From IMG/VR virus record IMGVR_UViG_3300011008_000028: a DNA stretch of 64,000 nt; one strand, given 5' to 3'. Position 1 is the first letter of the stretch. Every line of letters starts with the position of its first letter. This document shows positions 1 through 64,000 of the stretch, in pieces. The stretch comes from a virus. Its lineage: Duplodnaviria; Caudoviricetes. The notes beneath the pieces were generated by a model, which made no database searches, was not told the DNA's origin, and worked only from the letters and a program-made list of their open reading frames with translations. The position numbers were made by a program, and so were the translations under genes.

Positions 1-102
1 AGTACGGCGATGATATTTTGCTCCGGTGTATTCGCCGGTATCAGGGTCAAATCCGGAACTTTCCATCATCTCTTGGTACTTTTCAAATATGGTCTTGCCC
101 AT
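1..102 (-). CDS. hypothetical protein, 5' part (runs off the window edge)
   Basis: ATG at 102 with GGAGG at 109-113 and TATATTAT at 134-141; open frame MGKTIFEKYQEMMESSGFDPDTGEYTG to the window edge. Confidence 0.7.
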   Translation of the reverse strand, partial: MGKTIFEKYQEMMESSGFDPDTGEYTGAKYHRRT

Positions 103-133
103 AATAAGCCTCCTCTCATATAGCTTCAAGTTA

Positions 134-141
134 ATAATATA
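134..141 (-). promoter_or_regulatory. TATATTAT phage promoter motif (representative of 11 sites)
   Basis: minus strand: 134, 5710, 13084, 16387, 22153, 46099; plus strand: 22969, 27704, 30442, 36874, 41273; each lies 15-85 nt upstream of a co-oriented start; similar to the phiKZ early motif TATATTAC. Confidence 0.7.
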
Positions 142-208
142 TATCTAAGAAATGTGTATAAACTATCAAACGAAATAATCCATCAGGCTAATTGTACCCT
201 ATAAAAGT

Positions 209-316
209 CGGCGGGCGCTATTCGGTGGTGACTCGGGTCACGGTGCTGGGGATGGTGCATTCAGTTGCTACCTGAATGGTACTGTGTCTTTTTCCTACTG
301 GTATTTTGGCGCCCGA
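209..316 (+). repeat. DGR variable-region-like cassette, copy 1 (orphan)
   Basis: 92/108 nt identical to 27489-27596; translates RRALFGGDSGHGAGDGAFSCYLNGTVSFSYWYFGAR, a CLec-fold DGR VR-type pattern; in-frame TAA at 176-178 and no ATG, so it is not part of a target gene. Confidence 0.85.
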
Positions 317-343
317 CTTTTAGGAATTCATAAAAGGTCCCAA

Positions 344-383
344 ACACCACACATCCGCCCAGACACGGGCGGATGTGTGGTGT
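344..383. terminator. 17-bp stem hairpin (terminator of 398..2950 and/or DGR-type post-VR hairpin)
   Basis: ACACCACACATCCGCCC-agacac-GGGCGGATGTGTGGTGT. Confidence 0.7.
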
Positions 384-397
384 GTTTATTGGGCAGA

Positions 398-2950
398 TTA
401 AGTTGTCGGGTTCGCTTGCTGCTGAGAATTAACTCTCATACCCCATGCTTGCTGAATGTATTTGTATTCAGTGCGGAGCATTCCTGTAATGATCGGAATC
501 ATCGGGTTGTAGAGATCATTAATCGCCTGCTGAGTTGTATTAAGAACATTCTGTGAAGCGGTGTACATAGCCGTATCCTGCTCATGCTTCTTCTGAGCTT
601 CTTCACCCTTTTTCTTTTCCTCTTCTGTCTGATTATCACTAACAGAAGGTGGCTGTTCAGTTTGCTGATCAGGTTTCAGGGAAACAACCTTATTCTTCAG
701 CGATTGCATAGCCGCAGTAATATCATCGTTCATCTTCTTACATTCTTCATATGTTGTCATCGAAGCGGAAACATCATTAAGCCATTTCTCTACAAGAGTT
801 TTATCAACGACCTTCTCTCCTGCAGGAATATCGCCAGCGGAAGGATTTCCGAAAAGAACCCAGTTCTGGAAAGCTTTGGGGTTCCAATCTTTAGATGCCC
901 CATATGTGGATGAATACAATCTGTCGTCTATACCTTCATACAGAGTCTTTCTGTATTCTTCAAGTCCACCTTCTTTAGTAGCTTTACCCAGATCACAATT
1001 GGTGATTGCTGCAATCAATTTGTCAAGATGAGTTCCTTTGTTGTACTTATAATCAAAACACTGGATACTTCCATTGAATGTTGCCGAGGTCAGTGCATCT
1101 TTGTTCTTCTGACACCAATTAACGGCAGCTTTGAACTGCTGATTGGTGAAGAACTCATCCCACTTCTTCTTGATCCCCTGAAGAAGAGCAAGAATTTTGT
1201 TGATTATATCCTGGAAGGAGAATGCCTCAGAGTAATACCAATCGTCCGCCATCCCCGGTATTGTCTTGACATATTCATCATACATGTTAAGACGGTCCAT
1301 CTCACTCATCAGAGAGATTACATCTGCAGCCTCAACAAAGGATCTGTTCGTATCAGGAATAGCAGACATGGTATTGATATTGCTATCATAATCACTCTTT
1401 AGAGTTCCGGGGATCTTGATGCTTATCTCTTCTATTGCGGACTTGAAATTAGCACGTCTGAGATCATTGATCTTCATCTCAATGTCTCTGCACTTTGACA
1501 GTACAGCAACGCCTGCCGTCTTATATATCTCACTGAGTATAAATCTCATATCATTCATATACTTTAACGTGAGCGTGTTTTTCTGGTTACCAATATCAAT
1601 CACAGAGTTGGATAAGCGACGGTATATGTCAGTGATCTTGTACGCAAATAGCGTGTATGCATATATCATATCACATGCCAGCTGTTCGTAGCCCGCGACA
1701 GTATCATCCCGTTCTCCCTTGCTGTTTACAGGAGTGATATTCTTAATCACCTCGATGAGTTCAAGTAACGGGGAAGTGCTATTGCCGGTACCAAGATTCT
1801 TCGATGTGATGAAGTCTTTGAGGTTACGGAGAACCTTCTCTGGGGCAGCATCGTTGATATTGTCATCGTAGAATGCACGTATTATTGATTCGCTCATATT
1901 GGAATCAAAGATGAAGTTGTATAACGAATTCAGACTTAGCTTTGCATAGACCTTATTCTCTGCGGCCAACTTTGCGAGCTCGTTATCACTATGCCAAGTA
2001 TCTCTGATGGCTTTAAGTGTAGGAATATTACCTACAGTAGTAAATGACATCAGCCACTCCGTTACCTTCTCGAGATAGTCATCGTAGTTGAATGGATCGA
2101 ATATGATAGAATCGTCAATGTCCTTCATGTATGTTATTTCAGAAAGAGCCACCGCATCCGCAGCCTCGGTCACACATTCATCTTTAGTTGTAGTTCTGGG
2201 ATCAACGAAGTCTCTGGCATATACTGTAATTGCATATGCCCTGCATGCGAAGGCAATCATTGTTGTCTTAACATACTCGATTATCCAGTTGCATGCTGAA
2301 GCCCTCATCTGTCCATTGAAGTACGTATACTCCTTGCTCGTCGGGTTAAGAATCACATCTGTAAGATATTCAACCGACTTCTCGATGGACTTGTATATCT
2401 CGATACGGTCGTTGTTATCAAACATATTCTTATTCTTAATGGACTTGAAGAGAGCTTTCTCCTTGTCATCGGCTTTCTGGATGTTGAATGTCATTACTTC
2501 ATTCACCATCATGCCGGCATCTGCTGGTCTATCCTTGAATGCATTTCTGCATGTTATTGCAAAGAAATCGGCATACTTCGAATCCTTGGTAATGTCGGTA
2601 TTCTTTGCGCCACGGACAACCCCGTCTGTAAATTGCAGTACGGATGCATAGTCGTATGCAGCAAATATAAATGGCTTTACTCGATCATATTCAACCGAGT
2701 ATGCGGTATCCATCTTATCAGGGTTGGAATTCTGAATAGCCTTCTGAAGTTCTTTGCCGTAAGATTCCCAAGAACGCACGAACGAGTTCACACTTCCCAG
2801 GAACGTTCTTACCTTATAATCATCAACGGAGCCATTGGCTGCGGATGAACGGAATACATCGATCTTAAACTTGGTACATATTTCCGATATGCCAGTTACA
2901 GATGCCCTGAATTCTTCAGCTTTCATCGGAACGGTAAATTTGTTTATCAT
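398..2950 (-). CDS. large hypothetical protein, probable virion head protein
   Basis: 850-aa ORF with AAGGAG RBS; VTE|AA, FVE|AA and YSE|AF sites resemble prohead-protease cleavage sites of jumbo phage head proteins. Confidence 0.55.
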   Translation of the reverse strand: MINKFTVPMKAEEFRASVTGISEICTKFKIDVFRSSAANGSVDDYKVRTFLGSVNSFVRSWESYGKELQKAIQNSNPDKMDTAYSVEYDRVKPFIFAAYDYASVLQFTDGVVRGAKNTDITKDSKYADFFAITCRNAFKDRPADAGMMVNEVMTFNIQKADDKEKALFKSIKNKNMFDNNDRIEIYKSIEKSVEYLTDVILNPTSKEYTYFNGQMRASACNWIIEYVKTTMIAFACRAYAITVYARDFVDPRTTTKDECVTEAADAVALSEITYMKDIDDSIIFDPFNYDDYLEKVTEWLMSFTTVGNIPTLKAIRDTWHSDNELAKLAAENKVYAKLSLNSLYNFIFDSNMSESIIRAFYDDNINDAAPEKVLRNLKDFITSKNLGTGNSTSPLLELIEVIKNITPVNSKGERDDTVAGYEQLACDMIYAYTLFAYKITDIYRRLSNSVIDIGNQKNTLTLKYMNDMRFILSEIYKTAGVAVLSKCRDIEMKINDLRRANFKSAIEEISIKIPGTLKSDYDSNINTMSAIPDTNRSFVEAADVISLMSEMDRLNMYDEYVKTIPGMADDWYYSEAFSFQDIINKILALLQGIKKKWDEFFTNQQFKAAVNWCQKNKDALTSATFNGSIQCFDYKYNKGTHLDKLIAAITNCDLGKATKEGGLEEYRKTLYEGIDDRLYSSTYGASKDWNPKAFQNWVLFGNPSAGDIPAGEKVVDKTLVEKWLNDVSASMTTYEECKKMNDDITAAMQSLKNKVVSLKPDQQTEQPPSVSDNQTEEEKKKGEEAQKKHEQDTAMYTASQNVLNTTQQAINDLYNPMIPIITGMLRTEYKYIQQAWGMRVNSQQQANPTT

Positions 2951-3012
2951 ACAAATACATCTCCTTATAATGAATTTATTATGAGTTACACCTTGGTCAA
3001 GTCATATGTTAC

Positions 3013-3813
3013 ATGAATAATAATCTTCACGCAATCAATATTAAAGGGACGGTGGATCAAATGAAAATATATAGATGTATGTACTGTGCTTATAGCGCAA
3101 TCCCCAATAAGAATAAAAAGGGGATTCACTCTGCTAAATATATGATGGGTAAACATTATGAAACCAAACACAAGTCTATGCTTCCTCCAGATATGGACGG
3201 ATATAGATTCTTTTACTGGAGTATTACTGGGAAGCAGAATGGAAGTTGCGTAATGTGTAAGTCACCTACGGATTTCAATTATGTGACCATGAAGTATTCC
3301 AGGTTTTGTAATAGCCCAGCATGCAAGCAGAAATACAAGGAAGAACGAGATCGTCGAATGATAGCCAAGTATGGGAAGGTGTATCTATTAGATGATCCGA
3401 TCATGCAACAGAAGATGTTACAGGGACGGAAGATATCCGGAACTTATACTTGGTCGGATGGGGTGACCAAGTTCCCGTATGTGGGATCATATGAGCAGGA
3501 TTTCCTTAGGCATATGGACAAAGACCTTCACTGGCCAGTTGGCGATTTGATCATGCCTAGTCCTCATACATACACATACAAGTTCAAGAATGAAGATCAC
3601 TTCTATATTCCTGATGCATTTATACCTAGCATGAACTGTGAGATTGAGATGAAATCCACAGTTCGACATGAAAAGCAAAACAATCCCGATTCCCGGGAAA
3701 AAGAGAAAATAAAAGATGAATTAATGAAATCATGTAGTAACATAATAAATTACGTTAAGATCGACGATAAGAACTATTCCGAGTTCGACGCACTTATTCA
3801 AAAGGAGGAATAA
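3013..3813 (+). CDS. Zn-finger + PD-(D/E)XK (TnsA-like) nuclease
   Basis: CxxC...H...H and CxxC...CxxxxC motifs; C-terminal SYE..FL...YIPDAF..EIEMK nuclease motif; true start may be 3061. Confidence 0.6.
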   Translation: MNNNLHAINIKGTVDQMKIYRCMYCAYSAIPNKNKKGIHSAKYMMGKHYETKHKSMLPPDMDGYRFFYWSITGKQNGSCVMCKSPTDFNYVTMKYSRFCNSPACKQKYKEERDRRMIAKYGKVYLLDDPIMQQKMLQGRKISGTYTWSDGVTKFPYVGSYEQDFLRHMDKDLHWPVGDLIMPSPHTYTYKFKNEDHFYIPDAFIPSMNCEIEMKSTVRHEKQNNPDSREKEKIKDELMKSCSNIINYVKIDDKNYSEFDALIQKEE

Positions 3814-3816
3814 GCC

Positions 3817-4023
3817 ATGATACACGACCTAAGTCAGTACTATATCGACTTTTCCAATCGGACTAATCTTACCGACAGTGAGAAAACTTACCTCGAGAAT
3901 ATTCAGAATTCATACAGACCGATTGAAAGAGTCGAGTTCTTAACTGAGTATCTCCTGATGGCGAAGATCACCAATGATGATTTCATAACCATGACTGGTG
4001 TTCCATACGAAGCAAATCAGTGA
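3817..4023 (+). CDS. small hypothetical protein
   Basis: 68 aa, AAGGAGG RBS, followed by hairpin 4054-4080. Confidence 0.7.
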   Translation: MIHDLSQYYIDFSNRTNLTDSEKTYLENIQNSYRPIERVEFLTEYLLMAKITNDDFITMTGVPYEANQ

Positions 4024-4088
4024 TACTCAATTATGTTACACATAACAGAAACTATGTCAGGGAGCAATGCTCCCTGACATCATATTTT

Positions 4089-4433
4089 TCATTCTGTTTC
4101 TGCCGGGTCTTCGTTCTTATATGCGTCCAGGATGAGCGCCGTAAGAGGCATGATATCTTCGTCTTTGCAGGACATTCTAACGCCCTTCCATTCACCAGCC
4201 GTGATATCCGCGTAGTCCTTGCCGAAGGTGATATCATTTTCACCCAGGGTAATGAACACAGTGTCTTCGACGATATGTCTTACTTCATAGCCGGTATCGG
4301 TTTTGAACAGCCTAACGAACTCCTTTTCATTGTTCTGGAACTCTTTGATATAGTAGATGATGTACTCCAACGGGACGGCGTTCTTCGGAAGCTCTTTGAA
4401 AGCATCTCTACCTATTTCATCAATAATGCTCAT
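4089..4433 (-). CDS. hypothetical protein
   Basis: 114 aa, AGGAGG RBS. Confidence 0.7.
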   Translation of the reverse strand: MSIIDEIGRDAFKELPKNAVPLEYIIYYIKEFQNNEKEFVRLFKTDTGYEVRHIVEDTVFITLGENDITFGKDYADITAGEWKGVRMSCKDEDIMPLTALILDAYKNEDPAETE

Positions 4434-4506
4434 GTTATTTCCTCCTATTAATACAAAAATTAGTCTCCTTGAAGGAGACTAATTTGATGTTCTTTGATAT
4501 GAATGT

Positions 4507-5040
4507 TTAATCAGTGTAACGAGACCATGTTGTGATAATCCACACCGAATGGTCTTCTGTTGGTTCAACATCGACATATGACTCATACCACGCAGCTTCT
4601 TTCTCCGTCTTGTATGTTTTACCGTTGAGTTTGAAGAACTTTCTGATTTCCTTCTCAGAAGTCGGTCTGTTAAACTGGTACTTTCTCTTCATATAGCCAT
4701 CGCCATAATTAATGGGTTTGGAGTTGATGAACTCAGTTGTCACAACAGCCAATGCATTGGGTTCCTCGAGTTCTTCATCGATACCTATCTTAGTCGTAGT
4801 CGGGAGAAGGAACATTACATCGATGAGGTCATATGTTGTGTTCTGTGTGGTTATAGTAATTCCGTCCACGGTGTTCAAAACATTGGTAATGGATGAAGTA
4901 TTCCAGATAGGCTTTTCCGTAATTGCGTCAACGAATGTGATATGCATGGGATCGGGCTTCATTGCTTTGAAGATCTTACCGTTTAATGCCTGACCATGAC
5001 CTCCGGACATTGCCTTCCTAAGTGTATACAAGTGCGCCAT
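4507..5040 (-). CDS. hypothetical protein
   Basis: 177 aa, AGGAGG RBS. Confidence 0.7.
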   Translation of the reverse strand: MAHLYTLRKAMSGGHGQALNGKIFKAMKPDPMHITFVDAITEKPIWNTSSITNVLNTVDGITITTQNTTYDLIDVMFLLPTTTKIGIDEELEEPNALAVVTTEFINSKPINYGDGYMKRKYQFNRPTSEKEIRKFFKLNGKTYKTEKEAAWYESYVDVEPTEDHSVWIITTWSRYTD

Positions 5041-5042
5041 AG

Positions 5043-5273
5043 TTACCTCCTATTCTTGTTCGAGACGTTCAGAGCATATGCCATAAGAACTCCGGCAGTC
5101 ATCAACATTACTGCTCCAACGATGAGATGTTGGATGCCTTCATTCTTCAGTTTGTCTGCCTGCTCTTCGAGACTTTCCGGAGTTGCATCCTTCGGAAGTT
5201 CGAAGTTTATCCCCGGGATGTTGTTGATGACCTGCTCGTAATCATTCATCATGTTACGTTTCCTCCTGTACAT
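5043..5273 (-). CDS. small membrane protein
   Basis: C-terminal hydrophobic stretch LIVGAVMLMTAGVLMAYAL; true start probably near 5252. Confidence 0.6.
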   Translation of the reverse strand: MYRRKRNMMNDYEQVINNIPGINFELPKDATPESLEEQADKLKNEGIQHLIVGAVMLMTAGVLMAYALNVSNKNRR

Positions 5274-5677
5274 TTGAATTTGGTTTCGATATCATGAATG
5301 ATATCATTGAATTCCTCTAATACATCCTTATTCTTTTCGAAGGTCTTCTCGAAAATATCCAGATCGATCTCCGTTGAATCAGAACTACAAGAGGAATACA
5401 TGGTCGTAAGATTTGCCCATGTGGAGCCGCCTGATACCTCGACATACATCGTATTATCTACATAGGATATTACAATGATCGTCAAGATATCAGGCTTATT
5501 GCTGGTGACTGTGAAACGACGTCTTTCCTTGCTTACTGTAACATACTTGGAAATACGTTTTGTCATTCCTTCACCGCTGGCATGATTGAATATATGCTTC
5601 AGCTGTTCGTAGACAGGCATCATATCCATCATGCGTTTAGGTTTGAACTCAGGGAACTTAAACTTTTTAAGCATCAT
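5249..5677 (-). CDS. hypothetical protein
   Basis: 142 aa, GGAGG RBS, TATATTAT motif at 5710-5717. Confidence 0.7.
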   Translation of the reverse strand: MMLKKFKFPEFKPKRMMDMMPVYEQLKHIFNHASGEGMTKRISKYVTVSKERRRFTVTSNKPDILTIIVISYVDNTMYVEVSGGSTWANLTTMYSSCSSDSTEIDLDIFEKTFEKNKDVLEEFNDIIHDIETKFKCTGGNVT

Positions 5678-5739
5678 AACACCTCCGATTTGTTATTCCC
5701 TTCATATTAATAATATATATTTGAAAATGAAAGAAATGC

Positions 5740-5769
5740 ATGAGTCCCAGGGAATTCCCTGGGACTCAT
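5740..5769. terminator. perfect 30-nt palindrome
   Basis: ATGAGTCCCAGGGAATTCCCTGGGACTCAT after the protease gene. Confidence 0.7.
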
Positions 5770-5774
5770 TGATA

Positions 5775-6635
5775 TTACGAATTTAACCAATCGGTGAGGA
5801 TGGACTTCGTCTTCTGACGTATTCCAGATGATGTGATCGGAGATACATATACGTTATCATTCTCTTTCAGAACAACGGAGTTGCCTGTTGCAGTTACTCC
5901 GAGAAGATCATCTGCCGTAAGATCGAATGCTTCACAGATCATGTCTGCATCTTTTGATCCAGCAACAGCCATCTTGGCAAGTTCCGGAAGGAATATAATT
6001 GTGCCAACGAAATCTTCCATAGCCTTTACAGATTCCTGAATAGGCTGTGTTATTCTGGCCTGAGCTTCACGATGTGACGGGAACATTACCCAGTCATACG
6101 TGATGAGCTTGCGTACATGTACCACGGGCTTTGCTCCTATGGATCTCAGAGCACCGAGGACACGAGCACTGAAGCACGGTATGATTTTACCATCAACAAT
6201 CTTGATTGCCATGTTCATACCATACTTGTTACTGGAGTCAGTCTGAATGGTAGCGATAAGAAGATTGCCTTCAAGACGAGGTGAACGGATGAAGTGAGAA
6301 GATCTATTGGCATCAGGTGTGGAGATCCTCTGCATTGTAAGTTCTTCACCTTGTTTCTGAGCAGATGGGTGATCCATCTCACCAATCCAGGAGTTGTTCT
6401 TCAACCATGTCTGAATCTGCTCATCTGTCTGGATGCAATTCCATACATTCTCGGCTTCATACATTCTCTTGTTACGATTCAGAACGCCGAACGACTGCAG
6501 TATGGCATCAAATATCAGATAGAATCTATTACCCTTATCGAATACCTGATAGCCGAAGTTATTACGGTAGTCATCTGTAAACGATGTCTGTTCATGAATA
6601 TAACACAGGGTTTCAAGATATTTAGGATCAATCAT
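5775..6635 (-). CDS. prohead protease (T4 gp21 / phiKZ gp175-like)
   Basis: NRNKRMY, GEMDHP, FSARVLG and ITYDWVMFPSH match the His/Ser/Asp blocks of this protease family. Confidence 0.85.
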   Translation of the reverse strand: MIDPKYLETLCYIHEQTSFTDDYRNNFGYQVFDKGNRFYLIFDAILQSFGVLNRNKRMYEAENVWNCIQTDEQIQTWLKNNSWIGEMDHPSAQKQGEELTMQRISTPDANRSSHFIRSPRLEGNLLIATIQTDSSNKYGMNMAIKIVDGKIIPCFSARVLGALRSIGAKPVVHVRKLITYDWVMFPSHREAQARITQPIQESVKAMEDFVGTIIFLPELAKMAVAGSKDADMICEAFDLTADDLLGVTATGNSVVLKENDNVYVSPITSSGIRQKTKSILTDWLNS

Positions 6636-7759
6636 TATGATCCACCTTCCTTCTCTTCTGTGATGGGAATATCAAAGAGCTCTTCCGCCGACTTTCCAAA
6701 CTCGAGAACAAAGTCATCATCCTTAGTGTTATTTTTGATCTGAGGATTCTCCTTATTGATAGCAGTAGCAACTTCCTTCTCAGTTTCACACAGCTGTGCT
6801 CTGAGTTTCTCCGCCTTCTTTTGGTAAGCTTCAATTGTTGCTTCCTGCTTCTTAATTATGACTTCCTTCTTCTTCTCGTCCATGTTCTTGATGTTCTTCA
6901 GTTGGTCTATGTTCATCTTGATGAACTGACACTGCTGATCAAGAGCGGAGATGGTATCTGCTTTCTTCTTGTACTTCAGATACAGACCGGAACGAATCAG
7001 AGGAACTATACCGAAGAGAGAGTTCTTGACACCCTTTACAGCATGAACTGCCAGAGAACCGATCTTCTTACCGCCGGTGATAGCAACATCGATTGCCTGG
7101 AGCATCTCGTCAACAGCACCTTCCATCATTACAGATTCCTGATAGTTGGAAGGACCCACATCATCGATGGACTTGAGCATTGTTTCAAGATACTGCTTGT
7201 GATCTCTACTGGTGAGCTGCTTTGCATAGTCTGTAAGCATTCTTGCTATGACACCGTTGGTCTGGGCAGATTTCTTCTTGATCTTGATATCGGTACCATT
7301 GGATACAACATCAACATTGGTAGCCATGATCATTGACAAACCTGTCACCAGCAAATATGCAGCGGTTTCATACTCGTAAACAACCAGACGGGCTTTCTTA
7401 GTATATCCCTCACTGTACAGAGCAGTGAACTCTTCAAGCTTCTTGAAGATGTTTCTGCAGTCTGTAAGCATTCCAAGATTAGAAACGTTCTTCGATAGGA
7501 AATCAATGGAGAACTTGATGTTCTCATAAGAATCAAAGTTCTTGATGTTACCTTTCGTTTCACTGATTCTCGTGTCGGTTCCCTTCTTGGAGAGCTGGTC
7601 TATAGACTTCACGAAGTTACGAAGATAACCATAACCTGTCGAAGTATTCTTATTCACATTCTCAGCCGCTTCTGTATATACAGGGGAGAGAACATTTGTC
7701 GTACCGGAAATGATTTCCATGTAGTCATGTGTAATATTATATGCACTCATTGTATTCAA
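6635..7759 (-). CDS. probable virion structural protein
   Basis: 374 aa, coupled to the protease gene; YTE|AA and YQE|S..MME|G motifs. Confidence 0.55.
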   Translation of the reverse strand: MNTMSAYNITHDYMEIISGTTNVLSPVYTEAAENVNKNTSTGYGYLRNFVKSIDQLSKKGTDTRISETKGNIKNFDSYENIKFSIDFLSKNVSNLGMLTDCRNIFKKLEEFTALYSEGYTKKARLVVYEYETAAYLLVTGLSMIMATNVDVVSNGTDIKIKKKSAQTNGVIARMLTDYAKQLTSRDHKQYLETMLKSIDDVGPSNYQESVMMEGAVDEMLQAIDVAITGGKKIGSLAVHAVKGVKNSLFGIVPLIRSGLYLKYKKKADTISALDQQCQFIKMNIDQLKNIKNMDEKKKEVIIKKQEATIEAYQKKAEKLRAQLCETEKEVATAINKENPQIKNNTKDDDFVLEFGKSAEELFDIPITEEKEGGS

Positions 7760-7772
7760 TCTCCCTTCTATA

Positions 7773-9587
7773 TTACTTATTCACCAGACGGTTGAGCTCT
7801 CTCATTAACTGGCTATTGTCCGTCTTGGCAACTTCAGCGTCAATTGCCGACAGGGATTGTACATCCCAATCCGTCATGTTGTCGGGGAATATGTATCTCA
7901 TCGTTCCTGCCGAGGAATCAACGATCACAACAGCAATGAGGAAGAGAGACTTCGCAAGGCGAACTGCATTACCTACAACGGAAAGATCGATGCCCGTCTC
8001 ATTGGTGAGACTTGTAACATCAGGCTGGGTCAGAATAAGTGTTCCATTCGGAATCGGAATATCGCCCTTATTAAGTCCAGATACAGGACCTCTCATGAGT
8101 GATCCATGAGTCTTATCAAACTCACTGAGTCTCTTGAGAGTGTTGACCCATCTCTTGTTATAATTGATGGACTTTCCAGCATCCTTCTTGATCGCCTTGG
8201 TGTTGAAGAGGTATTCCCAGTATGAAATTTCGCCAGTCTTGTAGCGAACCTTCTGCAGGGACTTAATCTTACCTGTAACAAGCTCTCTCAGATCCTCTGC
8301 CAGATCCTGAGTGCGGATAAGATGCATTATTGTCTTAACGCCGATGAGGTAGTGAACATCCGTATCAAGCTTGCCTTGAGAACGAACTCTGAAATGACAT
8401 TCAATCATATATGGTGCAATGGAGTTCATCTTCTTGATTTCAACTTCTCTTAGGAGAGTTGGAACCTCCGGTCCCTTGATCGTTTCAGGTGCTTTGCGCT
8501 GAACAACCTTGGTGGATGTTGAAGACGTAGATATCTTAGTACGAATTCTACCTGCACCATCGATTTCATAACCCTTAACCTTACCACGACTAATCTCAGC
8601 CTTGAATGCAGTGAGAGCCCGATCATAGCGATCTTCGATTTCCTTCTTATCATCCTTCTTATCATCAGGGACATCCTTCAACGACATCTGGAGAAGTTTC
8701 TTATCTTCAGAAGATATCCTGTCTCTATCACAGATAATATCGATGAGTTCCGCATCTGTAAGAGGCTTAAGCTGTGTCTGAGTTGTTGCAGACGTTTCCT
8801 TGTCATGAGATGCATTGTAAGCATCCTGCTCTCTCTTTGCAACTTTCTTTGCAACGAAGCCCTTCTTTTCTGCTTCCTGAAGATATGTGAAACCATCGAG
8901 AGGTTCACTGGAAAGACGAGCACATTCCTTGACAAGATATTCCGATGCCGTCTCAGGAACATATCTGAATTCAACGGTCATATCAGGGGTGATCTGATAT
9001 TCAGCAAACACAGACTCTTTCAGAATGGCATCCAGATCATCGATAGGCTGATAGAAGCCACCGTACATTACATCAACACTCTCCTTGAGGTTGGTGTGGA
9101 ATTGCTTCAGGAAAAGGAGTTCATTTGCTTCAGATTCATCAATTATCTTCTTCTGAGCAATTGCTGTCTGAACAAAAGAAGCATACACTCTCTCAAACGT
9201 TTTGGAGAGTATCTGAGCAGCGTTTACGGGCATTGACTGAGTTACATAGCAAGGGAATTGGAGAACTGAGTTCTTTGCTCTGGCGATGATACTTCTGGTA
9301 TCAACCTTACCCTTGTTGAGCATTCGGTCAAGCTCACTGGCTGTATCTGCAGCAGGTTTGATTCCCTTATTTGCTACAGCAGTCATTACATTTGCGGCAC
9401 CCTTGGCACCATTTCCCATTCCAGGCTGGTTATGACGCCAAACATCGCGTATGGCATCAGTATCGACGTCGGCAACGTCTTTAATTGCGCTGGATATGAA
9501 TCCTCCCTTCTTCTCGGTGAGGTATTCATTATTCTTATCGATCATGATATATCGCTCCTTTACAAAAGTGAATTTCCTATTGGACAT
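7773..9587 (-). CDS. probable virion structural protein
   Basis: 604 aa in the protease operon; LKE|S and LQE|A motifs; resembles AR9-like head proteins (by eye only). Confidence 0.55.
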   Translation of the reverse strand: MSNRKFTFVKERYIMIDKNNEYLTEKKGGFISSAIKDVADVDTDAIRDVWRHNQPGMGNGAKGAANVMTAVANKGIKPAADTASELDRMLNKGKVDTRSIIARAKNSVLQFPCYVTQSMPVNAAQILSKTFERVYASFVQTAIAQKKIIDESEANELLFLKQFHTNLKESVDVMYGGFYQPIDDLDAILKESVFAEYQITPDMTVEFRYVPETASEYLVKECARLSSEPLDGFTYLQEAEKKGFVAKKVAKREQDAYNASHDKETSATTQTQLKPLTDAELIDIICDRDRISSEDKKLLQMSLKDVPDDKKDDKKEIEDRYDRALTAFKAEISRGKVKGYEIDGAGRIRTKISTSSTSTKVVQRKAPETIKGPEVPTLLREVEIKKMNSIAPYMIECHFRVRSQGKLDTDVHYLIGVKTIMHLIRTQDLAEDLRELVTGKIKSLQKVRYKTGEISYWEYLFNTKAIKKDAGKSINYNKRWVNTLKRLSEFDKTHGSLMRGPVSGLNKGDIPIPNGTLILTQPDVTSLTNETGIDLSVVGNAVRLAKSLFLIAVVIVDSSAGTMRYIFPDNMTDWDVQSLSAIDAEVAKTDNSQLMRELNRLVNK

Positions 9588-9653
9588 TTGTTAAGCTTCT
9601 GTTTTAGGCCCGCAAATACAAAAGAAAGCGGGTTTTACCGCTTTCTTCTTGGA

Positions 9654-10328
9654 TTAATCATCGACCCAAGCTTCATGGAGAAGCTTGTCTAAATCATCAT
9701 GTTTCCCAGGTGTTATACCGAGTTCATCCAGTTTCTTCAGCTTGTCTCGTTTACTCATTATTTTTAATAGATATGCCCTGCCTTCAACCGAAGTCTCATA
9801 TGCTTTATATTGATCTATGGCAGCCGACTTGGCAAACTTGACTGCTTTATTATGGATCTCTTTCCGGTCAATATAGATTGCACCGACTTTGCCCTTTTCA
9901 AATAACTGATTTAGATCGATGCAATCAAGCTTATATGTTTCCTTCACATATTTCACAATGCAATCGATATAAGCGTTCTCTGACTTATCACATATAAGAC
10001 ATACATCGAAATGTCGTAATACAGGATTTACAATACATTGATATACCGTAGTGGCCATATCTGTGACCATTCCTTTGGGCAGGTTTCTTGTATCCGTCAG
10101 ACGATCTTTATACATTTTATATAGGACAGCAGGATCGCCAGAGTTTACAAATGCATCAATCATCTCAGGCAATGGATATAACTCACTACCATGGTTGACA
10201 TTGCTTTGGGTACCGGTAGATTTCACCTTTGCAGATACGATTAGATACTGAATAGAGATCAATTCTTTCAATGTAAAATAATCGATCATATATCCAAGAT
10301 AATTCTGATAATCAATTCTATATAACAT
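9654..10328 (-). CDS. hypothetical protein (weak DUF488-like pattern)
   Basis: 224 aa; LYP..EM...YKDRL...CLIC..E pattern. Confidence 0.55.
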   Translation of the reverse strand: MLYRIDYQNYLGYMIDYFTLKELISIQYLIVSAKVKSTGTQSNVNHGSELYPLPEMIDAFVNSGDPAVLYKMYKDRLTDTRNLPKGMVTDMATTVYQCIVNPVLRHFDVCLICDKSENAYIDCIVKYVKETYKLDCIDLNQLFEKGKVGAIYIDRKEIHNKAVKFAKSAAIDQYKAYETSVEGRAYLLKIMSKRDKLKKLDELGITPGKHDDLDKLLHEAWVDD

Positions 10329-10346
10329 AGATTCACCTCAGATATT

Positions 10347-10376
10347 AATGACCGGGAGGATGTCCTCCCGGTCATT
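10347..10376. terminator. palindromic hairpin
   Basis: AATGACCGGGAGGA-tg-TCCTCCCGGTCATT. Confidence 0.65.
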
Positions 10377-10381
10377 GGTTC

Positions 10382-13066
10382 TTAGTTGAATTTTCTGTGA
10401 ATGGGTTCCATTACACCGAGTTCCTCAGATTCTTCCGGTTCCTCTACAGGTTCCTCAGCAGGTTCTCCGCCGTTTTCGTCTTCATCATCTTCGATGTAAC
10501 CAGCGAGAACCATCTTCGCATACTTCTCATCTCTGAAAAGATCCTGACTGTTCAGAGCTCTGGTGTAGTAAGAAACAGGACCATTACCGATCTCGCTCTT
10601 GAAGAGGATATCCAGACGCTTCAGTGTTTCAGCATCATTGTTAACAATCGTATTGCCGTTCTCATCAACGACAAATATTCCCTTCACTGCATACATACCG
10701 ACAACCGTGTGGCCGTTGTAATCAGGATCGAGAATAACGAACTTGACTGTGTCATCATACTCGTCATCGTTGTTAAGTTCCAGCCAGGAATCGGGATCAT
10801 CGGTTGTGAACATCATATCCGGGGTAGTATGGATGAGCCAATCCCAATTGCCGTTGCGAGGATCCGCCAGAGACGGAATGGTTTCTGTAGAATCAATATC
10901 AGCGAGCTTCTTGTAGAAGGGGATCTCGATGTTGCCCCAGGAATCTGACAGCTTCAGACGGATCACATCATAATTCTCATTGGGATAGATTACAACCTCG
11001 AGATCATTCAGGGCATCTACTTCGTCCTCATCATCTGTGAGATATTCCATCTCTTCAGGTACGGGAGCCGACGGGCCGTCGATCTTGCTCAGAACATCTC
11101 CGGAAAATGCAAGCATTTCATCATCAGATTCGAATGATTCCTCTGCCGGCGTCTCCGGAACAGTTAACTCTTCCTTGCCCTTGTCCGTAAGTGAAAGCAT
11201 ACCGTCATCATTGTTGATGAGTCCTTTGTCCTCAAGCTTCTCAACAACGTCCTCGATCTTCTTCTCGAATACCATAAGAGGTGTGCACCAGATCTGAGCA
11301 ATGATGTCCTTAACATACTCAATGCCGTCCGGGTCGATATTGAGCTTGCCGTTCTTCATATTTCTGGCAAATAAGTCAAGCCAGTCTCTCTGGAGGCCGA
11401 GGTAATCAGAGTTCTCCTCGCGGTAAAGTGCCATACCCGCAGCGGCGCCATCATTATTATCATTATACCTTTTTGCATTGAACCATCTTTCCATGAATAT
11501 CATGGAAGGTTCAGCATCGCTGCCTTCGAACTTCTTGCAAACCCATTCAGTATGTTTGTCATCCGTCTTAATCGGTCTCATCCTCAGCCATTTGGTGAAA
11601 GCGTGATATACAGCGGATTGTACTTCAGTGTAGAAGAGACCGTTGATGACCTGCTTCCCCGCAGCGATATACTGCTCCTTCACCTCGGTAAAGAGATCCA
11701 TATCATACAGCGACTGCTGGATCTTGCTCGCCAGTTTCGTCAAGCAGCGATTGAAATCTGCTTTGAAACTCTCTTTCGGATGCCAACCCGATCCCTCAGT
11801 TTCTTCAACGACTTCTTCCTTCGGTGCTTCAGTCGTTATGATTTCCTCCGCCGCTTCTTCTGTGGTATCAAGTGTTCCTTCTTCTCCTACGGGTACCTCG
11901 ATGCCCTCCATGGGTTCTCCAGTTCCAGCAGCTTCTTCTGTCTTGGAGAACTGAACACCCGGAACATCCGGCGTTGTCTCATCAGGTACAACATTTGCTT
12001 CGACCAGCGGAATAGGCTGTTCATATGTTTTCTTGTTCTCAGTAATGATCGGAACTGCCACAGCTTCGATCACAGGGGTATCCCCAATATTTCCCGAGAA
12101 CGCAACACCTTCGTCGGTGCCTGCAGTGTTGTTCGGATAAATATTCATTCCATCTGCCAGAATAGCAATTGCATTGATTGTCGTCATGTCGACTTCCTCC
12201 TTCTTAAATACGAAATTATCAAATGGGATTTCTTCTTCATTTGATTTTTCTTTGACCGGTTTTGATTTCATCTTGAGCCTACGGAGATAATTACTTCGGT
12301 CTGGGGTTAACTCCGTGAGAATTTTGCTTTCGGATATCTTATATGCCTCTTCGGATAGATCTCCTATCTCTCGTTCATGTACAGCATTGGACATTCTTCC
12401 TCGAATATCCTCAAAGTTGTACTTATGCCCACACGCTGGATTTGGACATACCAGCTGAGTATAATCAGCATTTGGTATTAACATCGAATTGGTGTTACAC
12501 TCCCCACATATGAACAGCTCGGACTTTGCATCATAGATATATGCAAAGTCCAAACATACGGGATCATCTTCGGCACCGATTCGTGTCCCCCAGTTGGCAT
12601 AGTTCTTCGCGTCGATTCCAACATCACCGATTAGATACACTTGAGAAATCTTCCTTAGCTTCTCTTTGATACGTTCTTGATGTTTAATCATCTCTCCGAA
12701 ACTCTGGAATGGCTGAATATATTCAGCAACCAACAAAGTTCCATTCTCGGAGACTTCGTATATCTTGGTGACGTCAGGATATAGTCGCTTTGCCATCTTC
12801 ATCTCTTTGAGATTATCGATCTTTCCGTCATTGTCGGTCGCGACTTTGACCACGAATCCATTCATCTTGAATGCATACCGATTCGTTCCAGAACCGAGCT
12901 GTGTGATATTCTCTATGTTGGCATTCCGCAGAAGCTTCAATAACTCTTCTTGCTTGGTCTTATTAAGTATATCACGTCGTCTGGATAATAATTCAATCTG
13001 TACACGCAAGTCAAATGGAAACTGTTCAAGTATCATTGACCGTAATACCTTTTGCATGGTTGACAT
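10382..13066 (-). CDS. protein kinase-like domain + Zn ribbon + long acidic region
   Basis: LGSGTNR (Gly loop), VVKVA, NLKE, GDVG..NWG, CLDFA; CGEC..CPNPAC; very acidic C-terminal 600 aa. Confidence 0.75.
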   Translation of the reverse strand: MSTMQKVLRSMILEQFPFDLRVQIELLSRRRDILNKTKQEELLKLLRNANIENITQLGSGTNRYAFKMNGFVVKVATDNDGKIDNLKEMKMAKRLYPDVTKIYEVSENGTLLVAEYIQPFQSFGEMIKHQERIKEKLRKISQVYLIGDVGIDAKNYANWGTRIGAEDDPVCLDFAYIYDAKSELFICGECNTNSMLIPNADYTQLVCPNPACGHKYNFEDIRGRMSNAVHEREIGDLSEEAYKISESKILTELTPDRSNYLRRLKMKSKPVKEKSNEEEIPFDNFVFKKEEVDMTTINAIAILADGMNIYPNNTAGTDEGVAFSGNIGDTPVIEAVAVPIITENKKTYEQPIPLVEANVVPDETTPDVPGVQFSKTEEAAGTGEPMEGIEVPVGEEGTLDTTEEAAEEIITTEAPKEEVVEETEGSGWHPKESFKADFNRCLTKLASKIQQSLYDMDLFTEVKEQYIAAGKQVINGLFYTEVQSAVYHAFTKWLRMRPIKTDDKHTEWVCKKFEGSDAEPSMIFMERWFNAKRYNDNNDGAAAGMALYREENSDYLGLQRDWLDLFARNMKNGKLNIDPDGIEYVKDIIAQIWCTPLMVFEKKIEDVVEKLEDKGLINNDDGMLSLTDKGKEELTVPETPAEESFESDDEMLAFSGDVLSKIDGPSAPVPEEMEYLTDDEDEVDALNDLEVVIYPNENYDVIRLKLSDSWGNIEIPFYKKLADIDSTETIPSLADPRNGNWDWLIHTTPDMMFTTDDPDSWLELNNDDEYDDTVKFVILDPDYNGHTVVGMYAVKGIFVVDENGNTIVNNDAETLKRLDILFKSEIGNGPVSYYTRALNSQDLFRDEKYAKMVLAGYIEDDEDENGGEPAEEPVEEPEESEELGVMEPIHRKFN

Positions 13067-13100
13067 CCTCCTTCCCTACTATTATAATATATCATCTGAA

Positions 13101-13634
13101 TCAGAAGTCCTCCGGTCGCAATCTGGCAAACACCACCAACTCATCAATATCAATGTCAAGCAGCCATGGACTGGTCTGCTCATACAGCGATTGTTTGATT
13201 GCGTCTTGTAAATGCAACACAGCAAAAGCTCGTTGATATTTTTCTTTCAGGAATTCGATACTGGCAGAAAGTGCTTGATATTTGATTCTGGACCCCAACA
13301 GTTGGTGTGCCTCTGAAGTAACCAGACTGTGTTCATTCTGTGTCATGGGCACGACAATCGTTGTCGACTTATTGTGGTTATCAGGATCCCGTATTGTGAG
13401 CGGAATAGGGATTATTTCGTCGAAATGATTCTCCTCCAGGATCTTCGTGATATTATCGAATCGATTTGTCATGGTACGAATCTTGAAATTCTTACATTTA
13501 TGGAAATCCATATATGCTTTGACAAGATACTCATCATCACTCCATGCCTGAATGCTTGGCTCAATACCCTCTCTTTTACTCTTACGCACAACGAAATACA
13601 TAGTCATTCGTTCATCGGCGTCATATGTCTTCAT
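13101..13634 (-). CDS. hypothetical protein (paralog of 13635..14291)
   Basis: N-terminus MYFVVRK..IQAWSDD..LVKAYMDFH parallels the neighbouring gene. Confidence 0.7.
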   Translation of the reverse strand: MKTYDADERMTMYFVVRKSKREGIEPSIQAWSDDEYLVKAYMDFHKCKNFKIRTMTNRFDNITKILEENHFDEIIPIPLTIRDPDNHNKSTTIVVPMTQNEHSLVTSEAHQLLGSRIKYQALSASIEFLKEKYQRAFAVLHLQDAIKQSLYEQTSPWLLDIDIDELVVFARLRPEDF

Positions 13635-14291
13635 TTATAGCTCCTCCTTTAATACAATAACGAATGACTCCAATGTCAGAATCATCTTTGAATACTCATC
13701 TCGTAAAGAATCTAATCCGGCTGGATACCGATTCTCACTACGGCCTGATTTGTATTCTTCAATCATCTTCTCCGTATAGGCGTTCTCGACGGCATCAACG
13801 ATACCTTCGATGGATGTTTCATCGGCATCTCCTACCCAGTCGTCTCGATCATACAGTGCTTCAACCTCTGGTGGACGGAACCCAAGATAATCCAATGCAT
13901 ATGCATACTTGTCCTTGAGGTGAATGAATAAGTTGATTACTTCAGGTCTGCCTTCAGCTCGTTCAATGAGCTTAGGCAGTTCTCTGAAGTATCGTTGGAT
14001 ATTCACTTCTGTTTCTTTCATTTCATCTGCAGTGCTGAAGAATGCAATTGGTTCAGAAGAATGGACAGAGTCAATCATATATCGATCAATCTGGTTACTG
14101 ATATCCATTCCTGAATCACTGAAATATCTTGCCAAATCTTCAGATGTCATCTTGACCATCCTGTATTTTCCTCGGGTTCGTTGTTTCATGAATGCTTTTC
14201 CAATTTCCTTTATTTCACACCAGCCGTACACATGATTCCGTTTGGGTTCATCTTTGTATACACGAAATATTACGTAGATTCGTTCATCCAC
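13635..14291 (-). CDS. hypothetical protein
   Basis: 218 aa, abuts both neighbours; IYVIFRV..VYGWCE..IGKAFMKQR. Confidence 0.7.
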   Translation of the reverse strand: MDERIYVIFRVYKDEPKRNHVYGWCEIKEIGKAFMKQRTRGKYRMVKMTSEDLARYFSDSGMDISNQIDRYMIDSVHSSEPIAFFSTADEMKETEVNIQRYFRELPKLIERAEGRPEVINLFIHLKDKYAYALDYLGFRPPEVEALYDRDDWVGDADETSIEGIVDAVENAYTEKMIEEYKSGRSENRYPAGLDSLRDEYSKMILTLESFVIVLKEEL

Positions 14292-15010
14292 AGATTACTC
14301 ATCTCCCTTTGGACGATTTGCACAAACGGTATTAGAATATTCCTGTAATTGTATTCCGGATTAATTACAGCCGACATGTTGTTGAATTCCAGATAGTATT
14401 CTTCATCAAGATCATTTCCCTTGTATTTCATAATGAAGTTAATCAAATACCTTCTTACCGTAACATCTCGACTTTCAATTCGAGATATCATCGTTGATAA
14501 GAATTCCAACATTGTCAATCTATGTCTGTTGAGACCGATATCTCCTATACCCTTCACGTCCAATTTATCTTTTGAATAATATATCTCCACATTGTGAATG
14601 TTAGGGAAGTGAATATATGAGCTATACCTATTCTTCTCGACGAATACTACCTGACCAAACTTGAGCCGTTTACATGGGGCGAATGTAAATATCGCATCCT
14701 TCTTTACGGAGATCATCTTTTCCGATGTCAACCCATTTGCCTGTATGAAAACATCTCTCACTTCGGCAAACTTGTCAAGAAACTTTTCCGCAAACACCTT
14801 ATCATCTCGCTGTAAGATTCCTATTGCTTTATGGCGTTCAAATCCCTTCTCGAGGAGTTCAAGCTCTTTAATCTTCTGCAAAGGTAGTAATCGGAATTCT
14901 TTGATTATACTGAAACCAGCATCTCGGATATCATACTCAATGATCTCTTCATTGAATAGGTAATCGATTTCTGGGTTGGTCCAGGTTGTCATTTGTGGTC
15001 TGTAATCCAT
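14270..15010 (-). CDS. family B DNA polymerase-like palm fragment (split jumbo phage type)
   Basis: IIEYDIRDAGFS (motif A-like), IGILQR, SVKKDAIF (motif C-like); only 246 aa. Confidence 0.6.
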   Translation of the reverse strand: MDYRPQMTTWTNPEIDYLFNEEIIEYDIRDAGFSIIKEFRLLPLQKIKELELLEKGFERHKAIGILQRDDKVFAEKFLDKFAEVRDVFIQANGLTSEKMISVKKDAIFTFAPCKRLKFGQVVFVEKNRYSSYIHFPNIHNVEIYYSKDKLDVKGIGDIGLNRHRLTMLEFLSTMISRIESRDVTVRRYLINFIMKYKGNDLDEEYYLEFNNMSAVINPEYNYRNILIPFVQIVQREMSNLWMNEST

Positions 15011-16361
15011 CTTTAACCTCCTTTACATATTTACCGTATATATTCATAACATATCCCTTCTGGGACGTAATATACCGGTTAAGATATTTTGCAACTTTAA
15101 TAAGAATCTGAGGATCCCGAACCTTTACCAATGTCTCAATCCTTTTATCAATCTTATGAGTTACAAGATCCAACGAGCCAATGTAAATATCCGGGTTCTT
15201 CTTCCCAAAGCAGTATACCCTGGAGTGTTCCAGTTTGTCCCACACAATGGACTTTATATGGACATTCATAAACATATTCCAGTCTGGGAGCCACGTGCAT
15301 ACCCCACGAATGATAAGATCCATAGTGCATCCTTTTGATGCGGCCTTATACAGAGCTTCAATGATTTCATTATCATCAAGAGCATTGCATTTGAAACAGA
15401 TATAGCCATCGGCATGAGACTGACTTTTTATCAGCTTCAGCAATGCCTTTCGAGCATTGTATCTGGTAACAAGGAAGTTTGAATTGAACACCGTATCTTT
15501 TATCCGTTTTCCTTTTAAGATCGAGAATACTTTGTCGACCTGATGACATATAGAATCATCTGCAGTAACTAAAGAAAGATCAGTGTATTGGGTCGTGGTC
15601 TTGGTGTGGTAATTTCCAGTACCAATCTGAGCAACAGATTTCCCATTGATGAATTTCACCAATGTAAGTTTGCAATGGACTTTCAGTCGCTCATATCCGT
15701 ATGCTGTAACACTGCATCCGATGCTCTCAAACTTCTGCATCCACTCGTAGTTGATATCTTCACCGGATGCACACAGCTCGATGTTAACATGAACTTTGAC
15801 ACCGCGTTCTACAGCGTTATTTATGATATCGAATATTGCTGGGTCCTTGCCTATCCGATACAGACATAGTTTGATCTCTGTAACGTCCTTGTTATTGGCT
15901 GCTTCTTCCAGGAATGACAAATAATCTCTGAAAGAATCCAGTGGATATTCGATTAGTTGATCTCTCATAAAGATATCGAAATAGCGGCTAGGACGGAACC
16001 ACTGTTGTTCTTCCTTCTTCACAGGTAAGTACTTCTCTACTATAGAAATCATAGAGGAAATATCCGAACATCCGGAAATATCTATGTTATAGAACTTATT
16101 CAGATCTTCTGTTATGAATTTCAAATTTTCCATGACTTGATCACAATCATTAGAGTAATCATCAATCACCATGCTAACATCGTACTTTGAGATCATCTCT
16201 TCAGTATTTGATATGAAGACCATATTGAAGAATAACGCTTCTTTGATTTTCTCCAGGGACAGCATATCCGGTGAGGCTATATAATGACCTTGTGCCAGCA
16301 CACGTTCATTGAACATCATCAATGATTGTATCATTGGGATTTGTTTAATTAATTTTTGCAT
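14949..16361 (-). CDS. ppk1: polyphosphate kinase 1, shortened
   Basis: FNERVL, LYR, IEL, KVHCK, GTGNY...YTDLSL, KCNAL, DLIIRGVC, LEHSR, GSLD...KRIE; 470 aa versus ~690 aa typical. Confidence 0.85.
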   Translation of the reverse strand: MQKLIKQIPMIQSLMMFNERVLAQGHYIASPDMLSLEKIKEALFFNMVFISNTEEMISKYDVSMVIDDYSNDCDQVMENLKFITEDLNKFYNIDISGCSDISSMISIVEKYLPVKKEEQQWFRPSRYFDIFMRDQLIEYPLDSFRDYLSFLEEAANNKDVTEIKLCLYRIGKDPAIFDIINNAVERGVKVHVNIELCASGEDINYEWMQKFESIGCSVTAYGYERLKVHCKLTLVKFINGKSVAQIGTGNYHTKTTTQYTDLSLVTADDSICHQVDKVFSILKGKRIKDTVFNSNFLVTRYNARKALLKLIKSQSHADGYICFKCNALDDNEIIEALYKAASKGCTMDLIIRGVCTWLPDWNMFMNVHIKSIVWDKLEHSRVYCFGKKNPDIYIGSLDLVTHKIDKRIETLVKVRDPQILIKVAKYLNRYITSQKGYVMNIYGKYVKEVKDGLQTTNDNLDQPRNRLPIQ

Positions 16362-16414
16362 CTTTAATACCTCCTTCTATATATTGATAATATATATTCA
16401 AAAAGAAAGGGACA

Positions 16415-16444
16415 GTGGTACCCTGGGATATCCCAGGGTACCAC
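16415..16444. terminator. perfect 30-nt palindrome
   Basis: GTGGTACCCTGGGATATCCCAGGGTACCAC. Confidence 0.7.
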
Positions 16445-16450
16445 ATACAT

Positions 16451-16918
16451 TTACTTTCGGTCTTTGAGATCTTCGATCTCCATATTCAAGTCGCCGATCT
16501 GCTTCCGGAAAACCTCAATTGCACCTTTCTGTGCATTGACAGTCGCAATGCAGTTATTCAAGGCATTCCCGTAATTATTGAACTGAGCTGTGAGCTCCTG
16601 CTTAAGCATTCCATCATACAACATGATTGCATGATGTGCAGAATTACTCATACATGTTGCAAGAAGTTCAACCAGGGTTTTCGTGGTATCTTCCGGAAGA
16701 GATTCCGCAATCTTGGCGAAGGACTTGGTAACGATATCTGAACTCAGAATGTTCACAACCGTCTCGACTATTGCATCATATATAATGTAACCGGGTTCTT
16801 TCAGTTCCTCTTCTGGAGTAGAAACACCCTCTTTGACATCATCTGAGTTCATCGCTGCATGTTTGAGTTCTTCACGAAGATGATTCAGTTCCTTCACGCT
16901 GTCGTTTAAGTTGCTCAT
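16451..16918 (-). CDS. hypothetical coiled-coil protein
   Basis: ATG 16918 after AAGGAG; overlaps the end of the beta'-C gene. Confidence 0.65.
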   Translation of the reverse strand: MSNLNDSVKELNHLREELKHAAMNSDDVKEGVSTPEEELKEPGYIIYDAIVETVVNILSSDIVTKSFAKIAESLPEDTTKTLVELLATCMSNSAHHAIMLYDGMLKQELTAQFNNYGNALNNCIATVNAQKGAIEVFRKQIGDLNMEIEDLKDRK

Positions 16919-19052
16919 CTTTACGTTGTCTCCTTTCACGTACCAACTTTGCATATTTCTTGAAGTTCTCCGTACTTACCTTATCTGAGTACAATGGGTC
17001 AAGATATGAAGATCCCTTCTTCTCCTCATACAGAGCATCAGAAAGAATCTGTCTCTTAAGCTCCTGATATGAGAAGGGAACGGTAGGAGCTTCGCTATTC
17101 ATCAAGGCCTGATTAAGAGTAAGAATCTTATATTCCGGCATCTTGAACTGTGTAAAGTCAGGACGCTTGTATAAATTATTTGCATCACGGATAAGACGGT
17201 TCAGAATGATTTCTGCCTGGACATGTCTACATCTAATTCCTGCAGCAATTAACTTCTCGAAAAACTCCTGAGCAAATTGATTCAGATCATCATACTTTGC
17301 GGCATTCTTATTCATCATATCCATGATCATATACAGATTATCTGTTAGGCCGTTATTCTTGATTCCGACAGACATAAGCCTACCTTCAAGATCCGTGCTT
17401 AGTACATCAAACGGGATTTCATAGTACCGTTTGCCGCCTTCAGACTTCTTGTCTGCTACCGTCTTGAAGAACTTCATGGAATTCGAGTCGATGAACATTG
17501 ATTCATAGTTAATGATTTCGATCGCTGTGTATTCTTTGGTCCTGCTGTTATATACATAGATCGGGCTCTCAATGTTGTTGCCGAAGGTATTGAACTCGGC
17601 CATGTCCTGCTGGTTTACGGGAACGACGTTAGACTCCTCGATCCTTACAGACAGATGACCTGTATCGATTGATTCATCCCATTCATCTTTGTCCTTCAGA
17701 TATATATCGGCGGAATCGAATCTGAAGTACTGATCAAATGTCTGGGAGAAAGATACACGCTCTGCAGATGTGAAGAGCAGATGCTTTGTGGACAGGATGT
17801 TCTGAGACACTGGTTCGGAGTATACTTCAGTATTGAATATGGCCATACCTGGCATATTCTCAACGAGGTGAGCATCCCTACCATAGCACATGTAGCATAC
17901 TTCATTATTTTTGCAGGCACATGTAAGGAGGCTTCTGTACCAGATTGTCTTTCCAATCAGGTGTTTGCAATCATCATAATGTAGCAGTTTAAGCTCACCA
18001 AACTCGCTCTCGGCATACCAACGATTCTCCAATCGACGGAGAAAATCATTGTCTGTCACGAATACCTTCGTGAGATGTTTTGTTCCACAGTCAAACACCG
18101 TTCTGGACAGTGTTAGTGTTCTGGCTTCAAGTATCAGGTTACGAGAGAGGTATCCTGCTTCGCCCATGTGGGCAGTATTCATGATCGCACTCATGCGGGC
18201 GCCTGTAGCTCCAATGTAATATCCTGCAGGTTCGGAGTAACCAGTGGAAAATCCGTTTCCTTGCATTGTATATGGTATTACGTTGCCAGATACATCCGGA
18301 ATCTGCCCATATGATATGAACAGCTCCTGAACCTGTTTCATCTTTATATATGAACCTGCTTTGGATACATACCATATCGGGTTCTTAGTGCGGCCGAGTT
18401 CGGCAATCAGTTCCTTGGTCTTTTCACTCAGAAGCTTTTCGACGTCCGCTGTTTGTAGCGTCTGCGGTACAACTAAGTTATTCAGTTCCCTGATCTTTTC
18501 CGATGTACGGTAATCATTCAGAAATATAGATTCCAGTGTCATGATACATGACTTGTTGATCATCGAGAATTCAATCGATGCTTCCTGGTATCTTTCAATT
18601 ACTGTCTTAAGGAGTTCCGAAATCCTCTCGAATGAAATACCATAGTCCTGAAGAACCTTCAACACCTTGGATTCCAAACCCATACGCAGACTATCTGATA
18701 TCATAATACCAATGATGAATGATTCATCCAGAACCTTAATCTTGTTACGATAGTACTTCTGAAGCTTATTGATCTCGATGAGAGGTCTCCATGCATTTAG
18801 ATTCATCAAGAACTTTGGCATTGATAGAGCAAACACCTGTTCATCATCAACATAGAACTTGAATCGAATCTTAAATGACATACACGCCGGTATCTCTGCA
18901 CAGGCACAAATTGCATAGTATACCTTGTAGTATAGCTCATCAAATGATTCATAATCATTGCATGTTGATAATACTATGACATCTGGGAATTCCCTTTCGC
19001 AGTCTTTCACAGTTCTGATGGTGGGCAAAACATAAACATCAGACATGGTCAT
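16872..19052 (-). CDS. RNA polymerase beta' C-terminal subunit (probably non-virion RNAP, phiKZ gp74-like)
   Basis: AGYLSRNL (bridge helix), DCGT, RSLLTC..VCYMCYG, SEPVSQNILSTKH (trigger loop); 726 aa. Confidence 0.85.
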   Translation of the reverse strand: MTMSDVYVLPTIRTVKDCEREFPDVIVLSTCNDYESFDELYYKVYYAICACAEIPACMSFKIRFKFYVDDEQVFALSMPKFLMNLNAWRPLIEINKLQKYYRNKIKVLDESFIIGIMISDSLRMGLESKVLKVLQDYGISFERISELLKTVIERYQEASIEFSMINKSCIMTLESIFLNDYRTSEKIRELNNLVVPQTLQTADVEKLLSEKTKELIAELGRTKNPIWYVSKAGSYIKMKQVQELFISYGQIPDVSGNVIPYTMQGNGFSTGYSEPAGYYIGATGARMSAIMNTAHMGEAGYLSRNLILEARTLTLSRTVFDCGTKHLTKVFVTDNDFLRRLENRWYAESEFGELKLLHYDDCKHLIGKTIWYRSLLTCACKNNEVCYMCYGRDAHLVENMPGMAIFNTEVYSEPVSQNILSTKHLLFTSAERVSFSQTFDQYFRFDSADIYLKDKDEWDESIDTGHLSVRIEESNVVPVNQQDMAEFNTFGNNIESPIYVYNSRTKEYTAIEIINYESMFIDSNSMKFFKTVADKKSEGGKRYYEIPFDVLSTDLEGRLMSVGIKNNGLTDNLYMIMDMMNKNAAKYDDLNQFAQEFFEKLIAAGIRCRHVQAEIILNRLIRDANNLYKRPDFTQFKMPEYKILTLNQALMNSEAPTVPFSYQELKRQILSDALYEEKKGSSYLDPLYSDKVSTENFKKYAKLVRERRQRKDEQLKRQREGTESSS

Positions 19053-19170
19053 CTTCCTCCTTAATCGTGTAATAATTCTTCCTCATATATACATTCCTCC
19101 TTCAATATCTCCGATACTGAATGTAAAATCATGTTGTATCCATTTCTAAAATATATCTATGAAGAATGGA

Positions 19171-19206
19171 CATATTGGTCCCGGGGAATTCCCCGGGACC
19201 AATATG
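19171..19206. terminator. perfect 36-nt palindrome
   Basis: CATATTGGTCCCGGGGAATTCCCCGGGACCAATATG. Confidence 0.7.
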
Positions 19207-19238
19207 CTACGAAAAGGTTCAAGATGAGCCGAATGGTG

Positions 19239-19682
19239 TCACTTCTTATCAGTCGAGGTTGTAACGGATATTGTTTCATCCGTCTTCTTTTCCTCTTCCT
19301 TCTTTTCTTCCTTTTTCTCCTCTACCTTAGGAGTCTCCATCTTGGGAGGTTCCCAGGTCTTTGCCTTCGAGGGCTGAGGCTGAGGATTTGCTTTAACGGG
19401 CTGAGATGCCTGTTTGTCAACAGGAGCATCCTTCTTGGCTTCTACCTTCGGAACAGGAGCAGCTGCCTTCTCTGTGCCGAATGTTTCCCAGAGCTTATTA
19501 AGATTCTTGCTTGTAATTGTTATAAACGAACCCGTCTTCTGGTTGAACATTCTCGGAATAAGTGTTCCGTGCTCAAGAATAAGTTCGATCGTCTTCTTAT
19601 CTGCCGGGAAAGGTTCCTTTTTCGGTGCTATTCCTTTTCCTCTAGGGATAAGTCCTACACCGAGTACCTGAATCATTAACAT
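19239..19682 (-). CDS. hypothetical protein with Pro/Lys/Glu-rich tail
   Basis: 147 aa, AAGGAG RBS. Confidence 0.65.
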   Translation of the reverse strand: MLMIQVLGVGLIPRGKGIAPKKEPFPADKKTIELILEHGTLIPRMFNQKTGSFITITSKNLNKLWETFGTEKAAAPVPKVEAKKDAPVDKQASQPVKANPQPQPSKAKTWEPPKMETPKVEEKKEEKKEEEKKTDETISVTTSTDKK

Positions 19683-19725
19683 CGTGATTCATCTCCTTTG
19701 TTTTAATGTTACATATATCGTTTAT

Positions 19726-20460
19726 TTATTCATCCCCAAATAAATCTTCGGAGAGCTTAGGCAAAATGTAGCTTGGGGTTACAAGATCCGAAATCAGCTG
19801 CATACCGATTATGTATGTATTAACAGTGTTGAGGGTGACCTTGTTTGTTGAAAGGTTTGTGAGTTCATCGAGTACAACATATCCTTTGTTTGCAATGGAT
19901 TGTTGCATCTCCCTTTTCATCACAGGATCATCTGCTCTTGGGCCATGTAATTCCTGAAGAATTGCATCCGCATGCAGAGATACCAACAATGTAGCCTCAA
20001 TATCCGAGTCTCTGGAGTTTTTGTCTTTGTTGGTAACCTGGCCTGTTAACGCAGACACCTTCTCATTCGATACGGAGATTCCATTCTTCTTATGGAGCAA
20101 CTGCTGTGTACGTTTTACATTTATATATCCTACAAGACATTTCTCCTTGGAAACGATGATATGGGATTTATCCATAGACAGATGAGGCATGTATACGTAT
20201 TCATACAGCGGGATTCCAAGGACCTTTGCCGCCTTTTCCATATTCTCCATTTTAAGATCATTTTCGAATTCGGCAATCTCCAGTACGAAATTCTCATCGG
20301 GGTTCTTCAGGAAGTCCTTCATGAATTTCTCAAACTGTTTATCGTCCATGGAACTGAATTCATTTCTGTACCGTTCCGTATTCATACCTGTTGGATCCAT
20401 TGCATCAAATGTATCGTAAATCATTTGCTCTATTTCAGCTCTATTAGCAACCATATGCAT
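19726..20460 (-). CDS. RNA polymerase beta C-terminal subunit (virion RNAP, phiKZ gp149-like)
   Basis: DPTGMN..Y..F..MDD.QF N-terminus; KRTQQLLHKK, LTGQV, SDIE, QELHGPRADD. Confidence 0.75.
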   Translation of the reverse strand: MHMVANRAEIEQMIYDTFDAMDPTGMNTERYRNEFSSMDDKQFEKFMKDFLKNPDENFVLEIAEFENDLKMENMEKAAKVLGIPLYEYVYMPHLSMDKSHIIVSKEKCLVGYINVKRTQQLLHKKNGISVSNEKVSALTGQVTNKDKNSRDSDIEATLLVSLHADAILQELHGPRADDPVMKREMQQSIANKGYVVLDELTNLSTNKVTLNTVNTYIIGMQLISDLVTPSYILPKLSEDLFGDE

Positions 20461-20467
20461 TCCCTCC

Positions 20468-20917
20468 TTACATCATAGAATTTATATATGATTGAAGCTC
20501 TTTGTTTTCATCGATTGTAATTCCGATCTGGAACCCAGGACTTGCTTCATTCCTATTCCACTTATATCCATCGGGATATGAAGCAGTCCCATTGACATTG
20601 ATGAATAGAGATGGCTGGCCATAGTATTTATCCTTCTTGATTGCGATAGTGTTGTTGGAAATATATTTCCCCAATGAAGCGCACTGGGCAATGATCTGCT
20701 GTTTCAGATCCTCAACATCCAATTCATCATAGAATGAATATAAGTAACTTTCTATATCAATCCCGATATCTGGGAGGGAAGGATACTGGCCTGGTTTGGC
20801 AAACAATATGAACATCAAAACATTCCGCACCGTTTCAACTTCGGAACTCAGCTTTGGTTCATTGAAATCATTTGCTCCAAATGTTAGGTCATACCCCATA
20901 CGATTCTTCGCATACAT
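20468..20917 (-). CDS. baseplate wedge protein (T4 gp25-like)
   Basis: ILFAKPGQYPSLPDIGIDIESYLY matches the gp25/GPW pattern. Confidence 0.65.
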   Translation of the reverse strand: MYAKNRMGYDLTFGANDFNEPKLSSEVETVRNVLMFILFAKPGQYPSLPDIGIDIESYLYSFYDELDVEDLKQQIIAQCASLGKYISNNTIAIKKDKYYGQPSLFINVNGTASYPDGYKWNRNEASPGFQIGITIDENKELQSYINSMM

Positions 20918-20974
20918 TCATATCACCTCTACAAAAAGATTACTTCTCGGTTTAGAGGCTGCATAAATACAAAA

Positions 20975-21003
20975 GAGAAGCAGGGGGTAACCCCCTGCTT
21001 CTC
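20975..21003. terminator. palindromic hairpin with U tract on the minus strand
   Basis: GAGAAGCAGGGGG-taa-CCCCCTGCTTCTC. Confidence 0.7.
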
Positions 21004-21019
21004 CATATCCAACACACTC

Positions 21020-21721
21020 TCACATGTCGAGATCGACATGCGGTATGGGAGCGTCATCGACGACATCATCGATCACGTCATCAGCCGCTACAACGTCATC
21101 TTCGGAGATATCAACCGCATCCGGGTTGTCATCGACTTCGTTGAGCTTCTTCTTGTGATTGTGAACGATTATTGCCGTTGTGGTTACGCCTGCAGCAATG
21201 ATCGCGGCGGCGATAACACTGATAAGAATGATCTTTGTCTTGCGGTTCTTGCGGTATTCTTCGCTGAGTGCAGCTAGTGTAAGAACTTCTGTAGGACCAA
21301 TCCTGAGACGGCCAATTGCCTGCGGACCGCTGAGGAGATACTCGGTAAGTGTCTTCTTGTTTACCTTCTCGGGCTTCAGAGACTCAACCACAGTAGATGC
21401 CGAAACATCAATATCTGTATCCTCTTCCTCAGCAGTGGCAATAACGGAATCTTCGACCTCCATAAGAGTATCGAGATTCGTCGAGATCTCCGCCAGTTCA
21501 GCAGTCGTTGCAGGCGCCTTGTTGAACTTGAGATAAAGTTCACCCTTCTTCTCGAGCATTTCCGCACCGAAGATTGCCATGATCACTCCGGCATTGATTG
21601 CCGCCCTCTGCTGATCGCAGTACGTGGAATCCCACTTGTCCGACTCGATGTTTGACTTGATCGCATTGATTGTCTCGGGCATTTCATTGATTATACCCTG
21701 TGCATATGTTATTTTTGCCAT
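21020..21721 (-). CDS. membrane-anchored protein with acidic tail
   Basis: TM segment IILISVIAAAIIAAGVTTTAIIV; D-rich C-terminus. Confidence 0.7.
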   Translation of the reverse strand: MAKITYAQGIINEMPETINAIKSNIESDKWDSTYCDQQRAAINAGVIMAIFGAEMLEKKGELYLKFNKAPATTAELAEISTNLDTLMEVEDSVIATAEEEDTDIDVSASTVVESLKPEKVNKKTLTEYLLSGPQAIGRLRIGPTEVLTLAALSEEYRKNRKTKIILISVIAAAIIAAGVTTTAIIVHNHKKKLNEVDDNPDAVDISEDDVVAADDVIDDVVDDAPIPHVDLDM

Positions 21722-21737
21722 GATAGTTTCCTCCTTA

Positions 21738-22106
21738 TTACTTCTTGGCAGTGTGTTGGATGACTTTCGATATCAGGCTTATTAAGTCTGAATCCTCAAT
21801 GGTCATGGTTTCATTCCCGATACTTCCTGATATTTTGAAGATTCTTTTTAGTATCTTATATTCAAGCTGTAGCTTGAAAGGAATGCCTTTGGTTTCTTCG
21901 ATACCAACGATTGGGTTGATCGTAACTGTGAGATTACTGATTTTTGGTTTGGCACATGCCTGAACCAATATACTCACATGATTCCCATCCGGTGCATCGA
22001 ATATTAATTTTCCTTGCCAGGTATCCGGCTTAAGTGACAACTTCAGGTTGCTACACAATTCCTTGTTGTCAACCATGATCGGACCTGGCGGAAGTTTTAG
22101 AAGCAT
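21738..22106 (-). CDS. hypothetical protein
   Basis: 122 aa, AGGAGG RBS, TATATTAT at 22153-22160. Confidence 0.65.
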   Translation of the reverse strand: MLLKLPPGPIMVDNKELCSNLKLSLKPDTWQGKLIFDAPDGNHVSILVQACAKPKISNLTVTINPIVGIEETKGIPFKLQLEYKILKRIFKISGSIGNETMTIEDSDLISLISKVIQHTAKK

Positions 22107-22185
22107 TTAGTAACCCTCCTTTTCAGTAATATTTCTTTTGCTTCTTAATTTAATAATATATACGTGAAAATTCGGGTTATTCCAT

Positions 22186-22944
22186 TTACTTCATTGCATC
22201 GATAATATACGATATCGGCTCTGATAATTCCAGTTCCTCGGGCAAAGGCTCTGTGTACTTCTTATCAACAAAGAACTCGTACAAGACAAAAATATCATAT
22301 ATTTTCGAATACCAACTCCACAATGTGAGTTCGTTTTTGTTAGCTAGGTTATGTAGCATCTGTCTCATCATTGCAGGGATGTCTCTGGAGCCGGTATGAT
22401 AACCGAAAGAGATTGCTCTTTCATTGAGCTGTTGCAAACGAGGGTCATCTCGGTAACCGTTTCCTGCAATGATTGCCATTATGGTCTCATGTATCCCTGC
22501 TTCCTTGCGAATGTATGTTGCCAGGGCATTGTGAATCAACAATCCGATTCGCTGTGGAGTACCAACTCTTTTGTATGATCGTAAGGCGTCAATGGCGGAT
22601 TGAGCGGAAACAAATCGTTTGATCGGAATTATAGCAGGGAGTATGTCGGAATAGTTATGAATATGCATGTAAATAACATATTCATTATTGGAATTTATCC
22701 CCAGTAGATACTCAGGTGCTTTATCTTCAGTATTGACCTTTCGATCACCAATGTATACTTCTGGATGCCCTGGTTTGGCATCTTTGATTACATATGTAAC
22801 TGATGGATCATGGGTCTGTTTCAAATCATACCATTCTCTGGTTACATACTCAACTCTGTTTGGGTTGAATGCATCCCACTGTTTGGTGAGATCTACCTCA
22901 ATAACTCTGGTGTTATTGTTAATATTATTATCAGTACTAAGCAT
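22186..22944 (-). CDS. hypothetical protein, possibly tail-associated
   Basis: 252 aa, GGAGG RBS; VTREWYDLKQTHDPSVTYVIKD resembles a tail-fibre-type motif. Confidence 0.6.
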   Translation of the reverse strand: MLSTDNNINNNTRVIEVDLTKQWDAFNPNRVEYVTREWYDLKQTHDPSVTYVIKDAKPGHPEVYIGDRKVNTEDKAPEYLLGINSNNEYVIYMHIHNYSDILPAIIPIKRFVSAQSAIDALRSYKRVGTPQRIGLLIHNALATYIRKEAGIHETIMAIIAGNGYRDDPRLQQLNERAISFGYHTGSRDIPAMMRQMLHNLANKNELTLWSWYSKIYDIFVLYEFFVDKKYTEPLPEELELSEPISYIIDAMK

Positions 22945-23015
22945 GATACTGTACCTCCAATGAAAATATATATTATAATGATGGGTGGAAATAAACTAAT
23001 GAAAGGAAATGTGAT

Positions 23016-23306
23016 ATGAAAGATAAGAATGAATATATCTATGCAATAGATACTGAGAAATATTTTCACGAAGCAAAACCCGTCGGGAAGATATATGATT
23101 TATGGCGAATTCCATGTAGTAATCCAGGCCCAGGGATCAAACTAGCCAGGTTCAAATATGACCATACATCAAAGTCTTGGCTATGGTTAAGTTTCGAAAT
23201 GTTCAAAGATTTCGTCAAATATCAAAACATATTGACATATATCAAAAATTTCAATACCAAGGAGGAAGTCATCAGATGGAATTCGATGAAAAGTTTATTG
23301 AAGTAG
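23016..23306 (+). CDS. hypothetical protein
   Basis: 96 aa after TATATTAT (22969-22976) and AAGGA; overlaps the gyrA start. Confidence 0.6.
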   Translation: MKDKNEYIYAIDTEKYFHEAKPVGKIYDLWRIPCSNPGPGIKLARFKYDHTSKSWLWLSFEMFKDFVKYQNILTYIKNFNTKEEVIRWNSMKSLLK

Positions 23307-26300
23307 AAGCAGGAGAGATCACCAAGAAATGGCAAAGTGTATATGCGTACAACATTGTCATCGCCAGGATGATCCCAGAATTGATTGATGGTCTCAATCC
23401 TGTTAAGCGCAGAGCTATCTATACTATGTTTCTAAAAGATGGAGGGAAGAATTTCAGGAAGGTGTTAGCGATTTCGGGAGACACCGTCGGTAAGGTCCAT
23501 CCTCATTCCAGCACTTCAATCGAAAGTGCAATTGTGGGGATGGGACAGCCATGGAAAAATACGATCCCCCTAATCGAAAGAAAAGGTAATTACGGGACCT
23601 GCTATGATGAGGATACAGAAGTATTGGTATTGGGTTATGCAGATGCTCCTAATACGGTATCATGGGTAAAATGGAAAGATTTCTATGATAAATGTTCAGG
23701 GAAGCTCGGTTCCTGTGATATTGAAACCGGTGAATGGTTATGGGAGGAACCTAGCAACCTTGTCAAGTACAATATGAAAGAAAGATATGCCGATGAACCT
23801 GAGAAGATGATCATGATTGTCGGTAAGAACTCCGGAGCAGGTGGAGCTCCTGGTGGAGCAGTTGACTCTTCCGGAGGTGGACAGACAGGGGTAAGCTCTA
23901 CCGCTGGTGCTCCTACAAATGATCCATCCTTGAATAACCCTATCGATTTAGGCGAAACCCCTCCTGCACCTGGTGGGGCAAATAAGTTCATCGACTTCAT
24001 GGTTACCGAAGATCATAACATGGTCATCAAGGCCGTGTCTCCTGCTCCCGATGAAGATAAGTTTGAATTCCGTAAAGCAAATGATCTTCCTGATGTATTC
24101 CAGACTAAGGTCAAGGATATCATAATTCCGGAAGAGAGGAAAGGATTCGGCGAGAAACACATTCTCCCTACTCCCAACATGGAACCATATGGACTGTGGC
24201 AGCCTGATACAGAGTACAAGGATCCAGATGATCTTGTGTGGGTAGTTGATGCATTTGGCAAATCAGATCTCCCGATGAATATCTTCTTGAAGGTGATATC
24301 TGTCTTCCTGGCATATGGTAAACTCACAACGGAAGACAAGATTGAACTCAATGACGATGCAACGAAGGTTGATCTGGATGATCTGAAAGGGCTGTTTGAG
24401 TTCGAGGATGACACCCATATTACTGATGGGAACATTGTGGCATTCTTCAAAGGATATGATGAACCGATCATGCCTCCTACAGAAGAAGGTGAAGGAGGCG
24501 AGGAAGAAGCGGAAGAGGAAGAATATCCGGCATTCATCCCATATGGGATATTCATGATGAATACCGAGAATATCGAAACATTCTTCTCGACATATGCTGA
24601 AGTAACTCAGTCGTCTCCTCTGATGATCAAAACCACAACACAGGATATCCAGTATCAATTCCAGGCATTGGCTGTTATGACAAGCAAGTTCACATCATTG
24701 GGGCAAACCGATCCTGAATGTAAGCATCCTGTTGGTAAGGCCCAGGCAGGAAAGTTCAAATACATCGTTGAATGCAAACCTGAATTCGAACCTCGAATCG
24801 AGAAGAAGACGGCAATCAGTACTGTTGAGTACAAAGGTGATGTTTACTGTGCTGAGATGCCTACACATCACACCATGGTCACCAGACGTAATGAAGTCAC
24901 ACTGATTGCAGGTAACTGCTCCGGTGATAGTGCAGGCGCTCCTCGTTACATTCAGGCAAAGCTCTCTGAATATGCTCAGGCATGTTACTTCGAAGACTGG
25001 AAAGATTCCGTTGTTGATATGGAACTTGCATATGATGAAGAGACAATGATGCCTAACTATCTCCCGGCCAAGTACCCGAATGTATTGGTCAACGGCTGTT
25101 TGGGTGTTGCATATGGTATCTCGGTACAGATTCCATCGTACAACTTCAAAGAAGTTCTTGATGCGACAATCATGTTGATGAGAGATCCAAATGCAAATAT
25201 CATTCTGATACCAGATTCTCCTACGGGAGCGGACATCATCGAGGCCGACTTCGGAGCAATCACGAAACGCGGCAAAGGCGTATATATGCAGAGATGCCGG
25301 TATGAGATTGATCCCGAAAGCAACATGATCACAATTACAGCACTTCCCGAGCGTAGTACAGCAAATGCTGTTCGTGAGACCATTGCAAATATCAAGGAGA
25401 AGGGTGGACTGTCTGAACTTCTGGCAATGAATGATCTCTCCGGTGTTGATATCAAGATCGAACTGATCATTCGTGATGACGTAAATCCATACAAGTTCAT
25501 GAAGAAGTTGATCTCACAGGTAGCTGGGCTTGAACAGTCATACCCTGTAACAGTACGAGTGACATCCGACTATATGCTCTTCAAATATTCCATCCCGCAA
25601 GTATTGCTTGAATGGATCAAGTGGAGAAGGGAACAGAAACGAACTGTCCTGTCTAACAAGAGAGGAACATTGTACGGAGAGCAGAGAGTTAATGATATCA
25701 AACTCTTCATCATGAACCCGCAGAATCTGAAGGATACACTGGATATTTTCAGACACTCTCACAACCGACAGGAGATTGAAGAGAAGCTGATTGCCAAGTA
25801 TCGTCATACCGAGATCATGATGGATTCCGTTCAGGCTCGTGCTCTGTCTAACATGAGAATGATCGAACTAACGATCGATGCTTATGAAGGATATAAGAAA
25901 AGGGCAGAAGAAATCCGCAAGGAACTGCAGGAGATCGAGGACACACTGAATGCGGATGACGGTGTTGACAAGGTAATCATTGCGGAACTGAGAGAAGGTA
26001 TTAAACGTTTCGGGAAACCAAGACGTTCAAGAGTTGTTCCATACCAGATTTCTGTATCCAATGAGGTCGATGGTTGGTGCATACTGCAGCTGTCTTCGGA
26101 CGGTACAATCATTCGAATTCCGGCAACCAACGCAGATACTGAACCCGTTCCTACCGATACCAATGGATTTGCATGTCTGGTAGATAATGACGCTTCGTTC
26201 ATTCTGATAGATGATAAGGGATTCCATACATTTATTCGGGTCAAGGAACTGCCGGTGAACTCTGAAGTTCCTGTGTTCCGGTATTCCAAGAAACCATTGG

Positions 26301-26941
26301 ATGGGAAGGTTGTTGCAATGCTTCCATTCGATATCGAGTCGGATAAGTGTTGTACATTGATATCCAGACAGGGTGTTGTCAAGAAGGTTCGCATTGCCGA
26401 TATTGGCCCGTCAAAGAAGCCGATAATCACAATCGACAAGGATGATCGGATTGTGAAGGGAATCGTACTCAGAGCAAAGTCTCAGAAGGATCTCCTTATA
26501 TATACCAAGAATGGTATGGGACAGAGACTTGATCCTAACTCCATCCGGATCACCTCCCCATCTGCCAAGGGTATGAATGGATTCAAACTGAAGAATGATG
26601 ATGAGATATGCGGAGTATATTCAATCTCCCCAGAAGAGAATTCGTATCTGTTGTATGTAACAGCCAAGGGTAAGATGAGACTTAACCTCATTGACTATCT
26701 CCCTACCAGAGAATCCAAACATGATTCAATGGTGCAGCTCATCATGCTTAATGACAGAGATAAGCTGGTGGCTGTTGCCGGTTGTAACAAACTCGACAAG
26801 GCAACGGTGTACTATGATGACTCTGATTCGGAGACTATCGATATTAGCAAACTTCCGGAGTCTACAATGGCAAGTGAACCCAAGAAGGTCACATCGAAGA
26901 ATGCGGTATCAAACAACATTACCAAGGTCAAAATAAACTAA
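23276..26941 (+). CDS. gyrA: type IIA topoisomerase subunit A (GyrA/ParC) with intein
   Basis: DGLNPVKRR, KVHPHS, GNYG, APRY (catalytic Tyr), YLPAKYPNVLVNG, C-terminal pinwheel repeats; start set at ATG 23276 after GGAGG. Confidence 0.92.
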   Translation: MEFDEKFIEVEAGEITKKWQSVYAYNIVIARMIPELIDGLNPVKRRAIYTMFLKDGGKNFRKVLAISGDTVGKVHPHSSTSIESAIVGMGQPWKNTIPLIERKGNYGTCYDEDTEVLVLGYADAPNTVSWVKWKDFYDKCSGKLGSCDIETGEWLWEEPSNLVKYNMKERYADEPEKMIMIVGKNSGAGGAPGGAVDSSGGGQTGVSSTAGAPTNDPSLNNPIDLGETPPAPGGANKFIDFMVTEDHNMVIKAVSPAPDEDKFEFRKANDLPDVFQTKVKDIIIPEERKGFGEKHILPTPNMEPYGLWQPDTEYKDPDDLVWVVDAFGKSDLPMNIFLKVISVFLAYGKLTTEDKIELNDDATKVDLDDLKGLFEFEDDTHITDGNIVAFFKGYDEPIMPPTEEGEGGEEEAEEEEYPAFIPYGIFMMNTENIETFFSTYAEVTQSSPLMIKTTTQDIQYQFQALAVMTSKFTSLGQTDPECKHPVGKAQAGKFKYIVECKPEFEPRIEKKTAISTVEYKGDVYCAEMPTHHTMVTRRNEVTLIAGNCSGDSAGAPRYIQAKLSEYAQACYFEDWKDSVVDMELAYDEETMMPNYLPAKYPNVLVNGCLGVAYGISVQIPSYNFKEVLDATIMLMRDPNANIILIPDSPTGADIIEADFGAITKRGKGVYMQRCRYEIDPESNMITITALPERSTANAVRETIANIKEKGGLSELLAMNDLSGVDIKIELIIRDDVNPYKFMKKLISQVAGLEQSYPVTVRVTSDYMLFKYSIPQVLLEWIKWRREQKRTVLSNKRGTLYGEQRVNDIKLFIMNPQNLKDTLDIFRHSHNRQEIEEKLIAKYRHTEIMMDSVQARALSNMRMIELTIDAYEGYKKRAEEIRKELQEIEDTLNADDGVDKVIIAELREGIKRFGKPRRSRVVPYQISVSNEVDGWCILQLSSDGTIIRIPATNADTEPVPTDTNGFACLVDNDASFILIDDKGFHTFIRVKELPVNSEVPVFRYSKKPLDGKVVAMLPFDIESDKCCTLISRQGVVKKVRIADIGPSKKPIITIDKDDRIVKGIVLRAKSQKDLLIYTKNGMGQRLDPNSIRITSPSAKGMNGFKLKNDDEICGVYSISPEENSYLLYVTAKGKMRLNLIDYLPTRESKHDSMVQLIMLNDRDKLVAVAGCNKLDKATVYYDDSDSETIDISKLPESTMASEPKKVTSKNAVSNNITKVKIN
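23600..24916 (+). mobile_element. intein in GyrA (439 aa) with degenerate LAGLIDADG region and low-complexity inserts
   Basis: GNYGT|CYDEDTEVL, VTEDHNMV (block B), YKGDVYCAEM..HTMVTRRN..IAGN|C; removal restores GNYGT-CSGDSAGAPRY. Confidence 0.9.
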
Positions 26942-26944
26942 ACA

Positions 26945-26970
26945 AAAGGCAGGGTTTAAACCCTGCCTTT
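26945..26970. terminator. perfect 26-nt palindrome after gyrA
   Basis: AAAGGCAGGGTTTAAACCCTGCCTTT followed by a T-rich tail. Confidence 0.75.
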
Positions 26971-26993
26971 ATTTTATATTTTGGAGGTAAATC

Positions 26994-27188
26994 ATGTTAA
27001 TCGATTCGAAATATTATCCAAGATATGTTTGGGTTGTTAGTTATTGTGATGGCAATGATAATGAGCCAACCGTTACGGTGTTTGACAATAAAGAAGCAGC
27101 AGAAAAATGTTATGATGCATTTAAGGAAGGTCATAACCGAGTTGCGATTGATGAAGCGCCGGTTTATAAGCAATTCAATTTATTATAA
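26994..27188 (+). CDS. small hypothetical protein
   Basis: 64 aa, GGAGG RBS. Confidence 0.7.
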   Translation: MLIDSKYYPRYVWVVSYCDGNDNEPTVTVFDNKEAAEKCYDAFKEGHNRVAIDEAPVYKQFNLL

Positions 27189-27217
27189 AATCAATTTGTT
27201 CATGGAGGAGGGATAAA

Positions 27218-27466
27218 ATGGAGCCTAACCTAAAATTTACCATTACTGATACTACCAAATTTGAAGAAGGTATAGACGGCCCTTGTGTTATCAAAGGTGC
27301 TGACAAGGGTATCGATATTGTCTTCATTAGAATCACTGATTCTAAAGTAAAATTTAAAGGCAATCAAGATACGATCCGTCAAATTGCTCGATCTAATCAT
27401 ATCAGTATGAACAAAGCTCGGAAACGATTTGCAAGGATTTATCGCGCCATCGTTAACATCTCATAG
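27218..27466 (+). CDS. small hypothetical protein
   Basis: 82 aa, GGAGG RBS. Confidence 0.7.
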   Translation: MEPNLKFTITDTTKFEEGIDGPCVIKGADKGIDIVFIRITDSKVKFKGNQDTIRQIARSNHISMNKARKRFARIYRAIVNIS

Positions 27467-27488
27467 TCATATGCTTCTCTTAAGAAAT

Positions 27489-27596
27489 CGGCGGGCGCTA
27501 TTCGGTGGTCACTCGTATCACGGTGCTTCAGATGGTGCATTCTATTGCGACCTGACTGGTACTGTGTCTGGTTCCAACTGGAATATTGGCGCCCGC
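27489..27596 (+). repeat. DGR variable-region-like cassette, copy 2 (orphan)
   Basis: translates RRALFGGHSYHGASDGAFYCDLTGTVSGSNWNIGAR, continuing LSLKP; only a short RBS-less frame from ATG 27471; hairpin ACATCCC-attc-GGGATGT at 27643-27660. Confidence 0.85.
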
Positions 27597-27727
27597 CTCT
27601 CCCTGAAACCGACCGCGGAAGGGAGAATCAAGAGACTTGGAAACATCCCATTCGGGATGTGTCGCCAGATGCAATAATTAACAGATAAAAATTATTGAAA
27701 TGATATATTATAAACATAAGAAAGGAG

Positions 27728-29866
27728 TTGAGAGCAATGACATTTGAAAAGATCTTATCTGATGTATCTATGGATATTATGAGCTTACAGGATGCATATA
27801 ATGAAATTCTTAAGAAAGATCATTTTAAAAAGATCAATTATTATGCCCATATCAATGATATCAGCAAAGAGCCAATGAGCGAAGGGCAGTTGCAGGAATT
27901 GGAAGCAATTGTGGATATACTTCAGATACTGTATAATTCCAGTGTCGGCAGCCCTGTTACCGATTCTGATTTTGATTCTCTACAGGAAACACTTGTTAGT
28001 ATGGGCATACCAAGACTGTCTGGTAGTCTGGAGATCAATGACAATAACAAAGTCAGCGGGATGTTTACGACTCTGCGGGGTACATTGGGTAAAACTTACT
28101 ATCTGTATCCTGATGAAATCCGTACCAACAAATCCCGAGACTATCTCGATGATTGGATCAAACGTACTGAAGCTCTGTATGAGCGGAAGACTGGAAAGAA
28201 GATTGATCTGAATAAAGTGAAATGTGTTGTTCAAAGCAAATTCGATGGGGTAAGCGTAACTCTCGAATACAGTGGAGAGAAGCCTGTGTGGATTAGCCGA
28301 GGAGATACCAAAGCCAACAGGGCATCTGATGTGAGTCATCATATGAAACAATTCAACGATGTCTTCTGCAATGATGGTCCAATTGGTATCAAGTTCGAAT
28401 GTATGATGAGCGAGGAGAACTTCGAATATATCAATTCCCTAATAAGTAATCCTCAGTTACGGTATCACAATTCCAGGCAGGTTGTGACATCTACACTGAA
28501 CTCAGGTGAAGCGGATTTCAAATCAGAATATCTGTATCCCGTACCATTGCGTGTTATACACCCTGGGGAAGATATGGAAGAGATTCATCCAGATATGTAT
28601 GCGAAGTTCCCGACTGTTGTATGCACATTCGGGGATCGTGATATCATCAAGAAGTTCGCAAATGAACATCGGTATGTTGAATATCGCGGGATGCATTTCC
28701 GGACAGATGGTGCCGTATTGACAATACTTGATCCTGAAATAAGACGCGTCCTTGGTCGTGAAGAGAATGTTAATAAGTTCGAAGTCGCGTATAAGTTCAC
28801 CGAAGAACAGGCCATTACCAAAGTCAAGAAGGTCGAGTTCTATGTATCCAATTTCGGGTTTGTGACTCCAGTACTTGTGGTGAATGATGTAATCCTTAAG
28901 GGTAATACAATCAACCACATATCTCTGTCCAATAAGGAACGGTTTGATGAGCTTGATCTTCATTACGGTGATGAAGTCAAGGTACTATATGACATCATTC
29001 CGTATGTGATCATCGATCCGATGTGCAATCGGCAGCCACATGGTCGGAAGATCGAGTTCGTCCGTTTCTGTCCAAGATGCGGTCATGAGCTGAATCTGAA
29101 TACTACTCAAATCCAGTGTAAGAACCCATCCTGTCCATGTAAAGTCATCGGCAATATTCTGAACTATTGTCAGGGAGTGAGGATCCAGAATATTGGTTAT
29201 TCCACCCTAGAGCAACTGTGGAATGCCGGACTTCTTAAGAATGGAATTCGTTCATTGTATAAGCTCAAGAAGAAGGCAAATGAGATTACCGATCTTGAAG
29301 GATTTGGGCAACTCAAGGCAAGGAAGATCATTTCGGAAATCGAAGCGAAACGTCGGCTTCCGGATTATATCTTCTTCGGGTCCATTGGAATACAAGGCCT
29401 GTCTACGAAATCCTTCCAGGAAATATTCAGCAAAGTACCTCTGGATGATTTCGTCAATATGATCAAGGCGAAATCGTTTGAACTACTGAGAGAACGGCTA
29501 TTGATGGCAAACACCATCGGCGCTGTGAAGACTGGTGATCTCGTGAACTGGCTCAAGGATACAAAGAACCGCACTGAACTATTCAAACTCATGGATGAGT
29601 TGTTGATCAAAGAATCTTACTCTGCTGCAGAAGTATCCAAGAATATGATCAAGATTGTATTCTCTGGATGTAGACCATCTGAAGAGATGAGAGCAATGTT
29701 AACGAATCATGGATATGAAGTATGCGACAATTGGCATTCTCAGGCCAGGTATCTGGTCATCCCCAGGAATGGATTCACATCCAGTAAGGTTAACAAAGCC
29801 ATGAGTAAAGGCATCCCGATAATAACTATCGGAAATATAACAAGAGATATACCAGGTCTCATATAA
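27728..29866 (+). CDS. ligA: NAD-dependent DNA ligase
   Basis: TDSDFDSL, KFDGVS, SRGD, TDGAVL, AYKF, CPRCG..C.NPSC Zn finger, HhH repeats, C-terminal BRCT. Confidence 0.92.
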   Translation: MRAMTFEKILSDVSMDIMSLQDAYNEILKKDHFKKINYYAHINDISKEPMSEGQLQELEAIVDILQILYNSSVGSPVTDSDFDSLQETLVSMGIPRLSGSLEINDNNKVSGMFTTLRGTLGKTYYLYPDEIRTNKSRDYLDDWIKRTEALYERKTGKKIDLNKVKCVVQSKFDGVSVTLEYSGEKPVWISRGDTKANRASDVSHHMKQFNDVFCNDGPIGIKFECMMSEENFEYINSLISNPQLRYHNSRQVVTSTLNSGEADFKSEYLYPVPLRVIHPGEDMEEIHPDMYAKFPTVVCTFGDRDIIKKFANEHRYVEYRGMHFRTDGAVLTILDPEIRRVLGREENVNKFEVAYKFTEEQAITKVKKVEFYVSNFGFVTPVLVVNDVILKGNTINHISLSNKERFDELDLHYGDEVKVLYDIIPYVIIDPMCNRQPHGRKIEFVRFCPRCGHELNLNTTQIQCKNPSCPCKVIGNILNYCQGVRIQNIGYSTLEQLWNAGLLKNGIRSLYKLKKKANEITDLEGFGQLKARKIISEIEAKRRLPDYIFFGSIGIQGLSTKSFQEIFSKVPLDDFVNMIKAKSFELLRERLLMANTIGAVKTGDLVNWLKDTKNRTELFKLMDELLIKESYSAAEVSKNMIKIVFSGCRPSEEMRAMLTNHGYEVCDNWHSQARYLVIPRNGFTSSKVNKAMSKGIPIITIGNITRDIPGLI

Positions 29867-29871
29867 AGGAA

Positions 29872-30438
29872 GTGAATACATTGCGTTTAGCTGGAAATAC
29901 AATTGTCCAGACATTGGATATTGATACAGGTGAACCTTGGAGAGGACCTATAACATCTCTATTCGAGAAATATCCAACCTGTCTTGAATTGCCATTTATC
30001 AATCCATATCACAACGTGTTGAAACTCAATAACGTTAAGATCACAGACTGGACGGGATGGACAAATTTGCTTTATATTGAGCAGAATATAATGTATGGTG
30101 AAGTATGGAAAGAAGTCAAGATTGGCAGAGAATCCGTGATTGCATTATTCCATCCGAAATCGTTAATACCCACATGGAGAAATATGAATTACAGACGATC
30201 ATTCAATGGTAGAGAAGTATATGAGTACAAGGTCGTCCCAATCACAGAACTAGATGAAGCAAGAGGACGGGTCCTATATGGATCCGACCCTTCTTCTGAT
30301 GAGTCATTTTTCCATGATATCGAGCTGGGTGATACAGGGTATGATCATCCGGTGTTTTACACAATTCATACTGAGAGCAGGTTCTATAATGTGAACAACA
30401 TTCTCGATACGAATTACGAAGGAACTGGTTCCAGATAA
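29872..30438 (+). CDS. hypothetical protein
   Basis: 188-aa ORF directly after ligA. Confidence 0.6.
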   Translation: MNTLRLAGNTIVQTLDIDTGEPWRGPITSLFEKYPTCLELPFINPYHNVLKLNNVKITDWTGWTNLLYIEQNIMYGEVWKEVKIGRESVIALFHPKSLIPTWRNMNYRRSFNGREVYEYKVVPITELDEARGRVLYGSDPSSDESFFHDIELGDTGYDHPVFYTIHTESRFYNVNNILDTNYEGTGSR

Positions 30439-30531
30439 TTATATATTATACATAAGATGCATGATACATAATATCTGGATTATGTGGCCACATACATCAG
30501 TAACAAATTTAACCCTAGGGAGGTATCACGT

Positions 30532-31536
30532 ATGAAAAAGAAGAAGCTCAAAATTCCGAAGAGCGTCTTAAATCTCAGAATGAGTCCGAAGAAGTTCGCG
30601 AAGAAGAACAATATCAGGCTCAAAGGAAAAGGCATTTCCAAGAAGGAAAGAAAGCACAATCATAAGAGACTCATCAAGGAGTACTCTGATTTTGCTGCGA
30701 CAGGTCTGAACAAGGCCGTGAAGATTCTGGCGGAGAACCCTGATGCCAAGAAAGCGGATAAGGTAAAAGAAGGTGTTGAGAATATCATCACCAATCCGGA
30801 TGTCATGAAGAGGATCGTCAAGATCTACAAGAAGAATCCGGGCACATATCCGAACATGATGTTCCTGCCGAATATGATCATGAACACTCTCGTGTACTAT
30901 GCATCTGATGCAATCTCCGATGAGGAGAAGGAAGTCGGCAAGGCTCTTGACACGGACAGCCTGATCACCTTCTGTGAAAAGATTCTGAAGAAGGAGATCA
31001 AAAGATACGAGAAGTTCGGTCTCGAAGAGGAAGTTGCTTATCAGTTAGCAACAGTAATTCCCACGACAAAGCTGTTCAGAAACCGTCAGTGGTACAAGCG
31101 TCTGATTCAGCAGATGTACGATATCGCTGAAAAGAATCCCGTTGATATCGATGCTGTACTTAAGGCTGTATGCAAGATCGACAAGAAGAAGGGAATTTCC
31201 AAGAAGGAGTTCCTGGAAGGATTCTTCAGTGAGTTCATCCTTACCAAGGCATCGAACTCGAAGACGGCGAAGTTCACCGATACCCAGAAGGAACTGCACG
31301 AAGGTCTCATCGAACGTACTCTGGTATATCTGGACAACCTTAAGGTCCGTAAGACAAAGGAAATCCTCAAGAGATATATCAAGAAGAGACAGACGGCGGA
31401 GTCATACAAGAACGACACCAAGCGTGTGATCAAGTTCATTGACCATGCAAATTCGAATAGCCCGTATTCGAATATCAAATCGGCAATTAATGATCTCATT
31501 GCAGATAACTCTGCATACGAGGCATATTTATCGTAA
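30532..31536 (+). CDS. hypothetical protein with Lys-rich N-terminus
   Basis: ATG 30532 after GGGAGG; TATATTAT at 30442-30449. Confidence 0.75.
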   Translation: MKKKKLKIPKSVLNLRMSPKKFAKKNNIRLKGKGISKKERKHNHKRLIKEYSDFAATGLNKAVKILAENPDAKKADKVKEGVENIITNPDVMKRIVKIYKKNPGTYPNMMFLPNMIMNTLVYYASDAISDEEKEVGKALDTDSLITFCEKILKKEIKRYEKFGLEEEVAYQLATVIPTTKLFRNRQWYKRLIQQMYDIAEKNPVDIDAVLKAVCKIDKKKGISKKEFLEGFFSEFILTKASNSKTAKFTDTQKELHEGLIERTLVYLDNLKVRKTKEILKRYIKKRQTAESYKNDTKRVIKFIDHANSNSPYSNIKSAINDLIADNSAYEAYLS

Positions 31537-31562
31537 TAAGTAAATAGGAGGAGTATTTAGCT

Positions 31563-32090
31563 ATGGCTAAGAAGAGTAAGAAGATCGACAAGGAAACGCG
31601 TCGCATGATCGAAAGCATCTCCGATCTCGTTAAGAAGAAAGGAGATCGCTATAAGTTCAAATCCAAGAAGAAGAAGCTGATTAAGAAGGTTAAGATGAGC
31701 TGCTGCCACTGGACTATCCGTAAAGGCAAGGAAGTTCCGACAACCATCAGAGACCCGCAGCGTGACGGATATTATAAGTGCGCAATATGCGGCGCTTCCT
31801 TCCCGGTTAAGCCTCAGACGATGGATGACGGCACCTCCGCTTATAAGGAAACCACGAAGCAGATGCTCGAACTCGTTGATCAGATGCAGTTCTATGGCGT
31901 AAAGCTCGGTGGTGATGCGGATGATACCAAGATGTTCCTGAAGCTCAAGGAGAACCTCCCTAGGTTTGCAAAGGTATCGGCCCAGATCATCAAGAGACTT
32001 AACAAGCGTGAGACCTTCGACAAGAGACGCGAAAAGGGTGATTCGTTGTCGAGATTCGATAGCTACAGTAGCTTCCAGTACCGCGGCTAA
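31563..32090 (+). CDS. basic Zn-ribbon protein
   Basis: CCHW...CAICG; AGGAGG RBS. Confidence 0.7.
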   Translation: MAKKSKKIDKETRRMIESISDLVKKKGDRYKFKSKKKKLIKKVKMSCCHWTIRKGKEVPTTIRDPQRDGYYKCAICGASFPVKPQTMDDGTSAYKETTKQMLELVDQMQFYGVKLGGDADDTKMFLKLKENLPRFAKVSAQIIKRLNKRETFDKRREKGDSLSRFDSYSSFQYRG

Positions 32091-32099
32091 ACAACATAT

Positions 32100-32126
32100 A
32101 TCACACCCGGGAATCCCGGGTGTGAT
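32100..32126. terminator. palindromic hairpin
   Basis: ATCACACCCGGGA-a-TCCCGGGTGTGAT. Confidence 0.65.
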
Positions 32127-32156
32127 TAAAATTTTATACTTCTAGGAGGATTTAAG

Positions 32157-32807
32157 ATGAATATACTTGAAATGATCGAATGGAAACCATTCAACCTTGA
32201 AACTGCTCCGAAGAATCACACTCTGATACTTCGCAATGTAGCAGATCATCTGGATATTACCATGGTGATTTACAATGCCCAAACAGGAAAGTTTGCCATC
32301 ATGAACGCTAACCCGATCTCTGAAGTTAGCGAGGAGATGTATGACAAGGGACTCATTCTGGTCGACCATGATAAGTTCGAAAACTCGGAGTATTTTACAG
32401 TTCAGGATCTCTCTCAGCAGGATGCGTCGATCGTCACCAGCGCTGCGTTACTGGATCTGACTGCCATGTCACCAATTTTCTACCCGAGGTTCGATCACAA
32501 GAACGCCAAAGAGTTCGTCTCAAAGAATATCATGATTCCCACTGTTCAGCCGTTTTTCTCCGTCTTTAACAGTGCAATGATGATCGAGGATATTGCGAAC
32601 TCGACAATGGTTAGTAAGACGAAGGTATCTGGATCGGATATCGTGTCTTTCTATGATACCATGGATCATGCCAAGAACATGAAGATGTTTGCACTGGTAT
32701 CCATGCACAGAGAGTGGATCGCTGTTCAGGATAAGGATGAACTTCTCGATGAAACATATGAGAAGATGGTTGCCAATGGTGCATTTGATGATGAGGAGGA
32801 AGAATAA
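32157..32807 (+). CDS. hypothetical protein, first gene of the NAD cluster
   Basis: 216 aa, AGGAGG RBS; TAATG overlap with pncA. Confidence 0.7.
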   Translation: MNILEMIEWKPFNLETAPKNHTLILRNVADHLDITMVIYNAQTGKFAIMNANPISEVSEEMYDKGLILVDHDKFENSEYFTVQDLSQQDASIVTSAALLDLTAMSPIFYPRFDHKNAKEFVSKNIMIPTVQPFFSVFNSAMMIEDIANSTMVSKTKVSGSDIVSFYDTMDHAKNMKMFALVSMHREWIAVQDKDELLDETYEKMVANGAFDDEEEE

Positions 32808-33418
32808 TGAAAAAGAAATTACTAATTGTAATCGATATGCAGAAAGACTTTGTCGATGGAAGTCTTGGAAGTAGGCAGGCACAGGCAATCGTTCCTCGCG
32901 TACAGGAACTGATTGATTCTGATGAGTTTGACATTACTCTCTTTACCAGAGATACTCACAATGAAGACTACTTGGACAATACTCTCGAAGGCAAGATGCT
33001 CCCAGTTAAGCACTGCATCTATGAGACAGATGGTTGGCAGCTGGTTGTTAAACCCAAGATCGAAGAGTACAATGGTCTGTCGGCTATCATCGACAAGTAC
33101 ACGTTCGGCTCTACGAATCTTGTACCAACAATCATTGAGGCAATATCCAATTTCGAGAGTACCTATAGGCTCACGATTCCGGATATCGCCAAAGAATTCA
33201 TCGATACTATTACGATTGTCGGGCTGTGTACCGACATCTGTGTTATCTCCAATGCACTTCTTCTGAGAGCCGAATTCCCTGATACAAGAATCATCTGTGA
33301 TGCGTCGGCATGTGCTGGTGTTACACCTCATCGTCATGAGTGCGCTCTGGAAGTTATGAGAAGTTGTCAGATCGAAGTAATCAACGCATGCCCTGATATG
33401 CCCAATGAGAAGGAGTAA
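32807..33418 (+). CDS. pncA: nicotinamidase (isochorismatase family)
   Basis: VIDMQKDFVDGSL, TRDTH, HC...GW, DKYTFGS, GLCTDICV. Confidence 0.9.
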   Translation: MKKKLLIVIDMQKDFVDGSLGSRQAQAIVPRVQELIDSDEFDITLFTRDTHNEDYLDNTLEGKMLPVKHCIYETDGWQLVVKPKIEEYNGLSAIIDKYTFGSTNLVPTIIEAISNFESTYRLTIPDIAKEFIDTITIVGLCTDICVISNALLLRAEFPDTRIICDASACAGVTPHRHECALEVMRSCQIEVINACPDMPNEKE

Positions 33419-34657
33419 ATGATGTTTATTTTGGAGAAGATAGATCACAAGCTTCCGAGAATCATCAATAGCCTGTTGGAGACAGACATGTATAAGTTCT
33501 CCATGGGACAGGCGATATATCACCAGTTCTCGGATTACAAAACCACATGGACATTCAAATGCAGGAATCAGGATGTCCACTTTACAGAAGAGATGGTTGA
33601 GGAGATCAAGAATCAGATTAAGCTGTATTGCGAACTGCAGTTTACCGAGGAAGAGCTCCAGTACCTGAACAACATCAAATGGATCAAAGGATCATATGTG
33701 GACTTCCTCCGGCTGTGGAGACCTCGGTTCGAAGACTTCGAAATATCATCTGATTCCGCCTGCGGACTTTCCATTGAGACCAAGGGAACTTGGCTAAATA
33801 CTTCTATGTATGAGATCCCTACATTGGCGATCGTCAATGAGGTGTATTTCAAAATGCAATACGATTATCAGATGCTTCTGAAGAGCTTCCAACAGAAGCT
33901 GGACGAAAAGTGTGAATGGATTCACAAGGGAACCATCTACCCTGGCACATTCTCCGAGTTCGGTCTAAGAAGAAGACTGTCTGGAGATGCACAGGAATTG
34001 GCCGTCAAGCAGCTATCGGAAACCAGACTCTGTTCCGGCAAGTTCGTCGGTACATCCAATGTCTATCTGGCAAAGAAGTATAACCTGACTCCCGTAGGAA
34101 CAATGGCTCATGAATGGTGCATGTGTGTAGGCCAAGGCAACCATAAGCACAACCCTGCATATTCCAACTGGTATGCTCTGGATGCCTGGGTTAAAGAATA
34201 TGGAGTCCTGAATGGAATTGCATTAACAGATGCAATCACAACTGACTGCTTCCTGAAGGACTTCAGACTTACATATGCTACCCTCTTCTCAGGCGTAAGG
34301 CATGATTCTGGTGATCCTTATGAGTGGGGCGAAAAGATGATCAAACACTACGAGTCGCTCGGAATCAATCCGAAAACAAAGACTCTGTTGTTCAGTGATT
34401 CTCTCGACTTCCATAGAGCAGACAAGCTCTTCCGTCACTTCTGTGAATACACAAACGTTGCATTCGGCATTGGAACATATCTTTCAAATGATACCGATGT
34501 TGCCCCGCTTAATATCGTTATGAAGACAACGATGTGCAACGGAATGGATGTAGCCAAGATCTCGGATACCGAAGGTAAAGGAATGTGTAAGAATCCAGAG
34601 TACGTTGAGTATCTGAAGAGATGTATAGATTGGAGAATGAGTCATGAAGCCAGGTAG
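33419..34657 (+). CDS. pncB: nicotinate phosphoribosyltransferase
   Basis: SLLETDMYKFSM, EFGLRRR, GTSN, GTMAHEW, GVRHDSGDP, FSDSL, FGIGT, KISD..GK. Confidence 0.95.
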   Translation: MMFILEKIDHKLPRIINSLLETDMYKFSMGQAIYHQFSDYKTTWTFKCRNQDVHFTEEMVEEIKNQIKLYCELQFTEEELQYLNNIKWIKGSYVDFLRLWRPRFEDFEISSDSACGLSIETKGTWLNTSMYEIPTLAIVNEVYFKMQYDYQMLLKSFQQKLDEKCEWIHKGTIYPGTFSEFGLRRRLSGDAQELAVKQLSETRLCSGKFVGTSNVYLAKKYNLTPVGTMAHEWCMCVGQGNHKHNPAYSNWYALDAWVKEYGVLNGIALTDAITTDCFLKDFRLTYATLFSGVRHDSGDPYEWGEKMIKHYESLGINPKTKTLLFSDSLDFHRADKLFRHFCEYTNVAFGIGTYLSNDTDVAPLNIVMKTTMCNGMDVAKISDTEGKGMCKNPEYVEYLKRCIDWRMSHEAR

Positions 34658-35246
34658 AGTTATACTAATTCCTGGGACATTCAATCCACCTACAAACGCC
34701 CATATCGCAATGAGTCAGGAATTACATAAAGTATTTCCCGGAAGTAAAATTGTGTATGTTCCCTGTAATGATAACTACACAGTGGAATACAAGAAGCAAC
34801 AGGGATGTATCAAGATGGAAGACCGTGTTCGGCTGTTGTATGGATGTATTAATCAGAAATATTCGTATGTGTCGATATTTGAAGCCAATGCTGATCCATA
34901 CGGATACCTTATAGATACTGCCCGGTATTATCATTCCATCTATGATGATGTCGCAATCTGTCTGGGTGATGACAATCTTAAACATTTCGATACATGGAAA
35001 GATGCTGAAGCACTGATTCAGGAGAATATGATTGTATATTTCCATAGAGCCGGCTATTGTGGCAACTTCTGTAAATTAATACAAGATCATCACTGGCAGT
35101 GTATTTCAGTTCCTGGGGTTATTCCAAACATCTCATCCACGAAAATACGTCAAGCGTATCTAGATGGGAACTGGGATCTGATAATCCAGAATGTTCCGGA
35201 AAACGTATTCTTGTATCTTCGTTACACAGATGGCCTCTTTGAGTGA
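34644..35246 (+). CDS. nadD: nicotinate/nicotinamide mononucleotide adenylyltransferase
   Basis: GTFNPPTNAH, GDDNL..F.TW, ISSTKIR, VPENV..Y. Confidence 0.88.
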   Translation: MKPGRVILIPGTFNPPTNAHIAMSQELHKVFPGSKIVYVPCNDNYTVEYKKQQGCIKMEDRVRLLYGCINQKYSYVSIFEANADPYGYLIDTARYYHSIYDDVAICLGDDNLKHFDTWKDAEALIQENMIVYFHRAGYCGNFCKLIQDHHWQCISVPGVIPNISSTKIRQAYLDGNWDLIIQNVPENVFLYLRYTDGLFE

Positions 35247-35254
35247 TATGAAAA

Positions 35255-35280
35255 CAGATGGGCAGGATCCTGCCCATCTG
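35255..35280. terminator. perfect 26-nt palindrome between nadD and nadE
   Basis: CAGATGGGCAGGATCCTGCCCATCTG. Confidence 0.6.
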
Positions 35281-35307
35281 AGTTATTTTTATAAAGGAGA
35301 ATTCAAA

Positions 35308-36141
35308 ATGGAATATGATGTCAAAGATTATACCCGATGGATCATCGAATGGATCCAGGGCTGGTTCAATGTTAATGGCAAAGGTTGTAATGCCATAGTC
35401 GGAATATCCGGCGGTAAGGACAGCACGATTGTTGCCAAACTTTGTTGTGAAGCTCTCGGTGAAGATCGTGTCAGCGGTGTGTTAATTCCGATGGATATGG
35501 AACCTGACCCGATTGCATATCGCGTAATCCAGTATCTTGGGATTCATTATACCACGATCATAATCGGTCAAGCATATAAGTCCATCATTGATCAGATCTA
35601 TTCGTTTGGCGATCGAGTTTATATACATAAAGATCTCGTGACTCGACAGATTAATGAGGAACCATCCGCTGCAACCAAGATCAATCTCCCGGCTAGATTG
35701 AGAATGGCTGTGTTATATGCACATGCCCAATCCAATAACGGGCGTGTTGCAAATACATGCAACTTCTCCGAAGACTATGTTGGCTACTCTACCAGATACG
35801 GTGATAGTGTTGGTGACTTCAGCCCTATCTCAAACTTCACCGTTACTGAAGTCAAAGAGATTGGCAGGTATCTTGGAATTCCGAACGAATTCATCGATAG
35901 ACCTCCAGAAGATGGTCTATGCGGGAAAACGGATGAGGACAATCTTGGGTTCACATATGATATGCTGGATAAGTATATCACCGAGGGTATCCTTCCCCCT
36001 CCCGAGATCAAGGAGAAAATCGATCGTCTTCATAAGCAGAATCTATTCAAGCTCAAACTAATGGAGTCCTGTCCGAACCCATTCGTCAAGAGAGCAGCTC
36101 TTGATGAACTAAAGGAGGAGAGCCCAGTTGACAGAGTTTAA
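35308..36141 (+). CDS. nadE: NH3-dependent NAD+ synthetase
   Basis: VGISGGKDS, NLPARLRMAVLY, NFSEDYVGYSTRYGD, PEDGL..TDEDNLGFTY; ATG 35308 after AAGGAG. Confidence 0.93.
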   Translation: MEYDVKDYTRWIIEWIQGWFNVNGKGCNAIVGISGGKDSTIVAKLCCEALGEDRVSGVLIPMDMEPDPIAYRVIQYLGIHYTTIIIGQAYKSIIDQIYSFGDRVYIHKDLVTRQINEEPSAATKINLPARLRMAVLYAHAQSNNGRVANTCNFSEDYVGYSTRYGDSVGDFSPISNFTVTEVKEIGRYLGIPNEFIDRPPEDGLCGKTDEDNLGFTYDMLDKYITEGILPPPEIKEKIDRLHKQNLFKLKLMESCPNPFVKRAALDELKEESPVDRV

Positions 36142-36739
36142 ACTTTCGCGATATGTCAAAGAGGAGTTACCAACATGGGCAGAAATGCATGAATGGTATC
36201 AGAATCAGTTCTATGATTATATACCTCCTGCACATAAGGAACCACTTGACCCTTACTGGAAGATTCCGAAACGGCTATACACATTGGCTTCCGTATGCAA
36301 CCAGCTCAACAAGATGCTCCTTGAAGATGAATATATTATTGGACTTATTAATACACTACACGATGAGTTCGAAGATTTAGCAATCGATGACATATATTTC
36401 GCTATTCATATAGGGGCATTCCATAACGTAGATAAGAATACGATTTATACTTGGGATACGAAACCAAATCCATTCATATCAGATTCATCTACCAGACAAA
36501 TGGTAAATCCTTCGCTTCACAGCAGCTTGGTTGTTATCACACATCAGTCAAAAGATTTAAAAGCAATTCTCACAGAAGAAGAAGCAAAGGCATTACATAG
36601 TCGAATAATTGAGTTCATGTTTATGGAGATTGAACGGTATTATACAGAACCGATTGGTTGGAAAGATGAAAAAGGCAATCCGTCTATCTATCGGAAGAAG
36701 CCCTTTGTTTGCCCTTCTGGATTTGATCCTGCGTTATGA
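36128..36739 (+). CDS. hypothetical protein
   Basis: 203 aa, TTG start after AAGGAGG, overlaps the nadE end. Confidence 0.65.
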   Translation: MTEFKLSRYVKEELPTWAEMHEWYQNQFYDYIPPAHKEPLDPYWKIPKRLYTLASVCNQLNKMLLEDEYIIGLINTLHDEFEDLAIDDIYFAIHIGAFHNVDKNTIYTWDTKPNPFISDSSTRQMVNPSLHSSLVVITHQSKDLKAILTEEEAKALHSRIIEFMFMEIERYYTEPIGWKDEKGNPSIYRKKPFVCPSGFDPAL

Positions 36740-36747
36740 CAAAGATA

Positions 36748-36771
36748 CCACCCCGGGATAACCCGGGGTGG
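36748..36771. terminator. palindromic hairpin ending the NAD cluster
   Basis: CCACCCCGGG-ataa-CCCGGGGTGG. Confidence 0.65.
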
Positions 36772-36943
36772 CTCCGTTGTTACCATCATGATATATGATA
36801 CATATGGAAATCTTGATCGTTATGACGATAACGATACATGATATGACTTATAAACATCATCATTTTTCAATGATATATTATTAATATGAGAGATTAGTAA
36901 GATCGATCTCCCAAATCCTTATTTCAGAAAGGAGGATACAGTT

Positions 36944-37081
36944 ATGGAAATATTGAACTACATATTCAATATTCTTAGTTTCATCAACTGGCTGTTTGCT
37001 AGCATCACTGTCATAGTCGTTGCTATCTTTACAATCAAGATGGTGATTTCCGAGATACTCCATGACAAGGATTCCAAGTAA
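36944..37081 (+). CDS. 45-aa single-TM peptide (not in the ORF track)
   Basis: MEILNYIFNILSFINWLFASITVIVVAIFTIKMVISEILHDKDSK; AAAGGAGG RBS; TATATTAT at 36874-36881. Confidence 0.7.
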   Translation: MEILNYIFNILSFINWLFASITVIVVAIFTIKMVISEILHDKDSK

Positions 37082-37194
37082 GTGAATCCTCCCTCTCATA
37101 AGGAATAAGGAACTTCTCAAAATCATTGGGGTGGACGACCTAAGCCCGCCTCTTGATTTTTGTTCATAAATCACATCATTAGGAATCTGTCTAA

Positions 37195-37507
37195 TCATTT
37201 CAACATTTTACGATCGAATTCTGGAATGTGCACATCTCCCCAGATTTCTTTCATTGTGTTGTATAACATTTCTGGAGTAACCCGGGTTGTCGATATTACA
37301 TCCTTCCCGACTATCTTGCCCATGACATTGGTCCTGTATACCTCGATTATGCATCCACCTTTGAATACAACATAGTATTCAGATTGAAGCAACTCTCCTG
37401 AGTTTCACAGTTATCCAACTACCATCTGAATTGACATCCCATTGATCAGGATCAAGTCTACCCATGAGTTCGTAAACATTGTTCAATGCATCCGTGTTAA
37501 TTTTCAT
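37195..37507 (-). CDS. two short overlapping ORFs (37379-37507 and 37195-37392), possibly one frameshifted gene
   Basis: 42-aa ORF with GGAGG RBS ends 14 nt into a 65-aa TTG-start ORF. Confidence 0.45.
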
Positions 37508-37550
37508 ATTGGAATTCCTCCCGCATATTTTTTGTTATGGAACAGTAAGA

Positions 37551-37579
37551 ACATCCCCCGGAATGATTCCGGGGGATGT
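37551..37579. terminator. palindromic hairpin
   Basis: ACATCCCCCGGAAT-g-ATTCCGGGGGATGT. Confidence 0.65.
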
Positions 37580-37581
37580 GA

Positions 37582-37878
37582 TTAGTTTTTCACATTGGCC
37601 GTTACGGTATCTCCGTTCATACTAACATTTGCATTGTCGGTTAATGACTGTTGAATCTGAGATGCTGTTTCACTGTCTGTAGATACCTTCATACTGAAGG
37701 CAGTATCTCCATCTGTACTTGGTCCAGGAGATACATTATCGATCTTTTCAGATTGGTCTTTGACAGCATCATAGCATGCAGAAAAAGAATCATACTTGTT
37801 GGTCACGAAGTCTGTCAGCTTGGCGGGATCATCGGCCGGTATTACCTTGCCCATATAACCGGGCTTATACTTTTCCAT
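37582..37878 (-). CDS. hypothetical protein
   Basis: 98-aa ORF followed by palindrome 37551-37579. Confidence 0.65.
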   Translation of the reverse strand: MEKYKPGYMGKVIPADDPAKLTDFVTNKYDSFSACYDAVKDQSEKIDNVSPGPSTDGDTAFSMKVSTDSETASQIQQSLTDNANVSMNGDTVTANVKN

Positions 37879-38023
37879 CGTTGGTAACCCTGCTTTCTGT
37901 TAAGAGATTTGATAAGGGAGGATTCTTACTCAGATATTCCTCCCTCAGTTCGAGCAACTTTATGAAATATCCTCGGGGAAGTTTAGTAAACGCATAGTCA
38001 AAGGTAGGATCATCTTTGAACAT
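37865..38023 (-). CDS. 52-aa ORF or -1 frameshift extension of 38047..39900 (not in the ORF track)
   Basis: MFKDDPTFDYAFTKLPRGYFIKLLELREEYLSKNPPLSNLLTESRVTNDGKV; this frame is open upstream through CTTTTT at 38103-38098. Confidence 0.55.
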   Translation of the reverse strand: MFKDDPTFDYAFTKLPRGYFIKLLELREEYLSKNPPLSNLLTESRVTNDGKV

Positions 38024-38046
38024 ACGACCACTCTTCTCCAGGATCT

Positions 38047-39900
38047 TTAGTTGCTGCTCAGCGTTATGTTCACGCTCGCCAGGCTGCGAGCTACTATAAA
38101 AAGCAACGTAGCCACGTTGTCTATAGTGATATCAGTCTTCGATTTGCAAACAGGACATACCACGTTCGGAATCGAGTATTCAAGAGTATACGGTTCCCTG
38201 GAAAGTCTTGAGATTTCCATGAGCACATGATAGTCTACTTCATTGAGACTATCAATAACCTTGGTGATGTTGTTGATGCCCGTGATACGCTTCCAGCCGT
38301 CTCCAGATGGGATTAAGAATGCTTTGATTGTAGGAAGCATCATTACAGAGTAGGACTTCGAAAGAATCTCCGGATCTTCTGTATCTTCAAGCTCCTTAAT
38401 CTTTCCATATATAGAATTAAGGAATTCGTACGCCGATGCATGACCGTAGATTACCTTGTAGCCGGCATTGGGCAGATCTACATAGTTGGAGTTTGACACA
38501 GGCGATGTTGCATACAGGTCCATGATCTTATCCTTCGTATTGGCTGTAGCAACTTCCTTAATCTCATCTAATGTAGATTGAGCAATGCTTTCAACTCTTA
38601 ACATTTCCGCAGGTCTGTATATATGCTCATACGAATGTTTACACTGCTTGCACTTGATGGTCACAAGTTCTGTACCCATCGTTGTTGCACAGAGAATCTT
38701 CCAGAGAATGAACTCAAGATCCATGAAAGATGTCTTTCTGAGGAAGTCTTCGAACTTCGATACGGAATGGATCTCGCTGCTCTTAACCTCAGGAGGGATG
38801 GTCGAAAGCATATTTGTCTTAACCATCTTCTTGGACGTGGGATCCTTATACATCTTATACTCTTCCCAAGGACCAATGCTCTGATTCTTTATATGATTGA
38901 ACGCAATGGACCACTTCTTACGTTCACCGTCATATGTATTCATCTCGACAGCCGTTGATAGATCGATGATCTCAGCATATGTAAGGCCGGTGAAGGTCGC
39001 CCGATAATGTGATGCAGGCAATGCTGCAGATACTTCATTCACCGTACGTTCATACGAGGACAGAATCGAATCGATTGCATCATCCTCAACATCTTCAATG
39101 TTACCTAACTGAAGATCCTCGGATTCAACGATCTTCAATTCGATCGTTCTGGAACGTCTGATCTTTTCCGATTCTTCTTCTGTCCATGCGATCTGATCAG
39201 CATCTATCTTGTTGATGATCACCTGAACGATGTCTTTGGACCTCATCTCTTCATCCGTAAGAGGAACGTCATGCCTATACTCTTCAGGCGTTTCAACAGT
39301 TGGAGCATCTGCATCAGCTTCAACCACAGGTGCTATGTAATCATCTGTGCGGGCATATATCAGATACGGATATTCTGTTTCAACAAGATTCAGAAGTTCA
39401 TCAAGTGTCGCTTGAGAACGCTGGTAATCTGAATCTTCTGCAGCGATATGGAATTTGGTCTGAAGATCTCCAGGTGGGATCTGCAGGTACTTGATATGGT
39501 GTCTCGCCTTCGCCTCTTCAATATTGCGAAGTTGTCTCTGCAGATCCGCAATCTTCGTATTGCCGTCTTTCATATTCGCTTCGTCTGCACCATTAATCGG
39601 AGCTCCTCTGGACTCAACGATTTCGCCTTTATCATAGACAACACCCAATGTCTGCTGCTCAGGGAGTCCTTCCATAAGTTCAGGGTTAGGGGTCCATGCT
39701 TTGGCTTTCTTTGCTTTGATTGTGGATTCAGCGGGGCTGGTGTACTCCAGTTTTTCAATACCATCTGAGGGTTCAGATGGTGTATCTTCTTCGACTGTGT
39801 TCGATCCATAGAATTTGCTCGTATCGAATGCATCTTCGAGATCCTGAGGCTCATCTATTTCATCGAGAACACTAAAAGGTTTATTTGCCATTACGTGCAA
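38047..39900 (-). CDS. probable baseplate hub / tail assembly protein (T4 gp26-like C-terminus)
   Basis: SFMDLEFILW, CKQC and CPVC pairs, ending ..TLLF; acidic N-terminus. Confidence 0.55.
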   Translation of the reverse strand: MHVMANKPFSVLDEIDEPQDLEDAFDTSKFYGSNTVEEDTPSEPSDGIEKLEYTSPAESTIKAKKAKAWTPNPELMEGLPEQQTLGVVYDKGEIVESRGAPINGADEANMKDGNTKIADLQRQLRNIEEAKARHHIKYLQIPPGDLQTKFHIAAEDSDYQRSQATLDELLNLVETEYPYLIYARTDDYIAPVVEADADAPTVETPEEYRHDVPLTDEEMRSKDIVQVIINKIDADQIAWTEEESEKIRRSRTIELKIVESEDLQLGNIEDVEDDAIDSILSSYERTVNEVSAALPASHYRATFTGLTYAEIIDLSTAVEMNTYDGERKKWSIAFNHIKNQSIGPWEEYKMYKDPTSKKMVKTNMLSTIPPEVKSSEIHSVSKFEDFLRKTSFMDLEFILWKILCATTMGTELVTIKCKQCKHSYEHIYRPAEMLRVESIAQSTLDEIKEVATANTKDKIMDLYATSPVSNSNYVDLPNAGYKVIYGHASAYEFLNSIYGKIKELEDTEDPEILSKSYSVMMLPTIKAFLIPSGDGWKRITGINNITKVIDSLNEVDYHVLMEISRLSREPYTLEYSIPNVVCPVCKSKTDITIDNVATLLFIVARSLASVNITLSSN

Positions 39901-39950
39901 TCCTCCTTGCTTATTATATTATACTTTCGGGTTTAAACGGGCCGGATATT

Positions 39951-41228
39951 TTAATTGTAGTAATTGATCATCAGTATGATGTAGTTATAAATTGCTCTGG
40001 TGTAATTGATAATGGTAGCTTCTCTATCATACATACTTCTGATATTGATGATATCATTCATCCAATACTGGAGAATGGATTTAATTTCACTTAGGAAAGG
40101 ATCTTTTGAAGTTCCTATTGAGCGATATATAGATAGGCCAAAGTTCAGGAACTCGGATGATCCGACTGTAGATGTTGTGGGGTTCTTGTCAAAATAAGCC
40201 ATAATGACATTCTCGATCAGCTTGTTCAGACGATTGTTTTTGCTGGAATTGATCTGAGCAATGAAGCCCGAAAGATTACCGACATCTACTTGGGATGCTT
40301 TGGCCGAGTATTTGACCATAGAAGAATTGATCTCACCTGCAGCGAATTTAGATACAGTCTTCTCGATTATCTGTGCCGAGATGGTTGTATGTCCATCTTG
40401 ATCAGCTAAAGATCCATCATCAAACTGTGTAGGGTCATTATGTTGAGTATGAGATCCCTGATCATTTCGATAGTATGCATGTGCAATTTTTCTGAACTTG
40501 GCATTGATATTATTTCTAATACGTCGGATCAGATCAAGGTATGTGTTGTCGGCACCGATCTTGAGAGCATCAGCATAGAATTCAACAGCAATGGTTGCAT
40601 CATACTTGATGAGCTCAAGTATGTTCTTGCACTGTTTGATTTTGAACTTCGTCCCTAGATGTTCTATGGTGTAATTCATTACCTCTTCCTTGACGCCTGT
40701 CTTCCAGTACTCACGGTAGATGATTGGGTAATCACATAATCCCAGGATGTACTCACAGCATTCTATCAGATCCGTGTAATCTTTCATATATGCCTCAGTA
40801 AGAATTGCAACTATAAGAATCTTATGGGGAGCATGTTTTACCCATCCGGTGAAGCTCTTGCTGATCTTTCCGAAATATGTTTCATTGATCATATTCAGAT
40901 ATAGATCAATTATCTGCTCACCGGTAATATTGAACATCTCGTAGAAGAAGGTTGTTTCCTTGGCGGAGAATGTCACCATATATACCGGGCCGGATGTGGA
41001 CAATTTGTCCGCATTCTCATCCATGAATTTTCCCGTAAATTCTATAATAGCATCTCGGTTTTTCTGTGTCGCAATTACAGGAGCAACAATCTTCTCCTGA
41101 AGATTGGTTTTGAAGTAATAGCCGTCTTTATGGACTCCGGGCTTTTCCGATTCATCGAAACAGTCAAGATCATCTTCAATGAATTCAGCATCTTCATACT
41201 CACGTAAAAATATTTCATATGGTCTCAT
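39951..41228 (-). CDS. hypothetical protein
   Basis: 425 aa, AAGGAG RBS. Confidence 0.75.
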   Translation of the reverse strand: MRPYEIFLREYEDAEFIEDDLDCFDESEKPGVHKDGYYFKTNLQEKIVAPVIATQKNRDAIIEFTGKFMDENADKLSTSGPVYMVTFSAKETTFFYEMFNITGEQIIDLYLNMINETYFGKISKSFTGWVKHAPHKILIVAILTEAYMKDYTDLIECCEYILGLCDYPIIYREYWKTGVKEEVMNYTIEHLGTKFKIKQCKNILELIKYDATIAVEFYADALKIGADNTYLDLIRRIRNNINAKFRKIAHAYYRNDQGSHTQHNDPTQFDDGSLADQDGHTTISAQIIEKTVSKFAAGEINSSMVKYSAKASQVDVGNLSGFIAQINSSKNNRLNKLIENVIMAYFDKNPTTSTVGSSEFLNFGLSIYRSIGTSKDPFLSEIKSILQYWMNDIINIRSMYDREATIINYTRAIYNYIILMINYYN

Positions 41229-41314
41229 GATTAACCACTCCTTTATTGAATCAATTATATATTTGAAGATTATATATTATTATTCTAGAATATACACTAT
41301 CGGAGGTACATACC

Positions 41315-43885
41315 GTGAAAGTTATATATTTAAAATTGGTAAATGTTGCAGGGCTAAACGTGGGGACAGGCAAAGATACAATCGAAATCGATTTCACCAA
41401 ATCTCACAATCGAATCATTGCCATTCGTGCCAGGAATGCCCATGGCAAAACAACGTTACTATCATCTATCACACCATTTGCATATGTTACGTCATTGGAT
41501 GATAGATCATCCATTTCATATATTATGAAAGGCAAAGATGGGTATAAAGAAATCCATTACCAAGATGGGAAGGATATCTATATCATCAAACACTACTTCA
41601 AACATTCAAAGGATACTCACACCGTCAAATCATATTTCATGAAGAATGGGGAAGAGCTGAATGAAAACGGGAATGTTACATCCTTCAATTCCTGTGTGGA
41701 GATGTATCTTGGACTGACTCAGGAAATGATGAGACTAATCCGAATCGGTACCAATGTAAATTCCTTCATCACTCTTACTCCTGCTCGACGTAAGGAATAC
41801 ATCGGAAAGCTCATCGAGGAGATTGATACATATCTATCAATTTATAGGAAGATAAATGATGATATCCGAGTTGTCAAGACAATGCTTCAGGCTAATAACA
41901 CGAATCTGTATAATTGCCATATCACAGATCCTGTCATGGAACAAGAGCGATTGACAAAATTGGAAAAAGATATCAAACGATACGAGAAGGAACGTGATGA
42001 TATTATTGCCAAAGTTGCCAAGTTAAATGCTCTGACAAAAGGAAATGATATTACAGAACTCCGACAGAGATTACATGAGGCAGAAGCTGCCCTGAAGGAA
42101 TTCGATAAACTTTCAGATGCAATAAAAGAAGAATCATTACAGGATACTACAGTGGAGCAGTTAATCAAAGAACGAATGAGATTGGATCAAAAGAAGATAG
42201 ATACCAAGTCCAATATCAATTCGAATAAGATAATGATCGATAATCTCTTACAGCAGATAGAGCGTCTTGAGATGACTATCAAACGGGTTACGTCCGACAC
42301 AGACATTCAATCGATCATGTCTGCTATTGCTGATATTCGAGAGAAGATATCTATGATTCCTTCTGAGGTTAAGGACTTCACCCCACTTGGCTCCCTTTCG
42401 GCTGAAGTATACAATGTCCTGTTGAAATTAGATTCGTTCAATCAAACATCTCAAATGATATACACTCTTGGGAACAAACCAGTTGCAGTGTATATCAAGC
42501 TCCGCCGAGAAGGAATCAGTGTAGACAGATGGTTACGAGAACAATCAAAGCGTGCATTAAGTAGGATAAATGACATTGAACTGAAGGCATTGTTTGACAA
42601 GGTATTCCAGGGTGATGGAGTAATAATGCCTAACTGTGATACAGAGTACAAGGACTGCCCGTTCTTCCGTTTCTCAGATACCCTTTTCGAGATAAAAAAT
42701 AAATTTGAGGATGAAACATATTCAGATGAAGATCTAAATGCAATTCAGATCATCTCAAATAATATTGATAACATCCTGAATGAAATTGATAGGTTGATGG
42801 TCGTGAAATTTCCTGAGTCTATCAAGGATACTCTGAGGGAAAGTATCATTCTGGATAGAATGGAGCACCATGTTCCTTTCTTCAATCTGAATGATCTTCA
42901 GACATACATAAGCATCCTCAAGGAATATGAGGTACTGTGTCAGTACAAGTACTCGTTATCGGAATATGAAAATCAGTTGAAGATGTATCAGAAAGCCGGC
43001 GTCGATTCCCATATTGAAGAGATCAAGCATCTGAAGGAATCGATTGCCAGATATAAGGCACAGATGGAAGAACTCGGCAAGCAGGTATTCATCATTGATA
43101 CAGAACTTCAACAAGTTGATTCTAAAATTGCTCTGATTACCAAGTATCAAGAATCGATGAAGCACAGGGCAATATATGAGCAAACGAAGAATTCGACATC
43201 GGCGTTGTTAATCCCTCTGGAATCCGCGGAACATGAACGAATCGAATTGAAGTTCAAACAGGAGCAATTCGAGAATCTGATTCAATCTTCTCGGAATGAA
43301 CACAGATCCTTGGAAATCAAATTGTCCACATACAATCGATTGATCCAAGAATCGAAGAAGCTCAGTCTCAAAAATCTAGAGTTGAGTGCAATACTCGATG
43401 CCGTATCTACTAAGAAGGGTATTCCAGTATACTATATGAAACATTACCTGGCTAAAATACAGAAGCTAAGTAATGATCTCCTTGATATCATATATGGGGA
43501 TGAGTTCAAGCTTGCGGCATTCAATGTAACACCGGAGACATTCGAGGTTCCGTACATCAAGAACGGAAAGAAGATTGAGGATATCAAATATGCATCACAG
43601 TCTGAAATTGCTCTGGCAACAATGGCCTTGTCATTTGCTCTGGCAAACTCTGCTACGGACAAGTATAACATTCTGCTTCTTGATGAAATAGACGGTGGGC
43701 TGGATGAAGTGAATCGTTCTGCATTCTTGGATATGTTACGGATGCAAATGGAAACGCTTGATGCTCAGCAGGTATTCATCATCTCTCAGAATCTAGGATC
43801 CATGGCGAACATTCCAATGGACTGCATCGATCTGTCCGATGTGGGTACAAAATCACCTCTGCAGAATATCATCTACGAAGTATGA
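41315..43885 (+). CDS. sbcC: SbcC/Rad50-like SMC ATPase
   Basis: Walker A ARNAHGKTT, long coiled coil with central CDTEYKDCPF hook, signature ASQSE, Walker B LLLDEIDGGLD. Confidence 0.88.
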   Translation: MKVIYLKLVNVAGLNVGTGKDTIEIDFTKSHNRIIAIRARNAHGKTTLLSSITPFAYVTSLDDRSSISYIMKGKDGYKEIHYQDGKDIYIIKHYFKHSKDTHTVKSYFMKNGEELNENGNVTSFNSCVEMYLGLTQEMMRLIRIGTNVNSFITLTPARRKEYIGKLIEEIDTYLSIYRKINDDIRVVKTMLQANNTNLYNCHITDPVMEQERLTKLEKDIKRYEKERDDIIAKVAKLNALTKGNDITELRQRLHEAEAALKEFDKLSDAIKEESLQDTTVEQLIKERMRLDQKKIDTKSNINSNKIMIDNLLQQIERLEMTIKRVTSDTDIQSIMSAIADIREKISMIPSEVKDFTPLGSLSAEVYNVLLKLDSFNQTSQMIYTLGNKPVAVYIKLRREGISVDRWLREQSKRALSRINDIELKALFDKVFQGDGVIMPNCDTEYKDCPFFRFSDTLFEIKNKFEDETYSDEDLNAIQIISNNIDNILNEIDRLMVVKFPESIKDTLRESIILDRMEHHVPFFNLNDLQTYISILKEYEVLCQYKYSLSEYENQLKMYQKAGVDSHIEEIKHLKESIARYKAQMEELGKQVFIIDTELQQVDSKIALITKYQESMKHRAIYEQTKNSTSALLIPLESAEHERIELKFKQEQFENLIQSSRNEHRSLEIKLSTYNRLIQESKKLSLKNLELSAILDAVSTKKGIPVYYMKHYLAKIQKLSNDLLDIIYGDEFKLAAFNVTPETFEVPYIKNGKKIEDIKYASQSEIALATMALSFALANSATDKYNILLLDEIDGGLDEVNRSAFLDMLRMQMETLDAQQVFIISQNLGSMANIPMDCIDLSDVGTKSPLQNIIYEV

Positions 43886-43886
43886 C

Positions 43887-43923
43887 CAAAAGAAAAGCTC
43901 CCAAACCGGGAGCTTTTCTTTTG
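43887..43923. terminator. bidirectional intrinsic terminator
   Basis: CAAAAGAAAAGCTCCC-aaacc-GGGAGCTTTTCTTTTG between convergent genes. Confidence 0.8.
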
Positions 43924-43965
43924 TATTGATTATAAGTATAATTTGGTGTAATCCGGGATCAATCA

Positions 43966-44460
43966 TTACTTCAGTTTCATATAGAGATCTTCGAAATTCC
44001 CAGCGTGGAAAACTGAATTATGCTGAGAAATCGTGCATTGTAAGTCGACGATGTAGACAGGCTGGTTTGATCTATACATAACGTTTGGGCTTTTCAGTCT
44101 GCCCATGGCTGGGAGATTGATATGTACCGTTTCTCCCTCTTTAAAGTCTTTGATGAACGACTCAGGGAGAAACATTTTGTTACCATCGATCATCGGAACT
44201 TTGATATCCAGATCAATCTTGGAGAAGGATGTCAATGTCGTCCATCCGCTTCTGTTAATTCGAGGACATTCGGATAGGCCGATATGGAAGAATCGTTCGT
44301 CATCAATGTCAACATCCAGACCATTAACAGAGATAAAGTCTTCGATTACAGTTCTTTCAGGCTCAAGAAGATCCATTGAATTTGCCGGACCAAGGTTGTA
44401 CAGGTATAGCTTACACTTTATAGGGAATACCAACATCTCTTCAGGTTTCATTCTAATCAC
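43966..44460 (-). CDS. hypothetical protein (FLPE..FKEG family)
   Basis: MFLPESFIKDFKEGETVHINLP. Confidence 0.65.
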   Translation of the reverse strand: MIRMKPEEMLVFPIKCKLYLYNLGPANSMDLLEPERTVIEDFISVNGLDVDIDDERFFHIGLSECPRINRSGWTTLTSFSKIDLDIKVPMIDGNKMFLPESFIKDFKEGETVHINLPAMGRLKSPNVMYRSNQPVYIVDLQCTISQHNSVFHAGNFEDLYMKLK

Positions 44461-45047
44461 CCCTCTCCTATAACTTCTTCTATCGGTTCTACGGAAGTTA
44501 CTATTGAGTATGCCTGCTCAAACGAAAACATCTCATCAGTCGTAGAAAGCTGATATGCTGTGCAGTGGAGATGAAGTACGCACGGGTAATCAACGAATCT
44601 CCCGTTTCTGATCTTGGTTCTTACCATACCGGCAACAGCAAGATCGAACTCCGCCGTTTCCTTGATATCCTTCAGAAGTACAGCCGGGATCCAGTCCATA
44701 AATGTATAGAAAGTCCGAACGACGTGATTGCCATCTTCTGTAGCGATATCAATAACAACATCTTCCTGAGTGAGATCGCCCAACATCCTGCTAGACTTAA
44801 AGAACTTGACATGGATAAGCTGTCCCTGATCCTGATAATCAAGACCATTCAAATTCCACACCGCCTTGTTCTGCTCTGTTAACATACAGAGCTCCATATC
44901 ATTGAACTCATCCTCATGGTAGCATGAAGCCGTCATATCAACGTTTCTGGAGATCTGAGAGCAGGAGTACTGTTGATCGGCTATCGATATTTCGCAGTCA
45001 AAGTATATATCGGAAATTCTTCCATTTTTACTTAATTTAATTTTCAT
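44457..45047 (-). CDS. hypothetical protein (distant member of the same family)
   Basis: WIPAVLLKDIKET; AGGAGG RBS. Confidence 0.65.
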   Translation of the reverse strand: MKIKLSKNGRISDIYFDCEISIADQQYSCSQISRNVDMTASCYHEDEFNDMELCMLTEQNKAVWNLNGLDYQDQGQLIHVKFFKSSRMLGDLTQEDVVIDIATEDGNHVVRTFYTFMDWIPAVLLKDIKETAEFDLAVAGMVRTKIRNGRFVDYPCVLHLHCTAYQLSTTDEMFSFEQAYSIVTSVEPIEEVIGEG

Positions 45048-45074
45048 GATAAATTCCTCCTAGATAGAATTATT

Positions 45075-45101
45075 TGAGACCCGGGATTATCCCGGGTCTC
45101 A
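45075..45101. terminator. palindromic hairpin
   Basis: TGAGACCCGGGAT-t-ATCCCGGGTCTCA. Confidence 0.65.
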
Positions 45102-45117
45102 TTTTGGTTTAGAATAT

Positions 45118-46035
45118 TTACTGAAGTTTCTTGAGAGTTTCTTCAATAGTGCCGAAACTGCGATAGCGAGTTATTGTCTGAGCAGGAACGAAAGTGAAGT
45201 CGATGATCGTACTCAGTTTGGCAGCGTTATAAGTATCGTCATAGTCGTCACCCTGTGTCGCCTTTCTTACTCTGGACGGGAACTGGATCGAAGTAAGTCT
45301 TCCTTCCTTGAACTCCTCCATTACTGTCTCCGGCAGGAACCTTGGGAAATCGATGAAGTAATGGTTTCCGTCTTTATCTTTCACATACGGACCGTGATCT
45401 TCAAGATTATCATAATACCAACTAGCCCGCGGAGATGACATCCATACTTCAACCAATCTGGTCGTTTCGCGATCATACTTGCAGCCGTTAAGTCGAGCAA
45501 TCTCCGCTGCTTCTGCAGCATGTTCTTCCTTCCGGATAAGAAAGCGGTCCGCGGTACCGATAGGATTCGGGATGATAAACATGACACCGCCGTTTACATT
45601 AACGCTCTTGACGACATCGATGACCCGTTCATCCCAGCTTACATCAACAGCATTACCGAGATACTTTTCGACCCATGCAGATATCAGATCTTGATACTTA
45701 TTCTCGAAGATGTTCTCCTCGAAGAAACTACCGAGCGTGATAGGATGAATTGCTTCTGTTTTTGCATCATCATCGACTTTGGTACAGCCGGCCCATCTAC
45801 CGATGTAGTTATCCTGATCATCAACATCATAGCTGATTGATATCTTATAGACAGCCTTACCTCTGAGACGGATTTCCATTCCGATTATACGGCAGCCAGA
45901 AGTGTTATCAGTTCTTTCATCTGTACAGTAGATCTCGCTGGGTTCGCCGTCAATATTCCCGCCAAGAAATACATGATCATGGACCTTCGCCATTGCCTTT
46001 GCAGCAAAGATGATTTCAATGTTTAATGTTTTCAT
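45118..46035 (-). CDS. hypothetical protein (FLPE..FKEG family)
   Basis: FPRFLPETVMEEFKEGRLTSIQFP; AAGGAGG RBS; TATATTAT at 46099-46106. Confidence 0.7.
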   Translation of the reverse strand: MKTLNIEIIFAAKAMAKVHDHVFLGGNIDGEPSEIYCTDERTDNTSGCRIIGMEIRLRGKAVYKISISYDVDDQDNYIGRWAGCTKVDDDAKTEAIHPITLGSFFEENIFENKYQDLISAWVEKYLGNAVDVSWDERVIDVVKSVNVNGGVMFIIPNPIGTADRFLIRKEEHAAEAAEIARLNGCKYDRETTRLVEVWMSSPRASWYYDNLEDHGPYVKDKDGNHYFIDFPRFLPETVMEEFKEGRLTSIQFPSRVRKATQGDDYDDTYNAAKLSTIIDFTFVPAQTITRYRSFGTIEETLKKLQ

Positions 46036-46130
46036 AATAGTCCTCCTTCATAGAACCATACATAATTTCGATATAGCCCATCACTATATCTTGAATTAAT
46101 AATATATGATTAATGAAGGAGAAAATACGG

Positions 46131-47930
46131 TCATGATAGTGTGATCGTGTTATTGCCTGGAGTCAATACAGTATGTACTGAGTCTTCCTGTATGATTGTA
46201 TTGCTGCTCACATCCGCAATCTTATTCTTCATAAACAGATCTCCTGAATCATCAACATTCAGTGTGTATGAATTGGACTGAGGAGTGTTACCGATAGAAT
46301 TCATTGTCACAGATTTCAATGGCATTAATATTTCTTTATAAATACTATTGGACATTACGAATCTAAATAGGATATCCCCTGCTCCTGCATACTTGAGATT
46401 GTTCACAACCTCTTGTAACATTGCCTTCGGATCACTGTTGAAATGTTTGAAATACTTAGCAGCATCATAAAGAGTATTGTCTGTTGATACAGAGTTGTCC
46501 ACGGCATTATACAGCTCAATGAATGCTCCATCATGCCACACAATCCATCCTTGCTGGATCGCATACTCAATCCTGGAGCCGTTATACCAGTCCTTCATGT
46601 ATACGGAATAGTTTTCGAAGTACTCGTCTATCCCAATACCATTATTCTTACTGATATGATATTCAACATGATCCAGACGATCTCCAAAGAGTCTGTACAA
46701 TTCGGAATGCTTGATTCCATTTGGGGTTGTCCACAACACCTTCGGAATGCCTGTATCTGGGTTCAGAATAACTAGTTTTCCATTCCCGGAAAATACAATG
46801 TTTTCCGGTTTGAATCCTTTGAGCTGGTCAATTGTATCAACTGTAAGTGTTCCAGCAATTGACAGAACAACTGTGGTTTCATTATATGCTGATATCATTG
46901 ATGCCCCATTCTGCAACGTTACAGATCCGAATTCTCCTATATACAGAACGCCTTTTCTATCGATAGTAATTTTACTATTCTTTCCATCGACAATGATCGA
47001 TCCATTACATATACATGAGCCACATTCGTTTGTATTGCCTATGACGATTCCGATATACAATTCCGGATCAATGTATGTATCCCCATTAAAGGATTCGACA
47101 ATGTTCAACACAGTGTTCCTGGATACTGTTAGAGAGCGGATGATTTGTCGGTTGGATATCTCTGTATTCTGAGTACCTAACACTGATAACTTGTAATCAC
47201 CCAATACCGACTCTCCCCATAACACTTCCATATCAATTACATGGGATTTGTTTAGTACATCACCCGATACCCATTCATATCCAATATTGGATAGATCTGA
47301 AGTATGTTCTCCCTGAGTGTATGGGCCAATATCTTTATCACGAAGATCAGCGGCGTAATCCGTTAATGAATATTCTCTAGCCGTATACGGTATATCTGTA
47401 ACATTGATAACTGCAGCAGTATCAACAAATATCCGATCATTTGATGTGATTGAATTCATATTTGCAATTGAAATATCAATCATTCCATATATCTTAATCT
47501 GACTACCTGATTCGATAACAATCTGAACATTATCTGGAATAATCAGAGTTGAGTCTGAGTAAAGTATTAATGTAGCATTTCTGTTTAGGATAAGTTTCGA
47601 TCCTGATATTAGCTCGAGAGATCCGTGAACTGCAAACTCGGTGTTAGATACCGTCAAAGACGTATCAACAATACATGATGTATTTTCGATTATTGTCATT
47701 GACTTATAATTGACGCCGGATACATCCCCGACTGTAAATGATCCCGTCTTCATATTTCCGTAATGGGTAAATAATGTATAATTATTCACATCCTCACAGT
47801 ATAAGTTGATGACACCATCGGTAGTATCGTCTTTAATATCATGAAATGAGTTTGATTTTAACGGTGGCTGCCAGCTACTTGCAGAAAGTTGCGATGCAAA
47901 CTCTGCTAAAGATGTAGAAGTAAATCTCAT
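46131..47930 (-). CDS. probable virion protein with beta-helix-like repeats
   Basis: 599 aa rich in I/N/S/G/T with GxLxI-type strand repeats; GGAGG RBS. Confidence 0.55.
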   Translation of the reverse strand: MRFTSTSLAEFASQLSASSWQPPLKSNSFHDIKDDTTDGVINLYCEDVNNYTLFTHYGNMKTGSFTVGDVSGVNYKSMTIIENTSCIVDTSLTVSNTEFAVHGSLELISGSKLILNRNATLILYSDSTLIIPDNVQIVIESGSQIKIYGMIDISIANMNSITSNDRIFVDTAAVINVTDIPYTAREYSLTDYAADLRDKDIGPYTQGEHTSDLSNIGYEWVSGDVLNKSHVIDMEVLWGESVLGDYKLSVLGTQNTEISNRQIIRSLTVSRNTVLNIVESFNGDTYIDPELYIGIVIGNTNECGSCICNGSIIVDGKNSKITIDRKGVLYIGEFGSVTLQNGASMISAYNETTVVLSIAGTLTVDTIDQLKGFKPENIVFSGNGKLVILNPDTGIPKVLWTTPNGIKHSELYRLFGDRLDHVEYHISKNNGIGIDEYFENYSVYMKDWYNGSRIEYAIQQGWIVWHDGAFIELYNAVDNSVSTDNTLYDAAKYFKHFNSDPKAMLQEVVNNLKYAGAGDILFRFVMSNSIYKEILMPLKSVTMNSIGNTPQSNSYTLNVDDSGDLFMKNKIADVSSNTIIQEDSVHTVLTPGNNTITLS

Positions 47931-47983
47931 ATCAATAACCTCCAGTATACGAAGAATTATAGTCGAGTTGACAAAAAAAGAAA

Positions 47984-48014
47984 ATATCCACAGGGCACTA
48001 TGCCCTGTGGATAT
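47984..48014 (-). terminator. intrinsic terminator after beta'-N exon 6
   Basis: ATATCCACAGGGCA-cta-TGCCCTGTGGATAT followed by a long U tract on the minus strand. Confidence 0.8.
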
Positions 48015-48021
48015 GATCTCT

Positions 48022-48198
48022 TTAATAGTCGGAGAAGATCGCCAGGGATATTCCCTCGAGTGCAGAAATGTTGTAACGAATCTTTCCGCTGCTTCTGTTT
48101 ATGATCATATTCAGCGGTGAGAATCCACGGAACATTTCCCACAGTTCTTCCATCTCCAAACCTAACGTGTTCAACACGTCCCCGTCGAAATCTGCATT
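48022..48198 (-). CDS. beta'-N exon 6 (catalytic NADFDGD)
   Basis: AAT GCA GAT TTC GAC GGG GAC directly after the intron terminal G at 48199; absent from the ORF track. Confidence 0.9.
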   Translation of the reverse strand, partial: NADFDGDVLNTLGLEMEELWEMFRGFSPLNMIINRSSGKIRYNISALEGISLAIFSDY

Positions 48199-51100
48199 CG
48201 TTTGTCTACCAAACTTTATAACTCATGTGGACTATATCTTCACATCAAACGATATGTCTGCCGTTTCCATTTAAGGGAGCTCATCCCCACCTTATTAAGG
48301 CCGTACTCTCTTTTGAGATAGTCTCTGAACACATATCCCTGTGGGATACTTCGCTGCGTCGATTAGCCAACTCTATTTATTTTTTACCATACCTTGAGAT
48401 ATTACCTCTTGCCATCATCTCTATTACTAGGATGATTTGGTATAAATAGATATTCCAGCTTTCCCGCAATTAGGCAGATATTTGTTAACCCGGGGCTCAA
48501 TGCATGAGCTTGACTTAAAGTCCCGGGAGTATCGCTGAAGGAATCGATAACGTGTAGTCACTTGAATCAGGTTTGACTTTACGTATCGTCATATCCAGGA
48601 TACTACCAAATGTAATTGTCAATTATCTTCCACCGTGTTCGCAACACACGGTGCGTTCTCTTATGAACTGCACTGTATCTCTACAGTAGTTGAGACTATA
48701 TCTTCTTAGACATGCACTTCCCATTATGATACCCTATTCCGTTGAGGTATCGACCGCTTGGTGGTACTCTACTAGGTCTATCTCTAGACTGGTTCGATAG
48801 TCGTTGAAGCGTCATCTATAGTATTTGCACCGAAGTCTCGATATGTACTTTCGGTGAGACTTAGTATCCGATATGCTAAGTCTGTATATGATTTCATCAG
48901 AATCAATAATACCTTGATCAAATAGATCATATATCTGGTCAGAGAGTTTGTACAGTTTACACGGTTCCAACCCAGGTATGTTATACTGATTGGATATTCG
49001 TCTCCATGTCCTTCCAAGTCGAATATCTTTAACGGCGTTATACGATACATGATATTGTCTAACGATGTCCATTGTGGTATATCCATTGGACAGAGCATTG
49101 CATATATCATGCACCGTATCAGGAGCCAATACTCTGGTTGTCTCAGATATCGTATACTCGGAAGAAACCTGTTTCCACTCTCCACGGTATTTGATCCCGA
49201 TGATGAATGATGCTGATAGGTGTGTTTGTTTTTCAATCGATTTGATACTCATTCCAGATGCTAGCAGCTCGCATACAAGTCGGGCTTGTTCTTCAGTATG
49301 TGTAGCATATGAACAAGCAGACCCTGTCTTGATCAATCCTGTACGGATTGCGTGATCTAGGTTCTCCTTCATTGTAACCCACTCCAGATTCCGATACCAT
49401 GCCAGGTTATGGTTACCATTGATATGGTTTACCTGGGGTTTGAACTCTGGATTTGGTATGAAGTACTTTGCAACCAGACGATGAATATCAAGTATCTTCC
49501 CGCAAATATACACATATGGATAGCCATGGTCTCTGGCCGGCTGAATCGGTATTGTCTGTATATGGCCTTTGATTCTGACTGTACCCACATTGGATATTTC
49601 ATATCCAGTAGGTGTTCCGAATACAATTTCTTTCCACTCTGGATTATTTAAGTCTCGTATGTAATCATTCAACAGTTGGATTTCTCCTATCTGTAATTCT
49701 ACCTCTGGTTTGTTGAATAATTCCATACTTCTTGTATCTCTATTATCTTGGAGCATCTGGGTTATTACATCCAGTGCCGACATATGATTTCATGAATTCC
49801 TTTCTATATGTATTTCGGATTTGATTACTATAGATGCTTGCCTGCGGATTGACTGTATACATGATGATTTTACCATCCCTAATCCGTTATGATTAGTGCT
49901 ACATAATACATTGCTGTACTACTGCGGTTATCATGTCTTGGCCAGTCTTCCCCGACAATTCACATGTTTTTACAATCCCCCAAAGTTAAGGATTCCTATT
50001 GAGTATAATGTGCGGAGAATCCTCTTCTATAACTCTCTGCATTACAGAATACACATAGGGATCATAGTTGAACTTTGATGCCAGATAGTTTGATGCCTTG
50101 GTTATTGTCCAACCCTTATCCTTTATGATTCTGCGTAATATATGACCCTTATACTGATCAATGAAAGCCTTGTATGGAACATCGACTTCATCAATATGCA
50201 GTGTAGGATCCAGGACGATTACAGATCGTCCTGAATAATTCCATTCACCACCAAGGACGCTTGAACGCACTGCGCCGTGCTTCCCATCGATGAGTTGGAA
50301 GTTGATAGACCAAAGTTCGTTAGCCCTCATCTGTGCCTGATACAGATAGAGAGGAACCTCGATCGGTGTTGCTCTTTTCAAGTTGATTGAAATATTCACC
50401 AACGGATGAATCTGTTTGTCCCAATTATCTTCATAATAGTTCGCAATACTATTATCGTCTTCATACACCCATTTGAAGACTGCTGCACCTCTCGGTACAT
50501 GTTGTGACTATATCTTCATGAGTAATCTGTTACCAATTACTACATGCTCCCCATTTCCGCTTTAGATACAGGCCATTCCACTGCCTGTATGAACCCGTTT
50601 GCTTGGCCCGTACTCTACTGACACTATGTATGGTATTTCTCCAATACTAGTGTTGGTCGATAGTCGATGAAGGTTATACTTTATTGAATACCATTTTCTT
50701 TCTTATAATTTCTTCTTATTAGACAAATCAATGCTTTATCAGACTCATTGAGAGGGTCCATTCCAACTTGTTTCGCTATTTCCTTTGAGGTTTGATTTAT
50801 ATCAACACCATTATCGAATGCTCGCTTGACCATTTCTGTTATACTTCGAGGCGGAAGATATATAGATTTCGTTAATCCAGGTATATCATATTGATCGGAA
50901 ATCTTTCTATAACATCTTCCTTTTGCAATTGCTCTAACCATAGATCGTGTCATTCGATCGTCTTCAATTGTATTTGCAATATCCGCATATCCTTCTCCTT
51001 CCTGGAGACGTTTGCATATACCATGAATCATTTCATCAGGAAAACGTTCTCTCTTTTCCGGCCAAGGGATATTATACTCTTTAGAAATATACATCCATGC

Positions 51101-54100
51101 GTCCCTATGTAAGATATTGGCGCAGAGGTGATAATCAAGATTATATTCCTTGGATATCTTTTGAAATGGCATACCCTCTTCAAGTTTCCGACATATGAAC
51201 CGGACAACATCCTCTGTATATTTTGAAAGAGAATTCTTTTCACCAAGAGGTCGTAGATGCGTGTCATAACTATGATGGATATTCTCCTTCATTGTAACCC
51301 ACTCCAGATTCCGATACCAATTATGATGTTTGATTCCATCAATATGATTCACCTGTGGTTTATTTTCAGGATTAGGAATAAATGCTTCCGCCACTGCTCT
51401 GTGAATACGAACTGTTCGGAAATTTTTCTTGCCGCCTAATGACATCACAAACGATGGATACCCCCGCGTACCTTTATTATTTTTATTATAGGTGCCACTA
51501 GTAATATTTCCGGTCTTCGTATTACGCAATAACCCGGTATTTGAAATCTCATATGTGGTCTGTAAACCATCAACAAATATGGGTTTCCATTTAGGAAATA
51601 GAGTATCTTCAGTTAATTCATTGATTGTTTGGATATCTCTAATGTCCAATTGGATGAAAGGTTTCCCAAAATATTCAATGGAAAGAGCATCCCTGCGACT
51701 TTCAAAATCAACTGAAATTTTGTCTAATAATTTATCAGATATTTCCATAGTATTCCTCCTGAATCGTCTCAGGAAGTAAAGTATATTTCCATGCCTGTGA
51801 TTATCCCTACCTATCAGGCTTTTACAATCCCTGGGTCGTTATACCCAGTGCTACATACAATGTCACCACTGTACTGCTGTGCTGATAGTATATCAGGAAC
51901 TTCCGGCAATTAAAGGAGTTTTACTTCACCCGAGATCTAATTTATTATAGTTGATAATTTTTATTTTATATACAACTTGATTAGATCTAATCAAAATGAA
52001 CTGAAGAAGAAGTTCTCCGTATTGATTGCCATAGGCCTTAACGCAGTTGAATAAACAGGGAGTACTGAGGTCCAAACAAGATCCTTGTCTCTGATAAGGG
52101 AATCAATGAGATCTGCTTTCTGTTTCCGTTTCCCCTTATAATACTCCATGATTTCTTCAAAATTTTGGTAGAAAGCATTTACCATATGTTCACAACGAGT
52201 CGCAAGTTCGTTGCCGTTCTCTTATGAACCGCTCTATGTCTCCATAGATGTGCAGACTATATCTTCCCAATATACCTATTACCGAGTATACTAGGTCTCT
52301 CGTTTCCACTTACGGTATACACCATTCCACTGTGTATACGACCCCATATGCAATTGGGCTGTACTCTACTGACAGGACACGGGGTGTTTCTCCACTGTGT
52401 CCTGATGGTCGATAGTCGTTGAAGCTGATAGTAATTCAAATGTTATATTGATTTGATATTGCCATATAAACGTGCTTGTACTTGATATTAGATACGGTTG
52501 AATAGTCAACTCCGGTTTTCTTAGATATATCTACCATCGAGTATTCTTTGGATTCTAATAATTTGCACACTTGGTGAATGATTTCATCAGAATATTTGGC
52601 AATTGATCTATGATGGCATCTATCAGGTATTGGAATATTATACCCGGACGAAATCTCTGTCCATATTCGTTTTCCTTTAATCCCTGCTACCAAGGATTTG
52701 CTTGTTCCTGTTTGTTTGGCAATTTCATCAAGTTTCAATTTGTTTTCTTCTAATAATTTACATACTTGATGGACCTGTTCATTAGAATATATTGATCCGG
52801 CTCGCAGTTCACCGTTTCCAACAGGCTTAATATTATATTGTGATGAAATCTCTTTCCAGTTCTTTCTGCATTTTATTACAGATACCAATCCTTTTGGTAC
52901 TCCTAGAAGATTTGCAATTTCTTTCTGTTTTAGAATATCTTCTTCCAATAATTTGCAGATTTTATGAATTACTTCTGGATCGTATACATGATAAGATCCA
53001 CAAGTAGCATCAAGAGATTCTCGTAATCCTGTGCGGATTGCGTGATCAATATTTTCCTGATTGGTACACCATTCAAGATTGGAAACATTATTATTCAATT
53101 TATTCCCATCTTTATGATTGATTTCAGGTTTCCCATCTGGATTCGGGATAAAGGCTTCTGCTACTAGACGATGAACTTTTCGATTGAAACGTTTCCCGTC
53201 TATATAGATTCCAACCTGAGGATACTCATCTGTATCCAAGCATGGTTGTAATAGAATGTTATGTACCAAACTCCGTATCATACCGTTTTCACTTACATAA
53301 TACTTAGTTGCCCGATTATCAATATACACAGTTCGCCAATCCATTGATAACAATTTCTCATCTAGATCACTTAATTTGATTCTTTTATTCCGTTTCTTAC
53401 CCAGATATATCACATCCTTTCGTATGATATGAATTACTATCTTGCCTGCGGGTTTACTTTAGTCATATGATTTTACCATCCCTGGCCCGTTATAGCCAGT
53501 GCTACCACCTGTGTCACCACGGTGTGCGGTTATATGAATCATTCAAGTACTTTCCGCAATTATGAGAGAAAGGGCAAAACTTTACCCTATGTTATGATAC
53601 ATTAGCATAGACTTCTTAACTTCGATCTGATCATTGTGTTTACGTATTTGGCCATTAGCGGTAATTATATTTTCATTTGAGATTATATTTTCGAGAACTT
53701 TTCTGGAGAGAGCACTTTGCATGCGCTGATAAAACAACAATATCTTCAGTATGATTCGCAACATCATACCCGCTTTATTCAAGCTGCACTGTATCTCTAC
53801 AGTAGTTGAGACTATATCTTACCATATACACTGTTACCATGTATACAGTCCTCTCGTTTCGCATTACTCGGGGCACTTCCAATGCTACCCGCCTCCCTTG
53901 AGGGCTACTCTACTGTCTAACCCAGGGTATTTTCTCCAGCTGGGTGAAGATGGTCGATAGTCGTTGAACTTTTAATTATTACATGCTAATTTTAAAATTT
54001 CTTTCTGCTCGGCTAAATTCATGGATTCAAATTCTATTAAACTGATAAATGCATCCAGTGGCATTAATGTATCATTGGTAATATTATGAACGATAGTATC

Positions 54101-55668
54101 AGGAGTTAATTTATCATTTAGAGCATTGATAACATAAGCTCTCAGTCCATCCGTCTGATAAGGACGTTTAGAATCATTAAATGCAATGAATTCACTCATT
54201 GATACAATTTCTCCCGACGTCCCATATTTCATTTTGGAACTCTTATATTTGTTCCCATCATGAATTGATCCATCAATGTCTACCAGAATTTCACCAGTTT
54301 GAAGATAAATTCGAAAATCCCAATTATACATAAATGATACCATTGAAGAATGTACTATTGGATTGAATGGGAATAATGTGTCAAAATCTGGATGTTTGAA
54401 AACATTTGAACTTTGACGATCATATGAAATCTTTAAGATATTAAGAATCCTTGCAAATTCAAGTTCAGTTGGCGGCATATAATCATTTTCATTAGTGATT
54501 GATTTTTGATGACCAATTGCTCTATTTATGTCCCATATCAATCGCTCTTCGGGAGTCATATGATTCCACCATTTTATGATACCTTCTGATACATGTGATT
54601 TCCATTCAGATCGTTCTTCATCTGACATATTCATATGCCAGCGTTTGGTATTTCTGGAACGAACTATTGATGCTTTGGTACGTTCATAATCACTCATATT
54701 CGCCCATCTACGTTTACCTGCCTCGGATTCTTTGTGCTTCATCCTAGTTATTTCTTCAATTGTTGCATTTGAACGCCATTCTTTTAATATTTTAGCCGAG
54801 CGTTGAGCCCTTAATTCTGCAACATTTGCAGGAATTGTTTCCCAATAATGTGTCATATTCGTACGACTAATTTCTGCATGTTGCTGTTGCTCTTCCGGAG
54901 TTTTCACAGCCCATCGGTTCTTTCCATTTTCAGCAATAGCTTGTGAAAGCTCATGTATATCATTGCTTTTCAGACCGGAAATATTTTGTAAACTTTGTAG
55001 AGCTTTCCTCCTCTTTTGTTCTGGACTCATATTCTTATTTGCATTCTTCAGTTTACACTTTCTACAAATTTGAATATAGCCATCTTTATGATGACGGATT
55101 GACCCATATGTCATCGAATATGATTTACCACACTGGATGCATATAAAATGCATCAGTTTAGCATCTTTTTCTTTACGATGAATATTCCCTAATTCACTAC
55201 TCATATTACCACCTCCTTCCTCAATTAATAATCTGCATGTAATAAATGTTAGCTGCGGATTAGCCAATCCAGGGCGTTGTTACGATCCGTACGGCGTTAT
55301 CCGTACTGCTGCCAGGCATGTCACCATACCTGCGCCGTGTCCCTGGCTCTTTTGTAAGGTTCGAAATTAATCCACCCAGTGTATTCAATGTCAACGTCCT
55401 TGTACTCAATCTTAGTACCACATTCCGGGCACACTTCCCCTTCAAAGGCCGCACCGATGTATTTACCACATTTGCAGCGATATCTTTCCAGGAAAGCATT
55501 CGTATCCGACATTATAGTACCATATCGAGGTGAACGAGGGCCGTCCATGTTACGGATAGTCTTATCCACATCAGAGAACGGGCCTTCACTGATTAAGAAG
55601 CCTCTTCCATTGATACAGTCGTATGCGCACTCACTTTCGAAATTGATTCTCGAGAAGTTTATCCTCAT
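48022..55668 (-). CDS. non-virion RNA polymerase beta' N-terminal subunit (phiKZ gp55/AR9-like), 6 exons: 55668-~55351, 53737-53584, 52181-51995, 50421-49989, 48619-48518, 48198-48022
   Basis: joined exons give ~456 aa: CKCG..CPECG..GWI / LFYQ..HNIG-L-NAFY / LPVYSTALRP / GKHGAVRSSVLGG..NYSGRSVI..LNRNP / TITFGSI..ILPGL / NADFDGD; exons 2-6 join in frame at U|..G| junctions (exon 3/4 junction +/-1 nt). Confidence 0.9.
48199..48517 (-). ncRNA. group I intron 5, no ORF (319 nt)
   Basis: P AAUUGCGGGAA, Q GACGCAGC, R UUCAGAGACUA, S AAGAUAUAGUC; separates ..PGL| from |NADFDGD. Confidence 0.9.
48518..48619 (-). CDS. beta'-N exon 5 (34 aa)
   Basis: TITFGSILDMTIRKVKPDSSDYTLSIPSAILPGL links NRNP to NADFDGD. 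Confidence 0.88.
48620..49988 (-). mobile_element. group I intron 4 with HNH homing endonuclease
   Basis: P1 AAUCCU/GGGAUU, Q AAUCCGCAGG, R UUCAACGACUA, S AAGAUAUAGUC. Confidence 0.9.
48812..49783 (-). CDS. HNH homing endonuclease (NUMOD4/I-HmuI-like) with HTH repeats
   Basis: YEISNVG, IHRLVAKYFIPNP..QVNHINGN..NLEWVT.KEN..HA. Confidence 0.9.
   Translation of the reverse strand: MSALDVITQMLQDNRDTRSMELFNKPEVELQIGEIQLLNDYIRDLNNPEWKEIVFGTPTGYEISNVGTVRIKGHIQTIPIQPARDHGYPYVYICGKILDIHRLVAKYFIPNPEFKPQVNHINGNHNLAWYRNLEWVTMKENLDHAIRTGLIKTGSACSYATHTEEQARLVCELLASGMSIKSIEKQTHLSASFIIGIKYRGEWKQVSSEYTISETTRVLAPDTVHDICNALSNGYTTMDIVRQYHVSYNAVKDIRLGRTWRRISNQYNIPGLEPCKLYKLSDQIYDLFDQGIIDSDEIIYRLSISDTKSHRKYISRLRCKYYR
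49989..50421 (-). CDS. beta'-N exon 4
   Basis: DKQIHPLV..GKHGAVRSSVLGGEWNYSGRSVIV..LNRNP. Confidence 0.9.
50422..51994 (-). mobile_element. group I intron 3 with HNH homing endonuclease
   Basis: P AAUUGCCGGAA, R UUCAUCGACUA, S AAGAUAUAGUC; 3' end GAAGAUAAUUG as in intron 4. Confidence 0.88.
50681..51748 (-). CDS. HNH homing endonuclease
   Basis: YEISNTG, IHRAVAEAFIPNP..QVNHIDG.K..N..NLEWVT. Confidence 0.9.
   Translation of the reverse strand: MEISDKLLDKISVDFESRRDALSIEYFGKPFIQLDIRDIQTINELTEDTLFPKWKPIFVDGLQTTYEISNTGLLRNTKTGNITSGTYNKNNKGTRGYPSFVMSLGGKKNFRTVRIHRAVAEAFIPNPENKPQVNHIDGIKHHNWYRNLEWVTMKENIHHSYDTHLRPLGEKNSLSKYTEDVVRFICRKLEEGMPFQKISKEYNLDYHLCANILHRDAWMYISKEYNIPWPEKRERFPDEMIHGICKRLQEGEGYADIANTIEDDRMTRSMVRAIAKGRCYRKISDQYDIPGLTKSIYLPPRSITEMVKRAFDNGVDINQTSKEIAKQVGMDPLNESDKALICLIRRNYKKENGIQ
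51995..52181 (-). CDS. beta'-N exon 3
   Basis: NAFYQNFEEIMEYY..LPVYSTALRP. Confidence 0.85.
52182..53583 (-). mobile_element. group I intron 2 with HNH homing endonuclease
   Basis: P1 AGGGU/GCCCU, P3 UCUCUC/GAGAGA, P AAUUGCGGAAA, Q ACCCGCAGG, R and S motifs. Confidence 0.9.
52436..53413 (-). CDS. HNH homing endonuclease with three C-terminal HTH repeats
   Basis: VHRLVAEAFIPNP..EINHKDGNKLNN.VSNLEW; 3x IH..CKLLE..IA..G..IK..W..IS..YNI. Confidence 0.9.
   Translation of the reverse strand: MIYLGKKRNKRIKLSDLDEKLLSMDWRTVYIDNRATKYYVSENGMIRSLVHNILLQPCLDTDEYPQVGIYIDGKRFNRKVHRLVAEAFIPNPDGKPEINHKDGNKLNNNVSNLEWCTNQENIDHAIRTGLRESLDATCGSYHVYDPEVIHKICKLLEEDILKQKEIANLLGVPKGLVSVIKCRKNWKEISSQYNIKPVGNGELRAGSIYSNEQVHQVCKLLEENKLKLDEIAKQTGTSKSLVAGIKGKRIWTEISSGYNIPIPDRCHHRSIAKYSDEIIHQVCKLLESKEYSMVDISKKTGVDYSTVSNIKYKHVYMAISNQYNI
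53584..53737 (-). CDS. beta'-N exon 2
   Basis: LFYQRMQSALSRKVLENIIS..YHNIG, following GAAGAUAUUG|. Confidence 0.82.
53738..55350 (-). mobile_element. group I intron 1 (apparently 5'-truncated) with Vsr/EDxHD-like endonuclease
   Basis: P5abc-like arm, Q AAUCCGCAGC, R, S and P9 present; no P1/P3/P element between exon 1 and P5. Confidence 0.8.
53972..55204 (-). CDS. intron-encoded Vsr-like (EDxHD) homing endonuclease with Zn finger and Trp-helical repeats
   Basis: CIQC..CRKC; repeated W.nM..EE units; PTELEF..NWDF..LVDIDGSIH; ATG 55204 after AAGGAGG. Confidence 0.75.
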   Translation of the reverse strand: MSSELGNIHRKEKDAKLMHFICIQCGKSYSMTYGSIRHHKDGYIQICRKCKLKNANKNMSPEQKRRKALQSLQNISGLKSNDIHELSQAIAENGKNRWAVKTPEEQQQHAEISRTNMTHYWETIPANVAELRAQRSAKILKEWRSNATIEEITRMKHKESEAGKRRWANMSDYERTKASIVRSRNTKRWHMNMSDEERSEWKSHVSEGIIKWWNHMTPEERLIWDINRAIGHQKSITNENDYMPPTELEFARILNILKISYDRQSSNVFKHPDFDTLFPFNPIVHSSMVSFMYNWDFRIYLQTGEILVDIDGSIHDGNKYKSSKMKYGTSGEIVSMSEFIAFNDSKRPYQTDGLRAYVINALNDKLTPDTIVHNITNDTLMPLDAFISLIEFESMNLAEQKEILKLACNN

Positions 55669-55709
55669 GCCGTTTCCTCCTTTTGATTTCAAAAATTGAT
55701 TTTGATGAT

Positions 55710-56009
55710 TTAATTAGACATTGGAACCACCTCTTTCGAATGAAATATCCCCTCAGTGCCGCCGATTCTAATCGGTTCCCTGGTAATGTTTAATTCATTA
55801 ACCAGCCTCATCATCCAAGTGTCATGCAATGCATCTGTGTCGTTGTCAGATTCTTGATATATAGTGTAATTCGTGAACTTCGGATATTCCGTGTGGATGA
55901 ACTCCTCCACAGTTTGCTTATCCACGGCATGATCGAATTTCAATCTATATTCAAATATCGACTCGCCTTTTGTGCATGTAGCAATAGCACACTCACATAT
56001 GCCTTCCAT
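55710..56009 (-). CDS. hypothetical protein
   Basis: 99 aa, AAGGAGG RBS. Confidence 0.65.
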   Translation of the reverse strand: MEGICECAIATCTKGESIFEYRLKFDHAVDKQTVEEFIHTEYPKFTNYTIYQESDNDTDALHDTWMMRLVNELNITREPIRIGGTEGIFHSKEVVPMSN

Positions 56010-56331
56010 AGTACGCCTCCTTCCTGTTGACTATGAACAAACCTCTGGTATACTCAGAAGTTATTCGTTTACACTTCTTCAAAATGCCACTTTCTACACC
56101 TTTTTGATCCAGAAGATGTAAGAATTGTTTATTTATTATTCTGGCAAATCGCCGGGTGATATCATACCCGTTCACTTCCATGAAGTATATTCCAGTCGAA
56201 ATTGAAATACAGCGTTTCAGTTCATCCATGTATATGGATACTATTGTTGGGATAGTGCTATATATTACACTGAGTTCCTGTTCATATGCCCATAACAGCT
56301 TCTCCAAGACATTAGGATAGTATTTCTTCAT
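55993..56331 (-). CDS. hypothetical protein
   Basis: 112 aa, GAGG RBS. Confidence 0.6.
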   Translation of the reverse strand: MKKYYPNVLEKLLWAYEQELSVIYSTIPTIVSIYMDELKRCISISTGIYFMEVNGYDITRRFARIINKQFLHLLDQKGVESGILKKCKRITSEYTRGLFIVNRKEAYYGRHM

Positions 56332-56361
56332 AGCTGTACCTCATAAGAACCAGTGTAGGAT

Positions 56362-56574
56362 TCATAGCTCAATCCTCCTGATTTCATTCGAATTGATATT
56401 CTGAATCACCATGAAGCGGGTCTTATCATCGTTCTTGGAAGCCGCCTTAGATCCATCGGACGAAACTGTTTCTGTCTTAACATACATCCAGTCTTTCATG
56501 TCATCATTTGGAATGCCGTTCATCTTCAGTGTCATACGCTGTGTAGCTGTAAGTTTCTTAAGCTTCATCTTCAT
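56362..56574 (-). CDS. small hypothetical protein
   Basis: KKLTATQR..LK.NG...DW pattern; GGAGG RBS. Confidence 0.65.
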   Translation of the reverse strand: MKMKLKKLTATQRMTLKMNGIPNDDMKDWMYVKTETVSSDGSKAASKNDDKTRFMVIQNINSNEIRRIEL

Positions 56575-56941
56575 CCTCCACTAAAGGCATGCTTGCCTTG
56601 ATTATATCGGCTATGATACTTCCCAGATCTCCGAAGGTATCGACGAATATTCCCAGCAGGGCGATGTCAACCTTCGGAATCTTATCATTGGATGGGAACT
56701 TCCAAACTGTACCAGGGCTTCCTGTCGGGCGTCTGTCTCGGATACTGAACACATGAACCTCCGGACTGATTGCCATCACAGAAATGGAAGCAGTATGTTC
56801 GCCATCCTTCTTAATCATCAAAAGTTTATGACTAGTTTCGATGGTGTCTTTGATGTACTCGACACTATATTCATCTACTGGAAATGGACCGTTAGTATCC
56901 AGATATGCACAGAACTTGTCAAACCATTCTATCAGATTCAT
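56558..56941 (-). CDS. hypothetical protein
   Basis: 127 aa, GAGG RBS. Confidence 0.65.
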   Translation of the reverse strand: MNLIEWFDKFCAYLDTNGPFPVDEYSVEYIKDTIETSHKLLMIKKDGEHTASISVMAISPEVHVFSIRDRRPTGSPGTVWKFPSNDKIPKVDIALLGIFVDTFGDLGSIIADIIKASMPLVEDEDEA

Positions 56942-56962
56942 GTACTATCACCTCTCATTCTA

Positions 56963-57490
56963 TTACGAATATATCTTGCCAAGCTTCATATGTGAGAACC
57001 AGTTCCCACCAGTTGCATTCGAAAGGCAAGATGTTGTCTGAAGTTTCTTATAGACGAAATTAATCATCTCATTGATACGACTAACTGCTTCCGGATCAAA
57101 AGGAGCATTAATCCCGCTATTATCTTCGTCAATCATTGAAAGATCAACTTTGAATATGGGATTCAATAGCAGCATGAACTCTCCACAATCGATGATCTTC
57201 ACATTCTTCAGAATGGGCATATTCTCATATTCCGGTATCGTGAAGATGTTCTCATAGTAGGCAGAATACATCGGTTCCTCAGTACTGTACGAATCCCGAT
57301 ATAGTTCCACCGACTGGAAGTCATCTGAAAGTTTAATCCTGTTAAATGTGTTTGAAACTTCACCGACAATATGCTCCGAGTGTAGTTCATCAGGAAGATC
57401 GTAATCCCATGCAAATATTACGGCGACCAGTTGCCAATATGCAACTTCTTTATTAGGTTCCATTGACAGTCTCCTTGGTTTCTTTTTCAT
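56963..57490 (-). CDS. hypothetical protein
   Basis: 175-aa ORF; likely start MEPNK after AAGGAG. Confidence 0.6.
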   Translation of the reverse strand: MKKKPRRLSMEPNKEVAYWQLVAVIFAWDYDLPDELHSEHIVGEVSNTFNRIKLSDDFQSVELYRDSYSTEEPMYSAYYENIFTIPEYENMPILKNVKIIDCGEFMLLLNPIFKVDLSMIDEDNSGINAPFDPEAVSRINEMINFVYKKLQTTSCLSNATGGNWFSHMKLGKIYS

Positions 57491-57674
57491 GTTGAGTTTT
57501 TGACTTCAAAAGATCAGGTATAATGATCGACTTATCACGGTCTAGAACGTCTGTTATATAGGACGGAATATCGATGAGAGAATTCATTGATTGAACCTTC
57601 TCCTGTGTAGTGGGTTTGAACAACGGTTTCCAATCTCCCACGATACAATGTCTTCCACGCCACATTATGTTCAC
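57453..57674 (-). CDS. small hypothetical protein
   Basis: AAGGAGG RBS after the palindrome. Confidence 0.5.
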   Translation of the reverse strand: MNIMWRGRHCIVGDWKPLFKPTTQEKVQSMNSLIDIPSYITDVLDRDKSIIIPDLLKSKTQHEKETKETVNGT

Positions 57675-57693
57675 CCTCCTTTAGATGAAAAGA

Positions 57694-57725
57694 AAGCATC
57701 ACATGGGATATCCCATGTGATGCTT
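57694..57725 (-). terminator. perfect 32-nt palindrome after the purA-like gene
   Basis: AAGCATCACATGGGATATCCCATGTGATGCTT plus U tract on the minus strand. Confidence 0.75.
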
Positions 57726-57730
57726 GTTTG

Positions 57731-58939
57731 TTATAAGTCAGGCCGGCCACACTTTCTCCCGTACTTGTCCTCGAAGGTATATAGCCGATTAAATCCCTTT
57801 GCCAATTGATTGATCGTACAATTCCCGCAGATTTCTCCGTCGGTGTAGTTGAGATGAGTGATCGCTAGAGAATGCTTAAAGTCCGGATGCATGTTCGAAG
57901 ACATGGATAACGTCTGTTGCAGATCCTTACTGATTCGCCTCATCATAGCAGGGCCATCAAATGTGCCATATCGGATAGAGCCTTGATAGTCGTTGGGAAT
58001 ATTTGTCATATCAACTATATTGGGATTAATTTCGTCAACAGGACACTCTGTTGGGAATCTTCCGGCCCCATGTCTGGTGAAGTAAGATCTGGTAACATAT
58101 ACGATTTCAATCTCGGATATGTACTTGAACTGGGTATGGGCTAATCGTTGAATCGGAATCTTTGATCCAGTGGAACTTGCACTGACGTTGGGATACTCAT
58201 CGACATTATCCTGATCGAGAGCCAGACCTTGGCCTCCTTCGAATATCACAGTATCATACCGACCTATGAAGTCATAATTAGCATAATACTCGTGGACATG
58301 ACGTTGCATCTTTCTGAAATCATCAAGATAGTGCTCGATTAATCCATCAGAGTTCATCATCGTCAGGTACGGTTCAGGAGCAGTAACTCCATATTCATGT
58401 AATCTGAGAAATGCCCTATCTCTATTTATCTTAAGTATGTCTTTGAATGCTTCATCGGAAAGTCTTGATAAACTTAAATACCGATCAGCGAGTCTATTGG
58501 TTTCATACCGTTGTACCGTTTCCCAGATGCCCATACCCACACTACCGTGTCGTTCACTACCTCTAGCTTCTTCAACCACACGATTGACAATCATGTCATA
58601 TGGGATAGTAACTCGACAATGGGGGTCGATTAATACATATGGATCATATCCAAGTTCGATAAGCTCATTGTATTCCCGTACAAATTCCATCGGATTGACC
58701 ATAAAGTCTTTATCAAAGAAGGTATCTGCGTTAGCTAATGTTCCTGACCCGAAATGATGGAATACATGCTTGACTCCGATTTTATAATCGACAGTATGGC
58801 CACGTTGTGGCCCACCATTGTACAGAATGTTGAGGCAACGTTTAGATTCTTCTCTGGCTTCTCTGGAGAATACATTAGTCAGCAATCCTTTGCCTTCATC
58901 ACCGTAATTGGCGCCGATGATTATTTTAACCTTAGTCAT
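57731..58939 (-). CDS. purA: adenylosuccinate synthetase-like protein
   Basis: IGANYGDEGKG, NGGPQRGHTV, HHFGSG, HGSVGMGI, FEGGQGL.LD, TRSYFTRHGAG. Confidence 0.85.
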   Translation of the reverse strand: MTKVKIIIGANYGDEGKGLLTNVFSREAREESKRCLNILYNGGPQRGHTVDYKIGVKHVFHHFGSGTLANADTFFDKDFMVNPMEFVREYNELIELGYDPYVLIDPHCRVTIPYDMIVNRVVEEARGSERHGSVGMGIWETVQRYETNRLADRYLSLSRLSDEAFKDILKINRDRAFLRLHEYGVTAPEPYLTMMNSDGLIEHYLDDFRKMQRHVHEYYANYDFIGRYDTVIFEGGQGLALDQDNVDEYPNVSASSTGSKIPIQRLAHTQFKYISEIEIVYVTRSYFTRHGAGRFPTECPVDEINPNIVDMTNIPNDYQGSIRYGTFDGPAMMRRISKDLQQTLSMSSNMHPDFKHSLAITHLNYTDGEICGNCTINQLAKGFNRLYTFEDKYGRKCGRPDL

Positions 58940-58943
58940 CTCA

Positions 58944-59810
58944 TCACCAGCTGATCTCGTTACTCAGTGCAGGGATTGTATCCCCATTCATTGCTGCCTG
59001 TCCTTTCACGATGTCAACTATGACCGCCGGTAATTCGTTTATAGTAACGACTTTGAGATGATCTCCCAGAAGATCACCGAATGATTTCGAGATCCTCCCA
59101 GCGTGTCTGTTATAGCAGGTTTCGTCATCCTTCACGGCCAGATGATACACATCAAACTTCTTGATGACATCCTTGTACAGTTCCGTCGTCTCGACATCAG
59201 CCTGAAGATTATCGCCTGTGCACGCCATTAGTTTGATCTTGGGGAGATATGGGTTAAGCGGTTCATCACCAAGCGTAATGATAATTCCCTTCTTACCTCT
59301 CTTCCAGCAGTCGAGAGATGTATGATTGAGCCCCATATACCATGCTGCGGTATATGATTCATACTGGTTTCCACCGCCGCCAGCTTCGAACCAGATCTTA
59401 TCGAGTTGATCAGCAATTCTGATATCAGATTCGAACTGGGATATTTGGATTGGTGCCGAATCCCACTCGAGATCTCCGATGCCCATGATCATGAATTCAA
59501 CGTCCTGCACGGAGTCATAGATATCACTCATGATCACACTCAGGCATTTTGCACACTGTGCAGCGGCATCACCCATTGATCCTGTTACATCCAGTGCGAG
59601 AATCACCGGAATCGTATTCGGATGCTCTTGGGAATCACAACACTCACGCATTACCCCTCTCGGATCAAGTACCGAGTTGAGCTTGTGAGCTTTGTATATA
59701 TCCTGTGCAGAATACAAATCACTCAGTTTACCAGTCGAGAGATCAATGTCTCTGCCCATACTCATTGAGTAACTTGTAAATGCGTCTCTTGTCCAACTTC
59801 CTCCACCCAT
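58944..59810 (-). CDS. vWA domain protein
   Basis: MGGGSW N-terminus, MIDAS ALDVTGSM, GGGGNQYESY, ITLGDE. Confidence 0.85.
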   Translation of the reverse strand: MGGGSWTRDAFTSYSMSMGRDIDLSTGKLSDLYSAQDIYKAHKLNSVLDPRGVMRECCDSQEHPNTIPVILALDVTGSMGDAAAQCAKCLSVIMSDIYDSVQDVEFMIMGIGDLEWDSAPIQISQFESDIRIADQLDKIWFEAGGGGNQYESYTAAWYMGLNHTSLDCWKRGKKGIIITLGDEPLNPYLPKIKLMACTGDNLQADVETTELYKDVIKKFDVYHLAVKDDETCYNRHAGRISKSFGDLLGDHLKVVTINELPAVIVDIVKGQAAMNGDTIPALSNEISW

Positions 59811-59813
59811 GTA

Positions 59814-60557
59814 TTATTCCTCCTCTGCTTCCTCTTCTTTATCATCGAGAAGATCTACGTCGTCATCATCGAAATCAAACACATCGCCGAACAGGTCGTC
59901 GAAGTTTCCACCGCCCATCATCATGAACGGGAGCATCGACCCCATGGGGTTGGAATTGTTATCATCACCTTTGAACATCGACGAGATCAGCATATACTTC
60001 ATGATCTTGCTGAAGCCGCCCTTCTTCTTTTTGCCGCCTGAGAAGTTGGAGCCGAAGATAGATACGATCTTACCGTAGAAGTACTGGCTGCCCATGAACA
60101 TGTGTCTTTCAGGGAGAATAGTATCGATTGTGGCATCTTCATAGTTTACTACGGTGATCTTATTCTTCTCTGCCTCGATAACGCATCTGGGTTTGCCAGA
60201 TACAAGAATGATATCGCCGGGTTCGACCTTGTTGGTCGGGATTACGAAGAACATATCATCTGCCATATCAATTACGAAATTGCTGCAGTTGGTAAGCTTG
60301 TTATTCTTCAGATTGTATGTCTTGTAACCGCCGTTGGTCTTAACTGCGATTGAACCCGACATTGAAAGCCTGCACATACCCGGCGCGATTTTGCCGAACA
60401 TTTTGCCGAACATACCTGTTGTATCCATTTGTAATATTGCACCCATTTGATTTACCTCCGTTTGATTTGTTTCAATTTCACTGCTGGCTACGTCCAAATT
60501 CTCGCCCCTCGAAATAGATTCACATAAAGCATTTAGTCTCGCTAATGCATCTGCCAC
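59814..60557 (-). CDS. hypothetical protein preceding vWA/PurA-like genes
   Basis: FGKI..RLSM.G.IAVK..YKTY, MP.MMM motifs; alternative start ATG 60446 after GGAGG. Confidence 0.7.
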   Translation of the reverse strand: MADALARLNALCESISRGENLDVASSEIETNQTEVNQMGAILQMDTTGMFGKMFGKIAPGMCRLSMSGSIAVKTNGGYKTYNLKNNKLTNCSNFVIDMADDMFFVIPTNKVEPGDIILVSGKPRCVIEAEKNKITVVNYEDATIDTILPERHMFMGSQYFYGKIVSIFGSNFSGGKKKKGGFSKIMKYMLISSMFKGDDNNSNPMGSMLPFMMMGGGNFDDLFGDVFDFDDDDVDLLDDKEEEAEEE

Positions 60558-60635
60558 CTCGAGAGACGGAGAAAACTGATAGGGTTTACCTCACATATTT
60601 GATCGCCCTCTTCCTCCTTTATAAATTTAATTAAA

Positions 60636-60666
60636 CACACCACGTGGGAAGTTCCCACGTGGTGTG
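60636..60666. terminator. palindromic hairpin
   Basis: CACACCACGTGGGAA-g-TTCCCACGTGGTGTG. Confidence 0.65.
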
Positions 60667-60711
60667 GAATCAAGTAAATGTATTTCAACGCATCCTTGCG
60701 ACTTGGGATGA

Positions 60712-61350
60712 TTACAGGGGTCTGAGCTCGCCCACCTGTTCTTCATCCATATTCACGATGGGGATTTCCCCACGCAGTCCGAAGAAGCACTTCTTGATTA
60801 TCTCTGCATCCCAGAGTGAATTGTGCTTCTGCTCATCATCCCCAGGAAGAACCCCGGCATATTTCTCACGAGAGTAATCCGGGTCAATACCGTCTGCCCA
60901 GAATGCCGTCGAAAGGTCAATAGGGATGTATGAGAATGTTTTCGGAATATCAAATCCATTTCCCCACATCATTTCTGCAAAGAGCATCCAGTCGTATGCA
61001 TAGCAGTCTGTGTAGAACTGGATCTGATCCTCATTTCCGTTCTTAATGTAATTATTGAGATGAAGGGACTTGAACCATGCCTTGAGTTCCTTCTTAATCT
61101 CTTCCGTTGATCCTCTCATATCGACATTCACGACTGTATCATTGTTGAACGATTTACGCTCAATGCAGTCTTTGTTGAACCTAAGCCTGGGAAGGATCGT
61201 CCCTGTGACGAACTCATTGAGATGATCATCGTCATAGTCATTGAACTCAGCATAGAAGTGATGGTTGGATTCATCAACTAACCCAATGGAAATCAACGTT
61301 CCTCTTCTGCTGAGTTCGGTAAACTCCGTGTCAAAGTATACCTGTATCAT
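60712..61350 (-). CDS. DEDDh 3'-5' exonuclease (Rv2179c-like)
   Basis: YFDTEFT, ISIGLV, AYDW, HNSLWDA. Confidence 0.85.
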   Translation of the reverse strand: MIQVYFDTEFTELSRRGTLISIGLVDESNHHFYAEFNDYDDDHLNEFVTGTILPRLRFNKDCIERKSFNNDTVVNVDMRGSTEEIKKELKAWFKSLHLNNYIKNGNEDQIQFYTDCYAYDWMLFAEMMWGNGFDIPKTFSYIPIDLSTAFWADGIDPDYSREKYAGVLPGDDEQKHNSLWDAEIIKKCFFGLRGEIPIVNMDEEQVGELRPL

Positions 61351-61412
61351 ATGTCCTCCTTTAGTGCATACATGTCTGATCTCATCTGAAGAATATATAC
61401 ATATGGAATATA

Positions 61413-62357
61413 CTATTCAGTCAGCATGTCTTCGAGTGTAATTGATTCGTTAGACAGAATCAAGAAATTCAGAACCTGACTCATCAATTCCCGTTTGTTT
61501 ATAGATATTTCCTGGCCCAACAGTCCTTGTTCCTCATATATAACGAAACGGTATTTCGAATTGACGAATGTGATTAAGAATTTCTTTATTATGTCTTCAT
61601 TCATGTCAACGACGGTGGAATAGTATTTATCCACCAGAGCGTTGTATTCCGGATCATCTTTCAGATACTTTGTATCCTTTACATACAGCTTCTCACCTAC
61701 AGGTGTTTCTTCGATGTTTGCTGTAAGAAGCAACGGTAAAGTTGAATCCAGTAACATGTCCTTGGTGATGCCCATTCTGCGCATAATATCATTGCGCATG
61801 ATCAGAAGCATTCTGTACCAGTCATAGTTACGGAGCAACTTAAACTCCTGGGATGATCCTGTATAGTTGAAGAAGTAGATCTCGATCAGTTGTTCTTGAA
61901 GAGCATTGGGTTTCATATTACGTCTGTAATATTCAATCTCTTCTTGAGAGATCTCATTCTTATATGGCTCAAAGAGCCTGTCAACCAGTTGATGTATATC
62001 TCGTGTACATGTGAACACATGCTCCTCATTAACTTTCATTTTGGAAGCCCTGTAACGATCATTCTTTGAATTTCCGTCATTGTCGACAACGGGGTTCGTC
62101 TCCACAAGATTACGTCTGAAGACCTGGATAATGAAAATGGATATATGTGTATTGATGATGGAGGCAAGGAAGCTAAGAACCCTTTCGTTTGGCTGGTTCT
62201 TATTGTGATTCCATGTACGAGGAAGTGAAAACTTAATTAAGTTATCTACTATGAGATTCTTTGACATTAACTGGCTGATTATTGTAGATTTATCTTTGCC
62301 TTCTATCTCCTGCTGCTCAAAGATCGATCTGTTGAATGAGTATGATGAATTGCTAAA
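61413..62357 (-). CDS. 3' exon of the sigma-like promoter-specificity subunit of nvRNAP (AR9 gp226 / phiKZ gp68-like)
   Basis: frame stays open 30 codons upstream of the tracked ATG to the intron terminal G near 62359; RVLSFLASII, DNDGNSKNDR, PNALQEQLIEIYF and LMSQVLNFLIL resemble gp226 blocks as recalled (not searched). Confidence 0.65.
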   Translation of the reverse strand, partial: FSNSSYSFNRSIFEQQEIEGKDKSTIISQLMSKNLIVDNLIKFSLPRTWNHNKNQPNERVLSFLASIINTHISIFIIQVFRRNLVETNPVVDNDGNSKNDRYRASKMKVNEEHVFTCTRDIHQLVDRLFEPYKNEISQEEIEYYRRNMKPNALQEQLIEIYFFNYTGSSQEFKLLRNYDWYRMLLIMRNDIMRRMGITKDMLLDSTLPLLLTANIEETPVGEKLYVKDTKYLKDDPEYNALVDKYYSTVVDMNEDIIKKFLITFVNSKYRFVIYEEQGLLGQEISINKRELMSQVLNFLILSNESITLEDMLTE

Positions 62358-62358
62358 T

Positions 62359-64000
62359 CTTAACTCTATCTTTCAATAGATGATGTGACTATATCTTCGT
62401 AAGGGCGGCTATTACCACCACCCTCCGTCTCTCGTTTCGGTACTAGGCATACACCTTTCCCTACTCTACTAGCAATTACTGAGGTATTTCTCCATCAGTA
62501 TTGGTTTTCGATAGTCGATGAACGCTTAACTATTATAAGGAATTACATCAAGCTTATTTAGTATTTCCTGATGCTCTGCCGAAAGTCTCGTCAATATTGA
62601 TTTAAATTCTCCGAACGTATATCGAGTATCAGTTCCTATTTCACTTACAATACATGAATCGTCTAATACGTCGTTGGGGCATGCTATTACATATGATTCG
62701 AGTCCATCAGTAGTATACTCTCTCTGAGAATCTACGAACCTAATCTTGTCGCCAATAGATCCATTTGTATAATGAATACTCCCATCGATATCGATAAGCA
62801 TAGTTCGATTATATATAATAACATAGAAATCCCAGTTGTGATATGGACTGATATGAATAGAACCCGTAAATGGATTGATAGGAAATTTCTTATCAAACAT
62901 TTCATGCTTCCTGGTATTGAAATAATGGACCCTATACTGAATTTTCAGAGATGACAGGAAATCTGAAAATAATCTTTCCGTATCGGAATCAAATGGTGAT
63001 AAATCCATAGAAGAATTCGATTCGATGGCTGCATTATAACAGAAATCTTCAAATTGTTCTCTACTTAAATTTGCCCACCATTGTTTTTTCTTATCAGCAA
63101 TTGATTGCAATTGACTATCATCGAGCGATCGCCAATAATTTTTCCGATATGCTGAAATAATTTCAGACATTGTCTTCAGTTCATCTTCGTTCAATGATGC
63201 CCACCATCGTTTTACTCGTTCAGATCGTTCCATAGATATGCGTCTAAGTTCGTCTAATGATAGACTTCGCCAATATCGTTGCGATGCCTCACGAAGTTTT
63301 TTAGCTCTAGCTTCCCGTTGCTCTAACGTCAAATTCTTCATGAATTTATTTTGTGCATCTGACATCTTTTGAGACATCTCTTGTCGTCCTAACTCATCTA
63401 GATTATCCCAGAAAGCCTGAATATTATTCCGACATTGATTTGCATATCTATCCAATTCTTCTTTAGATTTGTTAGCCCAGGTTGCTTGAGTTTTTGCTCG
63501 AGTTTTGGCTTTTTCTTCTTCTGAGTGAGATTTTCGCGTCGTGGCCACTTTTTCATATGATTCCTGCATCACTCTGGCATTGTCTGCCATAAGATCGTCA
63601 TAAACTTTTTGGCGAAATTCTGTAGCATGTTTGAGACTTTGATCAGTCGGATTCTTGTCTGAATATCTACAGTCATCACATTTAAATTGCTTATTTTTGC
63701 GAAATTTTGAAATGAATGTAGTATACCTCACCGTGTATATCTTATTACAGATATCACAACATGTACTAACGGGTCGAGCTGCTCGTTCGGCATAAAAACT
63801 TTTGTCTAGCATATCACCGTGCCCTCCTTTCATGAATATACATATGTAGAAGATAAAGTATATTCTATTACAGAAAGGAGTTTTGTTTCTTTATAATAGT
63901 TAATTAGCTGCGTATGATTGCCCAATCCTAACTGATTTTACCATCCCTGGACCGTTATATCCAGTGCTGCACTATCTGTCACCAGTAGCCGCGGTTAGTT
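62359..64000 (-). mobile_element. group I intron 6 (5' end outside the window) with Vsr/EDxHD-like endonuclease
   Basis: P5abc-like GCACUGG..AUAACG..CCAGGGAUGGUAAAA, Q ACGCAGC, R UUCAUCGACUA, S AAGAUAUAGUC. Confidence 0.85.
62526..63812 (-). CDS. intron-encoded Vsr-like homing endonuclease, paralog of 53972..55204
   Basis: CDIC..CDDC, W..L..EL repeats, DTERLF..HNWDF..IDIDGSIH..DSQR.Y.TDGL..YVI. Confidence 0.75.
   Translation of the reverse strand: MLDKSFYAERAARPVSTCCDICNKIYTVRYTTFISKFRKNKQFKCDDCRYSDKNPTDQSLKHATEFRQKVYDDLMADNARVMQESYEKVATTRKSHSEEEKAKTRAKTQATWANKSKEELDRYANQCRNNIQAFWDNLDELGRQEMSQKMSDAQNKFMKNLTLEQREARAKKLREASQRYWRSLSLDELRRISMERSERVKRWWASLNEDELKTMSEIISAYRKNYWRSLDDSQLQSIADKKKQWWANLSREQFEDFCYNAAIESNSSMDLSPFDSDTERLFSDFLSSLKIQYRVHYFNTRKHEMFDKKFPINPFTGSIHISPYHNWDFYVIIYNRTMLIDIDGSIHYTNGSIGDKIRFVDSQREYTTDGLESYVIACPNDVLDDSCIVSEIGTDTRYTFGEFKSILTRLSAEHQEILNKLDVIPYNS

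Follow-up and report, generated by a model that had tools for sequence, protein, structure and literature searches.

Results

A repeated module in the intergenic DNA of a jumbo phage

The sequence analysed here, which we call the window, is a stretch of 64,000 nt from an IMG/VR virus record. Its source is a jumbo phage of the gut, and among its genes are those for a virion-type multisubunit RNA polymerase beta subunit, topoisomerase II, an NAD-dependent ligase, an SbcC-like protein and HNH endonucleases. Two segments, copy 1 (209-316) and copy 2 (27489-27596), form a 108-nt direct repeat that aligns without gaps and with 16 mismatches, distributed over codon positions 1, 2 and 3 as 9, 5 and 2 in the frame of the TTC at 221. 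Realignment reproduced the figures of a preliminary description of this DNA, and the codon pairs listed there for the two copies read as given. The repeat is real, and the limits of 209-316 proposed for it can be refined, as the mismatch at position 316 already lies beyond the shared module; the module was also taken as too short, and extends over about 196-315 in copy 1 and 27476-27643 in copy 2. The parts of the two modules are listed below; G001, G002 and G003 are IMG/VR contigs, and the target gene is the tail-protein gene described in a later section.

196-208, plus strand: AT-rich stub of copy 1 with a TATAAA-like box, part of the cassette by homology to the cassette at 23.2 kb of G002
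209-223, plus strand: G-rich leader arm CGGCGGGCG and VR-type 5′ flank GCGCTATTC of copy 1, identical in copies 1 and 2
224-313, plus strand: adenine-mutagenised 90-nt tract of copy 1, homologous to the TR
314-315, plus strand: last two bases (CG) in copy 1 of the VR-type GC-rich 3′ element GGCGCCCG, from the alignment
316-338, unstranded: weak hairpin after copy 1, from reading the sequence
344-383, unstranded: terminator hairpin with a 17-bp stem, from the terminator scan, adjoining the stop (398) of an 850-codon minus-strand gene
27476-27488, plus strand: AT-rich stub TCTCTTAAGAAAT of copy 2, of which 12 nt are identical before another cassette on a contig of run X1
27489-27503, plus strand: leader arm and VR-type 5′ flank of copy 2, identical to copy 1
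27504-27593, plus strand: adenine-mutagenised 90-nt tract of copy 2, homologous to the TR
27594-27643, plus strand: 3′ tail of copy 2, whose first ~25 nt are the last codons of the target gene (RLSLKPTA)
27598-27626, unstranded: hairpin TCTCCCT/AGGGAGA, from reading the sequence
27643-27660, unstranded: hairpin ACATCCC/GGGATGT, from reading the sequence, ahead of a promoter-like box of the ligase gene (27702-27715)

Counts for a 21-nt leader sequence and for a 36-nt masked core gave exactly two occurrences of each in the window, where shuffled sequences lead one to expect 0, and searches with the leader, the core and the repeat gave no third copy within the 64,000 nt. The two tracts have a high G+C content and few A (13 and 16 per 108 nt, with A making up 28% of the genome), and their translations are RRALFGG...GAR peptides, of the type that ends DGR-diversified lectin-fold proteins. 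An independent Logan contig (record 1 of the best-holding run) reproduces copy 1 and both of its flanks base for base, so copy 1 is not a misassembly of the IMG/VR record alone.

The copies are not the ends of genes

Copy 1 lies between two minus-strand genes and is antisense to them. Upstream of it is the AT-rich promoter region of one of these genes, with the promoter-like box and the start (at about 102) to the left of the copy. In the frame of copy 1, a TAA stands at 176-178, 45 nt upstream, and no ATG, GTG or TTG occurs before the repeat. Copy 2 has a plus-strand gene on either side (27218-27466 and the ligase gene, which begins at 27728) and is followed by the two hairpins. The frame that contains it has 82 codons and no RBS, and overlaps the upstream gene at that gene's end. 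It had been noted before that copy 1 has an in-frame stop at 176-178 and no ATG and that neither copy ends a gene, and our reading leads to the same view of both. An alternative genetic code or splicing to an upstream exon was considered for copy 1 and rejected, because the stops that block its frame are TAA triplets in the AT-rich promoter of the divergent gene.

An exhaustive phmmer search with the frame of copy 2 gave 15 weak matches, and a search for longer proteins homologous to this frame found none. One of the matches (P0002) is an 83-aa ORF with the Asn-rich core that the preliminary description had predicted; as a protein it was discarded, being an ORF call that runs across the TR. 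The sole match of the same frame in a PDB sequence search was a nanobody and was put down to chance.

A DGR lies on contigs that abut the window

A search pattern in which every predicted TR adenine was masked was scanned against IMG/VR contigs and matched VR/TR pairs in three of them (G001, 71.5 kb; G002, 118.7 kb; G003, 4.8 kb); the same pattern had no match in JGI metagenome contigs or GTDB genomes. At locus L001, the VR is the C-terminal end of a 547-aa tail protein (phrog_5302, 7e-89). A TR of 90 nt, present in loci L001, L006 and L007, lies about 360 nt downstream of this target gene, and about 240 nt after the TR comes a reverse transcriptase (RT) of 369 aa (RVT_1, 1.2e-21; phrog_1423, 5e-99) with the motif YMDD, whose best PDB match is the 8ub7 'Reverse transcriptase' series (3e-24). 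An Avd-like ORF of 100-130 aa was absent between VR, TR and RT in the ~3 kb inspected, and the nearby ORFs had no Pfam match. The VR of the 547-aa protein is thus the 3′ end of a protein-coding gene, which copies 1 and 2 are not.

In these contigs the RT gene stands next to the TR, outside the window itself. When 65 window ORFs were scanned, RVT_1 was not among the families listed (E below ~4e-5), in line with the earlier statement that the window holds no RT. The first 31 nt of G002 (1-31) match window 63970-64000 with 100% identity. Read in reverse complement, G001 corresponds to the first 71.5 kb of G002. Run X1 holds 93% of the window's words together with contigs that carry the variable content of two cassettes of G002, at 71k and 92k. 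From the exact 31-nt overlap and the cassette content shared in run X1, we infer that G002 continues the genome of the window or of a near-identical strain, whose TR, RT and target gene would be those read from the IMG/VR contigs. With G002 placed after the window, the RT would fall at about 72.8-73.9 kb in window coordinates, and the distance to the DGR would be ~74 kb for copy 1 and 47 kb for copy 2.

The nearest deposited phage relatives of the target (L001:2157-3797) are tail proteins of the rumen Butyrivibrio phages Idris, Arawn and Closwp03, with 36% identity over 73%, which hints at a possible Lachnospiraceae host for the phage. The tail-protein gene of G002 (L007) is without 33 nt (11 codons, including the FGG motif) that are present in G001 (L006) upstream of the VR core, and the contig G003 ends at the same point. 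For this gap in G002 there are two readings: a true in-frame deletion, or a wrong path taken by the assembly at the repeats.

Differences from the TR fall at adenines

The 90 nt of the TR contain 27 A and 63 non-A positions, and mismatches to it were assessed by a hypergeometric test. In copy 1, all 16 mismatches are at adenines and 0/63 elsewhere (P 6e-11), and in copy 2 the same holds for 12/12, again with 0/63 elsewhere (P 6e-8). For comparison, 13/14 mismatches of the expressed target VR and 17/17 of the G002 23k copy are at TR adenines. A TR thus exists, and copies 1 and 2 differ from it exclusively at adenines, as expected of the VR of a DGR. The template that the preliminary description had reconstructed is identical to the real TR at 90/90 nt, even in two codons at which copies 1 and 2 have the same non-A base; the GGT codon at 278-280, common to both copies, is itself a mutated AAT. 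The description had further argued that neither copy is the template, and the TR was indeed found separately, with both copies differing from it. What it had proposed to look for, namely a TR, an RT, a target gene and further orphan copies, was all found on the IMG/VR contigs abutting the window, and nothing that it had named as evidence against itself turned up, since TR and RT exist and the two copies together have 28/28 of their differences at TR adenines.

Within the tract, copies 1 and 2 differ from each other at 15 sites, all of them adenine sites, despite their common short-leader junction. Ten adenine sites are mutated in both copies, and the same base is found at 3 of them, where chance alone would give ~3.3, so the contents of copies 1 and 2 look like independent draws. 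Among contigs of the samples that hold the phage, 10/11 varying positions are TR adenines (P 1e-5, on Logan contigs, which drop rare variants). In run X2, which comes from another study, the orthologous cassette at the site of copy 1 differs at 4/17 adenine sites and 1/44 other sites (P 0.019). The flanks differ by 2-10% between strains, and intact copies have 0/63 non-adenine changes relative to the TR. The truncated G002 copies at 71k and 92k do carry non-adenine changes (two in the 92k copy), as expected if they are no longer rewritten.

A family of cassettes with flanks of their own

The TR-homologous tract of copies 1 and 2 is flanked by VR-type sequence that is absent from the TR. On the 5′ side this is a 6-nt CTATTC block; the flank GCGCTATTC is present in the target VR. 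Its 3′ counterpart is CG in copy 1, whereas copy 2 has the last ~25 nt of the target gene. Where copy 1 has positions 314-315, the TR has AT, and the target VR and the other cassettes have CG followed by CCTCTCCC; beyond 315, copy 1 is without the VR-type tail. Both copies keep GGCGCC plus CG, and copy 2 but not copy 1 has also retained the 25-nt target-gene tail. The hairpins after the copies differ in type from those of BPP-1. The flanks of the TR itself are not carried in either copy.

Other parts of the modules are shared among gene-less copies and not with the target gene. The leader arm CGGCGGGCG is absent from both the TR and the target gene. The tail of copy 2 has a single exact match in the window, and its distal ~25 nt are common only to a gene-less copy at 71.6 kb of G002. 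The AT-rich stub of copy 1 is like that of the G002 23k copy, with which homology begins at 196 (ACCC(C)TATAAAA.TC), the flanks further left being unrelated; the stub of copy 2 is like that of another contig of run X1. Compared with the G002 23k copy, the leader of copy 1 lacks 35 nt between short GGGCG repeats, and copy 2 has the same shortened junction.

At least four further gene-less copies are present in G002, at 23.2, 71.6, 92.3 and 118.6 kb, in both orientations. The 71k copy is 5′-truncated and the 92k copy is 3′-truncated, without the 3′ GC element, and these two have identical variable content in unrelated flanks. The content of the 118.6-kb copy equals that of the expressed VR, and this copy sits at a contig end where the assembly is tangled at these repeats. 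The 23k locus could be compared between G001 (47800-49200, reverse complement) and G002 (22600-23900), which come from different samples and have flanks that are 100% identical over more than 1.2 kb. Exactly 137 nt are missing from G001 here: the gap opens at the first base of the leader arm and closes inside the 3′ GC element, with the AT-rich stub and the tail still in place. A polymorphism of this kind amid identical flanks indicates that cassettes are gained or lost on a very short timescale. A MITE- or REP-like repeat was rejected, as there is no target-site duplication at the site that is polymorphic between G002 and G001, and stub and tail stay behind.

Short ORFs built from VR-like units were seen in other data as well. 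Six of them (P0001, P0004, P0005, P0006, P0010 and P0011; 89-167 aa) consist of two or three tandem VR-like units without a lectin scaffold. Such tandem VR-unit ORFs (GG..G..G.F.C.L....S.W.IGA) stem from ENA/Logan metagenome contigs of ~1 kb and are all singletons; they could represent gene-less VR cassettes arrayed in other genomes.

Intact cassettes have a predicted fold

On the plus strand, three intact cassettes fold far better than shuffled sequences (z of -4.1, -5.1 and -3.1), whereas z is -0.4 for the TR, -0.3 for the true VR and -0.2 for the 3′-truncated copy. The gain is largely the pairing of the cassette-specific leader with the 3′ GC element. A second type of leader, in the 92k and 118k copies, is complementary to the 3′ GC element in another register, and a TATAAA-like box is found at the 5′ edge of the module in both leader types. 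The cassettes had no match in Rfam, either at the gathering score or at E<=1. After copy 2 (27598-27660), the terminator scan called no T-run terminator.

Discussion

We propose that copies 1 and 2 are gene-less target modules of the phage's own DGR and that the function of the copies is most likely none or weak, and we give this reading a probability of about 0.72. Each copy would be a stub that corresponds to the 3′ end of the tail-protein gene diversified by the DGR. It consists of a VR between VR-type flanks, to which copy 2 adds the gene's final codons, and both copies sit in intergenic DNA beside hairpins. The RT would copy TR RNA and misincorporate at adenines, and the cDNA would then replace the homologous tract in any DNA that combines the GC-rich 3′ element of the VR type with a hairpin close by and homology over a few bases on the 5′ side, attachment to a gene not being required. 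As leader, stub and tail are common to the gene-less copies but not to the target, the copies appear to derive from each other. One gene-less ancestor would thus have spread through DNA duplication, and each of its descendants would have been rewritten on its own at its site, or converted by other copies that the DGR had written, in a way that keeps non-adenine positions identical to the TR. Off-gene targets of this kind would be tolerated, and could duplicate, be truncated and be deleted.

Several observations sit less well with gene-less targets. In copy 1 the VR-type tail is missing after CG, and the copy may have ceased to be competent as a target; the hairpins downstream do not have the 7-10 bp stem and 4-nt GRNA loop of BPP-1-like targets; and no Avd-like gene was found within ~3 kb of the RT. 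In addition, the leader arms of some nine copies are conserved and pair with the 3′ GC element. This suggests that selection is at work, and a pure by-product leaves it unexplained.

The main alternative on function, which we consider unlikely, is that the cassettes are a silent donor library that stores DGR-written variants and recombines them with the VR of the expressed tail-protein gene. The donors of Neisseria pilS, Borrelia vls and Treponema tprK have no promoter and partially repeat the variable region of one expressed surface or receptor-binding gene, and in these systems diversity is stored and moved solely by gene conversion. The cassettes resemble them in that they lack both promoter and start codon and partially repeat, elsewhere in the genome, precisely the variable region of a single expressed gene, and their invariant blocks on both sides make them partial unexpressed copies with conserved recombination blocks; they differ in that their diversity was probably written by reverse transcriptase. 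The same variable content in different flanks at 71k and 92k indicates DNA-level copying, the content of the copy at the end of G002 is that of the target VR, and the 92k copy, with 2 non-adenine changes and without the 3′ GC element, looks as a frozen copy should. However, no mosaic tract common to the target VR and copy 1 or 2 stands out. Copy 1 shares 7/9 states with the target, a post hoc count that is lost after correction for 10 pairs and for the site-specific bias of the RT (PMC12875486); its 5/6 shared states with the G002 23k copy in the 5′ third are equally post hoc and not significant under the same correction. The copy identical to the target VR lies where the assembly is tangled, and the flanking homology blocks are just 10-15 nt long. 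A fuller version, in which hairpin-bounded gene-less VR modules are a DGR-written archive, recombine mutually and with the tail-protein gene, and become locked once truncated, seems to us improbable as well.

The cassettes could also be frozen relics, each copied as DNA from the 3′ end of the target gene at a different time and never rewritten since; the differences between copies would in that event record the history of the expressed VR, and we find both ideas distinctly unlikely. Treponema denticola is known to have truncated target genes, of 58-136 aa (PMC4891356), and some copies here are 5′- or 3′-truncated, copy 1 having lost its VR-type tail. Yet relics would not explain why leader arm, stubs and distal tail are common to gene-less copies and absent from the target gene, why copies 1 and 2 have the same short-leader junction but 15 differing sites that are all adenine sites, or why intact copies show 0/63 non-adenine changes though the flanks of strains differ by 2-10%. 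Another reading, which has a slender chance in our view, takes the cassettes as small structured RNA genes or cis-acting DNA hairpins that modulate, for example, the DGR or neighbouring terminators, so that AT-rich box, G-rich leader, VR, 3′ GC element and terminator would give a rod-like RNA or a cruciform. The strong fold of intact copies against near-zero values for TR, VR and the truncated copy, the two different leader types that are each complementary to the 3′ GC element, the TATAAA-like box within the 5′ boundary of both, and a 137-nt loss in a near-identical phage that begins at the first base of the leader arm all agree with it. On the other hand, the cassettes match no Rfam family, their orientation is inconsistent (copy 1 is antisense to its neighbours and copy 2 sense), their AT-rich boxes are poor matches to the recurrent promoter-like motif of the phage, and intact copies are too few for a covariation test. 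Finally, the preliminary description had considered ectopic retrohoming products, that is, mutagenised TR cDNA inserted at non-homologous sites by off-target retrotransposition. All differences from the TR are at adenines, and the cassettes adjoin hairpins as group IIC introns do (PMC3240598), both of which would be expected; but both copies have VR-type flanks that are absent from the TR and its flanks (CTATTC on the 5′ side, CG or the 25-nt gene tail on the 3′ side) and do not carry along the flanks of the TR, so the insertion of bare cDNA is disfavoured and appears highly improbable.

Gene-less targets of a DGR fit the genetics of BPP-1, in which the sequence upstream of the VR is dispensable and the IMH and hairpin suffice to target a heterologous gene (PMC3240598). 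With BPP-1 the present system shares a TR/VR pair that differs at adenines only, a GC-rich element where the VR ends on its 3′ side, and inverted repeats downstream. It differs from the arrangement of mtd VR, IMH and hairpin/cruciform in BPP-1 in that the targets are without any gene and several, in either orientation, are dispersed tens of kb away from the RT. Here the hairpins are long-stem terminators or have 15-nt loops, whereas those of BPP-1 have 7-10 bp stems and GRNA tetraloops; in addition, a G-rich leader arm pairs with the 3′ element, and no Avd was found. DGRs with many targets are known from Trichodesmium erythraeum, with 12 VRs (PMC4143802), and from Treponema denticola, with up to 7 targets plus 'suspicious' truncated ones of 58-136 aa (PMC4891356). 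As in these, one TR serves many remote VRs, and some copies have decayed cis elements and non-adenine changes. Unlike these, in which the VRs end full-length or truncated protein genes, the copies here are start-less intergenic stubs of 110-170 nt, and they share a leader and tail of their own, propagating as a cassette family. Group IIC introns (PMC3240598) are likewise retroelement-related sequences in intergenic DNA beside hairpins that resemble intrinsic terminators, but the cassettes have neither ribozyme nor RT ORF, and show VR-type flanks, which are not a signature of insertion. The gene-less VR family is a variant of the known DGR system and not a new mechanism. Multi-target DGRs and truncated targets have been described in the literature, in which we found no description of gene-less VR cassettes that are rewritten without a gene.

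DGRs are understood as systems that diversify the ends of proteins, and surveys define and filter VRs as lying inside coding sequence; a large survey places the VR within a coding sequence (PMC8144416). Non-coding VR modules that are adenine-mutagenised from a TR up to 74 kb away would mean that DNA cis elements alone set the targets in vivo, as plasmid experiments predicted, and that one genome can accumulate many gene-less DGR target sites. Pipelines that require an ORF miss gene-less copies, and assemblies break at them. The architecture may recur elsewhere, as the short ORFs with tandem VR units suggest. Gene-less targets raise the questions of whether off-gene copies titrate cDNA, whether they serve as donors for the expressed receptor-binding gene, and whether the pairing of leader and 3′ element, which is absent from VR and TR, acts on DNA or RNA. 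If the cassettes were an archive, the phage would pair random hypermutation with a stored repertoire of receptor-binding tips; as a donor library, they would be a memory of earlier receptor-binding variants, in which copies without the 3′ element are shielded from overwriting.

Further features of the window

A blastn comparison of window 1-8000 with INPHARED gave no matches, and a search for related loci with two window proteins found none. Further ORFs of the window include one for a polyphosphate-kinase-like protein (PLD-type) and one for adenylosuccinate synthetase (14952-16361, minus strand, and other ORFs), and there is an NAD-salvage set with NAPRTase, NAD synthase, an isochorismatase/nicotinamidase-like and a cytidylyltransferase-like protein. 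A promoter-like box TATATATTAT(T/A)AA recurs 25-35 nt before start codons, usually just 3′ of a terminator hairpin; examples are found at 129-150, 5706-5737, 13068-13101, 16383-16414 and 22149-22180 on the minus strand and at 27702-27715 on the plus strand.

A group I catalytic intron lies at 48209-48540 on the minus strand (Rfam RF00028, 60.3 bits, full-length model), among paralogous minus-strand genes. From 48650 to 64000, dispersed repeat families D1-D12 are found among paralogous genes, for example as 35-65-nt units ending in GACTATATCTTC, and both G001 and G002 break inside the last such unit of the window (63929-63997). A 98-nt G+C-rich element at a gene start (55253-55350) is 100% identical to G001:55496-55593, ~25 kb further on, and is also present at G002:16055-16139 over 85 nt.

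Follow-up and report, generated by a model that had tools for sequence, protein, structure and literature searches.

An intergenic copy of a tail-protein variable end as a probable ectopic recipient site of the single DGR of a gut jumbo phage

In the 64,000-nt stretch of Caudoviricetes phage DNA that was analyzed as a whole (the window), one repeat pair stands out. The pair, 27485-27598 and 205-318, aligned over 114 nt without gaps at 85% identity (BLAST, E = 2e-32). Chance is ruled out by a wide margin as its origin, and no second long repeat pair of this kind was found within the window. We focused on the copy that extends over 27485-27642 (c2); its partner at the start of the window is referred to as copy 1 or c1. 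c2 is intergenic: the gene caller of the source assembly predicted no gene there, and its neighbors are a gene for a fused type II topoisomerase (23177-26941), two small ORFs, and a gene for an NAD-dependent DNA ligase (27737-29866). The topoisomerase gene is a single 1254-aa ORF with topoisomerase II/gyrase A-type domains (PF00521, PF03989); its N-terminal part matches phage topoisomerase II families, and the protein looks like a fused large-plus-small subunit form. Just downstream of the ligase gene, Pfam searches identified four adjacent genes of deamidating NAD+ salvage (32157-36141), which encode an isochorismatase/PncA-like protein, NAPRTase, a NadD-like nucleotidyltransferase, and NAD synthase.

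An ORF across c2 indicated what the repeat resembles, with a match confined to the last 42 positions of phrog_5302, a tail-protein family of 548 positions (2e-8). Searches of GenBank phages with the c2 DNA and of IMG/VR with the leader pattern gave no match, and comparison of c2 with the Rfam covariance models gave none at E <= 1. JGI metagenome contigs scanned twice for VR patterns masked with N likewise yielded no hit, but these scans missed even a JGI contig known to us, and the collection probably does not include the samples concerned.

We then placed the window in its genome. It is part of ENA contig NODE_13 (147,105 bp), in which position 72416 corresponds to the first position of the window. 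Two IMG/VR contigs, G001 (71.5 kb) and G002 (118.7 kb), overlap the end of the ENA contig at an identity of at least 99.97% and add about 108 kb beyond it. Therefore, the sequence belongs to a jumbo phage of at least 255 kb, a size with which the CheckV completeness figures agree. The host genome of the copies described here is thus that of a giant gut jumbo phage, and the cultured phages closest to it by ligase are Staphylococcus jumbo phages (about 29% identity). The NrdD gene of the phage (anaerobic ribonucleotide reductase, PF13597; L003:10918-14080) is split into parts of 290 and 392 aa by a 239-aa HTH-domain ORF, which may be an intron or homing-endonuclease insertion. An AT-rich motif near ATATATTATTAAC(T)TGA is strongly enriched upstream of genes, for example at about 128-150 on the minus strand of the window; among 142 upstream regions, 27-36 contain its core 7-mers, where 2-4 would be expected. 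The phage encodes an RNAP, and the motif probably serves as its main promoter.

A DGR locus occupies the contig end, about 10 kb from where the window stops and on the opposite strand. It comprises an RT gene, a TR located 235 nt upstream of the RT, and the final 56 nt of the gene that bears the VR. The ENA contig breaks within this target gene, and an IMG/VR contig of the same phage shows the DGR whole, with target tail protein, VR, TR, and RT. The target is a 545-aa phrog_5302 tail protein (7e-89) whose final ~40 codons form the VR. The RT has 369 aa (PF00078, 1e-21; phrog_1423, 5e-99) with a YMDD motif, and its motif 4 reads LGFYTSH; the usual DGR RT motif 4 ends in SQ. From these sequences, the phage is predicted to carry one canonical DGR composed of target tail protein, TR, and RT. 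No Avd-like accessory protein was recognized, and a YxDD scan of the window revealed no RT inside it. The homology between TR and VR spans 90 nt, from GGTGGT to GGCGCC, after which the VR goes on with CGCCTCTCCC and the TR with ATGCTGCG. The consensus of the real VR is identical across four assemblies and has one non-adenine change from the TR, T83G. Three records of related phage DGRs, of which two are complete genomes, each show a single VR, a single TR, and no extra copies. In the closest relative of the RT (58% identity; IMG/VR record G006, L133:1260-1590), the VR lies inside a real target ORF, at a distance of 8.6 kb from the TR, which is on the other strand. That contig likewise ends in the VR, and the record is too fragmentary for a judgment on extra copies.

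Comparison with this DGR gave the anatomy of c2 (Table 1). c2 corresponds to about 120 nt at the 3' end of the target gene and consists of 9 nt of pre-VR sequence, the 90-nt VR, and 23 nt of post-VR, IMH-like sequence. The initial annotation had proposed that this VR-type copy keeps a target-gene-like tail, and comparison of its 3' flank with the IMH of the genuine target bore this out over 23 nt. The VR frame also continues after IGAR as had been read, giving ...NIGARLSLKPTAEGR... Because c2 contains both GCGCTATTC and the 23-nt tail and the TR lacks both, c2 derives from the 3' end of the target and not from the TR. The 3' element of c2 is of the VR type, unlike that of the TR, and is a putative IMH. 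We also considered the cassettes as extra TRs and rejected this idea: they have no adenines at the variable sites and no TR downstream sequence, and carry target-gene flanks instead. Farther downstream, the first 12 nt of the tail at 27617-27642 are common to c3 and cB, two other cassettes described below, and the remainder is common to cB. In c1, the post-VR tail is reduced to CG. The flanks of c1 and c2 are otherwise unrelated, as had been noticed, and the similarity ends 5' at TCGGCGG and 3' at GGCGCCCG.

Table 1. Features of c2 and of its sister cassette c1, in window coordinates
Feature	Position	Strand	Remarks
Cassette leader TCGGCGGGCGC	27488-27498	+	Common to copy 1 (208-218) and cA; not in the target gene
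GCGCTATTC, 9 nt	27495-27503	+	Also in the real target directly before the VR; not in the TR
VR core of c2, 90 nt	27504-27593	+	12 positions unlike the TR; matches the C-terminus of the phrog_5302 tail protein (2e-8)
IMH-like tail CGCCTCTCCCTGAAACCGACCGC	27594-27616	+	Identical to the final codons of the target gene; differs from the post-TR sequence
Cassette-specific tail GGAAGGGAGAAT followed by CAAGAGACTTGGAA	27617-27642	+	Not in the target gene
Hairpin 1, TCTCCCT/AGGGAGA with inner CCG/CGG mini-stem	27598-27626	+	Folds
Hairpin 2, ACATCCC-ATTC-GGGATGT	27643-27660	+	Folds; no T-run after it
68-codon open frame	27471-27677	+	Probably untranslated; no RBS; ATG to AGG in X5
Sister cassette c1	199-387	+	16/16 differences from the TR at TR adenines
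TATAAA box of c1	200-205		
Leader of c1	208-218		
VR core of c1	224-313		
Hairpin of c1	340-387		17-21 bp

Copies of the variable end of the tail-protein gene, the window segment 27485-27642 among them, were found outside genes at no fewer than six intergenic loci with distinct flanks; we refer to them as cassettes. Three of them, c1, c2, and c3, are certain and lie on the contig of the window, and G002 carries cA and two further cassettes with c3-type leaders. c3 is intergenic, 47.7 kb upstream of the window and after a tail-fibre operon; it adjoins a phage gene for a 618-aa Cpn60/GroEL-type chaperonin (L011:8043-9899, minus strand). The long leaders are of two types, c3-type and cA-type, which align poorly with each other and are accompanied by different tails. 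The leader of c1 and c2 is a deleted form of the cA leader, and the leaders of c3 and cB are near-identical upstream of the VR. c2 thus has its tail in common with cB and its leader in common with c1, which suggests a crossover inside the VR. cA, present in G002 at 23153-23289 (L037:3153-3289), is cleanly deleted in the sister assembly G001 at about 48440; the deletion begins where the leader arm begins, reaches into the 3' arm, and leaves a scar in which TATAAAAATC is joined to CCCGCCTCTCCC.

Contigs of this phage repeatedly end inside cassettes, and the link between cassettes and DGR has therefore been hidden. In G002, odd junctions occur at one VR position in two copies, and the end of the contig is a cassette with exactly the real VR allele, T83G included; these junctions and the terminal cassette may be mis-assemblies. 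G002 also contains two inverted half-cassettes, at 71577-71703 (minus strand) and 92240-92337 (plus strand), which share a 73-nt VR core and are about 20 kb apart. The junctions in G001 1-152 and in a Logan contig differ from those of the half-cassettes, which may reflect either an inversion polymorphism between cassettes or mis-assembly.

The differences between the cassettes and the TR were confined almost entirely to one kind of position. c2 differs from the TR at 12 positions, and all 12 are among the 27 TR adenines in the 90 positions compared (P = 6e-8). The corresponding counts of differences at TR adenines were 16 of 16 in c1, 13 of 13 in c3, 17 of 17 in cA, and 15 of 17 in cB, with P values across the cassettes from 6e-8 to 9e-12. 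In any pair of copies, 13-20 of the 27 adenine sites are different and 0-3 of the remaining sites, and even the sister copies with common derived flanks (c1 and c2; c3 and cB) differ at 14-16 adenine sites and at 0-2 others. Furthermore, all 63 non-adenine VR positions are identical to the TR in c1, c2, c3, and cA, despite their diverged leaders. This combination is expected of continued overwriting by cDNA, not of decaying fragments. c2 therefore shows near-identity to a TR, mismatches confined to adenines, and an RT and TR in the same genome, as a recipient site does; the placement of a VR at the 3' end of a protein-coding gene is not found in c2, which is intergenic.

The same positions also vary at the locus itself. 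The orthologous c2 locus is represented by contigs X3 and X5, from two further studies of the animal gut. The 5' flank shows 3 changes over about 113 nt in X5 (27372-27570) and the 3' flank shows 4 changes over 125 nt in X3, so that the flanks are about 97% identical, while the VR parts of X5 and X3 carry 13 and 22 changes, respectively. Among the best-supported differences, a list that leaves 28 others aside, 18 of 18 variable places in 27504-27593 are TR-adenine positions, and this comparison of contigs from three studies shows between-population rather than within-population variation. The contigs of the source run stop in the VR (27544 and 27614) and have about 6x depth with 31-mers common to the copies, and hence were uninformative. 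The initial annotation had taken both repeats for homing targets that may still be active. For c2, the 12 adenine differences and the letters that vary between studies support this view, whereas the hairpins on which it also drew are unlike that of the target.

The hairpins themselves were largely as described. TCTCCCT and AGGGAGA are both present and can pair, the latter at 27620-27626 and the former at 27598-27604 instead of 27597-27603. The next hairpin consists of ACATCCC (27643-27649), the loop ATTC, and GGGATGT (27654-27660), and its arms resemble those of the copy-1 hairpin, which holds ACATCC and GGATGTGT as had been pointed out. The stems of hairpins 1 and 2 are present in the minimum-energy folds of both RNA and DNA. 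When the 83-nt tail was folded as DNA, the z value was -2.2 and 6 of 200 shuffles folded equally well; the two small hairpins of c2 are not beyond chance. No terminator-like site was scored at hairpin 2.

Nor did the hairpins prove to be a homing element of the target's type, since the real target lacks AGGGAGA and both hairpins are disrupted in the X3 orthologue. The described DGR hairpin has a GC-rich stem of 7-10 bp and a 4-nt GRNA loop and follows the VR at a distance of 4-34 bp (PMC3240598). Hairpin 1 begins 4 nt past the VR, but its loop measures 15 nt, and hairpin 2 has a 4-nt ATTC loop and lies about 50 nt away; the hairpin of the real target is another one, with 12 bp and a distance of about 55 nt. 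Hairpin 1 is common to c2, c3, and cB. Its second arm is supplied by the cassette-specific tail GGAAGGGAGAAT..., and this 3' arm is missing in the real target, cA, c1, and the X3 orthologue. In X3, 27617-27650 is replaced by a single C, by which one arm of each hairpin is lost, and yet the VR is diversified. Either the hairpins are unneeded here or the diversification is older than their loss. Some GC-rich hairpin of unrelated sequence occurs within 35-60 nt after every copy and after the real gene.

Taking these results together, we consider c2 to be probably a non-coding ectopic recipient site of the single DGR of the phage, acted on in trans (an "orphan VR cassette"). c2 would have originated when a target-type tail-protein gene had its 3' end duplicated at the DNA level, and would retain the elements needed for cDNA replacement, namely the VR homology and the VR-type 3' element GGCGCC-CGCCTCTCCC. 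The RT encoded beyond the window end would copy the TR RNA with errors at adenines, and the resulting cDNA would overwrite c2 in trans in the same manner as it does the real VR. Such rewriting would be direct retrohoming rather than recombination with other copies, and may still be ongoing. c2 is likely a live or recently live recipient, because its differences are adenine-only, its adenine sites change fast and differ between populations, and editing in trans has a precedent. In that precedent, an IMH and hairpin moved into a kanamycin-resistance gene sufficed for targeting, with the pre-VR sequence dispensable (PMC3240598), and reporters at about 5000 E. coli chromosomal sites were edited (PMC12875486).

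Several observations weigh against parts of this scheme. Against direct homing, the letters of c2 could be obtained by recombination among the copies or with the real VR, the leader of c2 is of the c1/cA type but its tail of the cB type, and one G002 cassette has the exact real VR, possibly by mis-assembly. Against the recipient-site explanation as a whole, c1 is as diversified as the other cassettes although its post-VR element is reduced to CG, both hairpins are missing from the X3 orthologue, and an Avd-like protein was not recognized. c2 most likely yields no protein, and the cassettes may be neutral baggage or useful elements.

One alternative is that the cassettes form a bank of alleles, in which the six or more silent copies, diversified by the DGR, would be shuffled among themselves and into the expressed gene by recombination. 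We regard this as unlikely, though the best placed of the alternatives, and it is a supplement to the ectopic recipient-site explanation, not a replacement for it. It fits the presence of several partial copies, all ORF-less, that represent the variable part of an expressed receptor-binding gene, the reassortment of leader and tail types among cassettes, which suggests crossovers within the VR, the real VR allele (T83G included) in the cassette at the G002 end, and the retention of c2 in relatives from other studies. However, the identical-allele cassette stands at the end of a contig that has two other odd junctions at one VR position and is possibly chimeric; the flanks share only short stretches with the target (9 nt and 23 nt); direct sight of a recombinant that joins cassette and gene was not obtained; and the three related phage DGRs have no extra copies. 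Neisseria pilS/pilE and Borrelia vls are known systems in which unexpressed partial copies represent the variable part of an expressed surface-protein gene. They are not known to carry a retroelement mutation signature, whereas the phage cassettes have one, and for the phage, transfer from a cassette into the expressed gene is conjecture. If such a bank existed, it would join retroelement hypermutation to cassette-type gene conversion and provide a memory of past receptor-binding alleles.

Next in probability, and likewise unlikely, is that the cassettes are frozen fragments, that is, dead pieces of the target gene that recombined at different times, preserve snapshots of past VR alleles, and are now unrewritten. 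Target-gene sequence on both sides of the VR would be explained in this way, the clean deletion of one cassette in a sister assembly indicates that it is dispensable, and the identity of the real VR consensus in four assemblies means that DGR activity may be low. Frozen pieces should not, however, differ at 14-16 adenine sites and 0-2 others while sharing derived flanks, as c1/c2 and c3/cB do, nor should their leaders be highly diverged while the non-adenine VR positions match the TR perfectly. The adenine sites at the same locus also differ between studies. These points favor the recipient-site explanation.

A structured RNA or DNA element is improbable as well, and we rank it below the two alternatives above. 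According to this proposal, the cassette would be a small transcription unit giving a closed-rod RNA that would act on the DGR, for example by binding antisense cDNA or the RT. In c2, GCGCCCGCC stands at the VR 3' end (27589-27597) and has its reverse complement in the leader part GGCGGGCGC; this complement of 9 nt was matched by 3 of 5000 shuffles. The start of the long leaders is likewise an inverted copy of the GC-rich 3' end of the VR, CGGGCGCCA in the c3-type and GGCGGGCG(C) in the cA-type, in different registers. Both leader types thus complement the same 3' element in shifted registers over 8-9 nt (shuffle fractions 0.0002-0.04), and because of this complementarity, the fold of leader, VR, and 3' element is a closed rod (z = -4.7 for c2, -3.6 for c1, and -2.4 for cA). 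The real VR and TR have no leader-type complement and do not fold as a rod. In addition, a cassette-specific TATAAA box stands directly before the leader in five cassettes, and strong hairpins lie downstream.

On the other hand, c2 has no TATAAA box, and no promoter or terminator was scored. The rod of c3 is unexceptional (z = -0.6), the interior of the rod is randomized by design, no Rfam match was obtained, and the TATAAA box is unlike the motif enriched before phage genes, ATATATTATTAAC. We also examined the TATAAA box as a general phage promoter and rejected it: the box is cassette-specific, and the gene-upstream motif is a different one. The leader complement, the rod, the TATAAA box, and the loss of cA hint at a structure with a role or at the origin of the copies.

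Finally, the 68-aa hypervariable peptide proposed in the initial annotation is very unlikely. Such a micro-protein would start at ATG 27471, and we considered that it might be translationally coupled to an upstream 82-codon ORF ending 4 nt before that ATG. Although its frame is open and the same as that of the target, with the variable positions at codon positions 1 and 2, the start lacks an RBS (the preceding 20 nt contain no Shine-Dalgarno sequence, in line with the earlier reading), the ATG is AGG in X5, no start is shared by the paralogues (c1 and cA have none in frame, and in cB a 1-nt indel shifts the frame relative to the leader ATG of c3), no protein of 45-144 aa in a 5.8-billion-protein collection shares words with the peptide, no gene was called at c2 in the source assembly, and the fragment represents only about 40 C-terminal residues of a 545-aa protein. 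Fusion of c2 to the upstream ORF by stop-codon recoding was rejected, as the frames differ and the large genes are intact under table 11.

We compared c2, as a probable ectopic recipient site, with known DGR systems. The VR of the BPP-1 mtd DGR is alike in that about 90 nt match a TR beside an RT with differences at TR adenines only, in that a GC-rich VR-type 3' element is unlike the post-TR sequence, and in that a hairpin lies downstream (PMC3240598). c2 differs from mtd in that it lies in no gene and that six or more copies are dispersed through a genome of 255 kb or more, in that the leader flanking the VR of the phage cassettes repeats the 3' element in inverted form, and in that its hairpins misfit the pattern of a 7-10 bp stem, GRNA loop, and 4-34 bp distance. 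In the DGR of Trichodesmium erythraeum, one TR serves 12 genes, and all 12 VRs are at the 3' ends of protein-coding genes (PMC4143802). The phage resembles it in that one TR and one RT would serve many dispersed VRs in trans, but only one of at least seven VRs in the phage ends a coding gene. In engineered reporters, a VR/IMH fragment outside its native gene is likewise edited in trans, at any position in a genome (PMC3240598; PMC12875486). Those were laboratory constructs under selection, whereas the phage cassettes are natural, unselected, and apparently long-lived.

DGR surveys define the VR as part of a coding sequence (PMC8144416), and ORF-less copies are therefore filtered out or ignored. 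In the DGR literature that we searched, multi-target cases included, VRs were in coding genes and no ORF-less VRs were found. Rewriting by a DGR of copies that probably encode nothing, as appears to occur in this phage, thus appears not to have been described for DGRs. As dispersed repeats, the cassettes mark where several assemblies of the phage break, and they may serve as stores of alleles. The copies also constitute a natural deletion series for target requirements, with or without the tail, with or without each hairpin, and with long or short leaders. Action in trans at any site that has the right cis-elements was previously seen only with engineered reporters; if the ORF-less cassettes are truly rewritten, retrohoming would act in this way in nature as well.

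Follow-up and report, generated by a model that had tools for sequence, protein, structure and literature searches.

A rumen phage, probably of jumbo size, with its own multisubunit RNA polymerase carries an accessory cassette of about 4 kb with which it probably makes NAD+ from nicotinamide during infection, boosting NAD+ resynthesis. A complete enzyme set leading from nicotinamide through nicotinate, NaMN and NaAD to NAD+ had been recognised in a preliminary description, and it is borne out by the family assignments of the encoded proteins and by the phage hallmarks of the window (the whole 64,000-nucleotide stretch of DNA that was analysed), which encodes an RNAP beta-like subunit, a topoisomerase II, an S80 prohead protease and a virion protein. 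The longest contig carrying the cassette proteins is 177,987 bp, and complete relatives of the phage backbone measure 246-292 kb, the size mark of a 'NAD-jumbo phage' being >200 kb.

Layout of the locus

Six ORFs, all on the same strand, lie between positions 32157 and 36739, where the preliminary description had placed them. The first, orf216 (32157-32807, plus strand, as are the other genes located here), has an AGGAGG site 7 nt upstream and is joined by TAATG to the gene for a predicted PncA-type nicotinamidase (32807-33418; nicotinamide to nicotinate and NH3). A predicted PncB nicotinate phosphoribosyltransferase (33419-34657; nicotinate and PRPP to NaMN) follows after a gap of 0 nt, and its gene overlaps by 14 nt that of a NadD-family adenylyltransferase of a T-x-A-H subfamily (34644-35246), which would convert NaMN and ATP to NaAD. 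The gene for the predicted NH3-dependent, single-domain NAD+ synthetase NadE (35308-36141; NaAD, ATP and NH3 to NAD+) overlaps orf203 (36128-36739) at its 3' end. The order pncA, pncB, nadD, nadE along the strand is the order of the pathway; the four genes span about 3.3 kb, or about 4 kb with orf216.

The tight coupling claimed earlier for the whole cluster holds from orf216 through nadD and probably fails between nadD and nadE. A NadE start at 35191 (316 aa, 56-nt overlap with nadD) is probably over-extended. The ATG at 35308 has a ribosome site, AAAGGAG at 8 nt, and a hairpin precedes it; it is most likely the start, judging from these signals, giving a protein of 277 aa and a 61-nt spacer after nadD. 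The spacer holds a strong hairpin with a T-run (35255-35280, plus strand; 11-bp stem, -23.1 kcal/mol, z -5.8), so that with the probable start at 35308 the junction is not tightly coupled; the hairpin could terminate part of the transcripts or serve as a processing site. Similar structures border the locus: a terminator-like hairpin lies 3' of the upstream gene up175 (31563-32090) at 32100-32126 on the plus strand (12-bp stem, -22.3 kcal/mol, z -6.9), and a hairpin after orf203 (36747-36772; 10-bp stem, -23 kcal/mol) lies at the boundary to convergent minus-strand genes.

Predicted enzymes and their active sites

Profile and structure-guided comparisons place the predicted enzymes in their families and show that their active-site motifs are intact. 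PncA matches PF00857 at 65 bits, and its best solved relatives are the nicotinamidases 1ilw/1im5 and 3pl1. Aligned to the P. horikoshii PncA (1ilw/1im5), whose triad numbering we take to be D10/K94/C133, it has the catalytic Asp-Lys-Cys triad as D10, K97 and C145. Its metal ligands D49, H51 and H69 lie in segments (D49-T-H51 and V-K-H69-C) that align to DWH...RHC of 1ilw; an Asp-x-His ... His metal site (xPxHC segment) is the criterion that separates nicotinamidases from other isochorismatase-fold hydrolases. PncA scores below the NCBIfam equivalog NF008623 (24.4 bits; cut-off 174) and is a divergent member. PncB exceeds the curated cut-offs (NF003704, 483 bits against 379; TIGR01514, 414 bits against 270), carries both NAPRTase domains (PF17767 and PF04095), matches P. 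aeruginosa 1yir at E 4e-95 with an identical GTMAHEW segment, and shares 75-82% identity with its counterparts in gut and rumen Clostridia and on viral contigs.

NadE scores 153 bits against TIGR00552 (cut-off 63.65) and has the PP-loop SGGKDS at residue 34. Its 277 residues contain no glutaminase (CN hydrolase) domain, PF02540 (NAD_synthase) being the sole Pfam match. NadD scores 86.8 bits against TIGR00482, below the cut-off of 112.45, and matches B. anthracis NadD 3dv2 at E 4e-6. It keeps ISSTKIR, and its first motif reads GTFNPPTNAH, in which Thr replaces the first His and Ala the Gly of HxGH. The earlier account of four co-oriented genes in pathway order with intact motifs is accordingly accurate for the gene order and for PncA, PncB and NadE, but NadD has T-x-A-H and not HxGH. 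Both G-x-F-x-P-x-T-x-A-H and SS(T/S)xxR are unchanged across eight diverse members of the subfamily, whose genes accompany pncA-pncB-nadE at 62 of 80 metagenome loci; by these comparisons, the phage NadD is a member of a subfamily travelling with the NAD module. NadD of the Lachnospiraceae and rumen 'Ruminiclostridium' with chromosomal pncA-pncB pairs is only 22-25% identical to it.

The atypical NadD, under its equivalog cut-off, allows for a pathway in which the last two steps are swapped, with NadE working, as its Francisella counterpart does, as an NMN synthetase (NaMN to NMN) and the T-x-A-H enzyme then converting NMN to NAD+. Among solved structures, NadE matches both 2e18 and 3fiu at E 1e-30, and 3fiu, presumably the Francisella tularensis NMN synthetase, comes second by a narrow interval (108.8 bits against 110 for 2e18). 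Related viral modules at five loci (L010, L011, L022-L024) have pncA-pncB-nadE with no nadD between. However, the best family matches of the adenylyltransferase are all NadD models, which are NaMN-preferring, and we consider the swapped order quite unlikely. We infer that NaMN is adenylylated before the amidation step.

Insertion site, recurrence and origin

Twelve relatives have up175, then 0.06-1.9 kb, then orf203, where the window has 4.0 kb; orf216 and the four NAD genes (32157-36141) were inserted between two backbone genes, at a spot whose content varies. Around it extends a long run of plus-strand replication genes, including topoisomerase II and LigA. The left border, up175, is kept in the relatives (48-65% identity in 11 of 12, 34% in L132), always directly 5' of the orf203 homologue, and had no family match in profile searches; a hairpin with a T-run follows its homologue at the same place in two relatives (L125 and L127). 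The right border, orf203, has 160 relatives at E<=1e-3 and is syntenic in 12 viral loci that lack NAD genes; it is a conserved backbone gene of the phage family, outside the NAD module. By contrast, orf216 retrieved only itself among 5.8 billion clusters, had no Pfam match even at E 10, and is missing from all other copies of the NAD module examined. The suggestion that these two ORFs are accessory factors of the pathway therefore finds no support. Predicting their structures, as had been proposed, brought an AF2 model for orf203 (pLDDT 90), for which fold comparison gave no informative match and Pfam none, and for orf216 a pLDDT of 32. The sequences that fill the same spot in relatives match no Pfam family, apart from two weak DUF matches below cut-off, so the neighbours of the spot offer no lead on function.

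The relatives also bear on the view that the cassette supplies the phage's own NAD+ consumers, chiefly its ligase, and has no role in immunity. A DNA ligase of the LigA type, the NAD-dependent family (27728-29866; Pfam adenylation and OB domains; PDB matches 1dgs, 8ak4 and 2owo; motif K171-x-D-G), does lie upstream, 2.3 kb away and within the same block of plus-strand genes, as the preliminary description had noted in substance. It is a backbone gene outside the cassette, 51-62% identical across the 12 relatives without NAD genes. Five of these relatives, complete by CheckV, have no PF04095 (NAPRTase/NAMPT) and no PF02540 match genome-wide, yet keep LigA in the syntenic locus, which makes the cassette dispensable cargo that is not needed for the ligase and speaks against the earlier idea that it feeds this enzyme. 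LigA, moreover, releases NMN and not nicotinamide, so PncA and PncB are not its direct recycling route; an NMN deamidase was not found among the scanned ORFs. Many NAD-consuming enzymes are reported in NAD-jumbo phages (PMC11662467), a point in favour of supply to the phage's own consumers, which we consider unlikely.

The co-occurrence survey of phage loci that had been proposed returned the same four-gene order in 20 of 28 IMG/VR loci and in 62 of 80 metagenome loci, and all four genes occur in 43 of the 45 loci that are 14 kb or longer. The flanks of these other loci have nothing else in common with the window. From these surveys, gut and rumen phages commonly carry four-gene clusters, and the module appears recurrent and under selection. 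None of the 80 sampled bacterial loci holds all four genes together. In the chromosomes of Lachnospiraceae and rumen 'Ruminiclostridium', pncA and pncB are likewise adjacent and in the same order (PncB 75-81% and PncA 35-53% identical), whereas the bacterial nadD and nadE lie elsewhere.

PncA, PncB and NadE are closest to chromosomal genes of rumen Clostridia. The PncB tree groups the phage protein with rumen 'Ruminiclostridium' MAGs (SH-aLRT 97), in which the pncA-pncB pair and nadE are surrounded by housekeeping genes. The AU test did not reject (p 0.21) that the window PncB shares one origin with the main viral clade. Identities to the nearest bacterial genes are 81% for PncB, 53% for PncA and 55-58% for NadE, so the capture was not recent, and the three genes look to have been taken from Clostridia hosts long ago. 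We take a Clostridia lineage as the candidate host on the same comparisons. That lineage already encodes pncA-pncB, nadD and nadE, and the phage thus duplicates host functions and adds none.

The bacterial affinity of these genes and the absence of the cassette from relatives are what might be expected if the cassette were chimerically assembled, or were a passenger lately acquired from a host, and did nothing for the phage, a case that the preliminary description had named as fatal to its proposal. This is very improbable. Even the nearest bacterial genes are only 53-81% identical, the NAD genes fall within the range of other phage genes in composition and codon usage, and identical orf216 and NadD sequences occur on three contigs. 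The active-site motifs are all intact, the junctions carry ribosome-binding sites and hairpins of phage-like type, nadE overlaps the backbone gene orf203, and the four-gene order, absent from the bacterial loci, is common in viral contigs.

Proposed role and known NAD+ reconstitution routes

In the best-supported scheme, PncA would deamidate nicotinamide, PncB would couple the nicotinate with PRPP, the T-x-A-H NadD would adenylylate NaMN and the NH3-type NadE would amidate NaAD. We infer that the genes are expressed during infection and benefit the phage, most likely by rebuilding NAD+ from nicotinamide faster than host enzymes manage while NAD+ is being cleaved. Immune NADases would be the leading cause of such cleavage, at somewhat under an even chance; the alternative is a general supply for phage replication. 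Counting against the scheme are its demand for PRPP and up to three ATP per NAD+ over four steps, which may lag behind a fast NADase, the position of PncA and NadD under their NCBIfam equivalog cut-offs, with T-x-A-H in NadD, and the terminator-like hairpin between nadD and nadE.

Clustered Preiss-Handler genes (pncB-nadD-nadE) have been described in NAD-jumbo phages such as Kuafu_71 and Kuafu_19, together with phage pncA and the suggestion that the clusters counter NAD depletion (Microbiome 2024, PMC11662467). The phage studied here, probably likewise a very large one from gut or rumen, has the same pncB, nadD and nadE in a cluster and also encodes NAD consumers, a LigA-type ligase among them, and in both cases the anti-depletion purpose is suggested from sequence. 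Given that report and how common the four-gene order is in metagenomes, the cassette can no longer be called a candidate new route. It differs in that pncA stands directly in front of pncB, so the input is nicotinamide and not nicotinate, and in the variable-spot insertion, its absence from complete relatives and the T-x-A-H NadD.

Three phage routes that rebuild NAD+ have been proven, all via amidated intermediates. NARP2 of Vibrio phage KVP40, tested against defence systems, comprises Nampt and a bifunctional Nmnat/Nudix (bioRxiv 10.1101/2024.02.11.579819). Like the cassette, it is phage-encoded and clustered and takes in nicotinamide and PRPP to yield NAD+, but it does so in two amidated steps via NMN, against four via nicotinate, NaMN and NaAD. 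Its enzymes are not in the cassette, where the phosphoribosyltransferase is a PncB equivalog and neither Nampt nor a Nudix domain was found. NARP1 (Adps, a PRPS-like ADPR pyrophosphokinase, and Namat) reuses ADP-ribose through ADPR-PP, and NARP3 (a PnuC transporter and a NadR-like kinase/adenylyltransferase) imports nicotinamide riboside (PMC13464706). Both share with the cassette the rebuilding of NAD+ by phage-encoded enzymes; among the six ORFs there is no PRPS-like or NAMPT-like protein and neither a PnuC nor a NadR family member. The cassette is thus chemically unlike NARP1 and NARP2, as first claimed, and also unlike the later NARP3.

Bacterial immunity often ends in NAD+ depletion (Thoeris, DSR, SIR2-HerA, SEFIR). 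The cassette could be a dedicated counter-defence system, a fourth reconstitution pathway that, like NARP2 but deamidated, rebuilds NAD+ from the nicotinamide freed by SIR2, TIR or SEFIR NADases, a reading we find plausible though short of even odds. PncA sets the input of the pathway to nicotinamide, the product of these NADases; like many anti-defence genes, the cassette is dispensable and occupies a variable spot; the module is widespread in phages, while no single locus of the 80 sampled from bacteria had it complete; and NARP1 to NARP3 show that NAD+ resynthesis beats such defences. Against it, our literature search found no deamidating phage route tried against defence, the fillers of the same spot in relatives match no Pfam family beyond the two weak DUF hits, and the four costly steps leave ADP-ribose unrecycled. 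To our knowledge, the copy of the deamidating pathway that model bacteria themselves possess evidently does not defeat NAD-depleting systems.

More tentatively, we suggest that this fourth pathway has been spread by phages, was perhaps assembled more than once and defeats NAD-depleting immunity via deamidated intermediates, with the T-x-A-H NadD as its marker; it is complete in phage contigs and in none of the sampled bacterial loci. Such a route would need ammonia and would use ATP in three steps; gut and rumen phages appear to carry it commonly. As the idea is already in print as a sequence-based suggestion, the value now lies in experiment and not in observation. One phage backbone that carries the cassette here and lacks it in five complete genomes offers a natural comparison, for which the compact cassette has revised gene starts, and the marker NadD subfamily finds more copies.

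NAD gene cluster and its gene boundaries

The window is phage DNA, with genes for a jumbo-type RNA polymerase beta-like subunit, topoisomerase II, an SbcC-like protein, a virion protein and an S80 prohead protease. No near-identical DNA was found among deposited phages; contigs carrying the proteins of the cassette stretch reach up to 177,987 bp. Six consecutive plus-strand ORFs occupy 32157-36739, and four of them match enzymes of the nicotinamidase/Preiss-Handler route, in a gene order (pncA-pncB-nadD-nadE) that is also the pathway order. PncA (32807-33418, +) has an isochorismatase fold (PF00857, 65 bits), finds its best solved relatives in the nicotinamidases 1ilw/1im5 and 3pl1, and keeps both the Asp-Lys-Cys triad (D10, K97, C145) and the metal ligands D49, H51 and H69. 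PncB (33419-34657, +) lies above both curated NCBIfam cut-offs (483, 414 bits) and matches Pseudomonas aeruginosa PncB 1yir at 4e-95. The NadD-family adenylyltransferase (34644-35246, +), whose top family matches are all NadD models, scores below the equivalog cut-off; its first motif is T-N-A-H, not HxGH, and its ISSTKIR motif is intact. NadE (35308-36141, +) is a single-domain, NH3-type enzyme of 277 aa with an SGGKDS PP-loop. The family matches and aligned active-site residues bear out the preliminary description of four pathway-order NAD genes with intact catalytic motifs, the altered first NadD motif apart. The cluster is genuine and intact; sequence-based reports of such clusters already exist, and this one, although divergent, is an ordinary example.

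A longer NadE ORF (35191-36141, 316 aa) overlaps nadD by 56 nt, and its family match begins well inside the ORF. After the nadD stop, an 11-bp G+C-rich stem with a T-run forms a hairpin at 35255-35280 (-23.1 kcal/mol, z -5.8), followed by an AAAGGAG site 8 nt 5' of the ATG at 35308. NadE therefore most likely spans 35308-36141, the usual size for the NH3-type class, which leaves 61 nt with a terminator-like structure between nadD and nadE. The tight coupling described earlier thus stands at orf216/pncA (TAATG), pncA/pncB (no nucleotides between) and pncB/nadD (a 14-nt overlap), and fails at nadD/nadE.

Strong G+C-rich intergenic hairpins lie at gene-block boundaries (32100-32126, 35255-35280, 36747-36772 and 37551-37579), several with a CCCGGG core, and the region holds 17 terminator-like sites versus 6.4 expected from shuffles. 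Sigma-70-like promoter matches are not above chance (36 versus a shuffled mean of 32), and no tRNA genes were found within the window. Elsewhere, a 470-aa protein (14949-16361, -) has both polyphosphate kinase 1 C-terminal (PLD-like) domains and a short N-terminal part. Three ORFs at 48812-53413 (-) give weak or partial Pfam matches to motifs of homing endonucleases. The first (48812-49783, -) matches NUMOD4 below cut-off, the second (50681-51748, -) matches NUMOD4 and, at a borderline score, HNH_3, and the third (52436-53413, -) has a clear HNH_3 match (45 bits).

Insertion of the cassette at a variable spot

The gene that follows nadE, orf203 (36128-36739, +), belongs to the phage backbone. 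An exhaustive HMMER search found 160 relatives at E<=1e-3, a family of conserved jumbo-phage proteins of about 200-270 aa with invariant L14, P15, W17, E19, N58, N61 and Y171. On 12 IMG/VR contigs of up to 292 kb, orf203 stands in a conserved order: topoisomerase II, LigA, the backbone genes up188, up350 and up175, a short gap, orf203, three minus-strand genes and SbcC. Seven of the 12 have a detectable up188; the minus-strand genes and SbcC correspond to window 37582-43885 and are absent within the stretch examined on two contigs (L128 and L132). Between up175 (31563-32090 in the window) and orf203 these relatives have 0.06-1.9 kb, and the window has 4.0 kb. L125 has a terminator hairpin 3' of up175 and then orf203 directly; in L127 one small ORF lies between the two.

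None of the 12 relatives has NAD genes within 7 kb of the locus. Five are complete genomes by CheckV (246-292 kb), and in these no NAPRTase/NAMPT-family or NAD-synthase match was found anywhere, with controls recovered as expected. Given the short up175-orf203 gap and the lack of nearby NAD genes in all 12, and the five complete genomes without NAPRTase or NAD synthase, orf216 together with pncA-pncB-nadD-nadE (32157-36141, +) is cargo that a single lineage of this phage family has gained. In the window, orf203 is without the MPW N-terminus usual for its family. Its start codon is a TTG with a strong ribosome-binding site and lies within the 3' end of nadE, which means that the insertion extends at its right edge into the 5' end of orf203.

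These comparisons bear on several roles proposed in the preliminary description. Both ORFs flanking the four enzymes had been put forward as accessory factors. For orf203 this is ruled out by its distribution, as the 160 relatives and the conserved synteny on 12 phage contigs without NAD genes separate it from the module. orf216, the first gene of the cassette, has a good ribosome-binding site, is coupled to pncA and may have arrived together with the cassette. It has no relatives in 5.8 billion clusters ('longer' and 'shorter' length classes left out), no Pfam match at E 10 and no counterpart in any other copy of the NAD module examined; the accessory role finds no support, nor does any link to NAD chemistry. 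The structure predictions suggested for the pair yielded a confident model for orf203 (pLDDT 90, pTM 0.83) with no informative fold match (best E 0.15 by Foldseek against the PDB; best Z 4.0 by VIA-align over 48,161 chains) and no Pfam family match. For orf216 no usable model was obtained (AF2 pLDDT 32; ESM Atlas pLDDT 0.43, no usable match). The cassette had also been proposed to feed the phage NAD-dependent ligase; this LigA-type ligase is independent of it, being present in the relatives without NAD genes, five of them complete.

Other, unrelated ORFs occupy the same position in some relatives (L124:5769-6964, L126:5580-6588 and L130:6103-6960), which makes the spot a general cargo slot. 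They include proteins of 285-306 aa without family, and there is a weak DUF5662 match. A Pfam search of the spot for anti-defence neighbours returned only family-less ORFs and weak DUF matches.

Predicted route to NAD+ and relation to known systems

Phage pathways that rebuild NAD+ include NARP1 (Adps+Namat) and NARP2 (Nampt+Nmnat; bioRxiv 10.1101/2024.02.11.579819), both described in 2024, and NARP3 (PnuC+NadR), described in 2026 (PMC13464706). In the texts examined, the NARP1-3 papers make no mention of PncA, PncB, NadD or NadE in phages. The proposal that the cassette is a candidate new route is anticipated by the gut 'NAD-jumbo phages' of 2024, 174 jumbo phages with complete salvage or Preiss-Handler pathways; pncB-nadD-nadE clusters (for example in Kuafu_71) and phage-encoded pncA were reported there, and the authors suggest such NAD synthesis as a counter to NAD+ depletion and ask for experimental tests (PMC11662467). 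Our literature search found no report of a deamidating phage route having been tested. What the window adds is the anatomy of the insertion, cassette-free sister genomes, a revised NadE start, a T-x-A-H NadD marker and the finding that orf203 is no accessory factor.

Judged from the family membership and intact catalytic motifs of the four proteins, PncA would deamidate nicotinamide, PncB would join nicotinate to PRPP, the T-x-A-H enzyme would adenylylate NaMN and NadE would amidate NaAD with free ammonia. Free ammonia is abundant in the rumen. Alternatively, the third and fourth steps might be swapped and run from NaMN to NMN to NAD+: 3fiu, the Francisella NMN synthetase, ranks second among the solved relatives of NadE, and some related modules lack nadD.

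PncA makes nicotinamide the input of the route. Nicotinamide is what NADases and ADP-ribosyltransferases release, whereas LigA releases NMN. Nicotinamide as input and the status of the cassette as dispensable cargo at a variable spot fit counter-defence, but both would also be expected if the phage benefits from a general increase in NAD+ recycling. An anti-defence role is, on this sequence evidence, a reasonable and testable hypothesis.

Origin and spread of the module

The window PncB shares 75-81% identity with its counterparts in Lachnospiraceae and further Clostridia of gut and rumen. Among 80 bacterial loci, the pncA-pncB pair occurs in 32 and all four genes in none. A maximum-likelihood tree groups the window PncB with rumen 'Ruminiclostridium' MAGs (SH-aLRT 97), where the pncB loci have housekeeping genes as neighbours. 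The best NadE match found, at 55-58% identity to the window protein, is chromosomal and comes from one of these MAGs; the NadD proteins of these MAGs are only 22-25% identical to window NadD. The PncB tree favours an origin of the window pncB separate from the main viral clade, but an AU test does not reject a single clade (p 0.21), and we therefore do not claim independent assembly.

The comparisons argue for an old capture from Clostridia hosts. A recent or chimeric insertion is argued against by the distance of the NAD genes from the bacterial ones and by their GC, GC3 and codon usage, all within the spread of other phage genes. The lineage that probably hosts this phage encodes all four functions itself. 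Within the module, PncB is ~80% identical across phages and many Clostridia, whereas in the same loci PncA is ~46%, NadE ~50% and NadD ~26% identical, a striking difference in rate or history between adjacent genes.

The survey for co-occurrence proposed earlier found the four-gene order to recur. A PncB search gave 28 IMG/VR loci, and in 20 of them the genes run pncA-pncB-nadD-nadE as in the window. Beyond the module, the flanks of these loci have nothing in common with the window, which places them in other phage lineages. Close NadD relatives were found neither in IMG/VR nor in a first metagenome scan. The closest NadD relatives are three proteins (P0006-P0008) at 51-67% identity. The pattern G-x-F-x-P-x-T-x-A-H is invariant in the NadD of the window, its few close relatives and the IMG/VR modules, and a profile of this T-x-A-H subfamily was used for a later metagenome scan. 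It returned 80 loci (L140-L219), of which most come from human gut and rumen and many sit on contigs 100-380 kb long. The subfamily is almost always linked to pncA-pncB-nadE (62 of 80 with all four genes in the same order and strand; among the 45 loci that span 14 kb or more, 43 with all four), making it a handy marker of the module.

Deposited phage records also contain scattered PncB, PncA and NadE homologues. In the gut phage Phass-1 (OQ749652.1, 96860-101298), an annotated five-gene run comprises a nicotinamidase, a ribose-phosphate pyrophosphokinase, a 533-aa 'nicotinamide phosphoribosyltransferase', a small ORF and a NadE-like protein 40% identical to window NadE. The two middle enzymes are similar to the NARP1 pair (Adps+Namat), with PncA on one side and NadE on the other; the run might therefore be a deamidated version of NARP1. 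In another viral module (L114:5959-11818; also L115-L121), NAD genes are interleaved with RNA-repair-type genes, encoding a NAMPT-like protein (PF04095 with NAMPT_N), a 166-aa ORF, NadE, an RlaP-family nucleotidyltransferase, a CCA-adding/poly(A) polymerase-like protein with an HD domain, and PncA.

Follow-up and report, generated by a model that had tools for sequence, protein, structure and literature searches.

Six exons and five putative group I introns in the non-virion RNA polymerase beta-prime gene of a jumbo phage

The viral DNA stretch of 64,000 nucleotides analysed here (the window; IMG/VR record IMGVR_UViG_3300011008_000028) carries on its minus strand, from position 55668 to 48022, what is very probably the N-terminal beta-prime (beta-prime-N) gene of a jumbo-phage non-virion RNA polymerase (nvRNAP), distributed over six exons and interrupted by five group I introns. 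An initial annotation made from the letters alone had described an RNA polymerase gene split by five such introns, four of them with endonucleases of two families encoded between Q and R, and this description is supported by the present analysis: four introns carry homing-endonuclease genes belonging to two families, and all four open reading frames (ORFs) sit in the P6 loop. Three of the endonucleases are I-HmuI-like HNH/NUMOD4 enzymes, and the fourth is a protein predicted to combine a zinc ribbon, helical repeats and a Vsr/EDxHD-like nuclease domain. The exact coordinates of the exons, introns and ORFs are given below in the order of transcription; the sizes of the six minus-strand exons in the window match those of the initial annotation (318, 154, 187, 433, 102 and 177 nt).

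55351-55668, minus strand: exon 1, 318 nt in the window; its last 12 nt (encoding LINP) are absent relative to the sister contig L017; its protein is 83% identical to that of the intron-less allele L004.
53738-55350, minus strand: intron 1, truncated at the 5' end and starting at J4/5; it retains P5 with an extension, Q, P6, R, S and the terminal G.
53972-55204, minus strand: intron-1 ORF, 410 aa, predicted to comprise a zinc ribbon, STPR-like helical repeats (about eight) and, at the C terminus, a PD-(D/E)XK (Vsr/EDxHD-like) nuclease domain.
53584-53737, minus strand: exon 2, 154 nt; preceded by an intron-terminal G, and its own terminal U pairs with the guide sequence.
52182-53583, minus strand: intron 2; R at 52423-52413, S at 52265-52255.
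52436-53413, minus strand: intron-2 HNH/NUMOD4 endonuclease ORF; HNH_3 45.2 bits (cut-off 24.8), PHROG 59 with E 2e-59.
51995-52181, minus strand: exon 3, 187 nt; P1 of 6 bp with the U.G pair.
50422-51994, minus strand: intron 3; R at 50671-50661, S at 50516-50506.
50681-51748, minus strand: intron-3 HNH/NUMOD4 endonuclease ORF; NUMOD4 24.2 bits (cut-off 23.4), HNH_3 23.7 bits (just below the cut-off).
49989-50421, minus strand: exon 4, 433 nt, with NRNP at its end.
48620-49988, minus strand: intron 4; R at 48808-48798, S at 48704-48694; P1 of 6 bp with the U.G pair.
48812-49783, minus strand: intron-4 HNH/NUMOD4 endonuclease ORF; sub-threshold in Pfam, 34-38% identical to the other two and 33% to AR9 gp271.
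48518-48619, minus strand: exon 5, 102 nt, 34 codons.
48199-48517, minus strand: intron 5, 319 nt, without an ORF.
48022-48198, minus strand: exon 6, 177 nt including the stop codon; NADFDGD comes first.

The assignment of the gene to nvRNAP beta-prime-N (AR9 gp270 / phiKZ gp55 lineage), already implied in the initial annotation, is supported by a search of phage homologues, in which there is a single match per genome and the best annotated matches are AR9 gp270 ('non-virion RNAP subunit'), PhiPA3 054 and the 'non-viral RNA polymerase beta-prime' of Staphylococcus jumbo phages. Exon 4 is recognized by Pfam RNA_pol_Rpb1_2 and by PHROG 2987, and the catalytic motif NADFDGD, located at the C-terminal end of the protein, opens exon 6. 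At the nucleotide level, megablast of the locus against the INPHARED phage collection gave no match. With 12 nt taken from contig L017, the spliced product comprises 460 aa and aligns continuously with the intron-less 460-aa ORF of the related phage L004, with no gap along the full 460 aa and 354 of 460 residues identical (77%). Two of the insertion points fall within conserved motifs, between NRNP and T and between GL and NADFDGD, and both were recovered at exon junctions as originally described.

The R and S motifs claimed for each intron were found as five pairs, one per intron, on the minus strand throughout and always with R before S; within the window, R/S pairs occur in these five introns and in one further intron only. 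The exact S 11-mer is present 6 times in the window versus 0.08 expected, a count reached by 0 of 100 shuffles. All five introns end in G (5/5), and in introns 2-5 the upstream exon terminates in a U that is paired to the G of a guide sequence of 5-10 bp. In the L017 version of intron 1 the U.G guide pairing is present together with a 4-bp P10, and the U.G pairing is found also in the relative L019. Intron 5 forms a 5-bp P10 with exon 6, which on manual reading of the sequence adjoins a P1 of 10 positions with one mismatch and the U.G pair. The P3, P4 and P6 pairings were located in each intron, except that the P3 and P4 5' strands are missing from the window copy of intron 1; the sequence of P3 varies between introns while its pairing is kept (covariation). 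The P6 elements are perfect Watson-Crick helices of 9-12 bp, distinct in sequence in each intron, that bridge the endonuclease ORFs across approximately 1-1.25 kb (11 bp over 1248 nt in intron 1, 12 bp over 991 nt in intron 2, 9 bp over 1093 nt in intron 3 and 11 bp over 1002 nt in intron 4), and helices of such length were reached by 0-34 of 2000 shuffles. In intron 4, and in the similar intron of locus L005, the stretch from the P3 3' strand to S shows no obvious P8 hairpin.

The covariance-model check suggested in the initial annotation (Infernal with Rfam) succeeded for intron 5, the sole intron above threshold (RF00028, 60.3 bits, gathering score 50, E 8e-13), and fell short for the other four: introns 3 and 4 are matched below threshold and only in their 3' halves (26 and 28 bits, respectively), and introns 1 and 2 gave no RF00028 match. 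P6 inserts of about 1 kb are not handled by the model; at the gathering threshold it retrieved one intron only among eight related loci. The low scores of introns 1-4 speak for a reading in which the intervening sequences are decayed or non-splicing insertions and the gene consists of fragments or is a pseudogene, a reading that we regard as very improbable. Against it, the exons join in frame at boundaries with U at the exon end and G at the intron end, yielding a protein gaplessly collinear with the intron-less homologue; exons 5 and 6 have neither a start codon nor a ribosome-binding site of their own; the long-range pairings P6, P3 and P1 are kept despite a different sequence in each intron; the HNH motifs are intact; and both relatives and an independent assembly show the same architecture. 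Inteins were ruled out by the stop codons and frame changes between exons and by the free-standing nature of the endonuclease ORFs. As members of the group I family, the five introns would be expected to self-splice and those with endonuclease genes to home.

Junction 1 differs from what was initially annotated. The exon 1/exon 2 junction between PYK and LFYQ is not a splice site: it would follow an A, and it would drop the INP motif that all five related loci examined at this point and Listeria phage LPJP1 retain. Intron 1 of the window lacks the guide sequence in addition to the P3 and P4 5' strands, and as it stands P1, P3 and P4 cannot form. None of the alternative splice sites sought for this junction has U at position -1 and a terminal G while also preserving the frame and the conserved INP, and a search of exon 1 for an upstream P4 5' strand gave none that fits. 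The ENA contig L017 is 100% identical to the window over 58151-50972 except for 53 extra nt between 55351 and 55350, and over 58151-45312 an ENA contig differs from the window by these 53 nt alone. Of the extra bases, 12 nt complete exon 1 and encode the conserved LINP, and the other 41 nt open intron 1 and supply its guide sequence together with the P3 and P4 5' strands. With these 53 nt, exon 1 becomes 330 nt long and the 5' end of the intron is canonical. The missing piece does not occur elsewhere in the window and has a 16-nt repeat in common with intron 2; the flanks of the gap show no microhomology. A JGI contig, L018, starts precisely at the breakpoint, which favours an assembly artefact, and the loss of the 53 nt is probably an erroneous assembly join rather than a real deletion.

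A real loss in a phage variant is possible but considerably less probable. Intron 1 could then not splice, and the gene would be dead or would produce two polypeptides, a 117-aa zinc-finger fragment ending in read-through and a second product initiated at an in-frame ATG ATG within the 3' tail of the intron. Such a variant would correspond to the window sequence as it stands, devoid of the guide sequence and the P3/P4 5' strands; from the ATG ATG downstream to exon 2 there are 13 codons, none of them a stop, and the RNA polymerase subunits of jumbo phages are naturally split already. The L018 contig has a 36-nt in-frame loss of its own, in exon 3, which could reflect real heterogeneity of the population. 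However, the deletion takes out the INP motif retained in relatives, the ATG ATG is embedded in a conserved hairpin of the P9 region and lacks the AGGAGG-like ribosome-binding site that precedes the gene's own start, the sister contig L017 shows 100% identity elsewhere, and a contig end coincides with the breakpoint.

The three HNH ORFs share 33-44% identity with AR9 gp271. The intron-1 ORF, for whose family no Pfam or PHROG model exists, gave no sequence match in Pfam, PHROG, INPHARED or PDB sequences, no hit in a peptide-pattern scan of IMG/VR and no Foldseek match at E <= 0.001. Its C-terminal domain aligns with the Vsr-like domain of I-Bth0305I (EDxHD, PDB 3R3P), an enzyme encoded by a phage group I intron, with Z 6.9 and rmsd 3.6 A over 94/97 residues; Hjc resolvases tie at Z 6.9 and Vsr scores 5.8. 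Invariant residues of the family are E247, D296, D309, D311 and H315, with D344 nearly so, and the invariant E, D and H together with the nearly invariant D follow the order of the EDxHD motif. I-Bth0305I has a NUMOD2/HTH region and its ORF is placed in P5, whereas the intron-1 ORF has a zinc ribbon and STPR-like repeats and is placed in P6. The combination of zinc ribbon, STPR-like repeats and Vsr-like nuclease may be considered a candidate new homing-endonuclease architecture. Separately, an Atlas feature search gave a weak lead to DUF559 (score 0.90) for this ORF.

In related phages, introns interrupt this gene at about nine sites, with presence and absence at the same and at other sites, and one allele is fully intron-less. 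The alleles of the clade form a series that goes from intron-less through one to at least three introns up to the five-intron allele of the window, and intron-less and intron-bearing alleles are present in one metagenome. In L019 the site of intron 1 is occupied by an intron that is intact and whose ORF is 48% identical. The introns of L006, L008 and L016 split the Phe codon of NADFDGD behind its first base, and their 3' splice sites could not be reconciled, the sole G-terminal option giving NADYGD.

A close parallel is found in the Bacillus phage AR9, whose orthologous gene gp270 (about 31% identity to the window protein) is likewise cut by a group I intron with an HNH and NUMOD4 endonuclease, gp271. 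The AR9 intron is located in the region of the catalytic Asp motif, inside DYDGD, and it is one intron versus five here, none of which lies exactly at the AR9 position. A second jumbo-phage case is PhiPA3 gp210, an HNH homing endonuclease of a group I intron inserted beside conserved catalytic residues of an RNA polymerase gene (PMC11620839); that gene, with a single intron, encodes virion RNAP beta, and competition against PhiKZ was shown there. The precedent for competition that the initial annotation invoked belongs to this virion enzyme, not to nvRNAP (PMC11620839). The claim of an extreme intron density was also overstated. Among cultured phages, three introns in one gene have been described for Twort orf142 and for Bastillevirinae DNA polymerase (the latter in PMC11878797), the capsid gene of the crAss-like Zeta group is in five fragments with group I intron signatures in three of the intervening segments (PMC7886860), and the Jug gut jumbo phages have a mean of 18.5 introns per genome (PMC12880540). 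Compared with these, the window gene has five introns versus at most three in Staphylococcus phage Twort orf142 and in the Bastillevirinae DNA polymerase genes, which are other host genes, and one interruption more than the five-fragment capsid gene. In the intron-rich MAGs of uncultured gut or rumen phages, several group I introns and endonuclease genes can interrupt an essential gene, as here (PMC7886860, PMC12880540); those published cases concern capsid, terminase, ribonucleotide reductase and DNA polymerase genes, and the present one a multisubunit RNA polymerase. The case is dense in introns and of modest novelty, since published work already includes gut phages rich in introns and phage genes that contain three or four of them.

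The observations are best explained by a model in which five mobile group I introns colonised the nvRNAP beta-prime-N gene. After transcription each intron would fold into a ribozyme whose guide sequence base-pairs with the last nucleotides of the exon before it, with U.G at the splice site, and self-excision with exon ligation would generate the mRNA for the 460-aa protein. The endonucleases would cut or nick intron-less alleles of co-infecting relatives, into which the intron would then be copied. By extension, and in line with the anti-competitor nuclease array of the initial annotation, intron warfare could be under way in the RNA polymerase genes of this clade of rumen jumbo phages, with the four different endonucleases of one 1.4-kb gene acting as a joint interference weapon against intron-less co-infecting relatives, as shown for the single PhiPA3 gp210. 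This proposal is speculative and rather unlikely, and the one fact in favour of such an array is the presence of both intron-less and intron-bearing alleles in a single metagenome; one of these weapons may be a homing endonuclease of undescribed architecture that reads DNA via tandem STPR-like repeats.

The catalytic exons of this polymerase are missed by gene callers, and jumbo-phage RNA polymerase genes in metagenomes will accordingly be mis-annotated unless introns are modelled. The locus also calls for caution: where intron cores are repeated, assemblies suffer small losses, and these can mimic biology. The clade provides a natural series for the study of intron homing, site choice and possible competition between phages.

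Every long ORF between 46 and 58 kb of the window lies on the minus strand, and three ORF pieces at 55321-55692, 51991-52185 and 49986-50468, along with two short open stretches, match N-terminal beta-prime subunits of jumbo-phage RNA polymerases (Pfam RNA_pol_Rpb1_2, PHROG 2987 and tblastn to AR9, PBS1 and Listeria phage LPJP1). The orthologue AR9 gp270, annotated as the N-terminus of the non-virion RNA polymerase (nvRNAP) beta-prime, is likewise interrupted, with its two coding pieces joined across an HNH endonuclease gene that separates them. As the protein of an intron-less relative retrieved AR9 gp270, PhiPA3 054 and the 'non-virion' beta-prime of Staphylococcus phages, with a single matching place per genome, the gene is assigned by sequence comparison to the nvRNAP lineage. 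Other genes of the window encode an RNAP beta piece, topoisomerase II, an NAD-dependent ligase and an SbcC-like protein, a set that is as expected of a jumbo phage.

The positions of the intron core motifs R and S reported in the initial annotation were exact, with R followed by S five times at the gene on the minus strand and a sixth such pair in the window at 62522-62387; the S 11-mer occurs in six copies in the window vs 0.08 expected by chance. Of the five introns, just the ORF-less intron 5 exceeded the threshold of the Rfam group I model, at 60.3 bits. For introns 4 and 3 the model matched their 3' halves with 28 and 26 bits, respectively, and therefore the intron anatomy was tested directly. 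Relatives with exons 63-83% identical to those of the window were found in IMG/VR, including the contig L004, whose uninterrupted 460-aa ORF was used as a ruler to place the boundaries. Introns 2-5 follow an exon-terminal U, finish on a terminal G and preserve the frame and protein length, and in each of them a guide sequence pairs over 5-10 bp with the exon end, with U.G at the splice site. Intron 5 also has a 5-bp P10 with exon 6; inspection of the sequence by eye places this P10 directly next to a P1 of 10 positions, one of them mismatched. In the four ORF-bearing introns the segment after Q forms with the segment before R a perfect helix of 9-12 bp, spanning 991-1248 nt, of different sequence in each and equalled by shuffles in 0, 1, 3 and 34 of 2000; this is P6, with the endonuclease ORF in its loop as initially proposed. 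P3 varies in sequence between introns while its pairing is maintained. In intron 4 (window 48620-48800, minus strand) and in an intron of a related contig (L005:9064-9276) about 5 nt separate the presumed P3 3' strand from S, so that there is no obvious P8 hairpin, and the R-to-S distance is 94 nt vs about 148 nt in introns 1-3.

The junction initially proposed between exons 1 and 2 was not borne out, as it would follow A and would remove (I/V/L)INP, a motif kept by LPJP1 and by the five related loci compared at this point. In the window the exon codons PYK run directly into J4/5 of intron 1, which lacks three elements that every other intron of this locus and of relatives possesses, namely a guide sequence, the 5' strand of P3 and a P4 strand of the AATTGCGGG type. 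The protein of the intron-1 ORF was found letter for letter on other contigs. One of them, the 147-kb ENA contig L017, is 100% identical to window 58151-50972 save for 53 extra nt between 55351 and 55350. The first 12 of these encode LINP, with U as the last base, and the remaining 41 contain a guide sequence and the P3 and P4 5' strands; this guide provides a 5-bp P1 that includes U.G and, with exon 2, a 4-bp P10. With the 12 nt of L017 the spliced protein reaches 460 aa and aligns to that of L004 without gaps (354/460 identical). Identity between L017 and the window extends likewise over 53283-45312, and introns 2-5 and exons 2-6 are thus independently reproduced. In a more distant relative the intron-1 site (between INP and L) is occupied by an intact intron, whose ORF is 48% identical to that of intron 1. 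The missing piece includes a 16-nt repeat common to intron 2, no microhomology was found flanking the 53-nt gap, and a JGI contig, L018, begins exactly at its right edge. The loss is probably a contig-join artefact at a repeated intron core; a real deletion variant is the less likely reading. Separately, in L018, a contig of the same phage, between 3271 and 3272 (corresponding to window 52079-52044) 36 nt (12 codons) of exon 3 are absent that occur in both the window and the ENA contig, a further small indel between otherwise identical assemblies.

Three of the intron ORFs encode I-HmuI-like HNH/NUMOD4 proteins with tandem HTH modules, 33-38% identical to each other and 33-44% to AR9 gp271. 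The intron-1 ORF (410 aa, 53972-55204, minus strand) has 53 metagenomic homologues and gave no match in Pfam, PHROG or INPHARED. A paralogue (26% identity, E 1e-38) of 435 aa at 62526-63833, minus strand, is carried by a further intron, whose 5' part extends beyond the window end:

61413-64000, minus strand: sixth group I intron (R, 62522-62512; S, 62397-62387)

A 284-aa ORF further downstream would be the 3' exon of this intron. In an AlphaFold model built from 31 sequences (pLDDT 88) the intron-1 ORF protein comprises a zinc ribbon, a series of about eight helical repeats and, at the C-terminus, an alpha/beta domain. The repeats, tandem with a period of about 22 aa and the pattern W-x-N-x-S-x-E-E, match the STPR DNA-binding repeat (PDB 5d23 profile, E 7e-5; Pfam STPRs in two members). 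The C-terminal domain is predicted to adopt a PD-(D/E)XK fold, scoring Z 6.9 against the I-Bth0305I catalytic domain (94/97 residues aligned), with Hjc tied and Vsr at Z 5.8. Residues E, D and H are invariant in it and a further D is nearly so, ordered as in the EDxHD motif (PMC3239194), and membership in the EDxHD family is plausible. The combination of zinc ribbon, STPR-like repeats and Vsr/EDxHD-like PD-(D/E)XK domain may represent a homing-endonuclease architecture of a new kind, one that binds DNA through its repeats.

In the window and in eight phage contigs related to it, introns occupy about nine positions in the gene, five of which are filled in the window:

insertion sites in the 460-aa frame: after residues 110, 161, 218, 224, 288, 368, 401, 402 and 406

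The insertion between NRNP and T was seen only in the window, and the AR9 intron lies inside DYDGD, a few codons beyond the listed positions. The intron-less L004 and the three-intron L006 come from one metagenome. The ILPG-to-DGD interval measures 1.3-2.8 kb in three related contigs (L006:10529-13365, L008:10343-11673 and L016:4543-7239). In L006 a micro-exon of 13 nt, which codes for LNAD and supplies one further base, lies between two introns; the 5' site of the second intron follows the first base of the Phe codon with a good 7-bp P1, and no G-terminal 3' splice site restoring NADFDGD was found for it. Introns 1 and 4 both follow the exon hexamer AAUCCU and have in common an identical 37-nt 3' stretch over S and the P9 hairpin (48668-48704 and 53784-53820, minus strand), hints from sequence that exchange, recombination or ectopic spread may have occurred between intron sites within the gene.

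A group I intron with an HNH endonuclease in a jumbo-phage RNAP gene was already known from AR9, and the intron HNH endonuclease gp210 in the virion RNAP beta gene of PhiPA3 mediates competition (PMC11620839). Three introns per gene were described in cultured phages (PMC11878797), a capsid gene in five fragments and up to 14 introns per genome in crAss-like Zeta phages (PMC7886860), and a mean of 18.5 introns per genome in Jug gut jumbo phages, with RNA support for 37/76 predicted introns (PMC12880540). Given these cases, the density initially regarded as extreme is of a known kind, although a coding sequence of 1.38 kb with five introns stands at the upper end of what has been described. The intron endonucleases of this locus may act as a competitive 'nuclease array'.
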